This document shows positions 1 to 42,560 of a DNA stretch of 42,560 nt, piece after piece. Source of the DNA: Dehalococcoidales bacterium (lineage in GTDB: Bacteria > Chloroflexota > Dehalococcoidia > Dehalococcoidales > UBA5760); contig JAQUOC010000001.1 of NCBI GenBank assembly GCA_028717305.1, positions 1 to 42,560 on the forward strand, read 5' to 3'. How positions within the stretch are numbered: position 1 is the first letter of the stretch; every line of letters starts with the position of its first letter. The notes under the pieces were generated by a model, which worked only from the letters and a program-made list of their open reading frames with translations, searched no databases and was not told where the DNA came from. The position numbers were made by a program, and so were the translations under genes.

Positions 1-874
1 CGAAAGCCATTCGTAAGAGATGTCGCTGAAGTGCAGGGGATAATTTGATGAAGCTTTCCTTGCCCAGGATAATAGCGCTATCCTGGCTCCGGGCAATTCC
101 CCTCCATAACCGTTCGCCTGCTTCCTCAAGGAAAGCGATGTCACCGGCGGCAATGCGGGCCGTTCTCAATATCGCCTGTTCTATCCTCGGGTTATAGCTC
201 CTGAGGAGAGGTAGCAGTTGATGGCGTATCTTATTTCTCAGGGGAGATAGTGAAAAATTGGAGGTATCAGTCTTGGGTTTGAGTTCGTGCTCCTGACAGT
301 AGCCGGTGGTTTCCCTACGGCTTACGGTGAGGAGGGGTCTGATTACGGCAAGATCTCCACCGGCCATCCGCCACTTTAGATATGGCTTTAGTCCTTGCAG
401 TCCTGTGATACCAGTCCCTCGTACCAGGTGCATCAGTATCGTCTCTACATTGTCATCACTGGTGTGTCCTACCGCTACCCGGTCTGCTCCCACCGACCTG
501 GCTGTCTCAGCTAGGAAGGTATAGCGTACCTCACGGGAGGCTTCCTCCAGTGAGATGCGTTTTTCTGCTTGGTGTCTTGCGACATCACCTCTCTCCACCG
601 TAGCCGGGATACCGATCTGGCGGGCCATCTCGTCGACGTAGCGAGCATCATCCTCAGATTCGTTGCCGCGCAACTGATGGTTGAGGTGAGCTAAGTGCAG
701 TCTGATACCAAGCTCGTCTTTCAGTCTGAGCAGTATGTGCAGCAGGCAGACTGAGTCCGGACCGCCGGATACCGCTACCAGCAAGCAGGAGTCTACCGGT
801 ACCAGGTGGTGTTCCCTAATGAATTCAAGTACCCTCAGTTCCAGCGGTTTTTTAGTATCCTGATTCTCCTTCAT
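1..874 (-). CDS. tilS: tRNA(Ile)-lysidine synthetase, N-terminal ~290 aa (3' end lies beyond the left edge)
   Basis: Absent from the ORF track because it has no stop in the window. My reverse-strand translation from the ATG at 872-874 reads MKENQDTKKPLELRVLEFIREHHLVPVDSCLLVAVSGGPDSVCLLHILLRLKDELGIRLHLAHLNHQLRG... It carries the PP-loop SGGxDS motif and TilS-like downstream blocks (GHTSDDNVETILMHLVRGTG). Confidence 0.8.
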   Translation of the reverse strand, partial: MKENQDTKKPLELRVLEFIREHHLVPVDSCLLVAVSGGPDSVCLLHILLRLKDELGIRLHLAHLNHQLRGNESEDDARYVDEMARQIGIPATVERGDVARHQAEKRISLEEASREVRYTFLAETARSVGADRVAVGHTSDDNVETILMHLVRGTGITGLQGLKPYLKWRMAGGDLAVIRPLLTVSRRETTGYCQEHELKPKTDTSNFSLSPLRNKIRHQLLPLLRSYNPRIEQAILRTARIAAGDIAFLEEAGERLWRGIARSQDSAIILGKESFIKLSPALQRHLLRMAF

Positions 875-1540
875 CTATGAGCTCCCGCTTTGCTGGACTG
901 TCTTTAGTATCAGTTTGGTGCGGTGTATTGATTGGGGCTGCTCACTGAAGCCAAGGGCGAGGGAGACCTGCTCCGGCCTTCCCGCTCCGTTGCTGTCGCA
1001 GCGTAGTTTCATACCAATTGTGCAGCAGGTAGGGGCCCAGTCTATAAGCCACAGGTCGGAAATTAGTACTCTGAGATCGTAGCTACGTTTGCCGGTGTCT
1101 CTCTGGTGCTGCCAGGGCAGGTGCTCGGCGGAAAGCAGTCCGGTGATATTTGCTTCTATCTCCTTTGCCTCCTTGTCGGTTTCTATGGTGACCACGTATT
1201 CGGCGAAGCTGGTCTGTGATTGCAGCGAGGGTTGCTGAGGAGAGATGGGGTGTACCTGTAATATCTCGATACCCGGTGGTAGCTGCCGGCTCAAGGCTGC
1301 GCTGAAGAAGTGGGGAGAGACCGGCATGTCTAGGAAGATGTCGGCGAGCTCGGCTTCGCTGGTCACCCCGATGGCTAGCGGCATAGCCATTGATATTTGG
1401 GGGTGGGGGCTGAACCCTTTTGAGTAGGCCAGCGGGAGTCTTGCCCGGTGCAGCGCTCTCTGCCATAGGCGTATCAAATCAAGGTGGGAGATAAACTTTA
1501 TTTCCTCGCCACGTTTAAACCTAACTCTGAGGCGGAACAT
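875..1540 (-). CDS. DUF2344 / TIGR03936-type radical-SAM-linked protein
   Basis: 221-aa ORF. The N-terminus FRLRVRFKRGEEIKFISHLDLIRLWQRALHRARLPLAYSKGFSPHPQISMAMPL matches the signature of this family as I remember it. Confidence 0.65.
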   Translation of the reverse strand: MFRLRVRFKRGEEIKFISHLDLIRLWQRALHRARLPLAYSKGFSPHPQISMAMPLAIGVTSEAELADIFLDMPVSPHFFSAALSRQLPPGIEILQVHPISPQQPSLQSQTSFAEYVVTIETDKEAKEIEANITGLLSAEHLPWQHQRDTGKRSYDLRVLISDLWLIDWAPTCCTIGMKLRCDSNGAGRPEQVSLALGFSEQPQSIHRTKLILKTVQQSGSS

Positions 1541-2807
1541 TCTGCTTTTGCTTTTCCTTGGTCAGCAGGACCTCTTCTATTTTCAGCCCGCGCATCTTGG
1601 TTATCACTATCTTTAAGCCCTTGTATTTTAACTGTTCTCCTCGTCTCGGGATATGTCCCAGTAGATTGAGGATGAAGCCGGCTACTGTCTCGTAGTCTTC
1701 TCCATCGGGTAGTCCGAGCTGCATTTCTTCATTAGCTTCATCGATACGCATACTGCCGTCAACCTGGAATGTGTATTCGTTGATCGCTTCGTATTCCTTT
1801 TCTATATTGGCCAACTCGTCGCCGACCTGACCGACGATTTCTTCGACCAGCCGGCTTAGACTGACCACGCCAGCGGTACCGCCGTACTCATCTACAATTA
1901 CCGCCATGCGATAGTTGTTGTCCCTCATCTCGGCAAAGAGTTCGTTGATCCGTTTAGTCTCCGGGGTAAAGTAGGCGGGGCGGACGAGGTCATCGATGCT
2001 GCTTTTTTTGTCGATATTGCCCTTGGCAAGTGCCAACAGCACGTCCTTGATGGAGAGTATACCGACCACGTTGTCCATGTTCTCCTTGTATACCGGAAAG
2101 CGAGAAAGGGGTGATTCAGCATAGGTAGTGAGAAAATCTGATACTGTCGAGCCCTGCTCTATGGCCATCACCTCCGGCCGTGGTATCATAACCTCCAGAA
2201 CCGGCCGGTTACCGAAGTCAAAAACGTTGTGCAACATCTCCGCCTCAGCTTCTTCAACTGTTCCCTCCTTATGCCCTACCGATATCATAGTACGGATTTC
2301 CTCTTCACTGACCAGCGATCGTGATACCGGCTCCCCGCCGGCAATCTTGCTTAGCCTGGTGGCTATTGAACTCAGCGCCAGCACAGCGGGGGTAAAAACC
2401 GCCTGGGCTATCTCTACTGCCCGCGCTGTTCTCATCGCCGTTCTTTCGGCATTGTGAGCGGCGATGATTTTGGGAGTCGTTTCACAGAATATCAGGAGTA
2501 TGATGGTCATTCCTATCGTGGCAATTAGAATGCCCCGCTCCCCCCAGAAAGATACGGCGAGTACTGTAGCCAGTGATGCCGCTGCCGTATTGACCAGGTT
2601 GTTGCCGGTCAGGATAGCGGAGAGCAGCTTCTCCGGGTGCTGCATCATTCTGGCTATCCGTGCCGCACCGGGCACTTTGGTGCTGACCAGGTGCTCGACC
2701 CTTATCCTCTGCAGGGCGGTAAAGGCTGTTTCCGAACTGGAGAAGAAGGCGGACAGCAAGAGACAGACGATGAGGATAACCAGATATACCGTTTCTGTGG
2801 TATTCAT
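1521..2807 (-). CDS. CNNM/HlyC/CorC-family transporter (DUF21 membrane domain + CBS pair + CorC_HlyC domain)
   Basis: 428 aa. It has a hydrophobic N-terminal DUF21-like region, a central CBS-pair region (VMIPRPEVMAIE..., VVGILSIKDVL), and a C-terminal transporter-associated block (FQVDGSMRIDEANEEMQLGLPDGEDYETVAGFILNLLGHIPRRGE). Confidence 0.85.
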   Translation of the reverse strand: MNTTETVYLVILIVCLLLSAFFSSSETAFTALQRIRVEHLVSTKVPGAARIARMMQHPEKLLSAILTGNNLVNTAAASLATVLAVSFWGERGILIATIGMTIILLIFCETTPKIIAAHNAERTAMRTARAVEIAQAVFTPAVLALSSIATRLSKIAGGEPVSRSLVSEEEIRTMISVGHKEGTVEEAEAEMLHNVFDFGNRPVLEVMIPRPEVMAIEQGSTVSDFLTTYAESPLSRFPVYKENMDNVVGILSIKDVLLALAKGNIDKKSSIDDLVRPAYFTPETKRINELFAEMRDNNYRMAVIVDEYGGTAGVVSLSRLVEEIVGQVGDELANIEKEYEAINEYTFQVDGSMRIDEANEEMQLGLPDGEDYETVAGFILNLLGHIPRRGEQLKYKGLKIVITKMRGLKIEEVLLTKEKQKQNVPPQS

Positions 2808-2945
2808 ATATCATCACCCCATTCTTATAAACAGATTGAAGGTCCCATTTTTCCCCTTTGCAGTCCATCATAGCATTGGCTATTAGGGGTGTCAAAAGGT
2901 GGACATTGTCTCAAGACGGGTAACCTGTGCTATAATTTCGGGAGT

Positions 2946-3923
2946 ATGAAGATCTTGGGTATTGAGACCTCCTGCGATGAGACGGCGGCTGCGGTGGTTG
3001 AGGATGGTACCGTCATATTATCCAACAAGATTGCCTCGCAGGTAGAGATCCATGCCCGGTATGGCGGGATTGTTCCCGAGGTTGCCTCCCGGCAGCATAT
3101 CCTGAGTATTATTCCGATAGTTGAGCAGGCGATGACTGAGGCTGGAGTCAGATGGGAGGACTTAGCGGCTGTCGCCGTTACTATCGGCCCCGGATTGGCC
3201 GGTTCGCTTCTGGTGGGAGCGAATACAGCCAAGGCGATTGCCTTTGCTCATGGTCTACCCCTCGTCGGCGTCAATCACCTTGAGGGGCATATCTATGCCG
3301 GTTGGCTCAGTTGCCGGAGTATTGGTTTTCCTATTTTGTGTCTTATCGTCTCCGGCGGTCACAGCGACCTGGTACTGATGAAGGGGCATGGGGATTATGT
3401 GCTGTTAGGAATGACAAGAGACGATGCCGCCGGCGAGGCCTTCGATAAAGCGGCCAGAATTCTGGGCTTGGGTTATCCTGGTGGCCCTGCCATTGAGCAG
3501 GCGGCGGCAGGCGGCTCTGATTGCCTAAACCTGCCGCGCGCTTGGCTGAGAGGTAGTAATGACTTCAGCTTCAGCGGGGTAAAGACCGCTTTGCTGCGGT
3601 TGGCGGAGGAAGGGCAGTTATCATCAGCGGTGGATGCGGCGGCTTCCTTTCAGAAAGCGGTGGTTGATGTTCTGGTTGCTAAAACTGTAGCTGTTGCAGC
3701 AAAACACCATGTAAAGCATATTCTGCTGGTTGGTGGGGTGGCGTCGAACAAATTTCTCCGTCGGCAGATGGTGAGGGCCTCTCCGGTAACGGTGCTGATT
3801 CCCGAGCCTATCCTTTGTACCGATAATGCGGCTATGATTGCTGCCTGTGGATACTACCGTCTCCAGGCCGGTAAGGTGGATGATCTGGGACTGGATGTGT
3901 TCCCCTCCTTGAGACTATCTTAG
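2946..3923 (+). CDS. tsaD: tRNA N6-adenosine threonylcarbamoyltransferase
   Basis: [18 protein letters not shown]..., HLEGH and GGVASN motifs. I trimmed the track ORF (GTG at 2889) to the ATG at 2946, which follows GGGAG. Confidence 0.9.
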
Positions 3924-4108
3924 AGAGCGGTGTTTGCCCACCCTGTCAGGTTGATGGACTTTCTACGCGGTTATTTGCAGTGTTATTTTTATGCCACTGG
4001 ATAGTGTTGCGGAGTAGATAATCAATTCTTATAGGGAGCAAATGATTGATTTCGTGACTTTAGTCTATATTAATAACCAGGAATGGTTGTAAATACCTTT
4101 CTATGGTG

Positions 4109-4137
4109 TTGCAGCATTTTGTTATATGGGGTATTAT
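4109..4137 (+). promoter_or_regulatory. putative sigma70-type promoter of groES-groEL (-35 TTGCAG, 17-nt spacer, -10 TATTAT)
   Basis: Hexamers at 4109-4114 and 4132-4137, immediately upstream of the CIRCE element. Confidence 0.45.
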
Positions 4138-4142
4138 ATAGA

Positions 4143-4169
4143 TTAGCACTCTCACATCGAGAGTGCTAA
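4143..4169. promoter_or_regulatory. CIRCE operator (HrcA binding site)
   Basis: TTAGCACTC-tcacatcga-GAGTGCTAA is a perfect match to the consensus TTAGCACTC-N9-GAGTGCTAA. It lies 52 nt upstream of the groES start. Confidence 0.9.
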
Positions 4170-4220
4170 AATAATGGCCAAAAGATGGTTCCCAAAAATA
4201 ATCAAGAAGGAGGATTTGGA

Positions 4221-4517
4221 ATGGCAGGAAGTCTGAAGCCGTTGGCTGACCGGGTTGTAGTCAAACCAATCGAGCGGGAGAGAGTGAGTAAGGGGGGCAT
4301 TGTTCTCCCTGATACCGCTAAGGAGAAACCTCAGGAGGGAGAGGTTATTGCGGTTGGAGAGGGCAGGTTATCCGAAGATGGCAAGCGGATACCCATGGAT
4401 GTCAAGGTTGGCGATATCGTAATCTACGCCAAGTACGGTGGTACCGAGATTAAGATTGAAGACGAAGAGTTTATGATTTTACGTGAGAGCGATATTCTGG
4501 CCAAGAAGGCTAAATAA
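4221..4517 (+). CDS. groES: co-chaperonin GroES
   Basis: [20 protein letters not shown]...[28 protein letters not shown] lies 7 nt upstream of the ATG at 4221; the track start at 4185 was trimmed. Confidence 0.93.
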
Positions 4518-4533
4518 TAAGAAGGCTTAGTAG

Positions 4534-6189
<1,656 letters not shown>

Positions 6190-6213
6190 TTCCCCGTTCC
6201 CATATCGTAACAG

Positions 6214-6255
6214 AAACGGTCGCAGTCAAAACGCTGCGGCCGTTTTGTTTTTATT
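6214..6255 (+). terminator. rho-independent terminator after groEL
   Basis: Stem AACGGTCGCAG / CTGCGGCCGTT (one G-U pair), 8-nt loop, followed by TGTTTTTATT. Confidence 0.7.
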
Positions 6256-6285
6256 GGGGAGGTATCGGGGGATCAGATATTTGTC

Positions 6286-7281
6286 CTAAAGCTGCCGGAA
6301 GCTTTTCAGTTCTTGGAAGTCGATCAGACCGCTTTCGGCCAGGTTTTCTATTTCGATGCCAGCTTCAACGGCTGCAGCCAGGGGATTAAGACCGCCAAGT
6401 TGAACGATACCAACCCGATTCAGGGCTACTGGAATCTGGCAGAGTGGTTCGCTGATATTGCCTAGAGCATAGACTCCATTGATGCCTGCCTCTTTTAGCC
6501 GGGCAATCTTCTGTTCCACGACTTTTCTGGCTGGTGCCGGGATTGTGCGGAAGACACCCAGTATCTTGCCGTTCCCTGTCCTGGCAGCCTCGCCGACATT
6601 GGTCATTTTAGCACGGATGAACTGTTCGGAAGGATCGATAGAGGTGCCGGAATAGTCGATTATGGCCACGAAACGTCTCGGTTTAGAATCCCTGATTTCG
6701 AGAACACCTCCGAATCTGAACTCGGTAGGGATCCCAGCTTTTAGCAGCACACCGTTTACGGCGACGCTGCAAACAGTGGCTAAGCCGACCTTCCCGCTTG
6801 GTACGACTATTGAACCGAGTTTCTCTCCTTCTGATGCTACGGCCACCAAATCGCTGACGCATATGCCGGATTCGAACACGTCCTTCATGGCCGATATCGC
6901 CCTTTTGAACTTATCCTGATTAATGAGTGATGTATTTATTGGTAATTGACCGGATCCTTTTTCGGGGTCGAAAGTGGTCTGGTAGGCTAGCATCTCCAGG
7001 TTCTCACGCACGAAACCAAGGTTCTGGGGGGCTAGTGCTTCTTTGACTTCCTGTTGTCCTTCTGGAGTAATCATCCGGCCGTCGCGTCCCATTGGCTGCG
7101 TGTAACCGCGTTCGTCCGCAATTCTTAAATGATACCTGATTGCTCTCTCACTCAAGAAGATCCCTGCCCGCTCAAGTTCACGTGCAATATTAATCGATCC
7201 CAGAGGTTCTGATGACTCACTCAGTATTTTGAGAATAGCTATTATCTTTCTTTCTGTATCCGAGCTGTTGGCTTGCTCCAT
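6286..7281 (-). CDS. NrpR-like regulator (winged HTH + one DUF128/NrpR regulatory domain)
   Basis: The N-terminus ERKIIAILKILSESSEPLGSINIARELERAGIFLSERAIRYHLRIADERGYTQPMGRDGRMITPEG closely resembles the HTH region of methanogen NrpR as I recall it. The remaining ~250 aa fit a single DUF128 domain. Confidence 0.7.
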   Translation of the reverse strand: MEQANSSDTERKIIAILKILSESSEPLGSINIARELERAGIFLSERAIRYHLRIADERGYTQPMGRDGRMITPEGQQEVKEALAPQNLGFVRENLEMLAYQTTFDPEKGSGQLPINTSLINQDKFKRAISAMKDVFESGICVSDLVAVASEGEKLGSIVVPSGKVGLATVCSVAVNGVLLKAGIPTEFRFGGVLEIRDSKPRRFVAIIDYSGTSIDPSEQFIRAKMTNVGEAARTGNGKILGVFRTIPAPARKVVEQKIARLKEAGINGVYALGNISEPLCQIPVALNRVGIVQLGGLNPLAAAVEAGIEIENLAESGLIDFQELKSFRQL

Positions 7282-7362
7282 TGTGGTCTTGCTGCTCCTG
7301 AAGGTAATTCTGCGCTATTATAACACCTCCGTCCCAAAAACTGAATGGCACCGGATGCATCT

Positions 7363-8136
7363 TCAGAACCGTACCGGGATTCCTCTTCCGTGCAGGTATT
7401 GCTTGGCTTCTCCGATAGAGTATGTTCCGTAATGGAATATGCTGGCAGCCAGAACCGCGTCTGCTTTGCCTGCCATTAGTACTTGATATAAATCCTCCGG
7501 GTTACCAGCGCCGCCGCTGGCGATAACCGGAACGCTTACTGCCTCTGAGACAGCTCGGGTAAGCTCAATATCATATCCTGCCCGGTGACCGTCGGCATCT
7601 ATGCTGGTGAGCAGTAATTCTCCGGCTCCGAGTATCACCGCATGTCTTGCCCAGTACAGAGCATCGATACCGGTCGATTTCTGGCCACTGTGAGTATAGA
7701 CCTCCCACTTGACCGGTTTGCTCCTGGCTACTTTTTTAGCATCTATTGCCACGACAATGCACTGGCTACCGAATTTATCAGCACTCTCTCTGATGAGTGG
7801 TGGGTTAAGTACCGCTGCGGTATTTATCGAGACCTTATCCGCTCCTGCCAGCAACACTCGCTTTAAGTCATCGATATTACGCAGTCCGCCGCCTACTGTA
7901 AGCGGGATAAACACGTTCCGGGATATGTTCTCAATGACTGCAACGATTGTATCTCGTGCTTCCGGCGTAGCTGCTATGTCCAGAAAAACTAATTCGTCAG
8001 CCTTTTCCTGGTAGTAGAAGTTGGCCAGTTCTACGGCATCGCCGGCATAACGTAAGTCGGTGAAACTCATACCCTTCACTACCCGGTCTCCTTTAAAATC
8101 AAGGCAGGGGATGATCCTTTTTGTCAGCATTGGCAA
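7363..8136 (-). CDS. hisF: imidazole glycerol phosphate synthase, cyclase subunit
   Basis: [20 protein letters not shown]..., TVGGG, ASGGAG blocks. 257 aa. Confidence 0.92.
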
Positions 8137-8165
8137 ATTTCTTCTCCCGCAAAGTTCTGGCTTTT

Positions 8166-8792
8166 CTAGATGTCAAATACCCTATGCGCTAAAGCCAGCT
8201 TTATGAAATTATTGTATATCTTAAGACCTACCTCCCCACTCTTTTCGGGGTGGAACTGGGTTGCTACTAGATTCCCTCTGGTAATTACACTGCAAATTGA
8301 AATACCATACTCTGCCTCGCCGATGACGAGTGATTCATCCTCCGGCCTGGCGTAGTAGCTATGGGCAAAGTAGAAGTTGCTCCTGTTCGGTATACCATCG
8401 AAAATTGGGTGAAGAGACTTCTGATTGACTTGGTTCCAGCCGATTTGGGGAATTTTTACTCCTGGGGAAAGCCGGCGTACTCGTCCGGGAATGATGTCAA
8501 GACACTGCTGTCCTTTGTCTTCTTCGGTATAAGTAAAAAGAAGTTGCATACCGATGCAAATACCCAGGAAAGGGCGGTTGTTTTCGATAAACAAGCGGAG
8601 TGGTGTTATCAATCCTGAAGCCTCCAGATTTTTCATGACATCGCCGGCAGCGCCAACACCGGGAAGAATGATCGCTTCGGCGGTCAGCACATCGCCTGGA
8701 GAGTTGGTCACTATGGCCTGCTGTCCGAGTGTAGAGATGGCATTGAAAACGCTTCTGATATTACCGGCGCCATAGTCAATTATGGTTATCAT
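8166..8792 (-). CDS. hisH: imidazole glycerol phosphate synthase, glutamine amidotransferase subunit
   Basis: [15 protein letters not shown]..., GICIGMQLL (catalytic Cys), FHPEKS. Trimmed from the track start at 8849 to the ATG at 8792. Confidence 0.9.
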
Positions 8793-8915
8793 TTCTTCCC
8801 GGTGCTCCCGACTTCTTGATATAATGCCCGATGCAAAATTCGATATCAAATTATTGATAGTTCATCGCCCAACCAGTACATCGGCATACCATTATATAAG
8901 TGATTGTTGAATCAA

Positions 8916-10601
8916 TTATTCGTAGGTTCTTATTCTGCGAGAACCAGTTCCGTAGCCGGTTGATAAACTGAATACGTTAGTATCAACGAGCCTCTCCGGT
9001 CTTCTATTACGGCCCTCGAGAATATCTATCGCTTCCGCTCGGTAGGCATTCATCAGATAAGGGATACCGGTCACCCTGGCACATTCCTCTGTTAGCGACA
9101 TCAGTTCGTCACGCCGTATGGATGGTACGCTGAAACGCCGGGCGCCAGCCATTATCTGTTGTAGTCCCACCTTCATCTTTTCACAGTAGCTGTATATTCC
9201 AATGGCACCCATGGGGATTCTTTTCATCTCGTCTGCACCAACTAAGTCCTTAACTTCTTCGTAGCAGACAAAAATCTCTTCCGGCGTGGATCCGAACTGG
9301 CTTACGGTACCGGGTAGTTCCCCGTTCTTAATCCACTGGTCGATGTTCTTGCCCACCATGGCGGGAATCATCAGGGCTCTGCCCATACACACCGCCTTAA
9401 CAAATGGGGCGCCTAGAGCCAGCGCCTTGAAGATGCCGTCCTCGCTGCTAAAACCACCGGCGAAGGCAATGTCTGGTACACGCTCCCCCCTATGGGCGAG
9501 TCTGTTGGCGAAATCATATGCCGCCGAATGTAAATAGAGGCTGGGCATACCCCATTCTTCCATCATTCGCCACGGGCTCATCCCGGTGCCTCCGGGAGCA
9601 CCATCAATAGTTAAAAGGTCGATATTGGCTCTTGAGCCCCACTTGATTGCCATTGCCAGCTCACGTAGTCCGTAGGCACCCGTTTTTAGGGTAATGCGTC
9701 CGAAACCTAGGTTACGTAGACGCTCGATCTCGATATAGAAGTGCTCTTCGTCGATAAAGCCGAGACGGCTATGGCGTTCAAATTCTTTGAGTGAGCCATC
9801 CTCAAATGATGCTCTGTTTATGGGGTGTGATGGGTCTGGGGTTACGATATAACCACGTCTTTGTAGCTCCAAAGCCCGTTCCAGACTGTCTACTTTTATT
9901 TCCCCTCCGATGCATTTGGCACCCTGACCCCATTTTAGCTCAATGGTATCTAGGCCGTGCTTCCGGCTCACGTATTCAGCGACGCCAAGGCGGGTATCCT
10001 CGACGTTCATCTGGACTAGAATCTCACCGAGACCACGGTGGTAACGGCGGTATGTCTCGATGCGGCGGTCCAGGTCTGGAGACGAAACAATCTTTCCGTT
10101 CCCATCTAGCTCGAGATCAGGATCGATGCCACAGACGTTCTCACCGCAGACGATGGTAATTCCGCTCAAAGCGGCACCGACGGCGACATGTTCCCAGTTC
10201 CGGCGTGCTATCTCCGTAGAGCCCAGCGCTCCGGTAAACACCGGCATAGCCATCTTGACTTTCTCGTTCCAGCCATACTCCGTTTCCGTGTTTACTTCGG
10301 GGAAGATTGCTGTATCAGAGTTACCGGCAATTCCGTCGGGTAGACCATCGACACCCAGGGCATAGCCCTGGATATTCAGGTGTGAGTAATCGATGGGATA
10401 ATTCTTGTCACCCCCAGCAGTAATATCGCCGTAGCGTCCGGGATAGAGCAGTTCCCGGCTGCGAAAACTTGCCTTGAATACCTCGCAGTTTCCGGTGCAA
10501 CCGTCGACACACCGGGTACATAATCCGCTCATTGGTACGATACTCTTGGATCGATTAGCGGTTCTGGTGGCGTCATTAGCATTTGGTCTTTGTAGGTTCA
10601 T
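8916..10601 (-). CDS. FMN-binding glutamate synthase family protein (stand-alone GltB domain-2-like) with N-terminal Cys motif
   Basis: 561 aa with AGGAGG before the ATG. Contains a GAPGGTGMSP block, TIDGAPGGTG and C-terminal GGFSSEDGIFKALALGA typical of the Glu_synthase FMN domain. The N-terminus carries CTRCVDGCTGNC. Confidence 0.75.
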   Translation of the reverse strand: MNLQRPNANDATRTANRSKSIVPMSGLCTRCVDGCTGNCEVFKASFRSRELLYPGRYGDITAGGDKNYPIDYSHLNIQGYALGVDGLPDGIAGNSDTAIFPEVNTETEYGWNEKVKMAMPVFTGALGSTEIARRNWEHVAVGAALSGITIVCGENVCGIDPDLELDGNGKIVSSPDLDRRIETYRRYHRGLGEILVQMNVEDTRLGVAEYVSRKHGLDTIELKWGQGAKCIGGEIKVDSLERALELQRRGYIVTPDPSHPINRASFEDGSLKEFERHSRLGFIDEEHFYIEIERLRNLGFGRITLKTGAYGLRELAMAIKWGSRANIDLLTIDGAPGGTGMSPWRMMEEWGMPSLYLHSAAYDFANRLAHRGERVPDIAFAGGFSSEDGIFKALALGAPFVKAVCMGRALMIPAMVGKNIDQWIKNGELPGTVSQFGSTPEEIFVCYEEVKDLVGADEMKRIPMGAIGIYSYCEKMKVGLQQIMAGARRFSVPSIRRDELMSLTEECARVTGIPYLMNAYRAEAIDILEGRNRRPERLVDTNVFSLSTGYGTGSRRIRTYE

Positions 10602-10626
10602 TGTATTTCCTCCTTCTCTTAAATTA

Positions 10627-13272
10627 CTATTTGATCGGTTGATTTTTATCCAGGAGACATACGGCGCTATGTGTTTGCGGGTCTGCGATTACCTTCGCGG
10701 CAGCGCCGTTCGCCGCTGCTTTTACGTCAATTACTTGAACCACCTCCTTAAAGTTCAGTAATTCGGGCAGAATATCCCTCAGAATATTTGGTGAGCCGGC
10801 AAAGAACTCGGTGTTGAAATCTGCGGTCTTGTCATCGGGATAAACTGGTAGGTAAAGTATCTCCGCCTCTACCAGGTCCTGGAAAAAATGGGTTCCGTAA
10901 GAGACCTCCGGTTTATGACCGGCTTTCTCGCGGGCGACTTCTACCAGCACTGCTGTATTATTAATATCTGAGTAGCTCACATTCACGCCAAGCTCAATGT
11001 TACTGCTGCCCCAGCGGCCGGGGCCCATCATCATAAATTTACCCTCTTTATTACGTAGTTTGTCGTTTATCTTACCTATCACTCGTCCCAGGGTTCTCTT
11101 CTCATCAAGCGTGGCAACTTCGGCATATTTTTGGGGGTTAATATAGACGATGTATCGTATATCACCGACTATCCCGGCGCTGATTGCCTGATTGGAGCGG
11201 AATAGTAAGCTTTCCTGGGCAATATTTGGTGGAATACGTATGGAAACGCCCTCTGATTTGGGTACACGTAATGAGCGGCATTGCAACAGGTTGACCTTTA
11301 CTTGATTTGCACTGTCGACATGCGCGGTAAATTCGATATCTACCGGCTGGCCCCAAGCCTTTTCGAGTTTGGCCAGCATCCCCCCGATGATGTTAACCAG
11401 TTCGGTTTGCTTGATCAGATTATTAAAGGTCAGAACGAAGTTCTTTTCCTGATTGGACGTTGGAGGTACGAACCAGTCACGCAGGTAACCGTCAGCTATT
11501 TCAGAAATCATTAGTGGTAGGGTGGGGTAGTTATTAACGTCGATTATTTCACTGAAAGGTTCGACCTCAAAAGTATTTTTCTCGATATTCAAAATATCTA
11601 CCATTCGCTGCGAATACCTGGCTATTTCCATGCCAACCTCGGGTCTTAGTTGGGGGTGGCTGACGGCAATCATTCGGGGGTAGTCACCGCTAACGCGGTT
11701 GACAGCACGAGTCCCCAGGCCAAATACCAGCCGTATCATACCTCTTCGGGTATCAATGCGGTTTGTCCATGCGTAAAGGTTATGTGAGAAAGCAACTCCG
11801 GCCAGACTGGGGAAGAAGTATTGCTTGTATGGTGTTCCGGAGACACGTTGTACCAGGATTGCCATTTGTTCGTCACCTTCGCTGAGCCCGCGCCTGTGGC
11901 GATATGATAGAGCATCCGGGTTCAGCGTACTGGCATATACCAGTTTGATTGCTCTTAACAGGGCCTCCAGACGAGTTTCAGGACTACCCTGGTTGGTACA
12001 GAACTCGCTGCGGTACTTTCCGGCGAAGGCATCTGTAAAGCCGTCCTCAAGGAGGCTTGAGGAACGTACAATAATAGGAGCCTGCCCGTAGTAATCAAGC
12101 ATATTCCGTAGCTGTTCTATTATTTCTTCTGCGAAATTACCGCAGAGGAACTGCTGCTCTACTTTCGCGAATTCATCCTTTGATAACCTGCCCGTTTTCG
12201 ACAACTGTAATCTGAGTTTGAACAGGTTATTTTTTACCAGGAAAGTGAAGAAAACATCCGAGCCGATGTAGAAAGAATCATGCTCTTCCAGCAGTTGATT
12301 GAAGCCAGGTCCGCCATCGTCTGCGGCCAGAACACCTCTTGCTATTAGCATTCCGGCTGCTTTGCCGCCTATCCGTCCGGAACCGATAAGACGACCTCTG
12401 ATTTGAAGCAGGTCATTTAGGGTCAGGTATCGGTCGGATAGCTGGTTCAGCTTCTTATGGTTACCCATCATCATTCGTGAGAGCGATTCCTTTAGGGCTA
12501 TGGACTTGGCAGGCGTACCCGATGAATCCACGTGAGTTCTCTGATACTGAACCAGCGTTTGATAAACAGTCTCCCAGGGTGCTATGGAATCAGAGCTGAT
12601 ATTGATTGGCCGTCTGCTGGCATTGGTCAGTATCGTAGCCGCATCGCCGCTGTGAAGGATGGGCTCCAATTCATCGGCATTAATCCTGTGGGGTAAAAAC
12701 ATGTATGGTGAATAGCGGTTCCACACCTTTAACGGCTGAAGATACATATTGCCTTCGACATGATAAACATCGATTAGTATCTGAGTGGTACTGCGTATGC
12801 GAGTTATAGCACTCTGTCCATGCTGACCACGTCTGATGGCAAAGTAAGCTATGGCGTTGAGTTCAAAAAGGTAGGGGCAGGTTACCTGGAAGAAGTTAGC
12901 CAGTAGTTCATCGGTAGCCCATTCGTCCACCAAAGCGGAAAGGTTGTCGAATATGTAGAAAGTCCTTTCGCCGCATTCCTCAATAATTCGGTGCACCTCA
13001 ATGGTGAAATAGTCGAATCCGGGACCGGGATCAATATTGATAATTTTCAGGCCGGTTCGTGGTTGGAGAATGGCGGTGTGAGGGGCAAAACGCAGGTAAA
13101 CACAGGCAAAGCCGTCTTTGATCGCTTGATCTGCAACAGCTTGGGCAAAGTACGGATAATCTTCGAGGCGATCAACCTGCCAGACTACATTGTCACCCAA
13201 TCGTAGATTTTGCAGGAGTTCGTCAAGCGGACGGAGTCCGGTGCTAATTGTCTTACGAGCCACTCTTTCCAT
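10627..13272 (-). CDS. PEP/pyruvate-binding (PPDK_N ATP-grasp) domain protein with N-terminal degenerate KaiC/RecA-like domain
   Basis: 881 aa. The central block GRLIGSGRIGGKAAGMLIARGVL ... IVRSSSLLEDGF is the PPDK/PEP-synthase nucleotide-binding signature. The N-terminus (ISTGLRPLDELLQNLRLGDNVVWQVDRLEDY) looks KaiC/RadA-like but lacks a GxxGxGKT Walker A motif. No swivel-His or PEP-utilising C-terminal domain was recognised. Confidence 0.65.
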   Translation of the reverse strand: MERVARKTISTGLRPLDELLQNLRLGDNVVWQVDRLEDYPYFAQAVADQAIKDGFACVYLRFAPHTAILQPRTGLKIINIDPGPGFDYFTIEVHRIIEECGERTFYIFDNLSALVDEWATDELLANFFQVTCPYLFELNAIAYFAIRRGQHGQSAITRIRSTTQILIDVYHVEGNMYLQPLKVWNRYSPYMFLPHRINADELEPILHSGDAATILTNASRRPINISSDSIAPWETVYQTLVQYQRTHVDSSGTPAKSIALKESLSRMMMGNHKKLNQLSDRYLTLNDLLQIRGRLIGSGRIGGKAAGMLIARGVLAADDGGPGFNQLLEEHDSFYIGSDVFFTFLVKNNLFKLRLQLSKTGRLSKDEFAKVEQQFLCGNFAEEIIEQLRNMLDYYGQAPIIVRSSSLLEDGFTDAFAGKYRSEFCTNQGSPETRLEALLRAIKLVYASTLNPDALSYRHRRGLSEGDEQMAILVQRVSGTPYKQYFFPSLAGVAFSHNLYAWTNRIDTRRGMIRLVFGLGTRAVNRVSGDYPRMIAVSHPQLRPEVGMEIARYSQRMVDILNIEKNTFEVEPFSEIIDVNNYPTLPLMISEIADGYLRDWFVPPTSNQEKNFVLTFNNLIKQTELVNIIGGMLAKLEKAWGQPVDIEFTAHVDSANQVKVNLLQCRSLRVPKSEGVSIRIPPNIAQESLLFRSNQAISAGIVGDIRYIVYINPQKYAEVATLDEKRTLGRVIGKINDKLRNKEGKFMMMGPGRWGSSNIELGVNVSYSDINNTAVLVEVAREKAGHKPEVSYGTHFFQDLVEAEILYLPVYPDDKTADFNTEFFAGSPNILRDILPELLNFKEVVQVIDVKAAANGAAAKVIADPQTHSAVCLLDKNQPIK

Positions 13273-13338
13273 GTGAAATAATCCTTGCCTGAATTAATAC
13301 GGTATACGGCAACCGACTACCGTATGCCATATTATAGT

Positions 13339-13368
13339 GAATACCTTAGTATTATGTCAAAGGTATTC
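13339..13368. promoter_or_regulatory. 9-bp perfect inverted repeat with 12-nt spacer upstream of the PPDK-like/GltB-like operon
   Basis: GAATACCTT-agtattatgtca-AAGGTATTC, 67-96 nt upstream of the start codon at 13272. Confidence 0.4.
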
Positions 13369-13688
13369 AGAGGAGTTGAACAGATATGAGAGTAATTTAG
13401 AAGCATTAGAGACTATTTGTATCACTAAATAATGCTGATTCACAATATTTTACTCTTTTATGGGTAAAAACGGATCTGTTCAATTTTTGGGTGGAAACAA
13501 GTGGCTACTCGTTTTCTGTCTTGGATGCAATGTCTTGCGATGTTTACCTTTGAAACCGCTGTTTCTTCAGAGAGGATATGTTGATTGTGACGGGCTTTGA
13601 AAATCGCTTATCATAACGGAACTTTAGGTACCAAGACGATGAAAAGGGATCGCTTGAGTCAACGCGCTACACTACTCAGACGGGCGAG

Positions 13689-14471
13689 CTATTTTTGAGT
13701 CCATTGGATTATCCGGCTTGACCAGGCTTCCTGAATCCCTTCCGCAAGCCCTGATTGCTTGGGTTCTCTGATGTTAAGCAGCCGATCCAAGGTCCTGGTA
13801 TCAAACTCCTGGACAAAGTGGCATTTCTTTCGGAAATCCAGTGTGGTTTTCCTGGTACCTCCATAAAAAAGATAATCCAATATTCCGGCATAAGGCTCTA
13901 ACTGTCCCCTGGTATGTTGACAGACCCGTGTAAAAAAGGTTTCCATCTGCTTTTCACGATGTCGCGCAAATCGTTGGGACGAAGAGCCCCCCTGACGGTG
14001 GCGGGCATGTACCAGGCCTGTGCCAACCCTGCTGGAAAGCAATTTCTCACCCTGAAAAACGCCAATACCGTACGCCCCGAGCCTTACAATTACCAGACCT
14101 ACAATAAAATCATGATGCATGAGGGAATAAAGAGGTTCAATTTCACAGGTGTTGGAAACTCTTTCTTCAGCCACAGGGAACGGGGGCATCACCAGATACC
14201 GGTGATGTGGTCCCCCAAAAAGTATTCCCCCTGTCCGGGACTCCGCAATCAAGTTAGATAGGTCTTCAGGTATTGTCTTCATATCCATTATCGTTTCCAG
14301 CATACCTTCTATGCTTGCTTTTGAAGACTTTGGCGGAACGTATAAAGAACCGACCGCTATAGAGTTGGTCTTTAATTCCTCCAGCAAATGCAATAATTTT
14401 ACCTTAGTTAAATTGTACCGTCTGATAGATGACATTCTTCCTCTTGGCCATCGATTCCCCGACACGGGCAT
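13689..14471 (-). CDS. Vms1/ANKZF1-like (VLRF1, eRF1-fold) putative peptidyl-tRNA hydrolase
   Basis: 260 aa. The block VGTGLVHARHRQGGSSSQRFARHREKQMETFF resembles the conserved GGS-Q / RF-R-RE loop of bacterial VLRF1 proteins. GGGAG lies 9 nt before the ATG. Confidence 0.6.
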   Translation of the reverse strand: MPVSGNRWPRGRMSSIRRYNLTKVKLLHLLEELKTNSIAVGSLYVPPKSSKASIEGMLETIMDMKTIPEDLSNLIAESRTGGILFGGPHHRYLVMPPFPVAEERVSNTCEIEPLYSLMHHDFIVGLVIVRLGAYGIGVFQGEKLLSSRVGTGLVHARHRQGGSSSQRFARHREKQMETFFTRVCQHTRGQLEPYAGILDYLFYGGTRKTTLDFRKKCHFVQEFDTRTLDRLLNIREPKQSGLAEGIQEAWSSRIIQWTQK

Positions 14472-14602
14472 AAGTCTGGCTCCCTGTAGCTGCCTGCAAT
14501 TTTGTCATGTCACCTTTTTCATATATTAAGGTCCCCTTAAGAAATGAGGGGCTCTTTATTCATCAGGTGTGATATACCTGCCAGCGGGGAAGACATGAGA
14601 GC

Positions 14603-15865
14603 TTACAGCTTTAAGAGTTCTTCCAGCGGCGTGTCCTCGGCGACGGGGCCGACTATGGCCAGGCGGAGGTTCTTCCCGTCTATCAACTCCTGGGCCAGCT
14701 TCTTTAAGTCCTCAGCAGTGATGGCGTCGATAATAGCGGTTACCTCTTCCGGGGTTAGAATACGCCTGGTGAGAATCTCCTGTCCTCCCAGCCAGCCGGC
14801 AACGTTATGGCTATCTTCCATTCTGAGCAGCATCTGTCCCTTGGAAAGCTCTCTGGCACGGGCCAGCTCGCCATCGGGTACTGTTTCCTTAATCCGGTTA
14901 AGCTGCTCCAGAATGGCTTTGATTGCGGTAATCAGATTTCTGGTATCTACCCCGGCGTATATCGTCATTGATCCGGAGTCGAGAAAGTGCTCGATGTAGC
15001 TGTGAATGCTGTAGACCAGCCCCAGTCGGTCGCGAATCTCGGTAAACAACCGGCTGCTCATACCCTGGCCGAGGACAGTATTGAGCAGGTCGAGCTTGAA
15101 TCGTTGTGGATGAAGGAGCGGTAAGCCTGGCAGCGCCAGGCATAGGTGGCACTGTTCGATATCACGTTTCTCTATTATGACCCGCTGGAATTGCTTCGGC
15201 TGATATTCGGAATAGCCGGTAGGTGGCTTACGGCTGGTCCAGTTATCCATTACCTGCCTGACCGCGTTGACCGCTTGCTGGTGCCGGATGTTGCCGGCGA
15301 TAGCGACCACGGTGTTGTCCGGCTGGTACTGGCGGTCGAGGTAATCGAGCATTGCTTCTCTGGTGATACCGGCTACCGACTCCTTGCTGCCGGCTACGTC
15401 ACGGCCCAGGGGGTGTTTAGGCCACATAAGTCCGTCGATGAGCATATTGGCTTCCTGTGAAGGGGAGTCTTTGCACATATTGATTTCTTCGATAATAACC
15501 TGCCGTTCCTTCGTTATCTCTTCAGGGTCGAACCGGGGGTGGAGCAGCATGTCGGTGAGTACGTCCAGGGCCAGTGGGAAGTGTTGCTGGGCGACCTTAC
15601 ACCAGTAGACGGTTAGCTCCTTGTCCGTACCGCCGTTTAAGATTCCGCCGATGCCTTCGATTGCTGCTGAGATTTCCCCGGGGGAGGGGTACTTCGCGCT
15701 GCCCTTGAAGAGAATGTGCTCGATAAAATGAGAGGTGCCGGCTTCGGTATCGGACTCGTACCGGGATCCGGTGCCGACAAATAGGCTGATGCATACCGAG
15801 CGCGTGTGTGGCATGGTTGAGGTAACCAGCCGCAGGCCGTTATCAAGGGTAGTCTTCTGGTACAA
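14603..15865 (-). CDS. M16 (pitrilysin/insulinase) family zinc peptidase
   Basis: 420 aa with a TTG start after GGAGGTG. Contains the inverted zinc motif HFIEH (HxxEH) followed by ...KGS; two-domain M16 length. Confidence 0.85.
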   Translation of the reverse strand: MYQKTTLDNGLRLVTSTMPHTRSVCISLFVGTGSRYESDTEAGTSHFIEHILFKGSAKYPSPGEISAAIEGIGGILNGGTDKELTVYWCKVAQQHFPLALDVLTDMLLHPRFDPEEITKERQVIIEEINMCKDSPSQEANMLIDGLMWPKHPLGRDVAGSKESVAGITREAMLDYLDRQYQPDNTVVAIAGNIRHQQAVNAVRQVMDNWTSRKPPTGYSEYQPKQFQRVIIEKRDIEQCHLCLALPGLPLLHPQRFKLDLLNTVLGQGMSSRLFTEIRDRLGLVYSIHSYIEHFLDSGSMTIYAGVDTRNLITAIKAILEQLNRIKETVPDGELARARELSKGQMLLRMEDSHNVAGWLGGQEILTRRILTPEEVTAIIDAITAEDLKKLAQELIDGKNLRLAIVGPVAEDTPLEELLKL

Positions 15866-15928
15866 TGGTCCACCTCCAAATAGTATTAATCAGGCCTTAA
15901 ACAGAACAATACCGGTGGGGTCCGGGGA

Positions 15929-16708
15929 CTAGCTTTTCTGTAGTTCACTGAAGAGTTCTGCACACAGGCCGTCCGGTATTCGTGGTGATGGCTTGTTCAG
16001 GAGTTCCGTATGCAGCGGTGTAATCGAAATATTGCCTTTCTCAATAGCGTGGATGTCGGTATCTGCTTCAGTATCTCTGTTTATCTTCTGGCGTACCAGC
16101 CAGTAGTAGGCCTTTCTGCCGTCGTGTCCTTCCTCAACGGTATCAATATGGCTGCGGCTGGCCAGCCGGGTTATCTTTATCCCCTTGGTCTTTTCCAGGG
16201 GTAGACCGGGCAGGTTTATGTTGAGAAAGCTATTGCCGGGTGTGGCGTCACCGGTGACCTTTTCTGCCAGCAGGGTTGCTAATCTCGCGGCGTTGTCCAG
16301 GTAGAGATTATCCAGAGAGTCTATTGAGATGGCCAGAGCCGGTGTACCGCGCAGGTAGCCCTGGAGGGCGGCACCTACCGTTCCCGAGATGAGAACATCA
16401 TCGCCCAGGTTTGGCCCTGAGTTTATCCCGGAAACAACCAGGTCTACCTTATGTTTGAGCAGCTTACCGAGGCCGAGGATAACGCTATCCGCTGGCGTAC
16501 CTTCTACCGAGTAAGACTCTACATCGGCCACCAGTGGTCTCATCTTCTGCACCCGTAGCGGCTGGCGCAGGGTGACCGCAGTGCCCAGGGCACTCTGCTC
16601 TCTGTCCGGAGCGACTACGGATACCCGGCCGATTTTTTGCAGCTCTTTAACCAGCCTCCACAACCCGGGGGCAAAGATGCCGTCGTCATTGGTCACTAGT
16701 ATTTCCAT
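15929..16708 (-). CDS. surE: 5'/3'-nucleotidase SurE
   Basis: MEILVTNDDGIFAPGL..., SGINSGPNLGDDVLISGTVGAA. Confidence 0.9.
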   Translation of the reverse strand: MEILVTNDDGIFAPGLWRLVKELQKIGRVSVVAPDREQSALGTAVTLRQPLRVQKMRPLVADVESYSVEGTPADSVILGLGKLLKHKVDLVVSGINSGPNLGDDVLISGTVGAALQGYLRGTPALAISIDSLDNLYLDNAARLATLLAEKVTGDATPGNSFLNINLPGLPLEKTKGIKITRLASRSHIDTVEEGHDGRKAYYWLVRQKINRDTEADTDIHAIEKGNISITPLHTELLNKPSPRIPDGLCAELFSELQKS

Positions 16709-16779
16709 TGTCAGCGCTTTCGTTACGCCTAGTTTAGCATAGCACGGCTGGCGGCAGCAAAGGGCGGTACTATTCCCGC

Positions 16780-16808
16780 TGGACAGGTATTACCATAAAT
16801 ATTATAAT
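16780..16808 (+). promoter_or_regulatory. putative promoter of hpt (-35 TGGACA, 17 nt, -10 TATAAT)
   Basis: Hexamers at 16780-16785 and 16803-16808. The hpt ATG is only 11 nt beyond the -10 element. Confidence 0.45.
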
Positions 16809-16819
16809 CTCAACTGAAG

Positions 16820-17353
16820 ATGAGTTCTCAAACTGAACCCCGGATACTTTTTACCAGAGGTGAAATAGCGGCTGCTGTAAAGAGACTGTCGGTTCAGCTT
16901 GGCAGAGATTACCGGGGCAGGTGCCCGCTGCTGGTAGGCATCCTTAAAGGTTCCTTTGTCTTCATGGCTGATTTGGTGAGGTCTCTTGATTTTCCGCTTG
17001 AGGTGGAGTTTATCAAGCTCTCCAGCTATGGTCGGGGTAGAGAGAGCTCGGGAAAGGTCAGGGTGGTCAAGGGCCTTACCTCTCTGGTTAAGGGCAGGGA
17101 TGTGCTGGTGGTTGAGGACATCGTAGATACCGGTATTACCCTTTCCTTTCTAATGGACTACCTGAAGAAGAAAAAACCGGCTTCGCTACGGCTCTGTGCT
17201 CTTGCGGATAAGCCATCACGGCGGCGGTTGCCGCTTATCATTGACTATCTGGGCTTTACCGTTCCCGATAGATTTATCGTCGGTTACGGCATAGACTGGG
17301 ATGAGAAGTTTCGTTACCTGCCCGATATCTGCTATCTGGATGATGAGAATTGA
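16820..17353 (+). CDS. hpt: hypoxanthine phosphoribosyltransferase
   Basis: 177 aa. PRPP-binding loop VLVVEDIVDTGITL, plus the LVGILKGSFVFMADL block. Confidence 0.85.
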   Translation: MSSQTEPRILFTRGEIAAAVKRLSVQLGRDYRGRCPLLVGILKGSFVFMADLVRSLDFPLEVEFIKLSSYGRGRESSGKVRVVKGLTSLVKGRDVLVVEDIVDTGITLSFLMDYLKKKKPASLRLCALADKPSRRRLPLIIDYLGFTVPDRFIVGYGIDWDEKFRYLPDICYLDDEN

Positions 17354-17399
17354 CACCGGAAAGTAGACCTGCTGTATTTTCCCGGCTGTATCGAAAGGG

Positions 17400-19115
17400 A
17401 TGAGCTTGAGCAAAGAGCGTTTGATCTCAGTGGCCAGAGGGCAGCTTCCTGCTGACCTTATCCTGGCTAACGGCAGGGTGGTCAATGTCTTCAATGGTGA
17501 GATTGAGTCGACCAATGTGGCTCTCTGCGGTGGCAGGATCGCCGGGATAGGAGACTACTGTGAAGCAAAAGAGGTCATTGATTTAGGGAATAGGTATATT
17601 GTTCCCGGTCTGATTAACGGGCATACTCACCTGGAAAGCTCGATGCTCAGCGTTGATCAGTATGCCCGTGCCGTGGTACCGCGGGGAACGCTGGCGGTGG
17701 TGACCGATCTTCACGAAATAGCTAATGTCTGCGGTCTTAATGGCATCCGGTATGTTCTGGATCGTGCCCGCCGCCTGCCCCTGGAGCTTTTCTTGATGGC
17801 TCCTTCCTGCGTGCCGGCGACTCATCTGGAGACCTCGGGGGCAAACCTTGGGCCTGATGATATTAGAAAAATGCTCCGCTGGCGTGGCTGTATCGGGTTG
17901 GGAGAGGTAATGAACTTCCCCGGCGTGCTGGCCGGTGATGAGAATGTCCTCAAGAAGATCAACTCGGCGGAGGGGAATGTGGTTGACGGCCATGCTCCAG
18001 GCTTGGGCGGCAGGGACTTAAATGCCTATATTACGGCCGGTATTGGTTCCGATCATGAGTCGGTATCTCTCGATGAGGCCGGAGAGAAACTAGGTCGCGG
18101 CATGTACCTTATGATACGCGAGGGGTCCTCGGAGAAGAACCTGGATGCACTACTTCCTCTGGTCAGTGACAGGACCTATCCCCGGTGTCTCTTCGTTGTC
18201 GATGACCGCAACTGTGTCGACCTGCTTGGCGATGGTGATATTGATGCTGTGGTGCGTAAGGCAGTCGGGCGTGGCCTCGACCCGGTGCGGGCGATTCAGA
18301 TGGCGACCATAAATGCCGCGGTATACTTCCGCCTGAGTGGGCTCGGAGCGGTTGCCCCGGGCTACCTGGCCAATCTAATTGTTAGCCAGGAACTGACCGA
18401 CTTGCGGGCGGACATGGTATTCTACCGGGGTACACTTGTGGCTAGGAAGGGAGAACCGCTGTTTGCTATCCGTAAAGAGAGCGGCACGGGACTAAACCAC
18501 ACGGTAAACATTAAGCCCTATGATTTGGAGTCCCTGCGGCTTGTCTCGTCCGGGGATACCGAGCCGGTCATTGAGATTATTCCCGGCCAGATAATTACCC
18601 GGAAAAGGATGGCGCGGGTTACCGCTAGAGAAGGCGTTATTGTGCCGGATAATAAGCGGGATATTCTGAAGCTGGTGGTGGTGGAGAGGCATCGAGCCAG
18701 CGGTAACATCGGACTGGGGCTGGTCAGTGGGTTTGGCCTGAAGAGAGGGGCGCTGGCTTCCTCGATCGCCCACGATTCTCATAACATTGTCTGTGTCGGC
18801 ACTAGCGATGAAGACATATTTATCGCTCTGAAAGAGGTTGAGCGGCTTAACGGCGGTCTGGTGGTGACCGCCGGTGGTGGGGTGCTGGCTAGTCTGCCTC
18901 TCCCGGTAGCAGGTTTACTTTCTGAAGAGCCGCTGGAGGTAGTGGCGGACGGTCTGGAACATCTGGAGCAGCTGGCTGCTGATTTGGGTAGCAGTCTGCC
19001 GTCCCCTTTTGCCGCCCTTTCCTTTCTGGCGCTGCCGGTTATTCCTGAACTCAGGCTGACCGATCTGGGTATGGTCGATGTTCATCAATTCAGGTTGATT
19101 GAGAGGGGGACTTAG
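17400..19115 (+). CDS. ade: adenine deaminase
   Basis: 571 aa. ADLILANGRVVNVFNGEI..., PGLINGHTHLESSM metal-binding motif. Length and C-terminal domain are typical of Ade. Confidence 0.85.
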   Translation: MSLSKERLISVARGQLPADLILANGRVVNVFNGEIESTNVALCGGRIAGIGDYCEAKEVIDLGNRYIVPGLINGHTHLESSMLSVDQYARAVVPRGTLAVVTDLHEIANVCGLNGIRYVLDRARRLPLELFLMAPSCVPATHLETSGANLGPDDIRKMLRWRGCIGLGEVMNFPGVLAGDENVLKKINSAEGNVVDGHAPGLGGRDLNAYITAGIGSDHESVSLDEAGEKLGRGMYLMIREGSSEKNLDALLPLVSDRTYPRCLFVVDDRNCVDLLGDGDIDAVVRKAVGRGLDPVRAIQMATINAAVYFRLSGLGAVAPGYLANLIVSQELTDLRADMVFYRGTLVARKGEPLFAIRKESGTGLNHTVNIKPYDLESLRLVSSGDTEPVIEIIPGQIITRKRMARVTAREGVIVPDNKRDILKLVVVERHRASGNIGLGLVSGFGLKRGALASSIAHDSHNIVCVGTSDEDIFIALKEVERLNGGLVVTAGGGVLASLPLPVAGLLSEEPLEVVADGLEHLEQLAADLGSSLPSPFAALSFLALPVIPELRLTDLGMVDVHQFRLIERGT

Positions 19116-19116
19116 A

Positions 19117-19830
19117 ATGCATTCGTCACGGACATCTCCTATTTTTGAGAACCGCTTCGATGCCGGCAGTCAACTGGCCGGGAGGCTTGCCGAATATCAG
19201 GGGCAGCCGGTAGTAGTACTGGCTATCCCTAATGGTGGTCTGCCGGTTGGATTACAGGTAGCCCTGGCGCTTGGCGCCGATCTTGACGTGGTTATTTCGC
19301 GCAAGCTCCCCATACCTCTCCGGCCGGAGGGCGGCTTCGGTGCTATTGCCGACGATGGTGCGGTAATTCTTAACGAAGAGGTGTTAAAGGAGGTTAACCT
19401 CACCGAGCAACAGATAAACTATCAGGTCGGTATGGTGAGGACGGATATCCGCCAGCGGAGCCTGCTCTACAGAGGTACCAAGCCGCTTTCTATCATAGGC
19501 GGGAAGACAGTGATTATTGTTGATGACGGGCTGGCTTCGGGCTATACCATGATTGCGGCGGTGGAATCGGTGCGCAGGCGCCGTCCGGCCCGGGTGGTGG
19601 TGGCAGTACCAGCGGCGTCAGAGGCGGCGGTAAAGCGATTAGAAAAGGTTGCTGACCGTGTGGTGACCGTGGCTACCGGTGTAATGTCCAGGTTCTATAT
19701 CGCCGATTACTACCGCTACTGGCACGTACTAAGCGATGACGAAGGTATTAAGTGCCTGAAAGAGTATCGCATGCGCCGCTTTGCCCCCGGTGTTGAGCCC
19801 AAGCCGGCTGGTCTAAAAGAGATCGACTAG
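19117..19830 (+). CDS. phosphoribosyltransferase-domain protein (COG1926-like)
   Basis: PRPP loop VIIVDDGLASGYTMIAA. The start was moved from 19099 to the ATG at 19117, which follows GAGAGGGGGA and sits just after the ade stop. Confidence 0.65.
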   Translation: MHSSRTSPIFENRFDAGSQLAGRLAEYQGQPVVVLAIPNGGLPVGLQVALALGADLDVVISRKLPIPLRPEGGFGAIADDGAVILNEEVLKEVNLTEQQINYQVGMVRTDIRQRSLLYRGTKPLSIIGGKTVIIVDDGLASGYTMIAAVESVRRRRPARVVVAVPAASEAAVKRLEKVADRVVTVATGVMSRFYIADYYRYWHVLSDDEGIKCLKEYRMRRFAPGVEPKPAGLKEID

Positions 19831-19862
19831 CCACTATGGCAGCGGCTGGATCAGCCCTTTTA

Positions 19863-20156
19863 CTACTCGGTGGCCATTACCTGGTAGACGGCAACCTTCG
19901 GGTTTTCCAGGAGGAGTGGTTCAACTCGTTCTTCCAGCTTGAGTCGTGGCTCTGATGTTTCCCATGCCTTCCAGTCCTCCAGGCTTTGCCACATACTCAG
20001 TACCGAGATGATGGAGGCATCGTCAATACTGGACAGGGTTTCGCCGCTGACATAGCCTCGCTGATGGATAGCCGCTGTGCTCAGTTCCTTCAGCAGGTGG
20101 ATGAATTCCCCTCGCTTACCTGCTTTCAGGTGCCGCTCGATAACAACCTTTATCAT
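19863..20156 (-). CDS. antibiotic-biosynthesis-monooxygenase (ABM) domain protein
   Basis: 97 aa with a ferredoxin-like ABM pattern (IKVVIERHLKAGKRGEF...SMWQSLEDWKAW). Confidence 0.55.
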   Translation of the reverse strand: MIKVVIERHLKAGKRGEFIHLLKELSTAAIHQRGYVSGETLSSIDDASIISVLSMWQSLEDWKAWETSEPRLKLEERVEPLLLENPKVAVYQVMATE

Positions 20157-20233
20157 AGCCTTATACCTCCTTCCCGATATTTGTTGACCATCTCCAGTGG
20201 CATTATAGTCCCGCTCCGATATGCTATCAAGCC

Positions 20234-21478
20234 CTATTCTTGTTCCGCTTTCTGCTCTTGGATAATCCTGTTACCGTATTCGAGCAGAACCCGGGTCCGT
20301 TCCGGGGTTACCTTCTTTGATTCCAGATAGGTTTTCAGGGCATCGATGGGAGTTATCTCTTCGGCTGTCTGTGTTCCCAGTCTCAGTCGTGTCTCTCGCT
20401 TGGTGTCCCGGACGATGCTGAAGTGGTGAGCCTCTTTGAGGGCGTTTCTGATTTCGTTGTCTTTGAGCTGTCCCTCAATCTCTGCGGGGAGGCTGATGTT
20501 CACCCGTACGATGGCGTCTCTGACCTCCTCTTGCTGCTCCATAATACCCTTGAGCACGGCTGCGGTAGGGTCAGCATTGTCCGCTTCAAGGTTGAGGTCA
20601 ATGGTGAGGAATCGGCGTGCCTTTACCGGCTGAAAGGCAAAGGAGGTCTTTCTCTCACCGGTCGCTCCGTCCGGTTCGATTTCCACGACGTAGAAGCCCT
20701 TATCGTCGGTCTCCTCGCTGAAGTTGAGCCGCTCCAGGCTGCCGGCGTAGACGACAGGCGGGTTTTCCGAGAGGACCTGGTGCTTGTGAATATGACCCAG
20801 GGCGATATAGTCAAAGGCGGGCTGGGCGATATTACTGAGCAGCAGGGTATGCTCCTGTCCGATGGTCATTGTGGCCTCCGAGCCTACCTTTGCTCCGCAG
20901 ACCCAGACGTGGGCGGCCAGGACTGCCGGTAGCTTCGGGTCCAGCTTGGTGACGTTGGTGGTAACGATGTTGGTCAGCACCTGCTGCAGTCTTTCATTAA
21001 TCCGGGCAAAGTCAAGGTCTTTAGTTTCTTCCTTGCTGAGCAAGGCGCTTCGCCTCAACCAGGGCAGGGAAACTATCTGGATAGTGCCGCTTGGGGTTGG
21101 AATTCGGTAGATATCGGGACGATTGGAGACGTAGACCTTTTCCACGGCCAGGGTATCGAAGATCTCAATAGCGGTAGCCCGGCCGATAGCGTTGGACATA
21201 TCATGGTTACCGGCGAGGAGAAAGATGGGGATGCCGCCGGTGGTTAGGCGGTTGATCCTTCTGGCAAACTCCCGTTGCTGGGTCTGGCCCGGCTCGCGGC
21301 TCTTGTAGGCATCACCACAGAAGAGCACAAGGTCTACCCCGCTCTCTAGGGCATAGTCTACCACCCGGTCAAGAGCGGCCAGAAAGTCCTCCAGCCTGGT
21401 CGAAAGGCCGCTGGCCGGGTTGATGTTCCCGTAGGTTTCCACTCCGAGGTGCAGATCGGCGAAGTGGACGATCTTCAA
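20234..21478 (-). CDS. sbcD: Mre11/SbcD-type nuclease (calcineurin-like metallophosphoesterase)
   Basis: MKIVHFADLHLG..., GDAYKS, LAGNHD, GHIH motifs. TTG start 7 nt after GAGGAGG. No sbcC-like ATPase gene is adjacent. Confidence 0.8.
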   Translation of the reverse strand: MKIVHFADLHLGVETYGNINPASGLSTRLEDFLAALDRVVDYALESGVDLVLFCGDAYKSREPGQTQQREFARRINRLTTGGIPIFLLAGNHDMSNAIGRATAIEIFDTLAVEKVYVSNRPDIYRIPTPSGTIQIVSLPWLRRSALLSKEETKDLDFARINERLQQVLTNIVTTNVTKLDPKLPAVLAAHVWVCGAKVGSEATMTIGQEHTLLLSNIAQPAFDYIALGHIHKHQVLSENPPVVYAGSLERLNFSEETDDKGFYVVEIEPDGATGERKTSFAFQPVKARRFLTIDLNLEADNADPTAAVLKGIMEQQEEVRDAIVRVNISLPAEIEGQLKDNEIRNALKEAHHFSIVRDTKRETRLRLGTQTAEEITPIDALKTYLESKKVTPERTRVLLEYGNRIIQEQKAEQE

Positions 21479-21676
21479 CCTTGCCTCCTCAGGTTCTTCT
21501 TTCCTTCAAGGGGAAGTATTTCTTCGATAAACAATAAGCTTTGGGGAGATAATACGCCGATTTCTGCTCTGTCAGAGAATATTACCACCCTCACCTGAAG
21601 CTTATCAAGAAGTTCACGCTTTTCTAACCATCCGGGGATTATACGTTATGACGTTTTGGGTGAACGGTTATCATTG

Positions 21677-21701
21677 TTACACAAAGATGACAATTGTGTA
21701 A
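21677..21701. repeat. 8-9-8 inverted repeat TTACACAA-agatgacaa-TTGTGTAA; contains copy 1 of an 18-nt direct repeat
   Basis: ACAAAGATGACAATTGTG at 21681-21698 recurs identically at 27486-27503. Confidence 0.8.
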
Positions 21702-21948
21702 TTATCTATTAAGGCCTTTATACAGTTCGTAACACATCCTAACGTCTAGAGAAATTTTGGAATTTTCAACGTGCCGTGTGTTATAGAAAGTCTAATACGT
21801 AGACGCAGAAATACTTGCTTATTGGAAATGTATTGTATCAATCACCGTGATTCTAAGAATCCGCCTAGATCATGTAGCATTCACATTATATGCTTAGAAT
21901 CCGGTTAGTTTCACATTTTAACGCTTGGAACAGCATACATAAGCTAAG

Positions 21949-22482
21949 TTACTTTGAAGGTTCACAAACGTATTCCTCAATCAGTGTCCAAGAACCACCA
22001 TTGATTAAGCTTTCATTAATCAATTTCACAGAATGCGGGTCTGTTATATCCCAAATCATTCGCAGTTGGGCTGCAATCCTATCAGGATTAGTATACGCTT
22101 CTGATGTTTGAATAAATTTATCACCTATGATCTCGCCGTTTAAAACAGCACTACCACCACGACTATCGGCTGCGAAAGCACGATAACGCTTGGTGAAAAA
22201 ATCTCAGCCAGCTACATAGTGGCATTTCCAAGTTATAACTTTTTTATCACCAATGAATTGATCTTGCTCAAAATTACCAATTACCCATAGATCATTTATA
22301 GCCCATTCAAAAGTGCCCTTGCCTTTGGCTAACATCTCTGGTGATCCAGGTCCTATTCATTTTCTTTCACCTTTCCTGTCCAAGTACAGTTAACATGGAA
22401 ATGTTTTGGTGCCTCTGTTTCTTGTCCAAGGCGGGTGATTTGTGGCTTCCAAAGTTTTTTCCACAGAAGTTGTACCTCCTCT
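21949..22482 (-). pseudogene. decayed DUF1579-like gene (in-frame TGA plus at least one frameshift)
   Basis: My reverse-strand translation gives GPGSPEMLAKGKGTFEWAINDLWVIGNFEQDQFIGDKKVITWKCHYVAG*DFFTKRYRAFAADSRGGSAVLNGEIIGDKFIQTSEAYTNPDRIAAQLRMIWDITDPHSVKLINESLINGGSWTLIEEYVCEPSK. The stop (22204-22206) falls where the family normally has an aromatic residue in G(W/Y)D. The N-terminal part is in another frame upstream of ~22355, and GAGGAGG lies at ~22475-22482. Confidence 0.5.
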
Positions 22483-22721
22483 AGTTAAATTAACCAGCAT
22501 TATAAAATATTGACTAACTCAGATAGTCGCACTTCTCGGAGATGTTTCACCTTGTCCATCGAGTAACGAAAGGAGAAGCAGTACTGGAAGCCACGATAAG
22601 GAATATCCTGTCAAAGTTTGACTATGCTATATACGGACCGCTATGAACAACCGGGAGAGGCCTCTCACGAGAGCTACTCTAGTTCAGTTATTTTTCTCAT
22701 ACTGATAGTGAGGTATGCCCG

Positions 22722-23591
22722 TTAGTTCTTCCCGATTCCAGTAGGTGTATTTCCGAAATATACTTTAGTATGTGGCCAGGGAATCTCAATCCCTTCCTGA
22801 TCAAACCTGTCTTTGAGCTTCTTACGTAGCTCCCCCATCAAACCCCACTGTTTTATTGGTTTTGTATCAGCCAGGATTTTGATTTCGATACCACTATCCC
22901 CTAAATTATCCACCCTCTCGGCATGAGGAGCTGTTAGTAGATCTTGTCCGAATACCGGATCTTCCTTCATTTCCTTGCCTACTTCGTTGATGACACTGAA
23001 CACCTTGCTTAAGTTTTCATTATAGGAAACGCTTATATTGAGATTTACTCTTGACCAATCCCTGGTCATATTGCTTGCCAACTCGATTTTGCCGTTTGGA
23101 ATTACATGCATTGTGCCATTGAGATCTCGGAGTATAGTGCGTCGTAGACTTATGTTCTCAACAAGACCACCGATACCGGCGACGTTAGCCACTTCCCCAA
23201 TCCTGTACCAATCCTCCATTATAATAAAGAAACCATGCAAATAATCCCGGATTATGTTTTGTGCCGCAAGTCCGATTGCGAGACTAGCCACTCCTACTGT
23301 AGCTAGTATGGGGGTTATGTTGACTCCTACTACACTCAAAATCATAATACCGGCAATAATCCATATTATTACCGTGGCAAACTGAACAATAACCTGAGAT
23401 AATGTTTTGGAACGAGAAGCAAGTTGGTCTGGCGACTCTTCACGGATCTTAGGAATTCGCGTACAAATAATTTTCGGGACAAGTTTCTTAATAGCCAGCA
23501 TGATTATTAGCGCGATTACAGCGATTATCCCCGCTTTTATAGCTCCAGCAACAAATGGGGTGAAGTTTGAGGTGAAATCTAAATTGATCAT
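22722..23591 (-). CDS. MscS-family mechanosensitive ion channel
   Basis: N-terminal TM helices followed by the MscS beta-domain block (YRIGEVANVAGIGGLVENISLRRTILRDLNGTMHVIPNG). Start trimmed to the ATG at 23591, 6 nt after GGAGG. Confidence 0.8.
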   Translation of the reverse strand: MINLDFTSNFTPFVAGAIKAGIIAVIALIIMLAIKKLVPKIICTRIPKIREESPDQLASRSKTLSQVIVQFATVIIWIIAGIMILSVVGVNITPILATVGVASLAIGLAAQNIIRDYLHGFFIIMEDWYRIGEVANVAGIGGLVENISLRRTILRDLNGTMHVIPNGKIELASNMTRDWSRVNLNISVSYNENLSKVFSVINEVGKEMKEDPVFGQDLLTAPHAERVDNLGDSGIEIKILADTKPIKQWGLMGELRKKLKDRFDQEGIEIPWPHTKVYFGNTPTGIGKN

Positions 23592-23786
23592 CAAAAACCT
23601 CCATGTACGCTTTGCTTTCAGGTTCATGCCGTAGGGATGCTGCTTCAAGAAGAACAACGTTTATGCAATCCTGAAAAGTATGTTCCCCACACTTTCCAGG
23701 GTCGTGTTCAGTTTGTCGGATTTAGTAAGTTACCGGGTATATATAATCATTCCCGGAATATACCATAGTGAGAAGTGAGAACGATT

Positions 23787-23992
23787 ATGATTACGATAAG
23801 CAGGGTAACTCTGTTGGTCCAGCTTGAAATAATCTGGTGCAACTGAACGAATCCAACATCAAATCGGCTATTGAAATACTAGCGCAGGTATTCCAGAATT
23901 ATCCGCTGCTCCAGTACACTGTACCTAACGAATCTAAGGTGGTGCTTATTGATTACCATGGTTTATTTCTCGGAATAGATGATTGCTCGTGA
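23787..23992 (+). pseudogene. possible N-terminal fragment of an acetyltransferase-like gene (frameshifted, truncated)
   Basis: MITISRVTLLVQLEIIWCN* switches frame near 23837 to VQLNESNIKSAIEILAQVFQNYPLLQYTVPNESKVVLIDYHGLFLGIDDCS*. The resemblance to GNAT N-termini is weak. Confidence 0.25.
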
Positions 23993-24111
23993 ACAAATAA
24001 TCTGTCCGATACTCCTGACATTGTGCTGAAGCTTCAGTCATAAATTACCATCCGTTGCTGTGAAGCTACCTTACGATTAAACCTTATTAGCTTGAGTCTC
24101 TCCTGAATTAG

Positions 24112-24405
24112 CTAATCATTGCTGTCATTTCCCTTTTCTTTGCTAACAACCAATTCCGGCCCATCAGCAGTATCTTGAACATCGAGAGTAACCCCATCAA
24201 GCACAGGATTTAGCTCTGATGCTACCAGCAATACCCTGGTTCCTTCATGTTCCACCACGTGGTCATTTTCTAGCTCATTTCCCAGCTTAAGCCCGAGTTG
24301 GCCACCTGGCCCCATCGATAGCCTCAGGCTGATCTCTGGATCGTCACTATGAAGCTGTAGGGTGTTTTTCAGCAATTGCTTGGCACTTTCAGTTACAACT
24401 AACAT
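24112..24405 (-). CDS. small IscA/HesB-fold-like protein lacking all Cys ligands (paralogue A)
   Basis: 97 aa with AGGAGG before the ATG. It aligns by eye to IscA (VVTESAKQLLKNTL / SLRLSMGPGGQLGLKLGNELENDHVVEHEGTRVLLVASELNPVLDGVTLDV) but contains no cysteine. It is a paralogue of 26168-26434. Confidence 0.55.
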   Translation of the reverse strand: MLVVTESAKQLLKNTLQLHSDDPEISLRLSMGPGGQLGLKLGNELENDHVVEHEGTRVLLVASELNPVLDGVTLDVQDTADGPELVVSKEKGNDSND

Positions 24406-24566
24406 TTATACCTCCTTTTGCTTTTATGAAACGTTGGTTAAATTATTCCTTAGAAGTATGATAGGGTCACGACTGCATATGGGCTATGGCCGGCCCTGTG
24501 GTACTCGACTGCTATAACGATAATATTATAGGCTCGTAATCGCTGGTGAATATCCAGTGATGATTT

Positions 24567-24782
24567 TTACGTCTCTTGATCTACGTCGACATTAACGTTG
24601 ACCTTAGTATCAGTTACCTTGATAATATCTTTCGGTGATAAGAAGAGAGCATCTACAGCGCTGTTTCTATGAATAACAATTTTTCTTGGTTCTCCAGTAT
24701 AGACGTCATTTATGACCTGACTGACTGTGCCTAGAACACGGCCATTGTTGCCTATTACCTCAGCCCCACATTGTATCTCCAT
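24567..24782 (-). CDS. small PRC-barrel/DUF2171-like protein (paralogue A)
   Basis: 71 aa, MEIQCGAEVIGNNGRVLGTVSQVINDVYTGEPRKIVI... This matches the PRC-barrel pattern (short beta strands, xG-x-V-x-D/N-G-x-x-G-x-V). It is a paralogue of 25921-26127. Confidence 0.5.
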   Translation of the reverse strand: MEIQCGAEVIGNNGRVLGTVSQVINDVYTGEPRKIVIHRNSAVDALFLSPKDIIKVTDTKVNVNVDVDQET

Positions 24783-25088
24783 TCCTACGTTTACCTTCCT
24801 AAGAAAGATTATATTAGCCTCAGATCTTATAATAGAATTCTAACTTACCCCGACGTGGTAGTCATTCTACACTCGAGTTATTTAGTTGGAGAAAAAGGGT
24901 TATGTTGTGCTAACCATTTTGGCTGTTGTTCGCTTAATACCTGTTGTCAATGGAATATGAAATGCTTATAGCCATGTTATCGCAGCTTGATTTCTCAGGC
25001 GGGCTGGGTTCCGCAAATAGCCATTAGAATGTTGTTACTGTTATAATTACGGTTGGATTGTTTAACTAATATAGGACGAAGGCAGAAG

Positions 25089-25766
25089 ATGACCGAAACA
25101 GATAAGATTAGTATTCTTTTGATTGATGACAAAGAGGTCTTTCGTGAAGGTTTGGCGAGAATTCTGGATGAGCAGGGTGATATTGAGGTTGTCTATCAGT
25201 GCTCAAGCCTGGGCTCACTCGATAGAATTCAGGTTACAAAACCTCAGTTGGTCTTGCTAAGCAGCACGCTCTCAGATCCTGATTGTAATGAACTGGCTGA
25301 AAAAATTATCGAACTTGTTCCTGATATAAAGATCGCAATACTGGGTGCTTCCGAGTCTGGAGACGGTCTTTATGATGCTATGGAAGCAGGTGCCAGTGGA
25401 TACCTTATGAAGGACATGAAACTAGATGACCTACTTAAGTCCATTAGCTTGGTGGCCAAAGGAGAGGTGGTTGTCTCGGCGCCATTAGCAAAAAAACTCA
25501 TAGACGAGTTCGGTGACCTTAGGAGTAGTAGTAAGTCTGGTTATGAAGAGAATCTTTCCGAGAGAGAGTTAGAGATATTAAAACTACTGGGTAAAGGGAT
25601 CACAAATAGGGAGATAGCCGAAACACTTTTTATTACAGAAAATACGGCGAAGGTGCATGTGAAGAATATTCTGGATAAGTTGCGGCTGCGTAACCGTCAG
25701 CAAGCAGCAGCCTATGCTGTGCAACAGGGCTTGATTTCCGATATAAGAGGCTCGGCAGAGGTCTAA
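25089..25766 (+). CDS. NarL/FixJ (LuxR-HTH) family response regulator with non-canonical receiver
   Basis: Receiver domain (ISILLIDDKEVFREGL...GYLMKD) plus a C-terminal LuxR HTH (LSERELEILKLLGKGITNREIAETLFITENTAKVHVKNILDKL). The position that aligns with the phospho-acceptor Asp is Ser (LVLLSS, codon 25260-25262). Confidence 0.85.
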   Translation: MTETDKISILLIDDKEVFREGLARILDEQGDIEVVYQCSSLGSLDRIQVTKPQLVLLSSTLSDPDCNELAEKIIELVPDIKIAILGASESGDGLYDAMEAGASGYLMKDMKLDDLLKSISLVAKGEVVVSAPLAKKLIDEFGDLRSSSKSGYEENLSERELEILKLLGKGITNREIAETLFITENTAKVHVKNILDKLRLRNRQQAAAYAVQQGLISDIRGSAEV

Positions 25767-25805
25767 CAAGAACGATCAAACTACACAATCTCGCTCAAAT
25801 TACCA

Positions 25806-25838
25806 AAAGGGCTATCGTAAGATAGCCCTTTTTCTCTT
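25806..25838 (+). terminator. rho-independent terminator after the response regulator gene
   Basis: AAAGGGCTATC-gtaa-GATAGCCCTTT followed by TTCTCTT. Confidence 0.75.
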
Positions 25839-25920
25839 ATAGAATACTTCTGATTTAGCATGTTTCTTTAAATTAGGTGATTCTATAATAAATGTGGATT
25901 TATTACAAGGAGGTGCTCAC

Positions 25921-26127
25921 ATGCATATAGAGTGTGGTAATAAGGCAGTCGATAAGAATAATAGATTTGTAGGTAAGGTTGAAAAAGTAATATTGAATTT
26001 GCTTACCGGTGAAATTGCATACTTCTTTGTTAGGGATGAGAATGCGCAACGGAACGTTCTCTACAGACCTGAAGATGTCGCGAAGTTGTCATCGGGAAAA
26101 GTAAAACTCAAATTTTCGGCTAGTTAG
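25921..26127 (+). CDS. small PRC-barrel/DUF2171-like protein (paralogue B)
   Basis: MHIECGNKAVDKNNRFVGKVEKVILNLLTGEIAYFFV... AGGAGG lies 8 nt before the ATG at 25921; the track GTG at 25894 was trimmed. Confidence 0.5.
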   Translation: MHIECGNKAVDKNNRFVGKVEKVILNLLTGEIAYFFVRDENAQRNVLYRPEDVAKLSSGKVKLKFSAS

Positions 26128-26167
26128 GCTCATAAACGGCAAAACAGATTTGGGAGGAAAAGGTATC

Positions 26168-26434
26168 GTGATCGAAGTAACTGATAAGGCCAGGGCACTC
26201 TTGGAGGATGTGTTGGCCAGGAGCGTAAGTGACCCGGAACTAACCCTGAGGATGGTCGCTCAGGGTGATGGCAAATTGAGACTGGTGCCGGACAGGAGCA
26301 GGAATTCTGATCAAGTGGTCGTAAAGGATGGTAGGGTAATACTACTGGTAGGGCAGGAACTTGCTCCTATACTGGACCGTTTGACCCTCGATGTAAAGGA
26401 AACGGAAAATGGATCAAAATTTTCCATGACATAA
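26168..26434 (+). CDS. small IscA/HesB-fold-like protein lacking Cys ligands (paralogue B)
   Basis: (M)IEVTDKARALLEDVL...LTLRMVAQGDGKLRLVPDRSRNSDQVVVKDGRVILLVGQELAPILDRLTLDV. I chose the GTG at 26168, 10 nt after GGGAGG, by analogy with paralogue A. The TTG at 26150 is possible. Confidence 0.5.
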   Translation: MIEVTDKARALLEDVLARSVSDPELTLRMVAQGDGKLRLVPDRSRNSDQVVVKDGRVILLVGQELAPILDRLTLDVKETENGSKFSMT

Positions 26435-26543
26435 TTTATTCTCAGATAAAAACTATCTTGAATACTATAGGTGCACAAAGCAATAAGCTCAGGGAGCTAA
26501 GATATTTTTGGGGGAGAGTTGGTAATGTTAAACATTACGAGTT

Positions 26544-27332
26544 CTATGATATATTCTCTTGTTTTAAAAAATCAACCGGCACGTCAGCATTTTTCCGACA
26601 GATAATAGTGAAGTAGTAAAGGGGATTCCCCTCAATTGATAAGCGATGTCTATAGCGCTCCAAATGATTGATTTTCAAGAACTCAAAGAATATTAACTCT
26701 CTGATAAGTTTAGAGAAGCCAGTTATATCCGTATTATAAAAAAAAGTTTCCTTTATGTTGAATGCCACCCATCCTTCATTATCGATTAAATTAAGTGCCT
26801 GAACAAAAGCTTTGGTGGGGATATCTCCAAAACCTAGAGCGGCAACAGTTACTAATGCGTTGAGATTCCAGGACTTAATCTCTTCTATGTCATTGCCGCC
26901 TAAATTAGTAAAATCTTTAACGTAGTACTGATCATATATACCAGGCCGATCTCTTTCCGCTGCATTTTTTGCCTCTTCCAGAATATCCACGCCAATAAGT
27001 CGAGCAACCCCGATTTTCTTTAGTTCTTCCCCCATCATCCCATTTCCGGCTCCAAAGTCGAGGACTTTCATTGTAGAGAAGTAATCGTTATTAATCTCGA
27101 TAGTGTATTTCAATGCGTTCGCGACTTTCTGGGGAGAGCAGCATTTCAGCCTGTCATAATAAAGCTGTTCATAAAGTCCCGGGTTATCATAAATCTTGCC
27201 GTAATCGTGGAACATTATTTTTTCTACATTATCCTCTGTTTTCAAGTAAAAAAAGGCTTCATCCTGATTCAAATCACTGGTATCAATTCTAGGAAATTGG
27301 ATGTTATGTTTATCCACAGTTCCCCCTTTCAT
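26544..27332 (-). CDS. class I SAM-dependent methyltransferase
   Basis: Motif I VLDFGAGNGMMGEEL, followed by an acidic post-I residue (GVDILEEA). Confidence 0.75.
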   Translation of the reverse strand: MKGGTVDKHNIQFPRIDTSDLNQDEAFFYLKTEDNVEKIMFHDYGKIYDNPGLYEQLYYDRLKCCSPQKVANALKYTIEINNDYFSTMKVLDFGAGNGMMGEELKKIGVARLIGVDILEEAKNAAERDRPGIYDQYYVKDFTNLGGNDIEEIKSWNLNALVTVAALGFGDIPTKAFVQALNLIDNEGWVAFNIKETFFYNTDITGFSKLIRELIFFEFLKINHLERYRHRLSIEGNPLYYFTIICRKNADVPVDFLKQENIS

Positions 27333-27485
27333 TATTCGATTTTAGCCCTATTTTGGGACATATTTCTGCATTATACGAATCCGAGCTTAACTTAATGGCT
27401 ATGGCTATTATATCACTGATTCATACAATGAACACTCGCTTAGATTGTGCCAAAGGTCTCTTGGGATACCTGAATTGATCGTTAG

Positions 27486-27503
27486 ACAAAGATGACAATT
27501 GTG
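27486..27503. repeat. copy 2 of the 18-nt direct repeat ACAAAGATGACAATTGTG
   Basis: Identical to 21681-21698. Flanking similarity extends 5' (tgatcGTTAg versus tcattGTTAc). Confidence 0.8.
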
Positions 27504-27687
27504 CAGCTACCCGGACAAAACCAGTCTTGAGCACAAAGCTCGGCATTCAGTTGTAGGTACGATGATTTGATAGGCTTATGGCAGGATGTTAGACTACTAA
27601 GGTAAGGATTATAGGGTACTTTTCCCTGAATTTGGTGACTATTTCCCCATCTGCATTATTGAAAGAGGATGATAAAGCAGCAATGGT

Positions 27688-29076
27688 ATGAACAGAAGAG
27701 AATATATAGCTAGTATAGTGGTTACTATGGCAGGCATAATGGCCTTGTTAATTGCGGGTGTGCTTTTCCAGGAGAAGGGAGCTACAACTGCCGCGGAGCA
27801 GCATCTTCGTCCGAAAGAATGGACGGACGAAACTCACGGTAATGGTGTAGAACCGAACTATGAAATTGTTTTCCCTCAAGATAAGGTTAATCAGATGAAG
27901 ATCACTATTGCTCCGAATGATTGGGAAGCAATGCAGGCAGATCTGACCGAGCTATTAGGTACCCGTGGAACCGGACGCCAAGTTAACGTGAAACCGGAGA
28001 ATCTTATCTGGGTCCCGGCTACCATCGAATTCAACGGCTTGATTTGGAACCACGTTGGTATCCGCTATAAAGGCGCCTCAACACTTATAGACAGCTGGGG
28101 CGGGGGCATGCGGAAAATACCTTTAAGATTCAACTCCGATAAGTTTGAGGATAAATATCCTGAAATCACAAACCAGCGGTTCTACGGCTTCAAGAAGCTG
28201 ACGATGGCAAATTCCATGTTTGACAGCAGTTATATGCGTGACATAATTGCGGCCGACCTTCTGGCAGAGGCAGGGCTGCCAGTTGCCCGGACTGCGTATT
28301 ATGAAATCATCATGGACTATGGTGAAGGTCCGGTTGACTTTGGTTTGTATGTGGTAATAGAGAGCATCGAGGATACAGTCATCGAGCGTTATTTTGGTGA
28401 TAAGTCCGGGAATATCTACAAGCCAGAAGGTGGTGGGGCCAGCCTGGCAGAGGGCACATTCGGTTGGATTCAGCACGGCTTCGTAAAGAAAAACAACGAG
28501 ATCGAGGCCGACTGGAGTGACATCGAAACTCTGTACAACTTACTCCACTCGGAAGGACGCATCTCGGATCCTGAAGCTTGGCGGGAAAGCCTGGAATCGA
28601 TATTCAACGTAGACGTCTTCCTTGAGTGGCTGGCCATCAGTACTATCATCCAGCACTGGGATAGCTATGGTGTCATGCCGAATAATTTCTACCTCTATAA
28701 TGATCCTGACACCGGTCTGCTTACCTGGATATCCTGGGACCACGATGTTATCTTAGGCATCGGTGACGAGATGATAAGCGACGCGTCTCTGGGAAAGAAG
28801 GAGATAGGTCAGGACTGGCCGCTGATTCGCTACCTGCTGGATGATCCAACCTACTACGACCGATACCTGGATTATATTAATGAAACTATTAATGGGCCGT
28901 TCGATCCGGGCAAACTGGAGGTGAAGTGCCGGGCATTGGCGGAATTGATCAACCCTTATGTTGTCGAAGAATCAAGTGAGGCTGCCTTCAACTGGGCTGT
29001 CAAGCAATTGATTGACCGTATTCACTCGCGTTATGAGGTAGCAATTGATTTTCTTACTGATGAGAGAGGCGGTTAA
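27688..29076 (+). CDS. CotH-family protein (atypical kinase fold) with N-terminal membrane anchor
   Basis: 462 aa. N-terminal hydrophobic segment IASIVVTMAGIMALLIAGVLF. CotH-like blocks (KKLTMANSMFDSSYMRD, NFYLYNDPDTGLLTWISWDHD). Confidence 0.78.
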   Translation: MNRREYIASIVVTMAGIMALLIAGVLFQEKGATTAAEQHLRPKEWTDETHGNGVEPNYEIVFPQDKVNQMKITIAPNDWEAMQADLTELLGTRGTGRQVNVKPENLIWVPATIEFNGLIWNHVGIRYKGASTLIDSWGGGMRKIPLRFNSDKFEDKYPEITNQRFYGFKKLTMANSMFDSSYMRDIIAADLLAEAGLPVARTAYYEIIMDYGEGPVDFGLYVVIESIEDTVIERYFGDKSGNIYKPEGGGASLAEGTFGWIQHGFVKKNNEIEADWSDIETLYNLLHSEGRISDPEAWRESLESIFNVDVFLEWLAISTIIQHWDSYGVMPNNFYLYNDPDTGLLTWISWDHDVILGIGDEMISDASLGKKEIGQDWPLIRYLLDDPTYYDRYLDYINETINGPFDPGKLEVKCRALAELINPYVVEESSEAAFNWAVKQLIDRIHSRYEVAIDFLTDERGG

Positions 29077-29077
29077 G

Positions 29078-29857
29078 ATGACGACTCAAGTATATGATGG
29101 TGTGTTGGCTGATAATATCGACGTATTGCCAGAGAGGTTTGAGCGTAAATATTACTTGGTAGCTGGAGAAGTCGGCTTAGCTTACGGTCTTCTACGCCAT
29201 CTTTGTCTTTCGGCCAGTGAGTATCCCTCCGAGCAGATAAACAGTCTTTACTTTGATACGGCCGGACTGGAACAGCATGAAAGGTCTGCTGCCGGTGACT
29301 ATAACAAAGATAAGGTACGTATCCGTTGGTATGGTGAGGATAATGATATCAGTGGAATGCGTAATGTGTTCATTGAACTGAAATCAAGGCGGGGTTTTAC
29401 CAGTACCAAGCAACGGCTAAAGTTATCTGTGTCAGCCATGAGTTTGAATCCGGGTAATCTTATCAGGGGTATTGTTCCCAGAACCCTGCTGATGGATACC
29501 CTGGCCAGATTTGGCTGTTTCCCGCACGAGATGCTTCATCCGGTAATCAAGATATCTTACTGGCGCCGTCGTTTTAGCGAGATTCTGACCGGGCAACGAG
29601 TTTCGCTTGATTGTCATATTCGTTCTTCGATGGTAATGCCGGGAAGAGGTAATGGTGAAAAGGAGCTAGAGTTACCCGGCGGTGTTATCGAGATTAAAGG
29701 ATTGGCTATGGATCTACCTCCCAGTTTAAGCCGAATGAGGATGTTATATTTAGATTGGACCAGATTCTCCAAGTATTCCTCATGTATCGATTCTCACCTT
29801 GAGGAGCCCGGATCTATGGGACGCCTGTCACCGTCAGGGAGAATAACCCAACTATAG
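29078..29857 (+). CDS. VTC-domain (polyphosphate-polymerase/triphosphate-tunnel-like) protein
   Basis: RFERKYYL..., INSLYFDT..., DKVRIRWYGE..., VFIELKSRRG...K.R. matches the bacterial VTC domain pattern. The ATG at 29078 lies 1 nt after the cotH stop. Confidence 0.72.
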   Translation: MTTQVYDGVLADNIDVLPERFERKYYLVAGEVGLAYGLLRHLCLSASEYPSEQINSLYFDTAGLEQHERSAAGDYNKDKVRIRWYGEDNDISGMRNVFIELKSRRGFTSTKQRLKLSVSAMSLNPGNLIRGIVPRTLLMDTLARFGCFPHEMLHPVIKISYWRRRFSEILTGQRVSLDCHIRSSMVMPGRGNGEKELELPGGVIEIKGLAMDLPPSLSRMRMLYLDWTRFSKYSSCIDSHLEEPGSMGRLSPSGRITQL

Positions 29858-29896
29858 TCAGATATGATAACATGGTAATACTATTAGGAGGAATAA

Positions 29897-30556
29897 ATGC
29901 CAGAAGGATTTGATCTATTTGCTTCCTTACCGGAGATGAAAGAAACCATTATACCCCTCGGATTCTCCGTGCTGGGTGCTGTCATTACCTATTTAGTATA
30001 TAATCTGTTTTATGGTTCAAGTCATATCGGGGCCGGTGTACATCGTACCTTTCTTGTCGGTGGCCCCGTTATCACAATGATATTCCTGGTTATCCAAACC
30101 TCTATACCACTCGGTCTTGGACTGCTCGGAGCGCTTGCCATAGTGCGTTTCCGAACGCCGGTAAAAGATCCGGCCGAGATAGGATTCTTGCTTCTGTTGA
30201 TTGCTTCCTCACTTGGAGCCGCTACCAGTAACTACCTGATAACTGCTTTAATGTTTATTATTGTCTTTGCTGCTCTAGGGGTACATAGGTTAATAAGCAA
30301 TCGGATTACTCTCTTGGGAAGAGGACATCTGATGATCGCTGTTGACCGAGGTACTTTTCCATCAATAGAGAAGAAACTGATGGCCTTACTCTCGGAGAAG
30401 CTTCGAGGCTTGAATCTGGAGACTATATCCACGATTGATAATCGGGTTAGCTTAAATTATCAATACAAACGTCGGGCAGATTTCGACTGGTCGGCTTTTA
30501 TAAATGAGTTAAACCAGCTTGCAGGGGGGCCGGGGATTGAGATTTTCGTGAGCTAA
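29897..30556 (+). CDS. DUF4956 membrane protein
   Basis: Multi-TM protein with the block GALAIVRFRTPVKDPAEIGFLLLLIASSLGAA, characteristic of DUF4956. AGGAGG precedes the ATG. Confidence 0.72.
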   Translation: MPEGFDLFASLPEMKETIIPLGFSVLGAVITYLVYNLFYGSSHIGAGVHRTFLVGGPVITMIFLVIQTSIPLGLGLLGALAIVRFRTPVKDPAEIGFLLLLIASSLGAATSNYLITALMFIIVFAALGVHRLISNRITLLGRGHLMIAVDRGTFPSIEKKLMALLSEKLRGLNLETISTIDNRVSLNYQYKRRADFDWSAFINELNQLAGGPGIEIFVS

Positions 30557-30794
30557 TGCCGGCTGAAATCAGAAAGCGCGGGTAGTTGTGGGGGTAAATC
30601 AAGACAGTTGCTATATTGTGCACAGGGTTTCCCTGTATATCCTGGTTTGTTGAGTATCACGTAACTCGGGATTGTTCAGTCCTCTATGTCCAACTATTGC
30701 TTACATTGTGCAAATTGCCCCTTCATCACATAGCCCTACCTATCCACTCCTGGAAGCATGTCAACAAGTCTCATTCTTATCTTATAAGCATATA

Positions 30795-30823
30795 TTGACT
30801 AATTCGATGGCTCATGTTACGAT
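30795..30823 (+). promoter_or_regulatory. putative promoter of the DUF134 operon (-35 TTGACT, 17 nt, -10 TACGAT)
   Basis: Hexamers at 30795-30800 and 30818-30823. The -10 overlaps the left edge of the 30-bp palindrome. Confidence 0.35.
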
Positions 30824-30851
30824 TATTAATGAGCATATGCTCATTAATAAT
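30822..30851. promoter_or_regulatory. perfect 30-bp palindrome, candidate operator
   Basis: ATTATTAATGAGCAT|ATGCTCATTAATAAT; I verified base by base that it equals its own reverse complement. It ends 14 nt before the DUF134 start codon, with GGAGG at 30856-30860. Confidence 0.75.
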
Positions 30852-30865
30852 GGGTGGAGGACTAG

Positions 30866-31360
30866 ATGACCAGACCGCCACGGCCGAGACGAATCGGTTT
30901 TGTGCCGGATGTAACCTACTTTAAGCCGGCAGGAATACCTTTGAGGTTTATGGAAGAGGTATGCGTATCAATGGAAGAGGTAGAGGCATTACGTCTGAAG
31001 GATCTGGGGGGCCTAGACCAGGAGGCCAGTGCGGTCAAGATGAATATATCACGTCCCACGTTTCAGAGAGTCCTTGCCTCAGCCCGGCAAAAGATTGCCG
31101 ATGCTCTCTTAAACGGTAAAGCGATAAGAATTGAGGGGGGTAACTTTGAAATAGCGGCGCTTCGCTTACGATGTGTTAACGGGCACGAATGGAATCTGCC
31201 TCCTGAGGCAACGGCTAATACTCCACTCCAGCTCTGCCCTACCTGTAACACGCCGAATATCGTTAATTACCATAACCCTCAGTTGGTGCAGGCACATCGC
31301 GGCAGGCATCGCAGAGGGAGATATAACCGTGAAATAACGGGGGACCTTGAATTGGAATGA
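30866..31360 (+). CDS. DUF134/UPF0251 (COG1342) predicted DNA-binding protein with C-terminal Cys/His extension
   Basis: PRPRRIGFVPDVTYFKPAGIPL...EEVEALRLKDLGGLDQEASAVKMNISRPTFQRVLASARQKIADAL is the family signature. The extension carries C-x4-H...CPTC. Confidence 0.8.
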   Translation: MTRPPRPRRIGFVPDVTYFKPAGIPLRFMEEVCVSMEEVEALRLKDLGGLDQEASAVKMNISRPTFQRVLASARQKIADALLNGKAIRIEGGNFEIAALRLRCVNGHEWNLPPEATANTPLQLCPTCNTPNIVNYHNPQLVQAHRGRHRRGRYNREITGDLELE

Positions 31361-32079
31361 AGATTCTTGATGATTTGATTTCAGTACTCAATACGGAAGT
31401 CGAGTTGAAAGATATTCGGCAGGGATTCTTTCACACCGCGGTTTTGACCGATCGTTGCGGCCTGGCGGCTACTCTACCGAAAGATGTGATAAAGCAGGAT
31501 AACCCCTGGGTGGAGGAACCCGGATTTTTACTTAACAAGAGCGTTTCGGAGGTTGTGAAAATGGCCTATTCCGAAAGGCTCCTTGAGGCTTCTATTGGAA
31601 TGGCAGCTATCAATTCACTTCTTGAAATTGATGAGAACCGCTGTGAAGATTTGAATGCCGGTGATCTCATCGCTGAAAAAGGACAGGGGAAAAGGATAAC
31701 CATTGTAGGCCATTTCCCATTTATACCAAAACTACGGGAGGTGGCAAGCATCCTCTGGGTAATCGAAAAGAACCCTGAGGAAGGAGACGCTAGCGAATCC
31801 GAAACCGGAAACTGTATTCCCCGGTCCGATGTGGTAGGTATTACCGGGACTGCTTTTACCAACCACACTATCGAAAGTTTACTGAAGATGTGCCGCCCGG
31901 GAGCATATGTGGTAATACTGGGGGATACCGCACCTCTATCGCCGTTACTATTTGATTACGGTATAAGTGCTATATCGGGCACGAAGGTAGTTGATCCGGC
32001 ACTGACTTTGAGATGTATTAGCCAGGGTGCAAACTACCGGCAGATCAAGGGGGTCAGGAAACTCACCATGGTGAGGTGA
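31357..32079 (+). CDS. DUF4213/DUF364 protein (Rossmann-like, putative metal-chelation family)
   Basis: 240 aa. N-terminus ...DIRQGFFHTAVLTDRCGLAATL, then ITIVGHFPFIPKL... Its start overlaps the DUF134 stop in ATGA (31357-31360). Confidence 0.65.
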   Translation: MKILDDLISVLNTEVELKDIRQGFFHTAVLTDRCGLAATLPKDVIKQDNPWVEEPGFLLNKSVSEVVKMAYSERLLEASIGMAAINSLLEIDENRCEDLNAGDLIAEKGQGKRITIVGHFPFIPKLREVASILWVIEKNPEEGDASESETGNCIPRSDVVGITGTAFTNHTIESLLKMCRPGAYVVILGDTAPLSPLLFDYGISAISGTKVVDPALTLRCISQGANYRQIKGVRKLTMVR

Positions 32080-32080
32080 G

Positions 32081-32554
32081 ATGATGGTAAACCAACTAGC
32101 TAAGGCACAACATAACATGGGTGATGGGTTAGGCCAGCGTAGTACAGGGCAGCGCCAGTTGATTCTAAAGATCATTCAGAGGTCTAACAAGTATCTTTAT
32201 GCTGATCAAATCTACGAAAAGGCCCGACAAGAATTACCCGGTATCAGTCTGTCTACAGTGTACCGTAATCTTCAGCTGTTTAGAGATTGGGGTATTGTTG
32301 CAAAGCATCAGTTTGATGGTAAGCGGTGGAGTTACGAAAGCGCTGCTAAATCAAAGCATCAACACATGGTGTGTTTAGGCTGTGGCAGAGTGTTCCCGTT
32401 CCAGTGTCCATTAGCCGAGAGTATCCAGGCCAGGATAGGTGCAGAGGCAGGTTTTAAGGTGACTGATGCCAATGTCCATCTGACCGGCTACTGCCCGGAT
32501 TGTCAACAGAGGCTGATTGGTAATGACGGCAGTGTCAAAGAGGATAGTGATTAA
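32081..32554 (+). CDS. Fur-family metalloregulator
   Basis: The DNA-binding helix ISLSTVYRNLQLFRDWGIV, HQHMVCLGCGRVFPF and LTGYCPDCQ give a CxxC...CxxC structural zinc site. The ATG is 1 nt after the preceding stop. Confidence 0.85.
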   Translation: MMVNQLAKAQHNMGDGLGQRSTGQRQLILKIIQRSNKYLYADQIYEKARQELPGISLSTVYRNLQLFRDWGIVAKHQFDGKRWSYESAAKSKHQHMVCLGCGRVFPFQCPLAESIQARIGAEAGFKVTDANVHLTGYCPDCQQRLIGNDGSVKEDSD

Positions 32555-32629
32555 ATTGATGAGAATATTGTGATCAATGCACATTTCCCCGGTGGTACCG
32601 GAAATAGATTTTTAACAAGGAGGTGGAAT

Positions 32630-32986
32630 ATGGGTAACGGTTTTGGTGGTGGAAGGATAGCCGGACGTGGTCTTGGAGGTGGCATGGGTTTTGGTTTTCG
32701 GGGAAGCTCTCCTCCCTGGCCCTATGTCGGCATAGGAAGAGGTGGGCTGCCGAGACACGCCTATTTTTTCTCTGGTGCGGCCGCTGCGCCGGCTTTCTAT
32801 CCCCAAAGATTCGTAGCAGGACAGGGTTACGGTGTAGGGGCGTCGGGTTTTAGCAGCTATCCTTACGCTTCAGGACTATCTCCGGAGCAAGAGATTGATT
32901 CTCTAAGGAACCAGGCTGAAACGATTAGCGAGCAACTGGAGCAGATTGGGAAGCGGATTCATGATTTAGAAAGCGAGAAGCAATAA
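32630..32986 (+). CDS. DUF5320-type Gly-rich protein with C-terminal coiled coil (paralogue 1)
   Basis: MGNGFGGGRIAGRGLGGGMGFGFRG... and C-terminal SPEQEIDSLRNQAETISEQLEQIGKRIHDLESEKQ. AGGAGG precedes the ATG at 32630; the track start at 32570 was trimmed. Confidence 0.68.
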   Translation: MGNGFGGGRIAGRGLGGGMGFGFRGSSPPWPYVGIGRGGLPRHAYFFSGAAAAPAFYPQRFVAGQGYGVGASGFSSYPYASGLSPEQEIDSLRNQAETISEQLEQIGKRIHDLESEKQ

Positions 32987-33008
32987 ATACTTATTAAGGA
33001 GGTGTACT

Positions 33009-33287
33009 ATGCCAGGATTTGATGGAACCGGCCCACGCGGAATGGGTCCGATGACAGGAGGGGGACGAGGTTTCTGCAGCCCATGGGGAATAGGAACAGC
33101 CTATCGCTCGTATGGTGTCGCTCCCAGGGTCGGCTACGGCTATCGGGCAGGGTTGGGATTTAATCCCTATTTCCCCAGCATGACTAAGGAGCAGGAGATT
33201 GATTTCCTGAAGAACCAGGCTCAGGCTATGAAGGGTCAATTGGAGCAAATAGAAGCCAGGATTCAGCAGCTCGATAGCAAGGCTTAA
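33009..33287 (+). CDS. DUF5320 protein (paralogue 2)
   Basis: MPGFDGTGPRGMGPMTGGGRGFC... and TKEQEIDFLKNQAQAMKGQLEQIEARIQQLDSKA. AGGAGG precedes the ATG. Confidence 0.75.
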   Translation: MPGFDGTGPRGMGPMTGGGRGFCSPWGIGTAYRSYGVAPRVGYGYRAGLGFNPYFPSMTKEQEIDFLKNQAQAMKGQLEQIEARIQQLDSKA

Positions 33288-33326
33288 ATGCTGCTTTGAA
33301 TCACTAATGTCAAAAAGGAGTAAATC

Positions 33327-33995
33327 GTGCGAATTGCTATTACAGCTACAGGGCCAACCCTGGATGCTGAAGTGGATCCTCGCTTTGGTCGTTGCCAATA
33401 CTTCATCATCGTTGATCCCGAAACATTGACCTTCGAGGCTATAGAAAACGCTAGCGCCTCTGCACCCGGTGGGGCTGGTGTTTCCACCGGGCAAATGATT
33501 GCCAGTAAAGGAGTAACAGCAGTCCTCACCGGAAACTGCGGTCCCAATGCCTATCAGGTTTTGTCTGCTGCCGGAGTACAGGTGTTAACCGGGGTTTCAG
33601 GAAAGATAAAGGATAACATCGAGGAATATAAGTTGGGTACTTTTGCTGCCGCTAAACAGGCTAATGTGGCTGATCATTTTGGTATGAGCTATGGCGGAAG
33701 TACCAGCGGTAGCACGGCCCCGGGTGCTAACATCGGAGAAGGTATAGGAATAGGCCAGGGTATGGGCCGTGGTATGGGTCGAGGTATGGGAATGGGCCGG
33801 GGTATGGGTAAGGGTCGGGGCATGGGGATGGGTTATGGTATGGGAGGTGGCGTGTCACCTTTATCTTCACCCTCACCTCAACCATTAGACCTGCATCAGG
33901 AGATTGAAATGCTTAAGTCCCAATCCCGGGTAATGGTCCAGCAGCTAGCTGAGATCCAGCGCCATATTAATGATTTGGAAAAGAAACAGAAATAG
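33327..33995 (+). CDS. NifX/NifB-C-type (dinitrogenase FeMo-cofactor-binding fold, COG1433) domain fused to a Gly-Met-Arg repeat and DUF5320-type coiled coil
   Basis: MRIAITATGPTLDAEVDPRFGRCQYFIIVD...GVTAVLTGNCGPNAYQVL (NifX-like), then GMGRGMGRGMGMGRGMGKGRGMGMGYGMGGG, then LHQEIEMLKSQSRVMVQQLAEIQRHINDLEKKQK. GTG start after AGGAG. Confidence 0.8.
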   Translation: MRIAITATGPTLDAEVDPRFGRCQYFIIVDPETLTFEAIENASASAPGGAGVSTGQMIASKGVTAVLTGNCGPNAYQVLSAAGVQVLTGVSGKIKDNIEEYKLGTFAAAKQANVADHFGMSYGGSTSGSTAPGANIGEGIGIGQGMGRGMGRGMGMGRGMGKGRGMGMGYGMGGGVSPLSSPSPQPLDLHQEIEMLKSQSRVMVQQLAEIQRHINDLEKKQK

Positions 33996-34021
33996 AAAAT
34001 CTATGAGATGGAGGTTTAGTT

Positions 34022-34252
34022 ATGCCAAGAGGAGATAGAACCGGTCCGCCCGGAGGCGGTGGCCCAGGTAGTGGCAGAGGTATCGGTAGAGGAGGAGGAG
34101 GTGGCGGCAGGATGGGAGGCAGTCGTCCCGGGGCTGGTCCCGGTGGCGATTGTATCTGCCCCAGTTGTAGGGCGCGGCTACCCCATTCAGCGGGGACACC
34201 GTGTTACAACTTAACCTGTCCTAAGTGCGGAGCGAAGATGGTGAGAGGATAG
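34022..34252 (+). CDS. DUF5320-like Gly/Arg-rich N-terminus fused to a CxxC...CxxC zinc ribbon
   Basis: MPRGDRTGPPGGGGPGSGRGIGRGGGGGGRMGG... then CICPSCRARLPHSAGTPCYNLTCPKCGAKM. Its stop abuts the next start (TAGATG). Confidence 0.55.
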   Translation: MPRGDRTGPPGGGGPGSGRGIGRGGGGGGRMGGSRPGAGPGGDCICPSCRARLPHSAGTPCYNLTCPKCGAKMVRG

Positions 34253-35092
34253 ATGATCGTATCGGTAGCGAGTGGTAAAGGGGGAACGGGCAAGACCCTG
34301 GTGGCAACCAGCCTTGCCCTTTCCCTGAAAGATAAACATGATGTGCAGCTTCTTGATTGTGACGTAGAGGAACCTGACGATCATATTTTCATGAAGCCGA
34401 GCATTACAAGTAGTGAAGTAGTCTCCATTCCGGTACCTCAGGTGGATGAGGCAAGATGTACTTACTGCGGTAAATGCGCCGAGGTGTGCGCCTATAACGC
34501 TATCGCCGTGATAACGGATAAGGTGCTTGTTTTTCCTGAACTTTGTCATGGCTGCGGCGCTTGTAGTTACCTCTGTCCTGAGAATGCTATTAAGGAGGTG
34601 GGGAAAGAGATAGGCATCGTGGAGTCGGGTAATGCTGATGGCGTGAAATTCGTTCACGGTAAGCTTTCCATTGGTCAACCTATGGCACCGCCTATTATCA
34701 GAAAAGTTAAAGAGAAAGCTAACAAACAGGGGGTAGTAATTATCGACTCATCCCCGGGTACGTCCTGTCCGGTGGTAGAAGCCATCAGGGGAAGTGACTT
34801 CTGCTTGCTGGTAACCGAACCCACCCCCTTTGGACTAAACGACCTTAAACTGGCTGTTGAAACAGTGAGGAAGCTTGACATACCCTTTGGCATAATCCTC
34901 AACCGTACCGGTGTTGGCGACAATAAAACAGAGGAATACTGCCGCAAAGAGAACATACCAATTCTGATGAAAATACCGCTGGATACCAAAATAGCCCGGC
35001 TTTATTCTCAGGGTATTCCGCTGGTTAAAGGGATTCCTGAGTTCAGGAATGACTTCCTGGGTCTTTTTGACAAGATAGGAGATAACACATGA
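34253..35092 (+). CDS. MinD-superfamily P-loop ATPase with inserted 2x[4Fe-4S] ferredoxin domain (COG1149), copy 1
   Basis: Deviant Walker A SGKGGTGKT, then CTYCGKCAEVCAYNAI and CHGCGACSYLCPENAI, then IIDSSPG. Confidence 0.85.
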   Translation: MIVSVASGKGGTGKTLVATSLALSLKDKHDVQLLDCDVEEPDDHIFMKPSITSSEVVSIPVPQVDEARCTYCGKCAEVCAYNAIAVITDKVLVFPELCHGCGACSYLCPENAIKEVGKEIGIVESGNADGVKFVHGKLSIGQPMAPPIIRKVKEKANKQGVVIIDSSPGTSCPVVEAIRGSDFCLLVTEPTPFGLNDLKLAVETVRKLDIPFGIILNRTGVGDNKTEEYCRKENIPILMKIPLDTKIARLYSQGIPLVKGIPEFRNDFLGLFDKIGDNT

Positions 35093-35961
35093 AGGAACTT
35101 GTGGTACTTAGTGGTAAGGGGGGAACGGGAAAGACCAGTATTGTTGGCTCGTTAGCAGCTATAGCTCAAAATAAAATAATGGCCGACTGTGACGTCGATG
35201 CCGCTGACTTACATCTGCTGCTTGACCCTACGGTTAAAGAAGAATATGAGTTTTGGAGCGGCCGAGTTGCCGTTATCGATGAGGAGAAATGCATCCAGTG
35301 CGGTTTGTGCCAGGATCTGTGCCGTTTCGACGCTATTTCTGACACTATTGATTATTTCAAGATTGACCCGATTGCCTGTGAAGGCTGCAGCTTCTGCTCA
35401 CATCTATGCCCGGTCGAAGCGATTTCTATGGAAGACAACCTGTCTGGATATTGGTTTGTATCGGATACCAGGTACGGACCGCTGGTCAATGCTCGCTTAG
35501 GCATCGCCCAGGAGAATTCCGGCAAACTGGTAGCGCTGGTCAGGCAGCAAGCCAGGAAGATCGCTGAGAATAATAAACTTGACTATATCATCAGTGATGG
35601 CCCGCCCGGTATCGGCTGTCCGGTTATTTCATCATTGTCCGGTGCCAGCCTGGCGCTTCTGATCACCGAACCGACACTGTCAGGGATACACGACTTAGAG
35701 AGAGTACTTCAGGTCTGCAATCACTTTGGCGTGCCTTCTCTAACCTGTATTAATAAGTATGATCTTAACGAGGATAATACGAAAAATATCGAAGATTACT
35801 GCCTGAAACAGGGAGTAGCCGTGGTTGCCAAGATACCCTTTGATAATGTGGTTACCGAATCTATTGTGCAAGGAGTGCCGGTGGTTGAATATTCCGAAGG
35901 CCGGGTTGCCGTTGAGATAAGAGGCCTTTGGCAATGTATAACTGAGACGCTGGCATCATAG
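35089..35961 (+). CDS. MinD-superfamily P-loop ATPase with inserted 2x[4Fe-4S] ferredoxin domain (COG1149), copy 2
   Basis: SGKGGTGKT, CIQCGLCQDLCRFDAI, CEGCSFCSHLCPVEAI, ISDGPPGIGCP. ATGA overlap with copy 1 (35089-35092). Confidence 0.85.
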   Translation: MKELVVLSGKGGTGKTSIVGSLAAIAQNKIMADCDVDAADLHLLLDPTVKEEYEFWSGRVAVIDEEKCIQCGLCQDLCRFDAISDTIDYFKIDPIACEGCSFCSHLCPVEAISMEDNLSGYWFVSDTRYGPLVNARLGIAQENSGKLVALVRQQARKIAENNKLDYIISDGPPGIGCPVISSLSGASLALLITEPTLSGIHDLERVLQVCNHFGVPSLTCINKYDLNEDNTKNIEDYCLKQGVAVVAKIPFDNVVTESIVQGVPVVEYSEGRVAVEIRGLWQCITETLAS

Positions 35962-36008
35962 TGACTAAGTGATAGGGTATTTTAGAAAATATTTAAGGGG
36001 AATGAAAG

Positions 36009-36191
36009 TTGCCACTCTATGAATATGAATGCCATAAATGTGGTGAGAGGTTTGAGTTAAGGCGGAATATATCTGATAACGATGGTGAGATAAGATGCCC
36101 GGAGTGTGGAGCCCCAGATATCCGCCGAAGGTTGTCCATTTTTGCCGCTCCATCTTCGAGCGGATCATGTGGGACCAGTAGCCCTACCTGA
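36009..36191 (+). CDS. FmdB-family zinc ribbon (CxxC_CxxC_SSSS type)
   Basis: MPLYEYECHKCGERFE...IRCPECGAPDIRRRLS...SSSGSCG. TTG start. Confidence 0.7.
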   Translation: MPLYEYECHKCGERFELRRNISDNDGEIRCPECGAPDIRRRLSIFAAPSSSGSCGTSSPT

Positions 36192-36250
36192 AATGTGAGG
36201 TTATGAGGCAGTCTGTCTCATACCAAATTATCCCGAAGGAGGATAAATTA

Positions 36251-36487
36251 ATGCCTATTTATGACTTCAAGTGTCGAGAATGCGGTAAGATCTCGGAGAT
36301 ACTGCTCCGCAATAACAACGAGGCTATTCGCTGCGCAAATTGTGGTAGCAGCGATCTCGAGAAGCTTATATCGGCATCTTGCGTCATTAAGAACTATTCC
36401 TCCACTTCTGGTGTTACCTGCTGTGGTAAAGAAGAACGTTGTGAAGCACCACCTTGTTCCACAGGGAATAGGTGTCGGAGAGATTAG
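36251..36487 (+). CDS. FmdB-family zinc ribbon with Cys-rich tail
   Basis: MPIYDFKCRECGKISE...IRCANCGSSDLEKLIS... with the tail CCGKEERCEAPPCSTGNRC. AGGAGG precedes the ATG at 36251; the track start at 36203 was trimmed. Confidence 0.7.
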   Translation: MPIYDFKCRECGKISEILLRNNNEAIRCANCGSSDLEKLISASCVIKNYSSTSGVTCCGKEERCEAPPCSTGNRCRRD

Positions 36488-36536
36488 TAACAACATAGGG
36501 TGTATTTATATGAATACTTATAAGGGAGGTTCATCG

Positions 36537-36875
36537 GTGAAGTATGCAGTACCTGTGAGCGGTGGCATGTTGTCAGCACATTTTGGCCACTGTGAGCAAT
36601 TTGCCTTGATTGACGTTGATGAGGTGAATAAGAAGATTCTGAATAAGAAGATAGTCAATTCACCGGGGCACGAGCCAGGATTACTTCCTAAATGGTTGGC
36701 TCAACAGGGCGTTAATTTGATTATTACTGGCGGTATGGGCATCAGAGCCCAGAACCTCTTTCAGCAAAACAGAATCGGAGTTATCGTCGGTGTCGTTGAA
36801 AATGATCCAGATAAAGCGGTAATTGATTATCTAAACGGCACTCTTACCAAAGGGAATAACATATGTGACCATTAA
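36537..36875 (+). CDS. NifX/NifB-C-type FeMo-cofactor-binding-fold protein (COG1433), stand-alone
   Basis: KYAVPVSGGMLSAHFGHCEQFALIDVD...GVNLIITGGMGIRAQNLF. The GTG at 36537 lies 7 nt after GGGAGG; the ATG at 36510 is an alternative. The 204-aa track ORF starting at 36261 is an artefact that overlaps the FmdB gene. Confidence 0.78.
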   Translation: MKYAVPVSGGMLSAHFGHCEQFALIDVDEVNKKILNKKIVNSPGHEPGLLPKWLAQQGVNLIITGGMGIRAQNLFQQNRIGVIVGVVENDPDKAVIDYLNGTLTKGNNICDH

Positions 36876-37023
36876 GCATCATGGTATGTGCTAGATTCCG
36901 AATCAGCGAAACTCTGTGACGAGGGAAACATTGAGCGTTATGCTGTCGGGATTTTGGTCATCTGGAAAAGTCATTCCCCGGCTCGTTTCGGAGAAGATCA
37001 ATTAATACGGGAGACCATCCTAT

Positions 37024-37485
37024 ATGAAGTGTGAATGGGAAAAATTCAGAACATCTACGGAAGAAGAGAAGAAGAAACTCTACTCAGTAATAGCCTTTAA
37101 ACGCGCCACCGAGCCGAAAAATCGGGGTGATATTAAGGATGCTGATGGTTATGCCATTCTAACCGGACCTTGCGGTGATACTATGGAAATTTGGCTTAAG
37201 GTTAATAATGACCTCATCATCAATGCTACGTTTATGACTGATGGTTGCGGGAACTCTATCGCTTCCTGTAGTACAGTAACCGAAATGGTCAAGGGTAAGA
37301 GTATTGCTGAAGTTCAACAGATTACACAACGAGATGTCCTTAGCGATTTAGGTGGATTGCCCAGGGAAGGTGAACACTGCGCTCTTCTGGCGGTAAATAC
37401 ACTCAAAGAAGCGCTTAATGATTACACTCATCGAAATACCAAAATAAGCAATCATGAAACGATTGTTGGGAAAATAATAGCTTGA
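37024..37485 (+). CDS. IscU/NifU N-terminal-like Fe-S scaffold protein
   Basis: Three scaffold cysteines in the expected contexts: TGPCGDTMEIWL, TDGCGNSIASCS, GEHCALLAVNTLKEAL. Confidence 0.8.
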   Translation: MKCEWEKFRTSTEEEKKKLYSVIAFKRATEPKNRGDIKDADGYAILTGPCGDTMEIWLKVNNDLIINATFMTDGCGNSIASCSTVTEMVKGKSIAEVQQITQRDVLSDLGGLPREGEHCALLAVNTLKEALNDYTHRNTKISNHETIVGKIIA

Positions 37486-37515
37486 GAGTTTGAATTAGAT
37501 TAGGTATTACTTAAT

Positions 37516-38412
37516 ATGAATAATCCTGAAATCTATGTTATGAATAACAAAATACGCTGGAATAGTCAGCCTTTAGACATGTGGCGAACTAAATATGCCT
37601 CCGGGAAATTCATCGATCTGGACGGTCATTTGACTCATTATGTAGATAAGGGCGAGGGACATCCGGTTATTTTATTGCATGGCTGGTTTCACGATTCCCA
37701 GATGTGGAACAAGAATATCAATGTCATTGCCCAGGAGTTCAAAGTGTACGCCATTGATCTCTGGGGTTTTGGCTACAGCACTCGCGAGATTATGGACTGG
37801 GGTTATCAATTATATGCGCATCAACTGGAAGCCTTTATAGAGAAGCTTGGAATTAAGCAGGCATCTCTGGTGGGACAATCCTTTGGTGCTGGGATCTCTA
37901 TCTTGTTTTGCACTCAGCATCCTGAAATGGTCAGTAAGCTCGCTCTTGTTTCACCAGCAGGATTACCTAACTCGTCATCGTTAGGCGAGACGGAGTTACA
38001 AAGAGCCCTAAAACAGCTTGTGTTGAATGATGAGGAATCCCGGCGATTATTACTGGAGACGATGTTTATTCACGATAGCGGCTCCATTTCCGAAGATTGG
38101 TTCCATGAGCTAACCCGTTTTCATGAAATAGAAGGAACAAACGAAGTCTTGCTAGGCAACCTAAAAAACAATTTCTTTGACGGACTTTCCAGAGAAATTG
38201 AAGAGCTGGGTGAAATAGATGTTCCGACTCTTTTGATCTGGGGGCTTCACGATAAGTCTATTAATCCTGAGCGGGGAATTAAGATGCACCGTATTCTGAA
38301 GAATTCACAGTTGGAGATTTTTAAGAAATCCGCACACTGTGCCAACTATGAAGAACCTGAAAAGTTTAACAGAATAATCATGCGTTTTCTCAAGAAAGAT
38401 CATCATTGCTGA
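37516..38412 (+). CDS. alpha/beta-fold hydrolase
   Basis: HG oxyanion motif (LLHGWFHDS), nucleophile elbow GQSFGAG, and a C-terminal His (SAHCANYEEPEKF). Confidence 0.8.
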   Translation: MNNPEIYVMNNKIRWNSQPLDMWRTKYASGKFIDLDGHLTHYVDKGEGHPVILLHGWFHDSQMWNKNINVIAQEFKVYAIDLWGFGYSTREIMDWGYQLYAHQLEAFIEKLGIKQASLVGQSFGAGISILFCTQHPEMVSKLALVSPAGLPNSSSLGETELQRALKQLVLNDEESRRLLLETMFIHDSGSISEDWFHELTRFHEIEGTNEVLLGNLKNNFFDGLSREIEELGEIDVPTLLIWGLHDKSINPERGIKMHRILKNSQLEIFKKSAHCANYEEPEKFNRIIMRFLKKDHHC

Positions 38413-38452
38413 AAACGATGTCAGGACGGTAAATAATATAGGAGTAAAAACA

Positions 38453-39427
38453 TTGATGTCAATAGCGTACGGACCAGTTCCATCCCGAAGACTAGGGCGC
38501 AGTCTAGGAATAAACAATATACCCCCTAAAATCTGTAGTTATTCCTGCATATACTGTCAGCTGGGGAAGACCTTGAAGGTTGAAGTTGAACGTAGAGCTT
38601 TCTATCAGCCAAAAGAGATTGCTGGGGCTGTAGAAGCCAGGGTCAATCAGGGCAGAGCAAATGGTGAGGCAATTGACTATCTGACTTTTGTTCCTGATGG
38701 AGAACCGACCCTGGATATTAATCTCGGCGAGGTTATAGAACTGCTAAGACCATTGGGTATTAAGATAGCCGTTATTACTAACTCCTCACTTATATCCCGT
38801 CAGGACGTTAGAAATGATTTGCAGAAAGCTGATTATGTATCGTTGAAGGTGGATGCAGTTACCCAAGACCGATGGCGCAGAATTAACCGTCCTCATAAAC
38901 TACTAAACTTTAACGGTGTTTTAGGCGGTATGCTTACCTTCGCCAGTAACTTTAAGGGTAAACTTACCACCGAAACCATGCTTATCCAGGGTATCAACGA
39001 TGAAAGGGAAGAAATCTATAGGATAGCCGATTTTACTAAGGAGTTGGAGCCAGATGTGGCCTATCTGGCCATCCCAACAAGGCCAGTAGCAAACCGGGCG
39101 ACTAAGGCTGCCGGTGAAGAAGATATCAATATGGCATATCAAATTTTCAAAGAAAAACTGAGTGGTGTGGAATATCTGATTGGTTATGAGGGAGACGCCT
39201 TTTCATTTACGGGTAATATTGAAGACGATTTGCTCAGCATCACTTCGGTACACCCAATGAGAGTGGACGCCGTAAAGGAACTTCTGAAGAAGGCTAATAG
39301 CGGATGGGAGACTATCGATAGGTTAATCGGGGCTGGTCGTCTTGTGGAACTAGAATATAACGGAAAGAGATTCTACATGAGGAAGCTGCCTAACACCGGG
39401 TCTATGAAATTGAACGTAGATGTATAA
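38453..39427 (+). CDS. radical SAM protein (COG0731-like)
   Basis: GPVPSRRLGRSLGINNIPPKICSYSCIYCQLG gives CxxxCxxC, followed by a GEPTL block. Confidence 0.8.
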   Translation: MMSIAYGPVPSRRLGRSLGINNIPPKICSYSCIYCQLGKTLKVEVERRAFYQPKEIAGAVEARVNQGRANGEAIDYLTFVPDGEPTLDINLGEVIELLRPLGIKIAVITNSSLISRQDVRNDLQKADYVSLKVDAVTQDRWRRINRPHKLLNFNGVLGGMLTFASNFKGKLTTETMLIQGINDEREEIYRIADFTKELEPDVAYLAIPTRPVANRATKAAGEEDINMAYQIFKEKLSGVEYLIGYEGDAFSFTGNIEDDLLSITSVHPMRVDAVKELLKKANSGWETIDRLIGAGRLVELEYNGKRFYMRKLPNTGSMKLNVDV

Positions 39428-39495
39428 CAGAGAATACTTTTCTCAGAATAAAGAAGAGTCGGCGTTTATCCAATAATTAGTATAATAGGTTTTAG

Positions 39496-40176
39496 ATGGA
39501 GCATAACATACTAGGCGGGGAAACAGACCTTGATGCTAAGGCTATAGCTTTCAACAGTTTAGCTAGAGAGTACGACTTGTGGTTTGAGAATGAAGGGAAG
39601 CTGATCTTTGATATTGAAGTACGTGCTTTTCAGGAGATCATGCTGTCGTTACCCCCTCCCTGGTTAGAGATAGGCGTGGGCAGCGGCCGTTTTGCCCGAG
39701 CCCTGGGAATCCAAAAGGGAATTGATCCCTCTAGCGAACTACTGAAAATTGCACAAAGCCGGGGAATAGATACTTGCTTAAGCAGCGGCGAAAGGTGTCC
39801 TTTTCAGCAGAACTCGTTCGGCACGGTATTCATAATAGTCACTCTCTGCTTTGTCGATTCACCCCGGCTCGTTTTGAAGGAGTCTCACCGTATCTTAGCT
39901 CCAGGAGGCAATGTAGTACTTGGATTAGTCCTAAGGGAAAGCTCCTGGGGCAAATTCTATGAACGAAAGAAGCAGGCGGAACATCGTTTCTACAAACACG
40001 CCACCTTTTACAGGTACAACGAGGTTGTAACTCTGCTAACACAAGCGGGTTTCTCAGTTAAAAAGGTCATTTCGACGTTGTTTCAGAGACCCCAAGAGTT
40101 AAGAGATATTGAGTTTCCGAGTGAGGGCTATGATCCCGATGCCGGATTTACCATAATTAACGCTGTCAGGAAATAG
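39496..40176 (+). CDS. class I SAM-dependent methyltransferase
   Basis: Motif I WLEIGVGSGRFARAL, plus LAPGGNVVLG. Confidence 0.75.
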   Translation: MEHNILGGETDLDAKAIAFNSLAREYDLWFENEGKLIFDIEVRAFQEIMLSLPPPWLEIGVGSGRFARALGIQKGIDPSSELLKIAQSRGIDTCLSSGERCPFQQNSFGTVFIIVTLCFVDSPRLVLKESHRILAPGGNVVLGLVLRESSWGKFYERKKQAEHRFYKHATFYRYNEVVTLLTQAGFSVKKVISTLFQRPQELRDIEFPSEGYDPDAGFTIINAVRK

Positions 40177-40199
40177 CATGTTGGTGAGATTAATCTGTA

Positions 40200-40883
40200 A
40201 TGAATCGACGCGGCGCTGAAAATAAGATGGAGTCAAATAAACAGGGAGATAAGCATAACTTTCAGGAATACGCAATTGTCGCTTGCGGTACGCTCAGTAT
40301 GGAATTGAAATATCTTAAGGATAGCGGTTTTCTTAATGCCGGAAAAATTCTCTATACCAAACCGGGTCTTCACCAGTTACCGCATGAACTGGAGAGCCAG
40401 TTAATACGACAAATAAATACTGCTCAGAGCTATGCCTCAAATATCATCGTAGTCTACGGTAGTAAGTTCTGCTACGTGAATACCGATGATCCATACCGGA
40501 GTATAGATACCATAATTGAGGAGCAATTTACACCCGGCATTAAAATCAGCAGGATAAAAGCGGATCATTGTATTGATATGCTTGCCAGTGCTGAAGATAG
40601 GGAACGCATAGCTCAGGGTAGAGACGTGTACTGGATGACGTCAGGATGGCTGAAATACCGGCACTATGTTTATCAGGGATGGGACAAAGGGCTAGCTAAC
40701 GAAAATTTCCCCAAACACTCTGGTGGTGCCATTATTCTGGATGCCACCGGTTTCTTTGATCACCTTATGGGAAATAATCCCGAAGAGATATTGGACTTAT
40801 CCGACTGGATGGGGATTCCTATAGAGTCGCATAAGATTACTCTGGACAGAATGAAATGTTTACTAATAGGAGCAATAGAATAA
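40200..40883 (+). CDS. DUF1638 domain protein
   Basis: The pattern AIVACGTLSMELKYL...LHQLPHELESQL...IIVVYGSKFC matches my memory of DUF1638. The start could instead be the ATG at 40227. Confidence 0.55.
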   Translation: MNRRGAENKMESNKQGDKHNFQEYAIVACGTLSMELKYLKDSGFLNAGKILYTKPGLHQLPHELESQLIRQINTAQSYASNIIVVYGSKFCYVNTDDPYRSIDTIIEEQFTPGIKISRIKADHCIDMLASAEDRERIAQGRDVYWMTSGWLKYRHYVYQGWDKGLANENFPKHSGGAIILDATGFFDHLMGNNPEEILDLSDWMGIPIESHKITLDRMKCLLIGAIE

Positions 40884-41042
40884 TAAAGTAAAGAGAACGC
40901 TTGGTAGAAATTGGGCCTATACTTAACATACACTGATAAGATCTAGCATGTTGATGTTATTGCTATTTTAATTACCACAGTACTGTGTGGCATGTTAGTC
41001 GGAGTTAATTAATATCTGTAAGGAGAGTAATCAGGTAAAGAT

Positions 41043-41333
41043 ATGGTCAGCTTTGAGGAAATTGAGAAAGCGCGAAAGCTGCTGGGTCTTGGTGAAGCAG
41101 CCAGTCTCAAAGAAATAAAGGCCGCTTACCGTAATCTGGCCCGTCGTTATCATCCTGATAAAGCCGGGGAGAATGAGAGCGAACAAGAGATGATGAGAGA
41201 AATCAATCGGGCGTATGAGTTGCTTGAAGAGTACTGCAAAAAGTATAAATATAGCTTTACAAAAAAGGCCTTTGCCAGGGCATATCCTCAAGAGGCGTAT
41301 ATTGAGTGGTGGTTTGAAAACTGGAGAATGTAG
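41043..41333 (+). CDS. minimal J-domain protein
   Basis: LKEIKAAYRNLARRYHPDKAG...INRAYELL contains the HPD tripeptide. It is only 96 aa, with no G/F or zinc-finger region. Confidence 0.75.
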   Translation: MVSFEEIEKARKLLGLGEAASLKEIKAAYRNLARRYHPDKAGENESEQEMMREINRAYELLEEYCKKYKYSFTKKAFARAYPQEAYIEWWFENWRM

Positions 41334-41404
41334 CTTCAAACAGTACTGGAGTATTTGATTTGGTCCTGATTAGGAATAACTCCAAGAAAGAAAATTTATG
41401 AGGA

Positions 41405-42274
41405 TTGATATTGCAAACCTATCTTGATTGCATTCCCTGCCTTTTGACTCAGGCTCTCAGAGCGGCGAGAGCAACTACTGACGATGTAAGTATCCACCGC
41501 AGAGTAATAGATTCGGTTGCGGGAATGGTCCCCCGGCTTTCACTGGACTTGCGACCGCCTGAGATTGCTCAGCAGTTTTACCGCTTAATCTCTAACATAA
41601 CCGGTGACGCTGACCCTTTCCGGGAAGCAAAAATTGAAGCTAATCGTGCTGCGCTATCCCGATACACGAATCTTAAGAAGATAGTTGCCGATACCGAAGA
41701 TCCCTTGTTTACTGCCTGTAAACTGGCTATTGCCGGTAATTCTATGGACTTCGGTAATAGCTTTGGGGAATTAAAAATTGATGAGATTATTGACAATGGC
41801 TTGAGCTCTCATATTGCCGTCAATGATTACGACCGGTTCAGGGAGTGTATTTCGCGTTCTCAAACCGTTATTTACCTCGGGGACAACGCCGGTGAAATTT
41901 TGTTCGATCGGTTGTTGATTGAGGAAATTCTTAGAATTAAGCATCTGGATATAGTCTTTGTCGTCAGGGAGAAGCCTATCATTAACGATGTTACTATAGA
42001 TGACGCCTGCATGACCGGTATGGATAAAATAGCCAGAATCATCGCCAACGGTTCGGACGCCCCGGCGACCATCCTGTCTCAGTGTTCTCCCGAAATGTTG
42101 AGCCTCTACTATTCTGCCGATATGATAATTTCAAAGGGACAGGGTAACTATGAGTCTCTCAACGAAGACAGTAAAAGTATGTTCTTCCTCTTGAGAGCTA
42201 AGTGCCGGCTCATAGCAGACATGCTGAGAGTGAAAATCGGTGACCACATTCTTAAGTATGATTCGGTGCATTAA
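41405..42274 (+). CDS. DUF89 / ARMT1-like damage-control phosphatase family protein
   Basis: CIPCLLTQAL..., YLGDNAGEILFD, ISKGQGNYESL blocks. TTG start. Confidence 0.78.
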   Translation: MILQTYLDCIPCLLTQALRAARATTDDVSIHRRVIDSVAGMVPRLSLDLRPPEIAQQFYRLISNITGDADPFREAKIEANRAALSRYTNLKKIVADTEDPLFTACKLAIAGNSMDFGNSFGELKIDEIIDNGLSSHIAVNDYDRFRECISRSQTVIYLGDNAGEILFDRLLIEEILRIKHLDIVFVVREKPIINDVTIDDACMTGMDKIARIIANGSDAPATILSQCSPEMLSLYYSADMIISKGQGNYESLNEDSKSMFFLLRAKCRLIADMLRVKIGDHILKYDSVH

Positions 42275-42433
42275 TACCTTGGATATTATGAGGGAAAAGA
42301 GAAGTAGACGAACGATATTAGCAGGTAAAATATTGAACGGAGTTATTGAGCAGCATATCAATTTATGGCTATCGGATAAGATTATATAGACAGAAGTTTT
42401 TAATTAACCATATGAATAAAGGGGGCATAAAAT

Positions 42434-42560
42434 ATGGAAGTTGGCACCTGGAAGGTTAAAACTGGGCTGGCGCAAATGCTGAAGGGGGGAGTGATCATGG
42501 ACGTCGTTACTCCCGAGCATGCCAGGATAGCCCAGGAAGCCGGCGCCTGTGCTGTAATGG
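42434..42560 (+). CDS. pdxS: pyridoxal 5'-phosphate synthase subunit PdxS, first 42 codons (continues beyond the right edge)
   Basis: My translation reads [42 protein letters not shown], the canonical PdxS N-terminus. Confidence 0.9.

Follow-up and report, generated by a model that had tools for sequence, protein, structure and literature searches.

Why does a regulator gene of a Dehalococcoidales bacterium stand between two outwardly transcribed gene pairs, each led by a gene for a stand-alone PRC-barrel protein and followed by a gene for a cysteine-free IscA-fold protein (ISC)? The locus lies in a window of 42,560 nucleotides, the whole stretch of DNA analysed here. The gene order given in the preliminary description, with ISC-A and PRC-A on the minus strand and the regulator, PRC-B and ISC-B on the plus strand, agrees exactly with the positions of the open reading frames (ORFs). 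Its statement that no function had been described for the pairing of PRC and IscA-like proteins was borne out by a literature search, which found no paper describing it. The locus comprises the following features, the regulatory sites being predicted.

24112..24405, minus strand: ISC-A, 97 aa, cysteine-free, C-terminally truncated IscA fold, pI 4.4 (ORF call and GGAGG ribosome-binding site)
24406..24566, minus strand: PRC-A/ISC-A spacer of 161 nt containing a weak promoter-like site at 24470-24442
24567..24782, minus strand: PRC-A, 71 aa, stand-alone PRC barrel, pI 4.8
24837..24865, minus strand: PRC-A promoter (promoter scan), within the conserved box of the island
24893..24920, minus strand, in the orientation of PRC-A: decayed island palindrome AAAATGGTTAGCACAACATAACCCTTTT (local alignment to the B-arm element)
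25018..25047, plus strand: promoter-like site 5' of the regulator gene, TAGCCA-18-TATAAT with TG (consensus scan only)
25089..25766, plus strand: gene of a NarL/FixJ-type response regulator, receiver domain (REC) and LuxR/GerE HTH; alternative start TTG 25053
25805..25832, plus strand: intact island palindrome and probable intrinsic terminator AAAAGGGCTATC-GTAA-GATAGCCCTTTT, then TCTCTT (RNA fold, terminator scan)
25884..25889, plus strand: -10 box TATAAT of the PRC-B promoter, read from the sequence and aligning with TAGAAT of the island
25921..26127, plus strand: PRC-B, 68 aa, stand-alone PRC barrel, pI 9.5; longer ORF from 25894
26168..26434, plus strand: ISC-B, 88 aa, cysteine-free IscA fold; longer ORF from 26150

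It was confirmed that the five genes are real and subject to purifying selection: in comparison to close relatives, dN/dS ratios ranged from 0.10 to 0.40 (regulator 0.10; PRC-A 0.24-0.33; ISC-A 0.22-0.40; PRC-B 0.13-0.15; ISC-B 0.10-0.31). Judged by their Shine-Dalgarno sequences, the likely true starts are ATG 25921 for PRC-B (AGGAGG), GTG 26168 for ISC-B (GGGAGG) and ATG 24405 for ISC-A (GGAGG); the regulator most likely starts at ATG 25089.

ISC-A and ISC-B share 39% identical amino acids (E 3e-18), PRC-A and PRC-B 30% (E 2e-11), and every PRC and IscA-like motif listed earlier is present in the translations. By these sequence similarities, the paralogy of both gene pairs is far beyond chance. 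No long inverted DNA repeat was found between the two arms, and significant DNA similarity between them is confined to 34 nt of regulatory sequence 5' of both PRC genes. The view that the arms are not a recent inverted duplication is thus supported, and so is the view that both copies have been maintained, since other samples contain orthologues of each arm with 70-90% identity and the relative L055 repeats the mirror order. For ISC-A, 63 homologues with 53-90% identity were obtained; the ISC-B orthologues are 72-85% identical, and PRC-B orthologues occur in L055 and L062. The length of the PRC-A/ISC-A spacer is kept in the relatives L051-L054; RNA structure in this spacer was not significant (z +0.34), and it gave no Rfam match.

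As comparison with other loci shows, uncultured Dehalococcoidia have a conserved gene island, of which the window contains a compact and rearranged form. In many Dehalococcoidia, the canonical island is transcribed in one direction and encodes, in this order, a response regulator, an SRPBCC protein, a PRC protein, a Zn-ribbon protein, a group-2 sigma factor and two to five IscA-like paralogues. Matches to SRPBCC and Zn-ribbon were obtained among the island genes, and the sigma factor is short and RpoD-like (RpoD_Cterm 359.8 bits, above the 354-bit cut-off). The number of PRC genes per island is mostly one. From this set, the window keeps just the regulator, two PRC and two ISC genes. The regulator/sigma-factor island is conserved yet uncharacterised.

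Among loci fetched via ISC, PRC was present in 8 of 23 from Chloroflexota and in 0 of 20 from other phyla; seven of the eight ISC-fetched loci with PRC also contained a regulator orthologue (at least 195 bits). Conversely, loci fetched via PRC contained ISC within 3 kb in 13 of 18 cases (loci with at least 3 kb downstream) and a regulator orthologue in 18 of 29 (loci with at least 1.7 kb upstream). PRC, ISC and LuxR-type regulator genes thus co-occur in Chloroflexota loci, but direct PRC>ISC adjacency is a minority arrangement among island loci, and ISC genes occur in many genomes and in other phyla without PRC or regulator. The PRC and IscA-like pairing recurs, but as a component of the larger response regulator/sigma factor island and not as a gene pair that stands by itself. 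Nor do PRC and ISC necessarily interact.

In the inspected neighbourhoods, no isc, suf or nif genes were detected beside the island, and neither dsr nor pdh genes. CetZ-like tubulin genes were observed inside or beside the island in four fetched loci (L020, L022, L094 and L096), with none in the window. Osmo-related neighbours were a gene of the trehalose-6-P synthase family in L051, MscS in the window and Band_7 in L004; MscS and OtsA homologues occurred in one locus each.

How, then, could the two arms be controlled? In the canonical control region, the regulator gene is followed by AAAAGGGTTATC-N4-GATAACCCTTTT and then by a promoter (box ...CCTAAATAACTCAGATGCAGTATGTC..., 17 nt, TAGAAT), behind which lie the co-directional genes of the island, coding for small cytoplasmic proteins. 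The island palindrome, GGGTTATC-N4-GATAACCC, is near-invariant and lies directly 3' of the island regulator gene. Its pattern was detected once per locus in 40 of 130 loci, directly after the regulator gene wherever the fetched contig has that gene. Pairing is kept in 98.4% of cells, six of the twelve pairs are invariant, and compensatory changes occur in two. The intact window copy folds as RNA with -18.5 kcal/mol (z -6.5), whereas the decayed copy shows three mismatches to GGGYTATCN4GATARCCC and a weak fold (-5 kcal/mol); local alignment of both copies gave a score of 33 versus 17.6 +/- 2.3 for shuffles. The PRC-A promoter consists of a -35-like ATGACT (24865-24860), 17 nt and the -10 box TAGAAT (24842-24837), and in an alignment it is in register with the conserved promoter behind the regulator gene of 18 other loci. 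The regulatory region is hence found twice in the window, one copy intact and the other decayed and inverted, each 5' of a PRC>ISC pair. The intact copy 3' of the regulator gene would drive PRC-B>ISC-B, and the decayed copy 5' of it would drive PRC-A>ISC-A.

The intact palindrome is a probable terminator of the regulator gene and also a candidate operator, to which a regulator dimer might bind (centre ~65-70 nt 5' of the -10 box) and control both arms. It may, however, simply be a good intrinsic terminator: the two compensatory pairs suit an RNA hairpin no less than an operator. Since the palindrome occurs just once per island, a regulon is not demonstrable.

These data also bear on whether the mirror layout has a meaning at all. 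It might be a by-product of inversion and gene loss in one lineage, with the arms being independent, redundant paralogue operons. The one-directional canonical island fits this explanation, as do the decay of the A-arm palindrome and the disruption of the B arm by IS elements in L058-L060. The mirror form was found in the relatives L055 and L062 and in no lineage other than that of the window (window, L055); L020 and L104 are looser divergent variants. Purifying selection on both arms in several relatives and the conserved promoter in register at both arms speak against such a by-product, so that we regard it as possible, with a probability somewhat short of even. As it addresses the symmetry alone, it is compatible with the main explanation of a regulator-controlled island version.

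The regulator had been described as an orphan LuxR-type regulator. It is an orphan and has a LuxR HTH, but its receiver domain, which is degenerate, makes it a response regulator and not a bare LuxR protein (Pfam GerE 6.8e-19, Response_reg 2.7e-13). NarL and MadR were the best models; the NarL model matched over the full length (9.8e-42) at a score under its equivalog cut-off, and the regulator forms a distinct, Dehalococcoidia-specific orthologue group. In the alignment to NarL, D59 is replaced by Ser and S87 by Gly, while the acidic pair DD and Lys are retained. The acceptor Asp is retained in most other orthologues and was lost only in the window lineage (Ser, also in L062) and in L016 (Gly). 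When the catalytic half of the L001 kinase served as phmmer query, a search of limited sensitivity, no HisKA_3 kinase was found in the window or in the other island loci. Because the acceptor is Ser and no kinase is encoded nearby, the regulator of the window lineage probably acts without phosphorylation.

The lost acceptor might have been replaced by another input, with ISC and/or PRC binding the regulator or the island group-2 sigma factor as co-activators, anti-activators or by partner switching. Such feedback on transcription would suit an orphan regulator whose acceptor Asp was lost in the window lineage, and small genes that always adjoin it, as well as the sigma factor gene in canonical islands; DsrR is implicated in the control of dsr expression. 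However, most regulator orthologues keep the Asp with identical neighbours, ISC genes also occur distant from any such regulator, and two to five ISC paralogues per island are many for one regulatory target. We therefore consider it unlikely.

What the ISC proteins are is indicated by a predicted structure. The AF2 model of ISC-A (pLDDT 82) matched SufA/IscA in Foldseek (E 1.5e-5 to 7.6e-5, TM 0.6-0.7, up to 0.70), and further matches were DsrR and YneR. The predicted IscA fold is thus upheld by model and structure search despite weak Fe-S_biosyn scores: PF01521 gave 16.6 bits for ISC-A and 20.8 bits for ISC-B (4.6e-4), below the 26.3-bit cut-off, and TIGR00049 about 19 bits for each versus a cut-off of 58.8. 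In a sequence profile search of the PDB (E <= 1), Aquifex IscA (E 0.003) and HI1723 were the sole matches; 2k4z (DsrR) and 9a4q (YneR) were absent at this threshold.

ISC-A and ISC-B contain no cysteine. In the alignment to E. coli IscA, which spans 72 columns, Cys35 corresponds to Gln or Lys, and in place of the CGC tail there is a short acidic one. Within the family, 115 of 203 members have no cysteine, two of 203 have a CxC tail, and no column holds a conserved cysteine. Since the ligating triad is absent from the ISC proteins and from the family, the earlier statement that they are not Fe-S carriers like IscA/HesB is a sound inference. HesB-like selenoprotein models (NF038090, TIGR01911) reached 25.9 bits versus an 85-bit cut-off and there is no in-frame TGA, by which this identity was ruled out; the stop codons are TAG and TAA and thus allow no selenocysteine read-through. 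Several ISC members have been annotated as IscA by JGI.

The ISC family comprises 632 clusters at 50% identity (E <= 1e-10). In the tree, ISC-A and ISC-B fall into different old clades: ISC-A is orthologous to the ISC that is best conserved in the canonical island, and ISC-B, on a long branch, is an old divergent paralogue. Within the ISC-A clade, conservation of the motif GDQVVEHEG exceeds 90%, and D48, the Asp of this motif, does not vary throughout the family; the counterpart in ISC-B is DQVVVKDG, without E-H-E. This motif invites the explanation that ISC proteins handle metal or Fe-S clusters by carboxylate and His ligands (D-Q-V-V-E-H-E) or by a cluster bridged with the PRC cysteine. The IscA fold with its conserved structural residues, the automatic annotation 'Fe-S cluster assembly iron-binding protein IscA' and the cysteine in M-x-I-x-C-G common to both PRC proteins point in the same direction. 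On the other hand, the Cys-Xn-Cys-X-Cys triad (PMC7144353) is missing family-wide, ISC-B has no E-H-E residues, the invariant Asp has a structural role in true IscA too, the PRC cysteine is not kept across the wider range of PRC proteins, which have Y or F instead, and the island is without isc, suf and nif genes. Metal handling is hence very improbable.

The PRC fold was likewise corroborated for PRC-A. Its score with Pfam PRC (PF05239; 23.5 bits) exceeds the gathering cut-off of 21.2, PRC-B being just under it (20.2). The AF2 model, made for PRC-A and not PRC-B, has six strands (pLDDT 86) and matched PRC barrels in Foldseek with TM 0.68-0.77 (MTH1859, 1pm3; CdpB1/CdpB2, 8onw; RC-H; 3htr); CdvA was also among the best structural matches. 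Identity to these matches is 13-22%, i.e. at fold level. PRC-A and PRC-B contain one cysteine each, in the common M-x-I-x-C-G. For one PRC homologue, the name given by JGI is 'sporulation protein YlmC with PRC-barrel domain'.

The CdpB1/CdpB2 heterodimer and CdvA among the best matches could mean that PRC and its ISC partners serve in cell division or shape, like CdpB1/2/3 and CdvA, together with the CetZ-like tubulins encoded at the four islands mentioned above; an acidic PRC-A and a basic PRC-B would be compatible with a heterodimer. Yet the match is just as good for RC-H, MTH1859 and a Rhodopseudomonas PRC protein, and all matches are at fold level only; CetZ occurs in just four fetched loci and not in the window, the loci showed neither SepF nor FtsZ genes, and most islands have a single PRC gene. 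A role in division thus appears a rather remote prospect.

Taken as one explanation, to which we give about an even chance, the locus is an island version whose regulator controls both arms, with ISC proteins as adaptors or inhibitors and PRC proteins as partner modules in a stress programme. By analogy, the most likely answer to our question is a set of small protein-binding proteins under the control of the regulator, for stress or stationary phase. Unable to ligate an Fe-S cluster in the manner of IscA, the ISC proteins are probably small protein-binding adaptors or inhibitors like PdhI/YneR and DsrR; as the ISC family is no closer to DsrR/YneR than to true IscA, this analogy rests on an independent loss of cysteines. 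The PRC barrels would be partner-binding or oligomerising modules, and PRC-A and PRC-B, one acidic and one basic, could pair as in the CdpB1/CdpB2 heterodimer. A stress or stationary-phase programme is suggested by the group-2 sigma factor that canonical islands encode. The programme may be osmotic, as hinted by the recurrent osmo-related neighbours; this hint is anecdotal and consists of single neighbours in three loci.

[quoted passage not shown] The sequence similarity is weak yet real (Aquifex IscA, E 0.003), and common residues are the Asp of D-x-V-x-E and the LD of the last strands. The ISC proteins differ by the loss of all three ligating cysteines, Pfam and NCBIfam scores below the cut-offs, the lack of an isc/suf context and the expansion to two to five paralogues per island. 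In NfuA, the A-type domain is without one ligating cysteine and does not itself bind a cluster (PMC8593673). ISC is likewise a degenerate A-type domain, but that of NfuA is joined to an Nfu domain that does bind the cluster, and it serves in Fe-S delivery, whereas ISC stands alone and has no Nfu partner.

Cysteine-free IscA-fold proteins with roles other than Fe-S transfer are already known. PdhI/YneR of Bacillus subtilis is an inhibitor that occludes the PdhA-PdhB active site of pyruvate dehydrogenase E1 (PMC10090944). Like ISC, it is a small stand-alone IscA fold (9a4q_B, TM 0.55 to ISC-A), but there is no specific sequence relationship and the ISC loci are without pdh genes. DsrR has an IscA fold without functional cysteines and, as reported in PMC11406059 citing Grimm et al. 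2010, a regulatory and not a carrier role; it is encoded in the dsr operon, mainly in Pseudomonadota (PMC11406059). ISC-A matches its structure (2k4z, E 1.4e-3, TM 0.59), again with no specific sequence relationship and no dsr genes in the ISC loci.

The PRC proteins resemble the archaeal CdpB1, CdpB2 and MTH1859 and the Firmicute YlmC/YmxH, which are single-domain PRC barrels of about 70 aa like PRC-A (TM 0.68-0.73 to 1pm3 and 8onw). CdpB proteins act in cell division and bind SepF (bioRxiv 10.1101/2023.03.28.534520), and the two PRC paralogues of the window locus recall the CdpB1/CdpB2 heterodimer. However, identity of these PRC proteins to PRC-A is 13-22%, and the window genes show no SepF, FtsZ or sporulation context. 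The text of an analysis of 1675 archaeal PRC neighbourhoods names no IscA/HesB-like gene.

Finally, the architecture of REC and LuxR HTH is common to the window regulator and the atypical NarL/FixJ regulators. Response regulators without acceptor Asp or kinase are known, for example those of the BldM/WhiI type, HP1043 and ChxR. From the atypical NarL/FixJ regulators, the group of the window regulator is set apart by its restriction to Dehalococcoidia and its tie to a unique palindrome.

All five open reading frames (ORFs) of the module were found exactly at the coordinates given in the preliminary description, whose observation as a whole was confirmed and whose interpretation is supported with some refinements. 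Two pairs of small genes, each encoding a stand-alone PRC-barrel protein (PRC-A, PRC-B) and a cysteine-less protein of the IscA fold (ISC-A, ISC-B), form an A arm and a B arm on either side of a regulator gene:

24112-24405, minus strand: ISC-A; ATG at 24405 with a strong Shine-Dalgarno sequence
24567-24782, minus strand: PRC-A; plausible Shine-Dalgarno sequence
25053/25089-25766, plus strand: regulator; two possible starts
25894/25921-26127, plus strand: PRC-B; ATG at 25921 with a strong Shine-Dalgarno sequence, 68 aa
26150/26168-26434, plus strand: ISC-B; GTG at 26168 with a strong Shine-Dalgarno sequence, 88 aa

In comparison with close relatives from other samples, all five genes showed dN/dS values of 0.10-0.40. 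These ORFs are real genes under selection; chance ORFs were ruled out by these values, and purifying selection on all five genes bears out the earlier view that both copies have been maintained. Every PRC and ISC motif quoted previously was recovered, the paralogous pairs were substantiated (ISC-A/ISC-B 39% identity, E 3e-18; PRC-A/PRC-B 30%, E 2e-11), and neither ISC-A nor ISC-B contains a single cysteine. A recent inverted duplication, which had already been doubted, was ruled out: no long inverted DNA repeat joins the two arms, the paralogues are 30-39% identical, and in a neighbour-joining tree ISC-B stands alone on a long branch and ISC-A groups with the best-conserved ISC of the canonical islands (one-directional gene runs of Dehalococcoidia headed by an orthologue of the regulator), so that the two belong to separate old clades.

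A riboswitch was likewise ruled out and no sRNA is proposed, as a search of 23600-27000 against Rfam gave only sub-threshold matches to the terminator hairpin; the 161-nt spacer between PRC-A and ISC-A showed no significant structure. A defence-system or phage origin was dismissed because PADLOC and PHROGs gave no meaningful match for the four small proteins. The segment from 22 to 28 kb, which comprises the module, an MscS gene and a SAM-methyltransferase gene, has a G+C content of about 41%, and the preceding 20 kb have 50-55%; the low-G+C segment (22000-28000) may have been acquired or may be fast-evolving. The MscS gene (22722-23657) comes after PRC-A and ISC-A. Just downstream of the module (27688-30556), co-directional genes for a CotH kinase-like protein (9.7e-54), a VTC-domain protein and a DUF4956 protein are located, whose adjacency to the island is not conserved elsewhere.

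The regulator consists of a receiver domain and a LuxR/GerE helix-turn-helix (HTH) domain, with NarL as the best full-length model. Relative to NarL, the regulator retains the acidic pair and the Lys, whereas the phospho-acceptor Asp59 is replaced by Ser and Ser87 by Gly; the identical Asp-to-Ser change occurs in the regulator of a close relative (L062). No kinase homologue was detected near the regulator, either in the window or in the other island loci. The earlier designation as an orphan LuxR-type regulator stands with regard to the orphan state and the HTH domain, and is refined to a response regulator with a degenerate receiver. The regulator is orphan and Asp-less, and in the lineage of the window it would work without phosphorylation.

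On the 3' side of the regulator gene of the islands lies a conserved non-coding region of approximately 90 nt, composed of the palindrome GGGTTATC-N4-GATAACCC, the box CCTAAATAACTCAGATGCAGTATGTC and a -10 element TAGAAT, which the preliminary description does not mention. Read through, it comprises CCAAAAGGGTTATC-N4-GATAACCCTTTT, about 13 nt, CCTAAATAACTCAGATGCAGTATGTC, 17 nt and TAGAAT, and the box ends in a -35-like ATGTCA. The region is conserved nearly base for base among loci with a protein identity of only about 50% (positions 4114-4210 of L074, a locus with a full-size island; about 40 other loci; 25805-25889 and 24837-24920 of the window), and it has no match in Rfam. The consensus GGGYTATCN4GATARCCC occurs once per locus in 40 of the 130 fetched loci, and the palindrome is located directly 3' of the regulator gene in every locus whose fetched contig includes this gene. 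Both copies in the window are accompanied by a -10 box:

24842-24837, minus strand: -10 box TAGAAT of PRC-A, in register with the canonical regions in the multiple alignment
24893-24920, orientation of PRC-A: decayed palindrome copy with a 34-nt alignment to the intact copy
25805-25832, plus strand: intact palindrome, symmetric C/G variant (-18.5 kcal/mol, z -6.5), followed by a T-run
25884-25889, plus strand: -10 box TATAAT of PRC-B, in register with the canonical regions in the multiple alignment

The 34-nt alignment of the two copies scored 33, as compared to 17.6 +/- 2.3 for shuffled sequences. Both regions align in register with the canonical regions as far as the -10 box; each arm thus consists of palindrome, conserved promoter, PRC and ISC, and the A arm represents the canonical regulatory region in inverted copy. 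The intact palindrome looks like a terminator of the regulator gene, and it is possible that it acts as a terminator only. Pairing was retained in 98.4% of the cells of an alignment of 21 sequences, in which six of the 12 pairs were invariant and two showed compensatory changes. The invariance of the sequence itself goes well beyond the needs of a terminator, which suggests that the palindrome is a candidate protein-binding site. The obvious candidate for its binding would be a dimer of the LuxR-type HTH protein encoded immediately upstream, and the regulator would then control both arms via the region of palindrome and box.

A search of other genomes for the pair and for a co-occurring LuxR regulator, as proposed in the preliminary description, bore out both. 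From the genome collection, 43 loci were fetched through ISC, 23 from Chloroflexota/Dehalococcoidia and 20 from Rokubacteria, Rubrobacter and other Actinomycetota, one Thermotogae, one Sphingomonadaceae and Jeotgalibacillus. Of the Chloroflexota loci, 8 of 23 had a PRC gene belonging to the window's subfamily beside ISC, and the 20 remaining loci had none; seven of these eight also possessed a close orthologue of the regulator (>=195 bits). In the reverse test, loci were fetched from metagenome contigs through PRC: where the contig extended 3 kb or more downstream, 13/18 loci had ISC within 3 kb of PRC, and where it extended 1.7 kb or more upstream, 18/29 had an orthologue of the regulator on that side.

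The canonical island starts with the genes for the response regulator, an SRPBCC protein, PRC, a Zn-ribbon protein, a sigma factor and an 87-aa protein, which are followed by those for a further Zn-ribbon protein, ISC, a small protein, two to three ISC and two small proteins (2-5 ISC paralogues per island). The sigma factor is short (310 aa) and RpoD-like, passes the RpoD_Cterm model, resembles RpoS and the actinobacterial SigB, and is thus classified here as a group-2 sigma factor. In full-size islands (L074:5401-6333), its gene follows the Zn-ribbon gene and precedes the ISC paralogues; it was also found in seven further loci (L080, L084, L087, L097, L111, L103 and L094); the reduced module of the window is without it. 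One metagenome-assembled genome (MAG; binchicken_co9_185) contains two complete islands from regulator, SRPBCC and PRC through to ISC on separate contigs (L011 and L017), so that this organism has at least eight ISC paralogues. Single ISC genes with neither PRC nor regulator occur elsewhere in the Dehalococcoidia and in other phyla. Direct adjacency of PRC and ISC is the minority arrangement (L001/L008, L098, L113, L126 and the close relatives of the window).

These close relatives retain the layout of the window. In L055, the regulator gene and PRC-B point in one direction, and PRC-A and ISC-A diverge from them; in L062, the regulator gene is followed by PRC-B, an extra ISC paralogue and ISC-B. 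This extra paralogue (L062:1182-1421) is truncated to 79 aa and is related to the first ISC of the canonical islands (E 2e-16); in the window, this position is a gap of just 40 nt. In three further relatives (L058-L060; L058:1325-4112, L059:579-3366), PRC-B/ISC-B are immediately preceded by an IS21-family element (transposase and IstB), which separates them from the upstream side, and by a PRiA4-like gene, and an rve-family transposase follows downstream; in L059, the island palindrome is located just upstream of the IS21 insertion. It is quite possible that the mirror symmetry is only a by-product of rearrangement, which would be compatible with control of both arms by the regulator.

The proposed PRC fold was supported by profile matches and by a structural model. 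PRC-A scored 23.5 bits with the Pfam PRC model (gathering score 21.2) and PRC-B, at 20.2 bits, just under it. The AF2 model of PRC-A (pLDDT 86, six strands) matched stand-alone PRC barrels with TM 0.68-0.77; the matches comprised MTH1859, the A. fulgidus CdpB1/CdpB2 heterodimer, a Rhodopseudomonas PRC protein, the reaction-centre H subunit and CdvA. PRC-A is acidic (pI 4.8) and PRC-B basic (pI 9.5), charges that would suit a heterodimer like CdpB1/CdpB2, and the PRC barrels might serve as partner-binding or oligomerising modules. A division role is known for archaeal PRC barrels, and CetZ is considered an archaeal protein. CetZ-like tubulin genes (Pfam Tubulin 2.4e-29, CetZ_C 5.4e-15) were observed inside or beside the PRC/ISC island on bacterial (Dehalococcoidia) contigs (L020:651-1808, 7290-8540 and 17074-18255; also L022, L094 and L096). 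A CdpB-like role in division or shape is suggested by the fold matches and by the CetZ-like genes in these four loci, but the window has no CetZ.

The IscA fold of the ISC proteins was corroborated in the same way. Both match the Fe-S_biosyn/IscA models weakly, under every curated cut-off; the AF2 model of ISC-A (pLDDT 82) matches IscA/SufA (E ~1e-5, TM 0.6-0.7), and with the family profile, Aquifex IscA was retrieved from the PDB (E 0.003). A selenoprotein, to which the best model (NCBIfam IscA_HesB_Se) might point, was rejected, as the score stayed far under the cut-off and no in-frame TGA occurs in the ORFs. In the profile alignment to E. coli IscA, Cys35 corresponds to Gln, and at the position of the C-G-C motif the ISC protein has a short acidic tail and then ends. 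ISC-A has 63 homologues of about 90 aa (53-90% identity) from metagenomes or Dehalococcoidales MAGs, several of which are automatically named "Fe-S cluster assembly iron-binding protein IscA". When 1.84 billion representatives were searched with a profile, 632 clusters passed E <= 1e-10, and the looser limit of E <= 1e-3 gave 1834. Among 203 family members of about 90 aa, no conserved Cys column was found, 115 are free of cysteine and only two have a CxC near the C-terminus. Conserved positions are T5, A8, L12, R28, D48, L59, D75 and G82, of which L12, R28, D48 and D75 are identical in E. coli IscA and represent shared structural residues. [quoted passage not shown] Because it has no conserved Cys but shares structural residues with IscA, the family is a Cys-less, C-terminally truncated offshoot of A-type carriers, in line with the earlier statement that these proteins are not Fe-S carriers like IscA. 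ISC could in principle bind a metal through the non-Cys motif D-Q-V-V-E-H-E; however, E-H-E is missing in ISC-B, and the invariant Asp also has a structural role in IscA.

We infer the function of the island throughout. The ISC proteins might act as protein-binding adaptors or inhibitors instead of Fe-S carriers, for which precedents include PdhI/YneR, DsrR (Grimm et al. 2010, cited in PMC11406059) and the degenerate A-type domain of NfuA, and it is plausible that the small proteins feed back on the regulator or the sigma factor. The group-2 sigma factor of the full-size islands would point to a stress or stationary-phase programme. Neighbouring genes for a trehalose-6-phosphate-synthase-family protein (L051:1290-2756, after PRC-A and ISC-A), MscS and Band_7 (L004:5429-7184, between two genes for DUF5752-like 101-aa proteins) might hint at an osmotic programme; this hint is weak because they are single cases, each osmo- or membrane-stress-related neighbour occurring in only one or two loci (MscS and OtsA homologues in one locus each). 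Tentatively, and with a probability that we put rather low, these elements might together form a previously undescribed Dehalococcoidia-wide system, in which a response regulator without a kinase, joined in full-size islands by a group-2 sigma factor, would activate a battery of small proteins via a dedicated palindromic operator, and in which the multiplied Cys-less IscA fold, repurposed into protein-binding inhibitors or adaptors, would act with the PRC barrels as protein-level regulators. If this is true, possible roles would be the shutdown of key enzymes or the remodelling of an FtsZ-less division or shape machinery in stress or dormancy.

Anoxic marine and subsurface sediments harbour abundant Dehalococcoidia, slow-growing anaerobes most of which are uncultured; to our knowledge, almost nothing is known about their control of stress or growth arrest. 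The folds and the regulator family are known, and the conserved system, from an uncultured lineage, is uncharacterised. A literature search found no papers on the ISC family, the regulator/sigma island or the palindrome, none on the PRC-ISC pairing, in agreement with the earlier remark that it has no described function, and no relevant ones on PRC-barrel or HesB/IscA proteins with Dehalococcoidia or Dehalococcoides. The value of the system is limited, as the organisms are uncultured and it is known here from sequence and models alone; the island nevertheless offers a compact conserved handle, comprising a single regulator, a single DNA element that hardly varies and a defined small-protein set. 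For annotation, at least about 630 clusters are automatically named "Fe-S cluster assembly protein IscA" or unnamed, yet are without any cluster ligand, and proteins of this family should not be counted as Fe-S biogenesis factors in metabolic reconstructions.

Matches in Jeotgalibacillus, suspected to be YneR orthologues, were ruled out as such, because they are Cys-containing IscA-like genes in ars operons. There, the gene lies behind arsD and arsA in an operon for arsenic resistance (L047:7883-10291, L048:7384-10288), and its product, with GCG in a loop and Cys-Cys at the C-terminus, belongs to a separate Cys-containing offshoot of the fold. The model of ISC-A also matches two known Cys-less IscA-fold proteins, DsrR (2k4z) and YneR/PdhI (9a4q_B). 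With both, the ISC proteins have the IscA fold without Cys in common, whereas specific sequence kinship to either was not found in the search of the PDB with the family profile. The ISC proteins are thus best described as an independent and much larger Cys-less branch of the IscA fold, which would represent, after DsrR and PdhI/YneR, the third independent reuse of the A-type fold outside Fe-S metabolism and by far the more extensive one.

Follow-up and report, generated by a model that had tools for sequence, protein, structure and literature searches.

The gene block described here is probably an enlarged form, in a member of the Dehalococcoidales, of the ORP (orange protein) system known from strict anaerobes. 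We read it as a system that probably handles metal-sulfur clusters and is not an accessory of nitrogenase. Judged by sequence, its core (an ORP-like NifX protein, MinD-type ATPases A and B and a second NifX-like protein) corresponds gene for gene to the Desulfovibrio ORP operon. The orp locus of Desulfovibrio sp. X2 encodes, in order, a sigma-54 activator, ORP, two ATPases and a second NifX-like protein. Its reciprocal best matches are the ORP-like protein (38.5% identity), ATPase A (42% to the first ATPase, 30% to the second), ATPase B (47% to the second, 30% to the first) and the second NifX-like protein (36%). Since each protein pairs with a single counterpart and the gene order agrees, we take the block to be an orthologue of the Desulfovibrio ORP system.

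Gene content of the block

The window, by which we mean the whole 42,560-nucleotide stretch of Dehalococcoidales DNA analysed, has 13 plus-strand open reading frames between 30866 and 37485. A sequence-only reading had described these as co-directional and tightly packed, and we reproduced the packing exactly: 4-nt overlaps at 31357-31360 and 35089-35092, a 1-nt gap at 32079/32081 and a gap-free junction at 34252/34253. The co-directional run extends past 37485, to at least 42274. The profile-HMM searches which that reading had proposed upheld its family calls, Pfam agreeing for most of them; some start codons needed minor correction, the first DUF5320 match is sub-threshold and the Gly-rich ribbon protein matched no Pfam family. 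The features are as follows.

30795-30823, plus strand: sigma-70-like promoter predicted by consensus scan (TTGACT, 17-nt spacer, TACGAT)
30822-30849, unstranded: perfect 28-bp palindrome, TTATTAATGAGCAT followed by ATGCTCATTAATAA, candidate DUF134 operator
30866-31360, plus strand: DUF134 (UPF0251) helix-turn-helix protein, proposed autoregulator (Pfam PF02001, E = 2e-23)
31357-32079, plus strand: DUF4213/DUF364 protein, enolase-N-like and Rossmann-like folds (Pfam, E = 1.5e-14 for DUF4213 and 1.6e-34 for DUF364)
32081-32554, plus strand: Fur-family regulator with two CxxC pairs (Pfam FUR, E = 1.4e-32)
32630-32986, plus strand: DUF5320-like protein a, Gly-rich N-terminal part, C-terminal coiled coil (weak Pfam match, E = 4e-4)
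33009-33287, plus strand: DUF5320 protein b, N-terminal MPGFDGTGPRGMGPMTGGGRG motif, C-terminal coiled coil (Pfam, E = 1.9e-20)
33327-33995, plus strand: ORP-like (Orp8-like) NifX-fold domain, (GRGM)n repeats and DUF5320 coiled-coil tail (Pfam Nitro_FeMo-Co, E = 4.8e-24; DUF5320, E = 4.8e-7)
34022-34252, plus strand: small protein with DUF5320-type N-terminal motif, Gly-rich linker and Cys6-His ribbon (CxCPxC..H..PC..CPxCG)
34253-35092, plus strand: MinD-type ATPase A with inserted 2x[4Fe-4S] ferredoxin module, Orp3/Orp4-type (Pfam CbiA/ParA and two Fer4)
35089-35961, plus strand: MinD-type ATPase B, ferredoxin insert as in A (Pfam CbiA/ParA and two Fer4)
36009-36191, plus strand: FmdB-type zinc ribbon 1 (Pfam Zn_ribbon_8, E = 3e-16)
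36251-36487, plus strand: FmdB-type zinc ribbon 2 with Cys-rich tail (Pfam Zn_ribbon_8, E = 3.5e-12)
36537-36875, plus strand: second NifX-like protein, equivalent of a free-standing C-terminal 'Di-Nase' domain of MrpORP (Orp9) (Pfam Nitro_FeMo-Co, E = 3.6e-20)
37024-37485, plus strand: IscU/NifU-type Fe-S scaffold (Pfam NifU_N, E = 1e-29)
37516-40883, plus strand: continuation of the block, the next four genes (Pfam)
37516-38412, plus strand: alpha/beta hydrolase (Pfam)
38453-39427, plus strand: radical SAM protein (Pfam)
39496-40176, plus strand: methyltransferase (Pfam)
40200-40883, plus strand: DUF1638 protein (Pfam)
41043-41333, plus strand: small J-domain protein, HPD motif, 96 residues (from the translation)
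41405-42274, plus strand: ARMT1-like (DUF89) protein (Pfam, E = 5e-68)

DUF5320-like protein a scores 22 bits against a Pfam threshold of 27 and aligns with paralogues from two related loci, L001 and L003; it probably begins at the ATG at 32630, the listed frame opening at 32570. The N-terminal MPGFDGTGPRGMGPMTGGGRG motif of protein b is kept in 43 of 61 DUF5320 matches. The Gly-rich ribbon protein belongs to a conserved family whose genes immediately precede that of ATPase A. Members with the complete N-terminal motif occur in at least 16 loci of several phyla, though this is only 16 of 35 matches and low-complexity sequence may explain some of the matches. Zinc ribbon 2 starts at the ATG at 36251, which has a ribosome-binding site, and the start of the second NifX-like gene was corrected from 36261 to a GTG at 36537. 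The DUF4213/DUF364 protein matches PDB 3L5O (E = 1.3e-18).

In the scaffold all three cluster cysteines and the aspartate are intact (GPCGD, DGCG, EHCA); it matches the NCBIfam model NifU_clost with E = 2e-32, which is under the model cut-off. With this scaffold, which has all its ligands, and a J-domain protein the block resembles the ISC system (IscU, HscB, HscA), but it has no IscS/NifS, HscA or IscA, and its J-domain protein, of 96 residues, is at most a possible HscB counterpart. No cysteine desulfurase was found in the window, and the Mrp/NBP35 gene is absent from it though present in relatives; both points weigh against the cluster-handling reading given below. The four genes at 37516-40883 stand in identical order in L001 and L003, whose clusters also contain J-domain genes, and they may be part of the ORP-type system. 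The ARMT1-like family adjoins the cluster in 14 loci.

Core proteins and their relation to known systems

The N-terminal domain of the protein at 33327-33995 is about 49% identical to D. gigas ORP (2WFB, E = 4e-21), and ORP, not NifX, is the best PDB match. The second NifX-like protein matches model positions 263-365 of NCBIfam NF041136 (MrpORP) with E = 3e-36. Both have in common with NifX, NafY and the C-terminal domain of NifB the Nitro_FeMo-Co fold, in which a labile metal-sulfur cluster is bound without covalent links, but here the nitrogenase context is missing and the sequences are nearer ORP, MTH1175 and TM1290 than any solved NifX or NafY.

ATPase B is a paralogue of A at 32% identity, and the CxxCxxCxxxC(A/P/R) motifs are visible in the translations of both. 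ATPase A has a deviant Walker A motif, GKGGTGKT, and Cys36 and Cys172 are conserved as well. ATPases with the deviant motif, such as NifH, ApbC and MinD, dimerise on ATP. The pair shares this motif (GKGGxGK[ST]) with the Mrp/NBP35/ApbC and NifH/BchL branch of SIMIBI proteins, along with Fe-S chemistry and a fold that dimerises in dependence on ATP; it differs in that a ferredoxin module follows the second beta strand as an insert, and in place of the Mrp CxxC or the NifH Cys97/Cys132 pattern there are conserved cysteines in DCD and (S/G)CP. In Foldseek the fold is generic SIMIBI, with ApbC as top match and BchL and NifH listed, and the search separates the ATPases no better from MinD/ParA than from Fe-S carriers; the model has low confidence in the ferredoxin insert. 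The family comprises about 955 clusters at 50% identity (E <= 1e-30), and in 70 of 75 adjacent pairs A precedes B, the two genes in most cases overlapping by 4 nt.

ORP has been in the literature since 2011, and its systems in Desulfovibrio vulgaris Hildenborough, D. alaskensis G20 and D. gigas consist of Orp3, Orp4, Orp5, Orp7, Orp8, Orp9/MrpORP and OrpR. These have in common with the present block an ORP-type NifX-fold protein, two adjacent and translationally coupled MinD-type ATPases with two [4Fe-4S] ferredoxin motifs each, a second NifX-like domain resembling the C-terminal one of MrpORP and small Cys-rich and Gly-rich proteins, and both are confined to anaerobes. However, the ORP domain here continues into Gly/Arg/Met repeats and a coiled coil of the DUF5320 type. 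The block also contains two more DUF5320 genes, DUF364 and the IscU-type scaffold, and genes further along it encode radical SAM, methyltransferase, J-domain and ARMT1-like proteins. The window lacks the Mrp/NBP35 ATPase half of MrpORP, which relatives encode as a separate gene, and one co-directional block takes the place of the two divergent operons of Desulfovibrio.

The claim that this module has no experimentally assigned function is not supported, since for the orthologous ORP system a physical complex, Fe-S transfer, a Mo-Cu-S cluster and redox control by OrpR are reported (PMC6345978, PMC8359166, PMC3897727). Orp3, Orp4 and Orp8 of Desulfovibrio co-purify and take Fe-S clusters from MrpORP in vitro (PMC6345978), and DVU2103 co-elutes with DnaK (PMC3125180). 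A published functional assignment had been foreseen as an objection to the sequence-only reading; the ORP papers bear it out in part, but they still call the function unclear, the Desulfovibrio authors using that term even as they propose a role of the complex in cell division (PMC8359166).

Conservation, alternative functions and a possible mechanism

The suggestion that the adjacency is not accidental was borne out, the gene order being kept in close relatives and the core recurring at 82 loci of anaerobic bacteria and archaea from many phyla, none with NifH beside it. NifX-like genes occur in 90% of these loci and a second ATPase gene in 85%; DUF5320 is present in 54%, Mrp genes in 50%, an FmdB-type ribbon gene in 41%, NifU_N in 32%, radical SAM in 22%, and a methyltransferase and DUF4213/DUF364 in 13% each; these counts are conditional on the ATPase as anchor and come from self-built profiles rather than Pfam, with some contigs truncated. 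Genes for FeoB and for DtxR-like, CGGC-domain and DUF1847 proteins are further recurrent neighbours. Context speaks most for a metal-sulfur-cluster role, given the scaffold of IscU type, the Mrp genes of relatives, the Fur boxes and the FeoB and DtxR-like neighbours. Of the metal-regulated machine for Fe-S or heterometal cofactors proposed earlier, the metal-sulfur part is thus favoured, but the building of a heterometal cofactor is unsupported and links to Mo or W are sporadic.

Two other functions seem unlikely, to a similar degree. The block could be a MinD-like system for division or positioning within the cell, the role first put forward for the ORP complex of Desulfovibrio, with the ATPases as redox-sensitive MinD analogues that place the septum and the remaining proteins as accessories. 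The ATPases do have the MinD/ParA fold, archaeal MinD and FlhG rank high among their Foldseek matches, and D. vulgaris with inactivated orpR has morphological defects, with MrpORP at the cell pole (PMC8359166, PMC6345978, PMC3897727). However, the morphology was seen in a regulator mutant and the authors themselves call the link putative, the annotated recurrent neighbours in the 82 loci (NifX-like, Mrp, NifU, Fur, FeoB, Cys-rich, radical SAM) include no division gene, and the eight ferredoxin cysteines and two more conserved cysteines per subunit would be left without explanation. We likewise give little weight to Mo/W (thiometallate) homeostasis, storage or detoxification, where ORP-type carriers would sequester Mo/W-S(-Cu) and DUF364 would chelate. 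D. gigas ORP carries a [S2MoS2CuS2MoS2] cluster, as quoted in PMC6345978, in M. maripaludis the DUF364 gene is part of a modABC operon with a fitness pattern that follows nifH (bioRxiv 10.1101/2024.03.05.583561), and L003 has a MoCF_biosynth gene and a TOBE-domain ABC transporter divergently upstream. Yet MoCF_biosynth homologues occur in three loci, each time outside the co-directional run, the ABC ATPases found close to 7 loci are of mixed kinds, DUF364 is in just 13% of loci, iron-type regulators and FeoB are commoner neighbours, the window holds no Mo or W gene, and the one DUF364 protein whose enzymatic activity has been characterised cyclises a SAM derivative (PMC12930334). That the block flanks a conventional nif, anf or vnf cluster, its NifX-like proteins serving nitrogenase cofactor assembly, as might be thought from the Nitro_FeMo-Co domain that they share with NifX, NafY and NifB, is highly improbable and has largely failed: as the sequence-only reading had noted for nifHDK/EN, no NifH, D, K, E, N or B was found among the large and several small ORFs of the 42.5-kb window, a NifH query against the 82 loci with flanks of up to about 10 kb gave only weak P-loop matches to the ATPases, and the top PDB match is ORP rather than NifX.

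Metal-sulfur-cluster handling by an ORP-type complex is probably, then, the function of the block. By analogy with IscU-HscB-HscA, Fe-S clusters would assemble on the IscU-type scaffold, with the J-domain protein and DnaK aiding release. The clusters may then pass to an A/B heterodimer with two [4Fe-4S] sites per ATPase, as in the in vitro transfer from MrpORP to Orp3-Orp4-Orp8 in Desulfovibrio, and in relatives the separate Mrp/NBP35 gene would serve this step. From the deviant Walker A motif and the two extra conserved cysteines per subunit we infer ATP-driven transfer, in which closure of the A/B pair would shift electrons or a cluster to or from two NifX-fold carriers, the ORP-like protein and the MrpORP-C-terminal-like protein, each presumably holding a labile, non-covalent cluster. 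The DUF5320 coiled coils, the DUF5320 tail on the ORP domain and the small Cys-rich proteins could, speculatively, be tethers or adaptors.

Regulation of the block

In Desulfovibrio ORP is under redox control by OrpR, and OrpR with sigma-54 controls expression (PMC6345978, PMC8359166, PMC3897727). Here there is no such activator; the block has instead the predicted sigma-70-like promoter, which scores 9 of 12 consensus matches plus a TG extension, the candidate DUF134 operator and an in-cluster Fur. The 28-bp palindrome occurs once in the window (0 expected by chance), and relatives have the same arrangement of -35, -10 and then palindrome. Across 1.14 Mb of locus sequence its core, ATGAGCATATGCTCAT, has 13 matches at 14/16 or better, where 0.27 would be expected. 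Between -130 and +60 of the start codon a match of at least 12/16 was found for 17 of 21 DUF134 genes, compared with 13 of 749 control genes and none of 11 Fur genes. This enrichment upstream of DUF134 genes makes DUF134 a candidate autoregulator, and the protein appears to switch the block through the conserved palindrome ATGAGCATATGCTCAT.

In the AlphaFold model of the DUF134 protein the core (residues 30-90) is confident and has a helix-turn-helix fold, which Foldseek matches to the DeoR DNA-binding domain and sigma-70 region 4. It is followed by a C-terminal extension, C..GHEW..CPxC, a motif invariant across 30 homologues, and then by an Arg/Gly-rich tail. Comparative genomics suggests that the protein binds ATGAGCATATGCTCAT abutting the -10 element and represses its own operon, and that the conserved Cys/His domain may be a sensor.

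The Fur paralogue, for which NCBIfam does not separate Fur from PerR, may supply a metal or redox input to expression. A scan near the cluster in the window found no Fur box; in other loci, clusters led by a Fur gene have classical Fur boxes upstream in place of the palindrome. The system is one already named, ORP, and only partly understood, and what is new here is the palindrome at the DUF134 genes and the Fur boxes at the Fur-led clusters.

Genes of the cluster and their Desulfovibrio counterparts

The 13 co-directional genes between 30866 and 37485 make up an ORP (orange protein) system whose accessory set is unusually complete and whose regulator differs from that of the Desulfovibrio model. 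The sequence-only reading had described the array itself correctly: all 13 plus-strand genes were found in the ORF listing, and the junctions were as claimed: neighbouring genes overlap by 4 nt at 31357-31360 and again at 35089-35092, one nucleotide separates them at 32079/32081, and at 34252/34253 they adjoin directly. Its interpretation as a whole is partly supported. What it missed was ORP: it took the module to be without an experimentally assigned function, whereas the gene-for-gene match with Desulfovibrio, taken with the literature, means that the module is already named and partly characterised. The genes, in order, are:

30866-31360 (+), DUF134 protein
31357-32079 (+), DUF4213/DUF364 protein
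32081-32554 (+), Fur-family protein
start probably at 32630 (+), first DUF5320 protein, followed by a second
33327-33995 (+), ORP-like protein, a NifX-fold domain with a DUF5320 tail
34022-34252 (+), small Gly-rich zinc-ribbon protein
34253-35092 (+), ATPase A, MinD-type with a ferredoxin insert
35089-35961 (+), ATPase B, of the same type
36009-36191 and 36251-36487 (+), FmdB-type zinc ribbons
36537-36875 (+), second NifX-like protein
37024-37485 (+), IscU/NifU-type scaffold

Comparison with Pfam upheld the calls of DUF134, DUF4213 with DUF364, FUR, DUF5320, Nitro_FeMo-Co with DUF5320 as its tail, two CbiA/ParA ATPases with two Fer4 domains in each, two Zn_ribbon_8 proteins, a second Nitro_FeMo-Co protein and NifU_N. 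The first DUF5320 protein scored under the Pfam threshold, though it aligns with the paralogues of relatives. For the second zinc ribbon and the second NifX-like gene the family stood and the start was corrected, to 36251 and to a GTG at 36537, respectively. No Pfam family covers the Gly-rich zinc-ribbon protein. The scaffold (NifU_N, E = 1e-29) has all three cluster cysteines and the aspartate of the CGD motif, in GPCGD, DGCG and EHCA. The Fur-family protein contains the Fur domain and both CxxC pairs, and NCBIfam does not separate Fur from PerR for it. An ORF antisense to two conserved genes, the DUF5320 gene and the start of the ORP-like gene (32994-33494, minus strand, 166 codons), is for that reason most likely not a gene.

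Three proteins of the cluster have the C-terminal coiled coil of DUF5320 in common, and in one of them (GRGM)n repeats join it to the ORP domain. The DUF5320 proteins also share an N-terminal motif, MPxGDGTGPxGxGPxTGRG (also MPRGDGTGPxGxGPGTGRG), with the small Gly-rich protein, which belongs to a family conserved in at least 16 loci and carries a Cys6-His ribbon at its C-terminus. This protein may be the counterpart of the small [2Fe-2S] protein of the ORP operon. By their size and cysteine content, the candidates for the Orp5/Dde_3197 role are 34022-34252, 36009-36191 and 36251-36487.

Among solved structures, the one closest to the NifX-like domain of the ORP-like protein is 2WFB, the ORP of Desulfovibrio gigas (residues 2-93, about 49% identity over 92 residues, E = 4e-21). 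A fragment of the D. gigas protein was used as a query for named homologues and led to a chromosomal locus of Desulfovibrio sp. X2; the comparison rests on these two, the D. gigas ORP from the PDB and the X2 locus, and not on D. vulgaris sequences. The X2 locus runs from a sigma-54 activator through two Gly-rich small proteins, ORP, two MinD-ferredoxin ATPases and a second NifX-like protein to a receiver-like protein. By BLASTP the proteins of the window match it one to one and in the same order, with the ATPase pair as reciprocal best matches.

BLASTP matches of the window's proteins in the Desulfovibrio sp. X2 locus.
ATPase A: best match first ATPase, 42%; other paralogue, 30%
ATPase B: best match second ATPase, 47%; other paralogue, 30%
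ORP-like domain: best match ORP, 38.5%; other paralogue, 22%
Second NifX-like protein: best match second NifX-like, 36%; other paralogue, no match at E ≤ 0.01

In Desulfovibrio the system includes adjacent MinD-like ATPases, Orp3 and Orp4, each with two [4Fe-4S] ferredoxin motifs, and Orp8, a homologue of the Mo-Cu-S orange protein (PMC6345978, PMC8359166, PMC3897727). Both ATPases have counterparts in the cluster, as does the ORP-type Nitro_FeMo-Co protein of about 12 kDa to which Orp8 is homologous. Orp3, Orp4 and Orp8 co-purify, and MrpORP passes Fe-S clusters to them in vitro (PMC6345978). MrpORP (Orp9), a fusion of Mrp/NBP35 with a NifX-like domain, is absent from the cluster. The second NifX-like protein matches the C-terminal 'Di-Nase' domain of the NCBIfam MrpORP model with E = 3e-36, and scores 125 bits against the cut-off of 450 for that model (NF041136); it is a separate protein with the Di-Nase-like domain only. 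What ORP does has been described as 'still unclear', and its link to cell division as putative (PMC8359166, PMC3897727). No ORP function papers later than 2021 turned up in our literature search, and a whole-word search returned no paper on the function of DUF134, DUF5320 or COG1149.

The window contains no Mrp gene. In two close relatives (loci L001 and L003), whose ATPase A is 75-81% identical to that of the window, a separate Mrp/NBP35 gene lies between the second NifX-like gene and NifU (L001, 8963-9967; L003, 11850-12854). Only a 148-nt spacer (36875-37024) is found at this position in the window, suggesting that the gene has been lost or has moved. The co-directional block continues past 37485 with short gaps (37516-42274, plus strand), encoding an alpha/beta hydrolase, a radical SAM protein, a methyltransferase, DUF1638, a 96-residue J-domain protein with an HPD motif and an ARMT1-like/DUF89 protein ending at 42274. 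DVU2103 has been reported to co-elute with DnaK (PMC3125180), which fits the presence of a J-domain gene in the clusters.

The other ORFs of the window, where the large and several of the small ones were scanned, are housekeeping genes (GroES/EL, TsaD, HisF/H, SurE, purine salvage, an NrpR-like regulator). The absence of nitrogenase genes, which the sequence-only reading had claimed, held among these ORFs, and no linkage to nifHDK, nifEN or nifB was seen in the window. Directly upstream of the cluster, on the same strand, CotH kinase-like, VTC-domain and DUF4956 genes (27688-30556) have no evident relation to it; the VTC domain hints at a polyphosphate link. Between about 21500 and 27700 the G+C content drops from 0.51-0.56 to 0.41 in a gene-poor stretch encoding an MscS-like channel and a LuxR-type response regulator. 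Weak HesB/IscA-like (Fe-S_biosyn) matches were seen in two small ORFs, 24112-24405 (minus) and 26150-26434 (plus), and a protein of the acVLRF1/baeRF release-factor-like family of Actinobacteria and Chloroflexi is encoded at 13689-14471 (minus). The NrpR-type regulator (6286-7281; HTH_12 and NRD1_2) lies upstream of HisF/HisH-type genes on the same strand and a glutamate-synthase-domain gene; NrpR is best known as the nitrogen repressor of methanogens.

The ATPase pair and its neighbourhoods across anaerobes

GKGGTGKT, a deviant form of the Walker A motif, is found in both ATPases along with eight ferredoxin cysteines. In an alignment of 28 diverse sequences covering both paralogues, an extra cysteine in a DCD motif is present in at least 90% and another, in an (S/G)CP motif, is invariant. 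By analogy with NifH, CooC and Mrp, these two cysteines could form a metal site between subunits. Of 75 adjacent pairs, 70 have A before B, and the two genes usually overlap by 4 nt, which points to an old, translationally coupled heterodimer, and tandem A-B fusions of about 600 residues occur among the ATPase clusters at 50% identity. Structure comparison of ATPase A gave a generic SIMIBI fold without separating the MinD, ApbC and NifH branches, and a search of the PDB found no solved MinD-ferredoxin fusion. As for traits of MinD, which include a C-terminal membrane-targeting helix, a terminal helix is predicted at residues 263-276; neither MinC nor MinE was found among the window ORFs scanned or the annotated recurrent neighbour families.

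ATPase A has at least 8000 close homologues among 90%-identity clusters, and at 50% identity, with E no worse than 1e-30, the family falls into about 955 clusters. Scanning one genome per species yielded 80 loci, and neighbourhood statistics were compiled on 82. The bacterial loci are from Dehalococcoidia, Desulfobacterota, Syntrophobacterales, Clostridia, Omnitrophota, Zixibacteria, WOR-3, Ignavibacteria, Planctomycetota and Atribacteria and the archaeal ones from Methanocellaceae, Methanophagales, Bathyarchaeia, Thermoplasmatota, Altiarchaeota and Thorarchaeota. Conservation across genomes, which the sequence-only reading had put forward as a check, is seen at two levels, with the downstream tail kept in the same order in the close relatives and the core families recurring across the 82 loci.

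Share of the 82 loci in which each family, detected with profiles built from the window's proteins, occurs in the co-directional chain around the anchoring ATPase. Most shares are lower bounds because many contigs are truncated.
NifX-like: 90%; at least two copies in 70%
Second ATPase: 85%
DUF5320: 54%
Mrp: 50%
FmdB-type ribbon: 41%
Gly-rich ribbon: up to 40%
NifU_N: 32%
Radical SAM: 22%
DUF134: 17%
DUF364: 13%
Fur: 11%

The remaining neighbours, grouped by unbiased clustering, include metallo-beta-lactamase-fold proteins (19 loci), sigma-54 activators (14, among them the Desulfobacterales locus L040), ARMT1-like proteins (14 loci other than that of the window) and TrmO_N with CGGC (13). Rarer families are receiver domains (9), pyridine-nucleotide disulfide oxidoreductases (7), FeoB-like proteins and DUF1847 (5 each), and ArsP_2 and DtxR-like proteins (4 each). 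No nitrogenase-like protein is among the annotated neighbour families, and a NifH query gave only weak P-loop matches to the ATPases in the 82 loci. The L003 locus has an EncFtn-like (encapsulated-ferritin-like) gene (7734-7985) between the small Gly-rich ribbon gene and ATPase A, and, downstream, a gene for a CooT-like nickel chaperone (15440-15646) and an extra CbiA-type ATPase gene.

A candidate DUF134 operator and Fur boxes

In Desulfovibrio, expression of the orp operons depends on sigma-54, IHF and OrpR, an activator that senses redox state (PMC8359166, PMC3897727). The cluster has instead a sigma-70-like promoter and a putative DUF134 operator, and none of the window's scanned ORFs encodes a Sigma54_activat protein. 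The candidate operator is a perfect 28-bp palindrome at 30822-30849, TTATTAATGAGCAT followed directly by ATGCTCATTAATAA, which is unique in the window; the promoter lies on one side of it and the DUF134 ribosome-binding site on the other. The palindrome adjoins or overlaps the -10 element, a position typical of a repressor site. The feature described by the sequence-only reading also begins at 30822, on the palindrome, which that reading does not mention. In a scan of the window, promoters and terminators were no more numerous than in shuffled sequence, and only the promoter abutting the palindrome, which relatives support, was retained; Rfam and tRNA scans of the window returned nothing.

The core of the palindrome, ATGAGCATATGCTCAT, occurs 17-36 nt upstream of DUF134 starts in Chloroflexota, Zixibacteria, Ignavibacteria, Desulfobacterota and Smithella, and archaeal variants retain the CATATG centre. 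In 1.14 Mb, 13 sites match it at 14/16 or better, where 0.27 would be expected. A match of at least 12/16 lies between -130 and +60 relative to the start codon in 17 of 21 DUF134 genes, compared with 13 of 749 control genes and none of 11 Fur genes. In some loci the core also lies upstream of other cluster genes (DUF364, FmdB, ATPases). In the literature search we found no publication on a DUF134 operator. In the DUF134 model, the confident three-helix core has structural matches in the DNA-binding domain of DeoR and in region 4 of sigma-70. The protein's C-terminal extension contains the invariant residues C103, H107, E108, W109, C124 and C127. These residues make the extension a candidate sensor site.

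DUF134 and Fur occur in one cluster only in the window and in its closest relative, L001; the L003 locus has the palindrome site and the DUF134 gene and no Fur. No Fur box was found near the cluster in the window. Five Fur-led clusters, from Omnitrophota, Clostridia, WOR-3, Eubacteriales and Atribacteria (L018, L020, L022, L054 and L082), have classical Fur boxes that overlap promoters 20-31 nt upstream of the Fur gene, with a second box upstream of the DUF5320 gene in three of them (L018, L022 and L082). The same module would thus answer to sigma-54/OrpR, to DUF134 or to Fur, depending on the lineage.

Possible function and significance

The best-supported reading is that the cluster is a machine handling metal-sulfur clusters, based on its recurrent Fe-S- and iron-linked neighbours and on the transfer published from in vitro work. 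The scaffold would hand clusters to Mrp, where present, then to the A/B ATPase, from which they would reach the NifX-fold carriers. A more specific role in handling molybdenum or tungsten would be in line with the Mo-Cu cluster of D. gigas ORP, with the link of DUF364 to modABC (bioRxiv 10.1101/2024.03.05.583561) and with the L003 locus, but the link is not general across the loci and we consider such a role improbable. Homologues of MoCF_biosynth occur in three loci, never inside the co-directional chain, and the ABC ATPases near the loci are heterogeneous; on these two grounds it was rejected as the main reading. Of the DUF364 proteins, only one has been characterised as an enzyme, and its reaction is the cyclisation of a SAM derivative (PMC12930334). 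A role in cell division, as hypothesised for Desulfovibrio, finds no support in the neighbourhoods of the loci and seems equally improbable.

A broader scheme can also be drawn up, which taken as a whole we regard as possible though rather doubtful. DUF134 (UPF0251) proteins would be metal- or cluster-sensing autorepressors that act through ATGAGCATATGCTCAT, its CATATG centre being kept in the archaeal variants, and would define an ORP regulon common to anaerobes among both Bacteria and Archaea. As for the ORP module, it would be an insertase of ancient origin, driven by ATP, for a metal-sulfur cofactor or client and independent of Nif, Isc and Suf, with the MPxGDGTGPxGxGPxTGRG motif of DUF5320 and the small Cys6-His protein serving as a docking peptide.

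The present analysis contributes context and a single regulatory prediction, not a new kind of system or a settled function. The ORP module is among the most widespread anaerobe-specific gene clusters whose function is still unsettled, and its ATPase family ranges over Dehalococcoidia, sulfate reducers, syntrophs, methanogens, ANME and Bathyarchaeia, among others. Inexpensive handles on the signal that controls the system come from the predicted DUF134 operator and from the Fur-box switch of the Fur-led clusters. Recognising that clusters of DUF134, DUF5320, NifX and MinD-ferredoxin genes are the ORP system of Desulfovibrio joins an isolated literature to thousands of unannotated loci.
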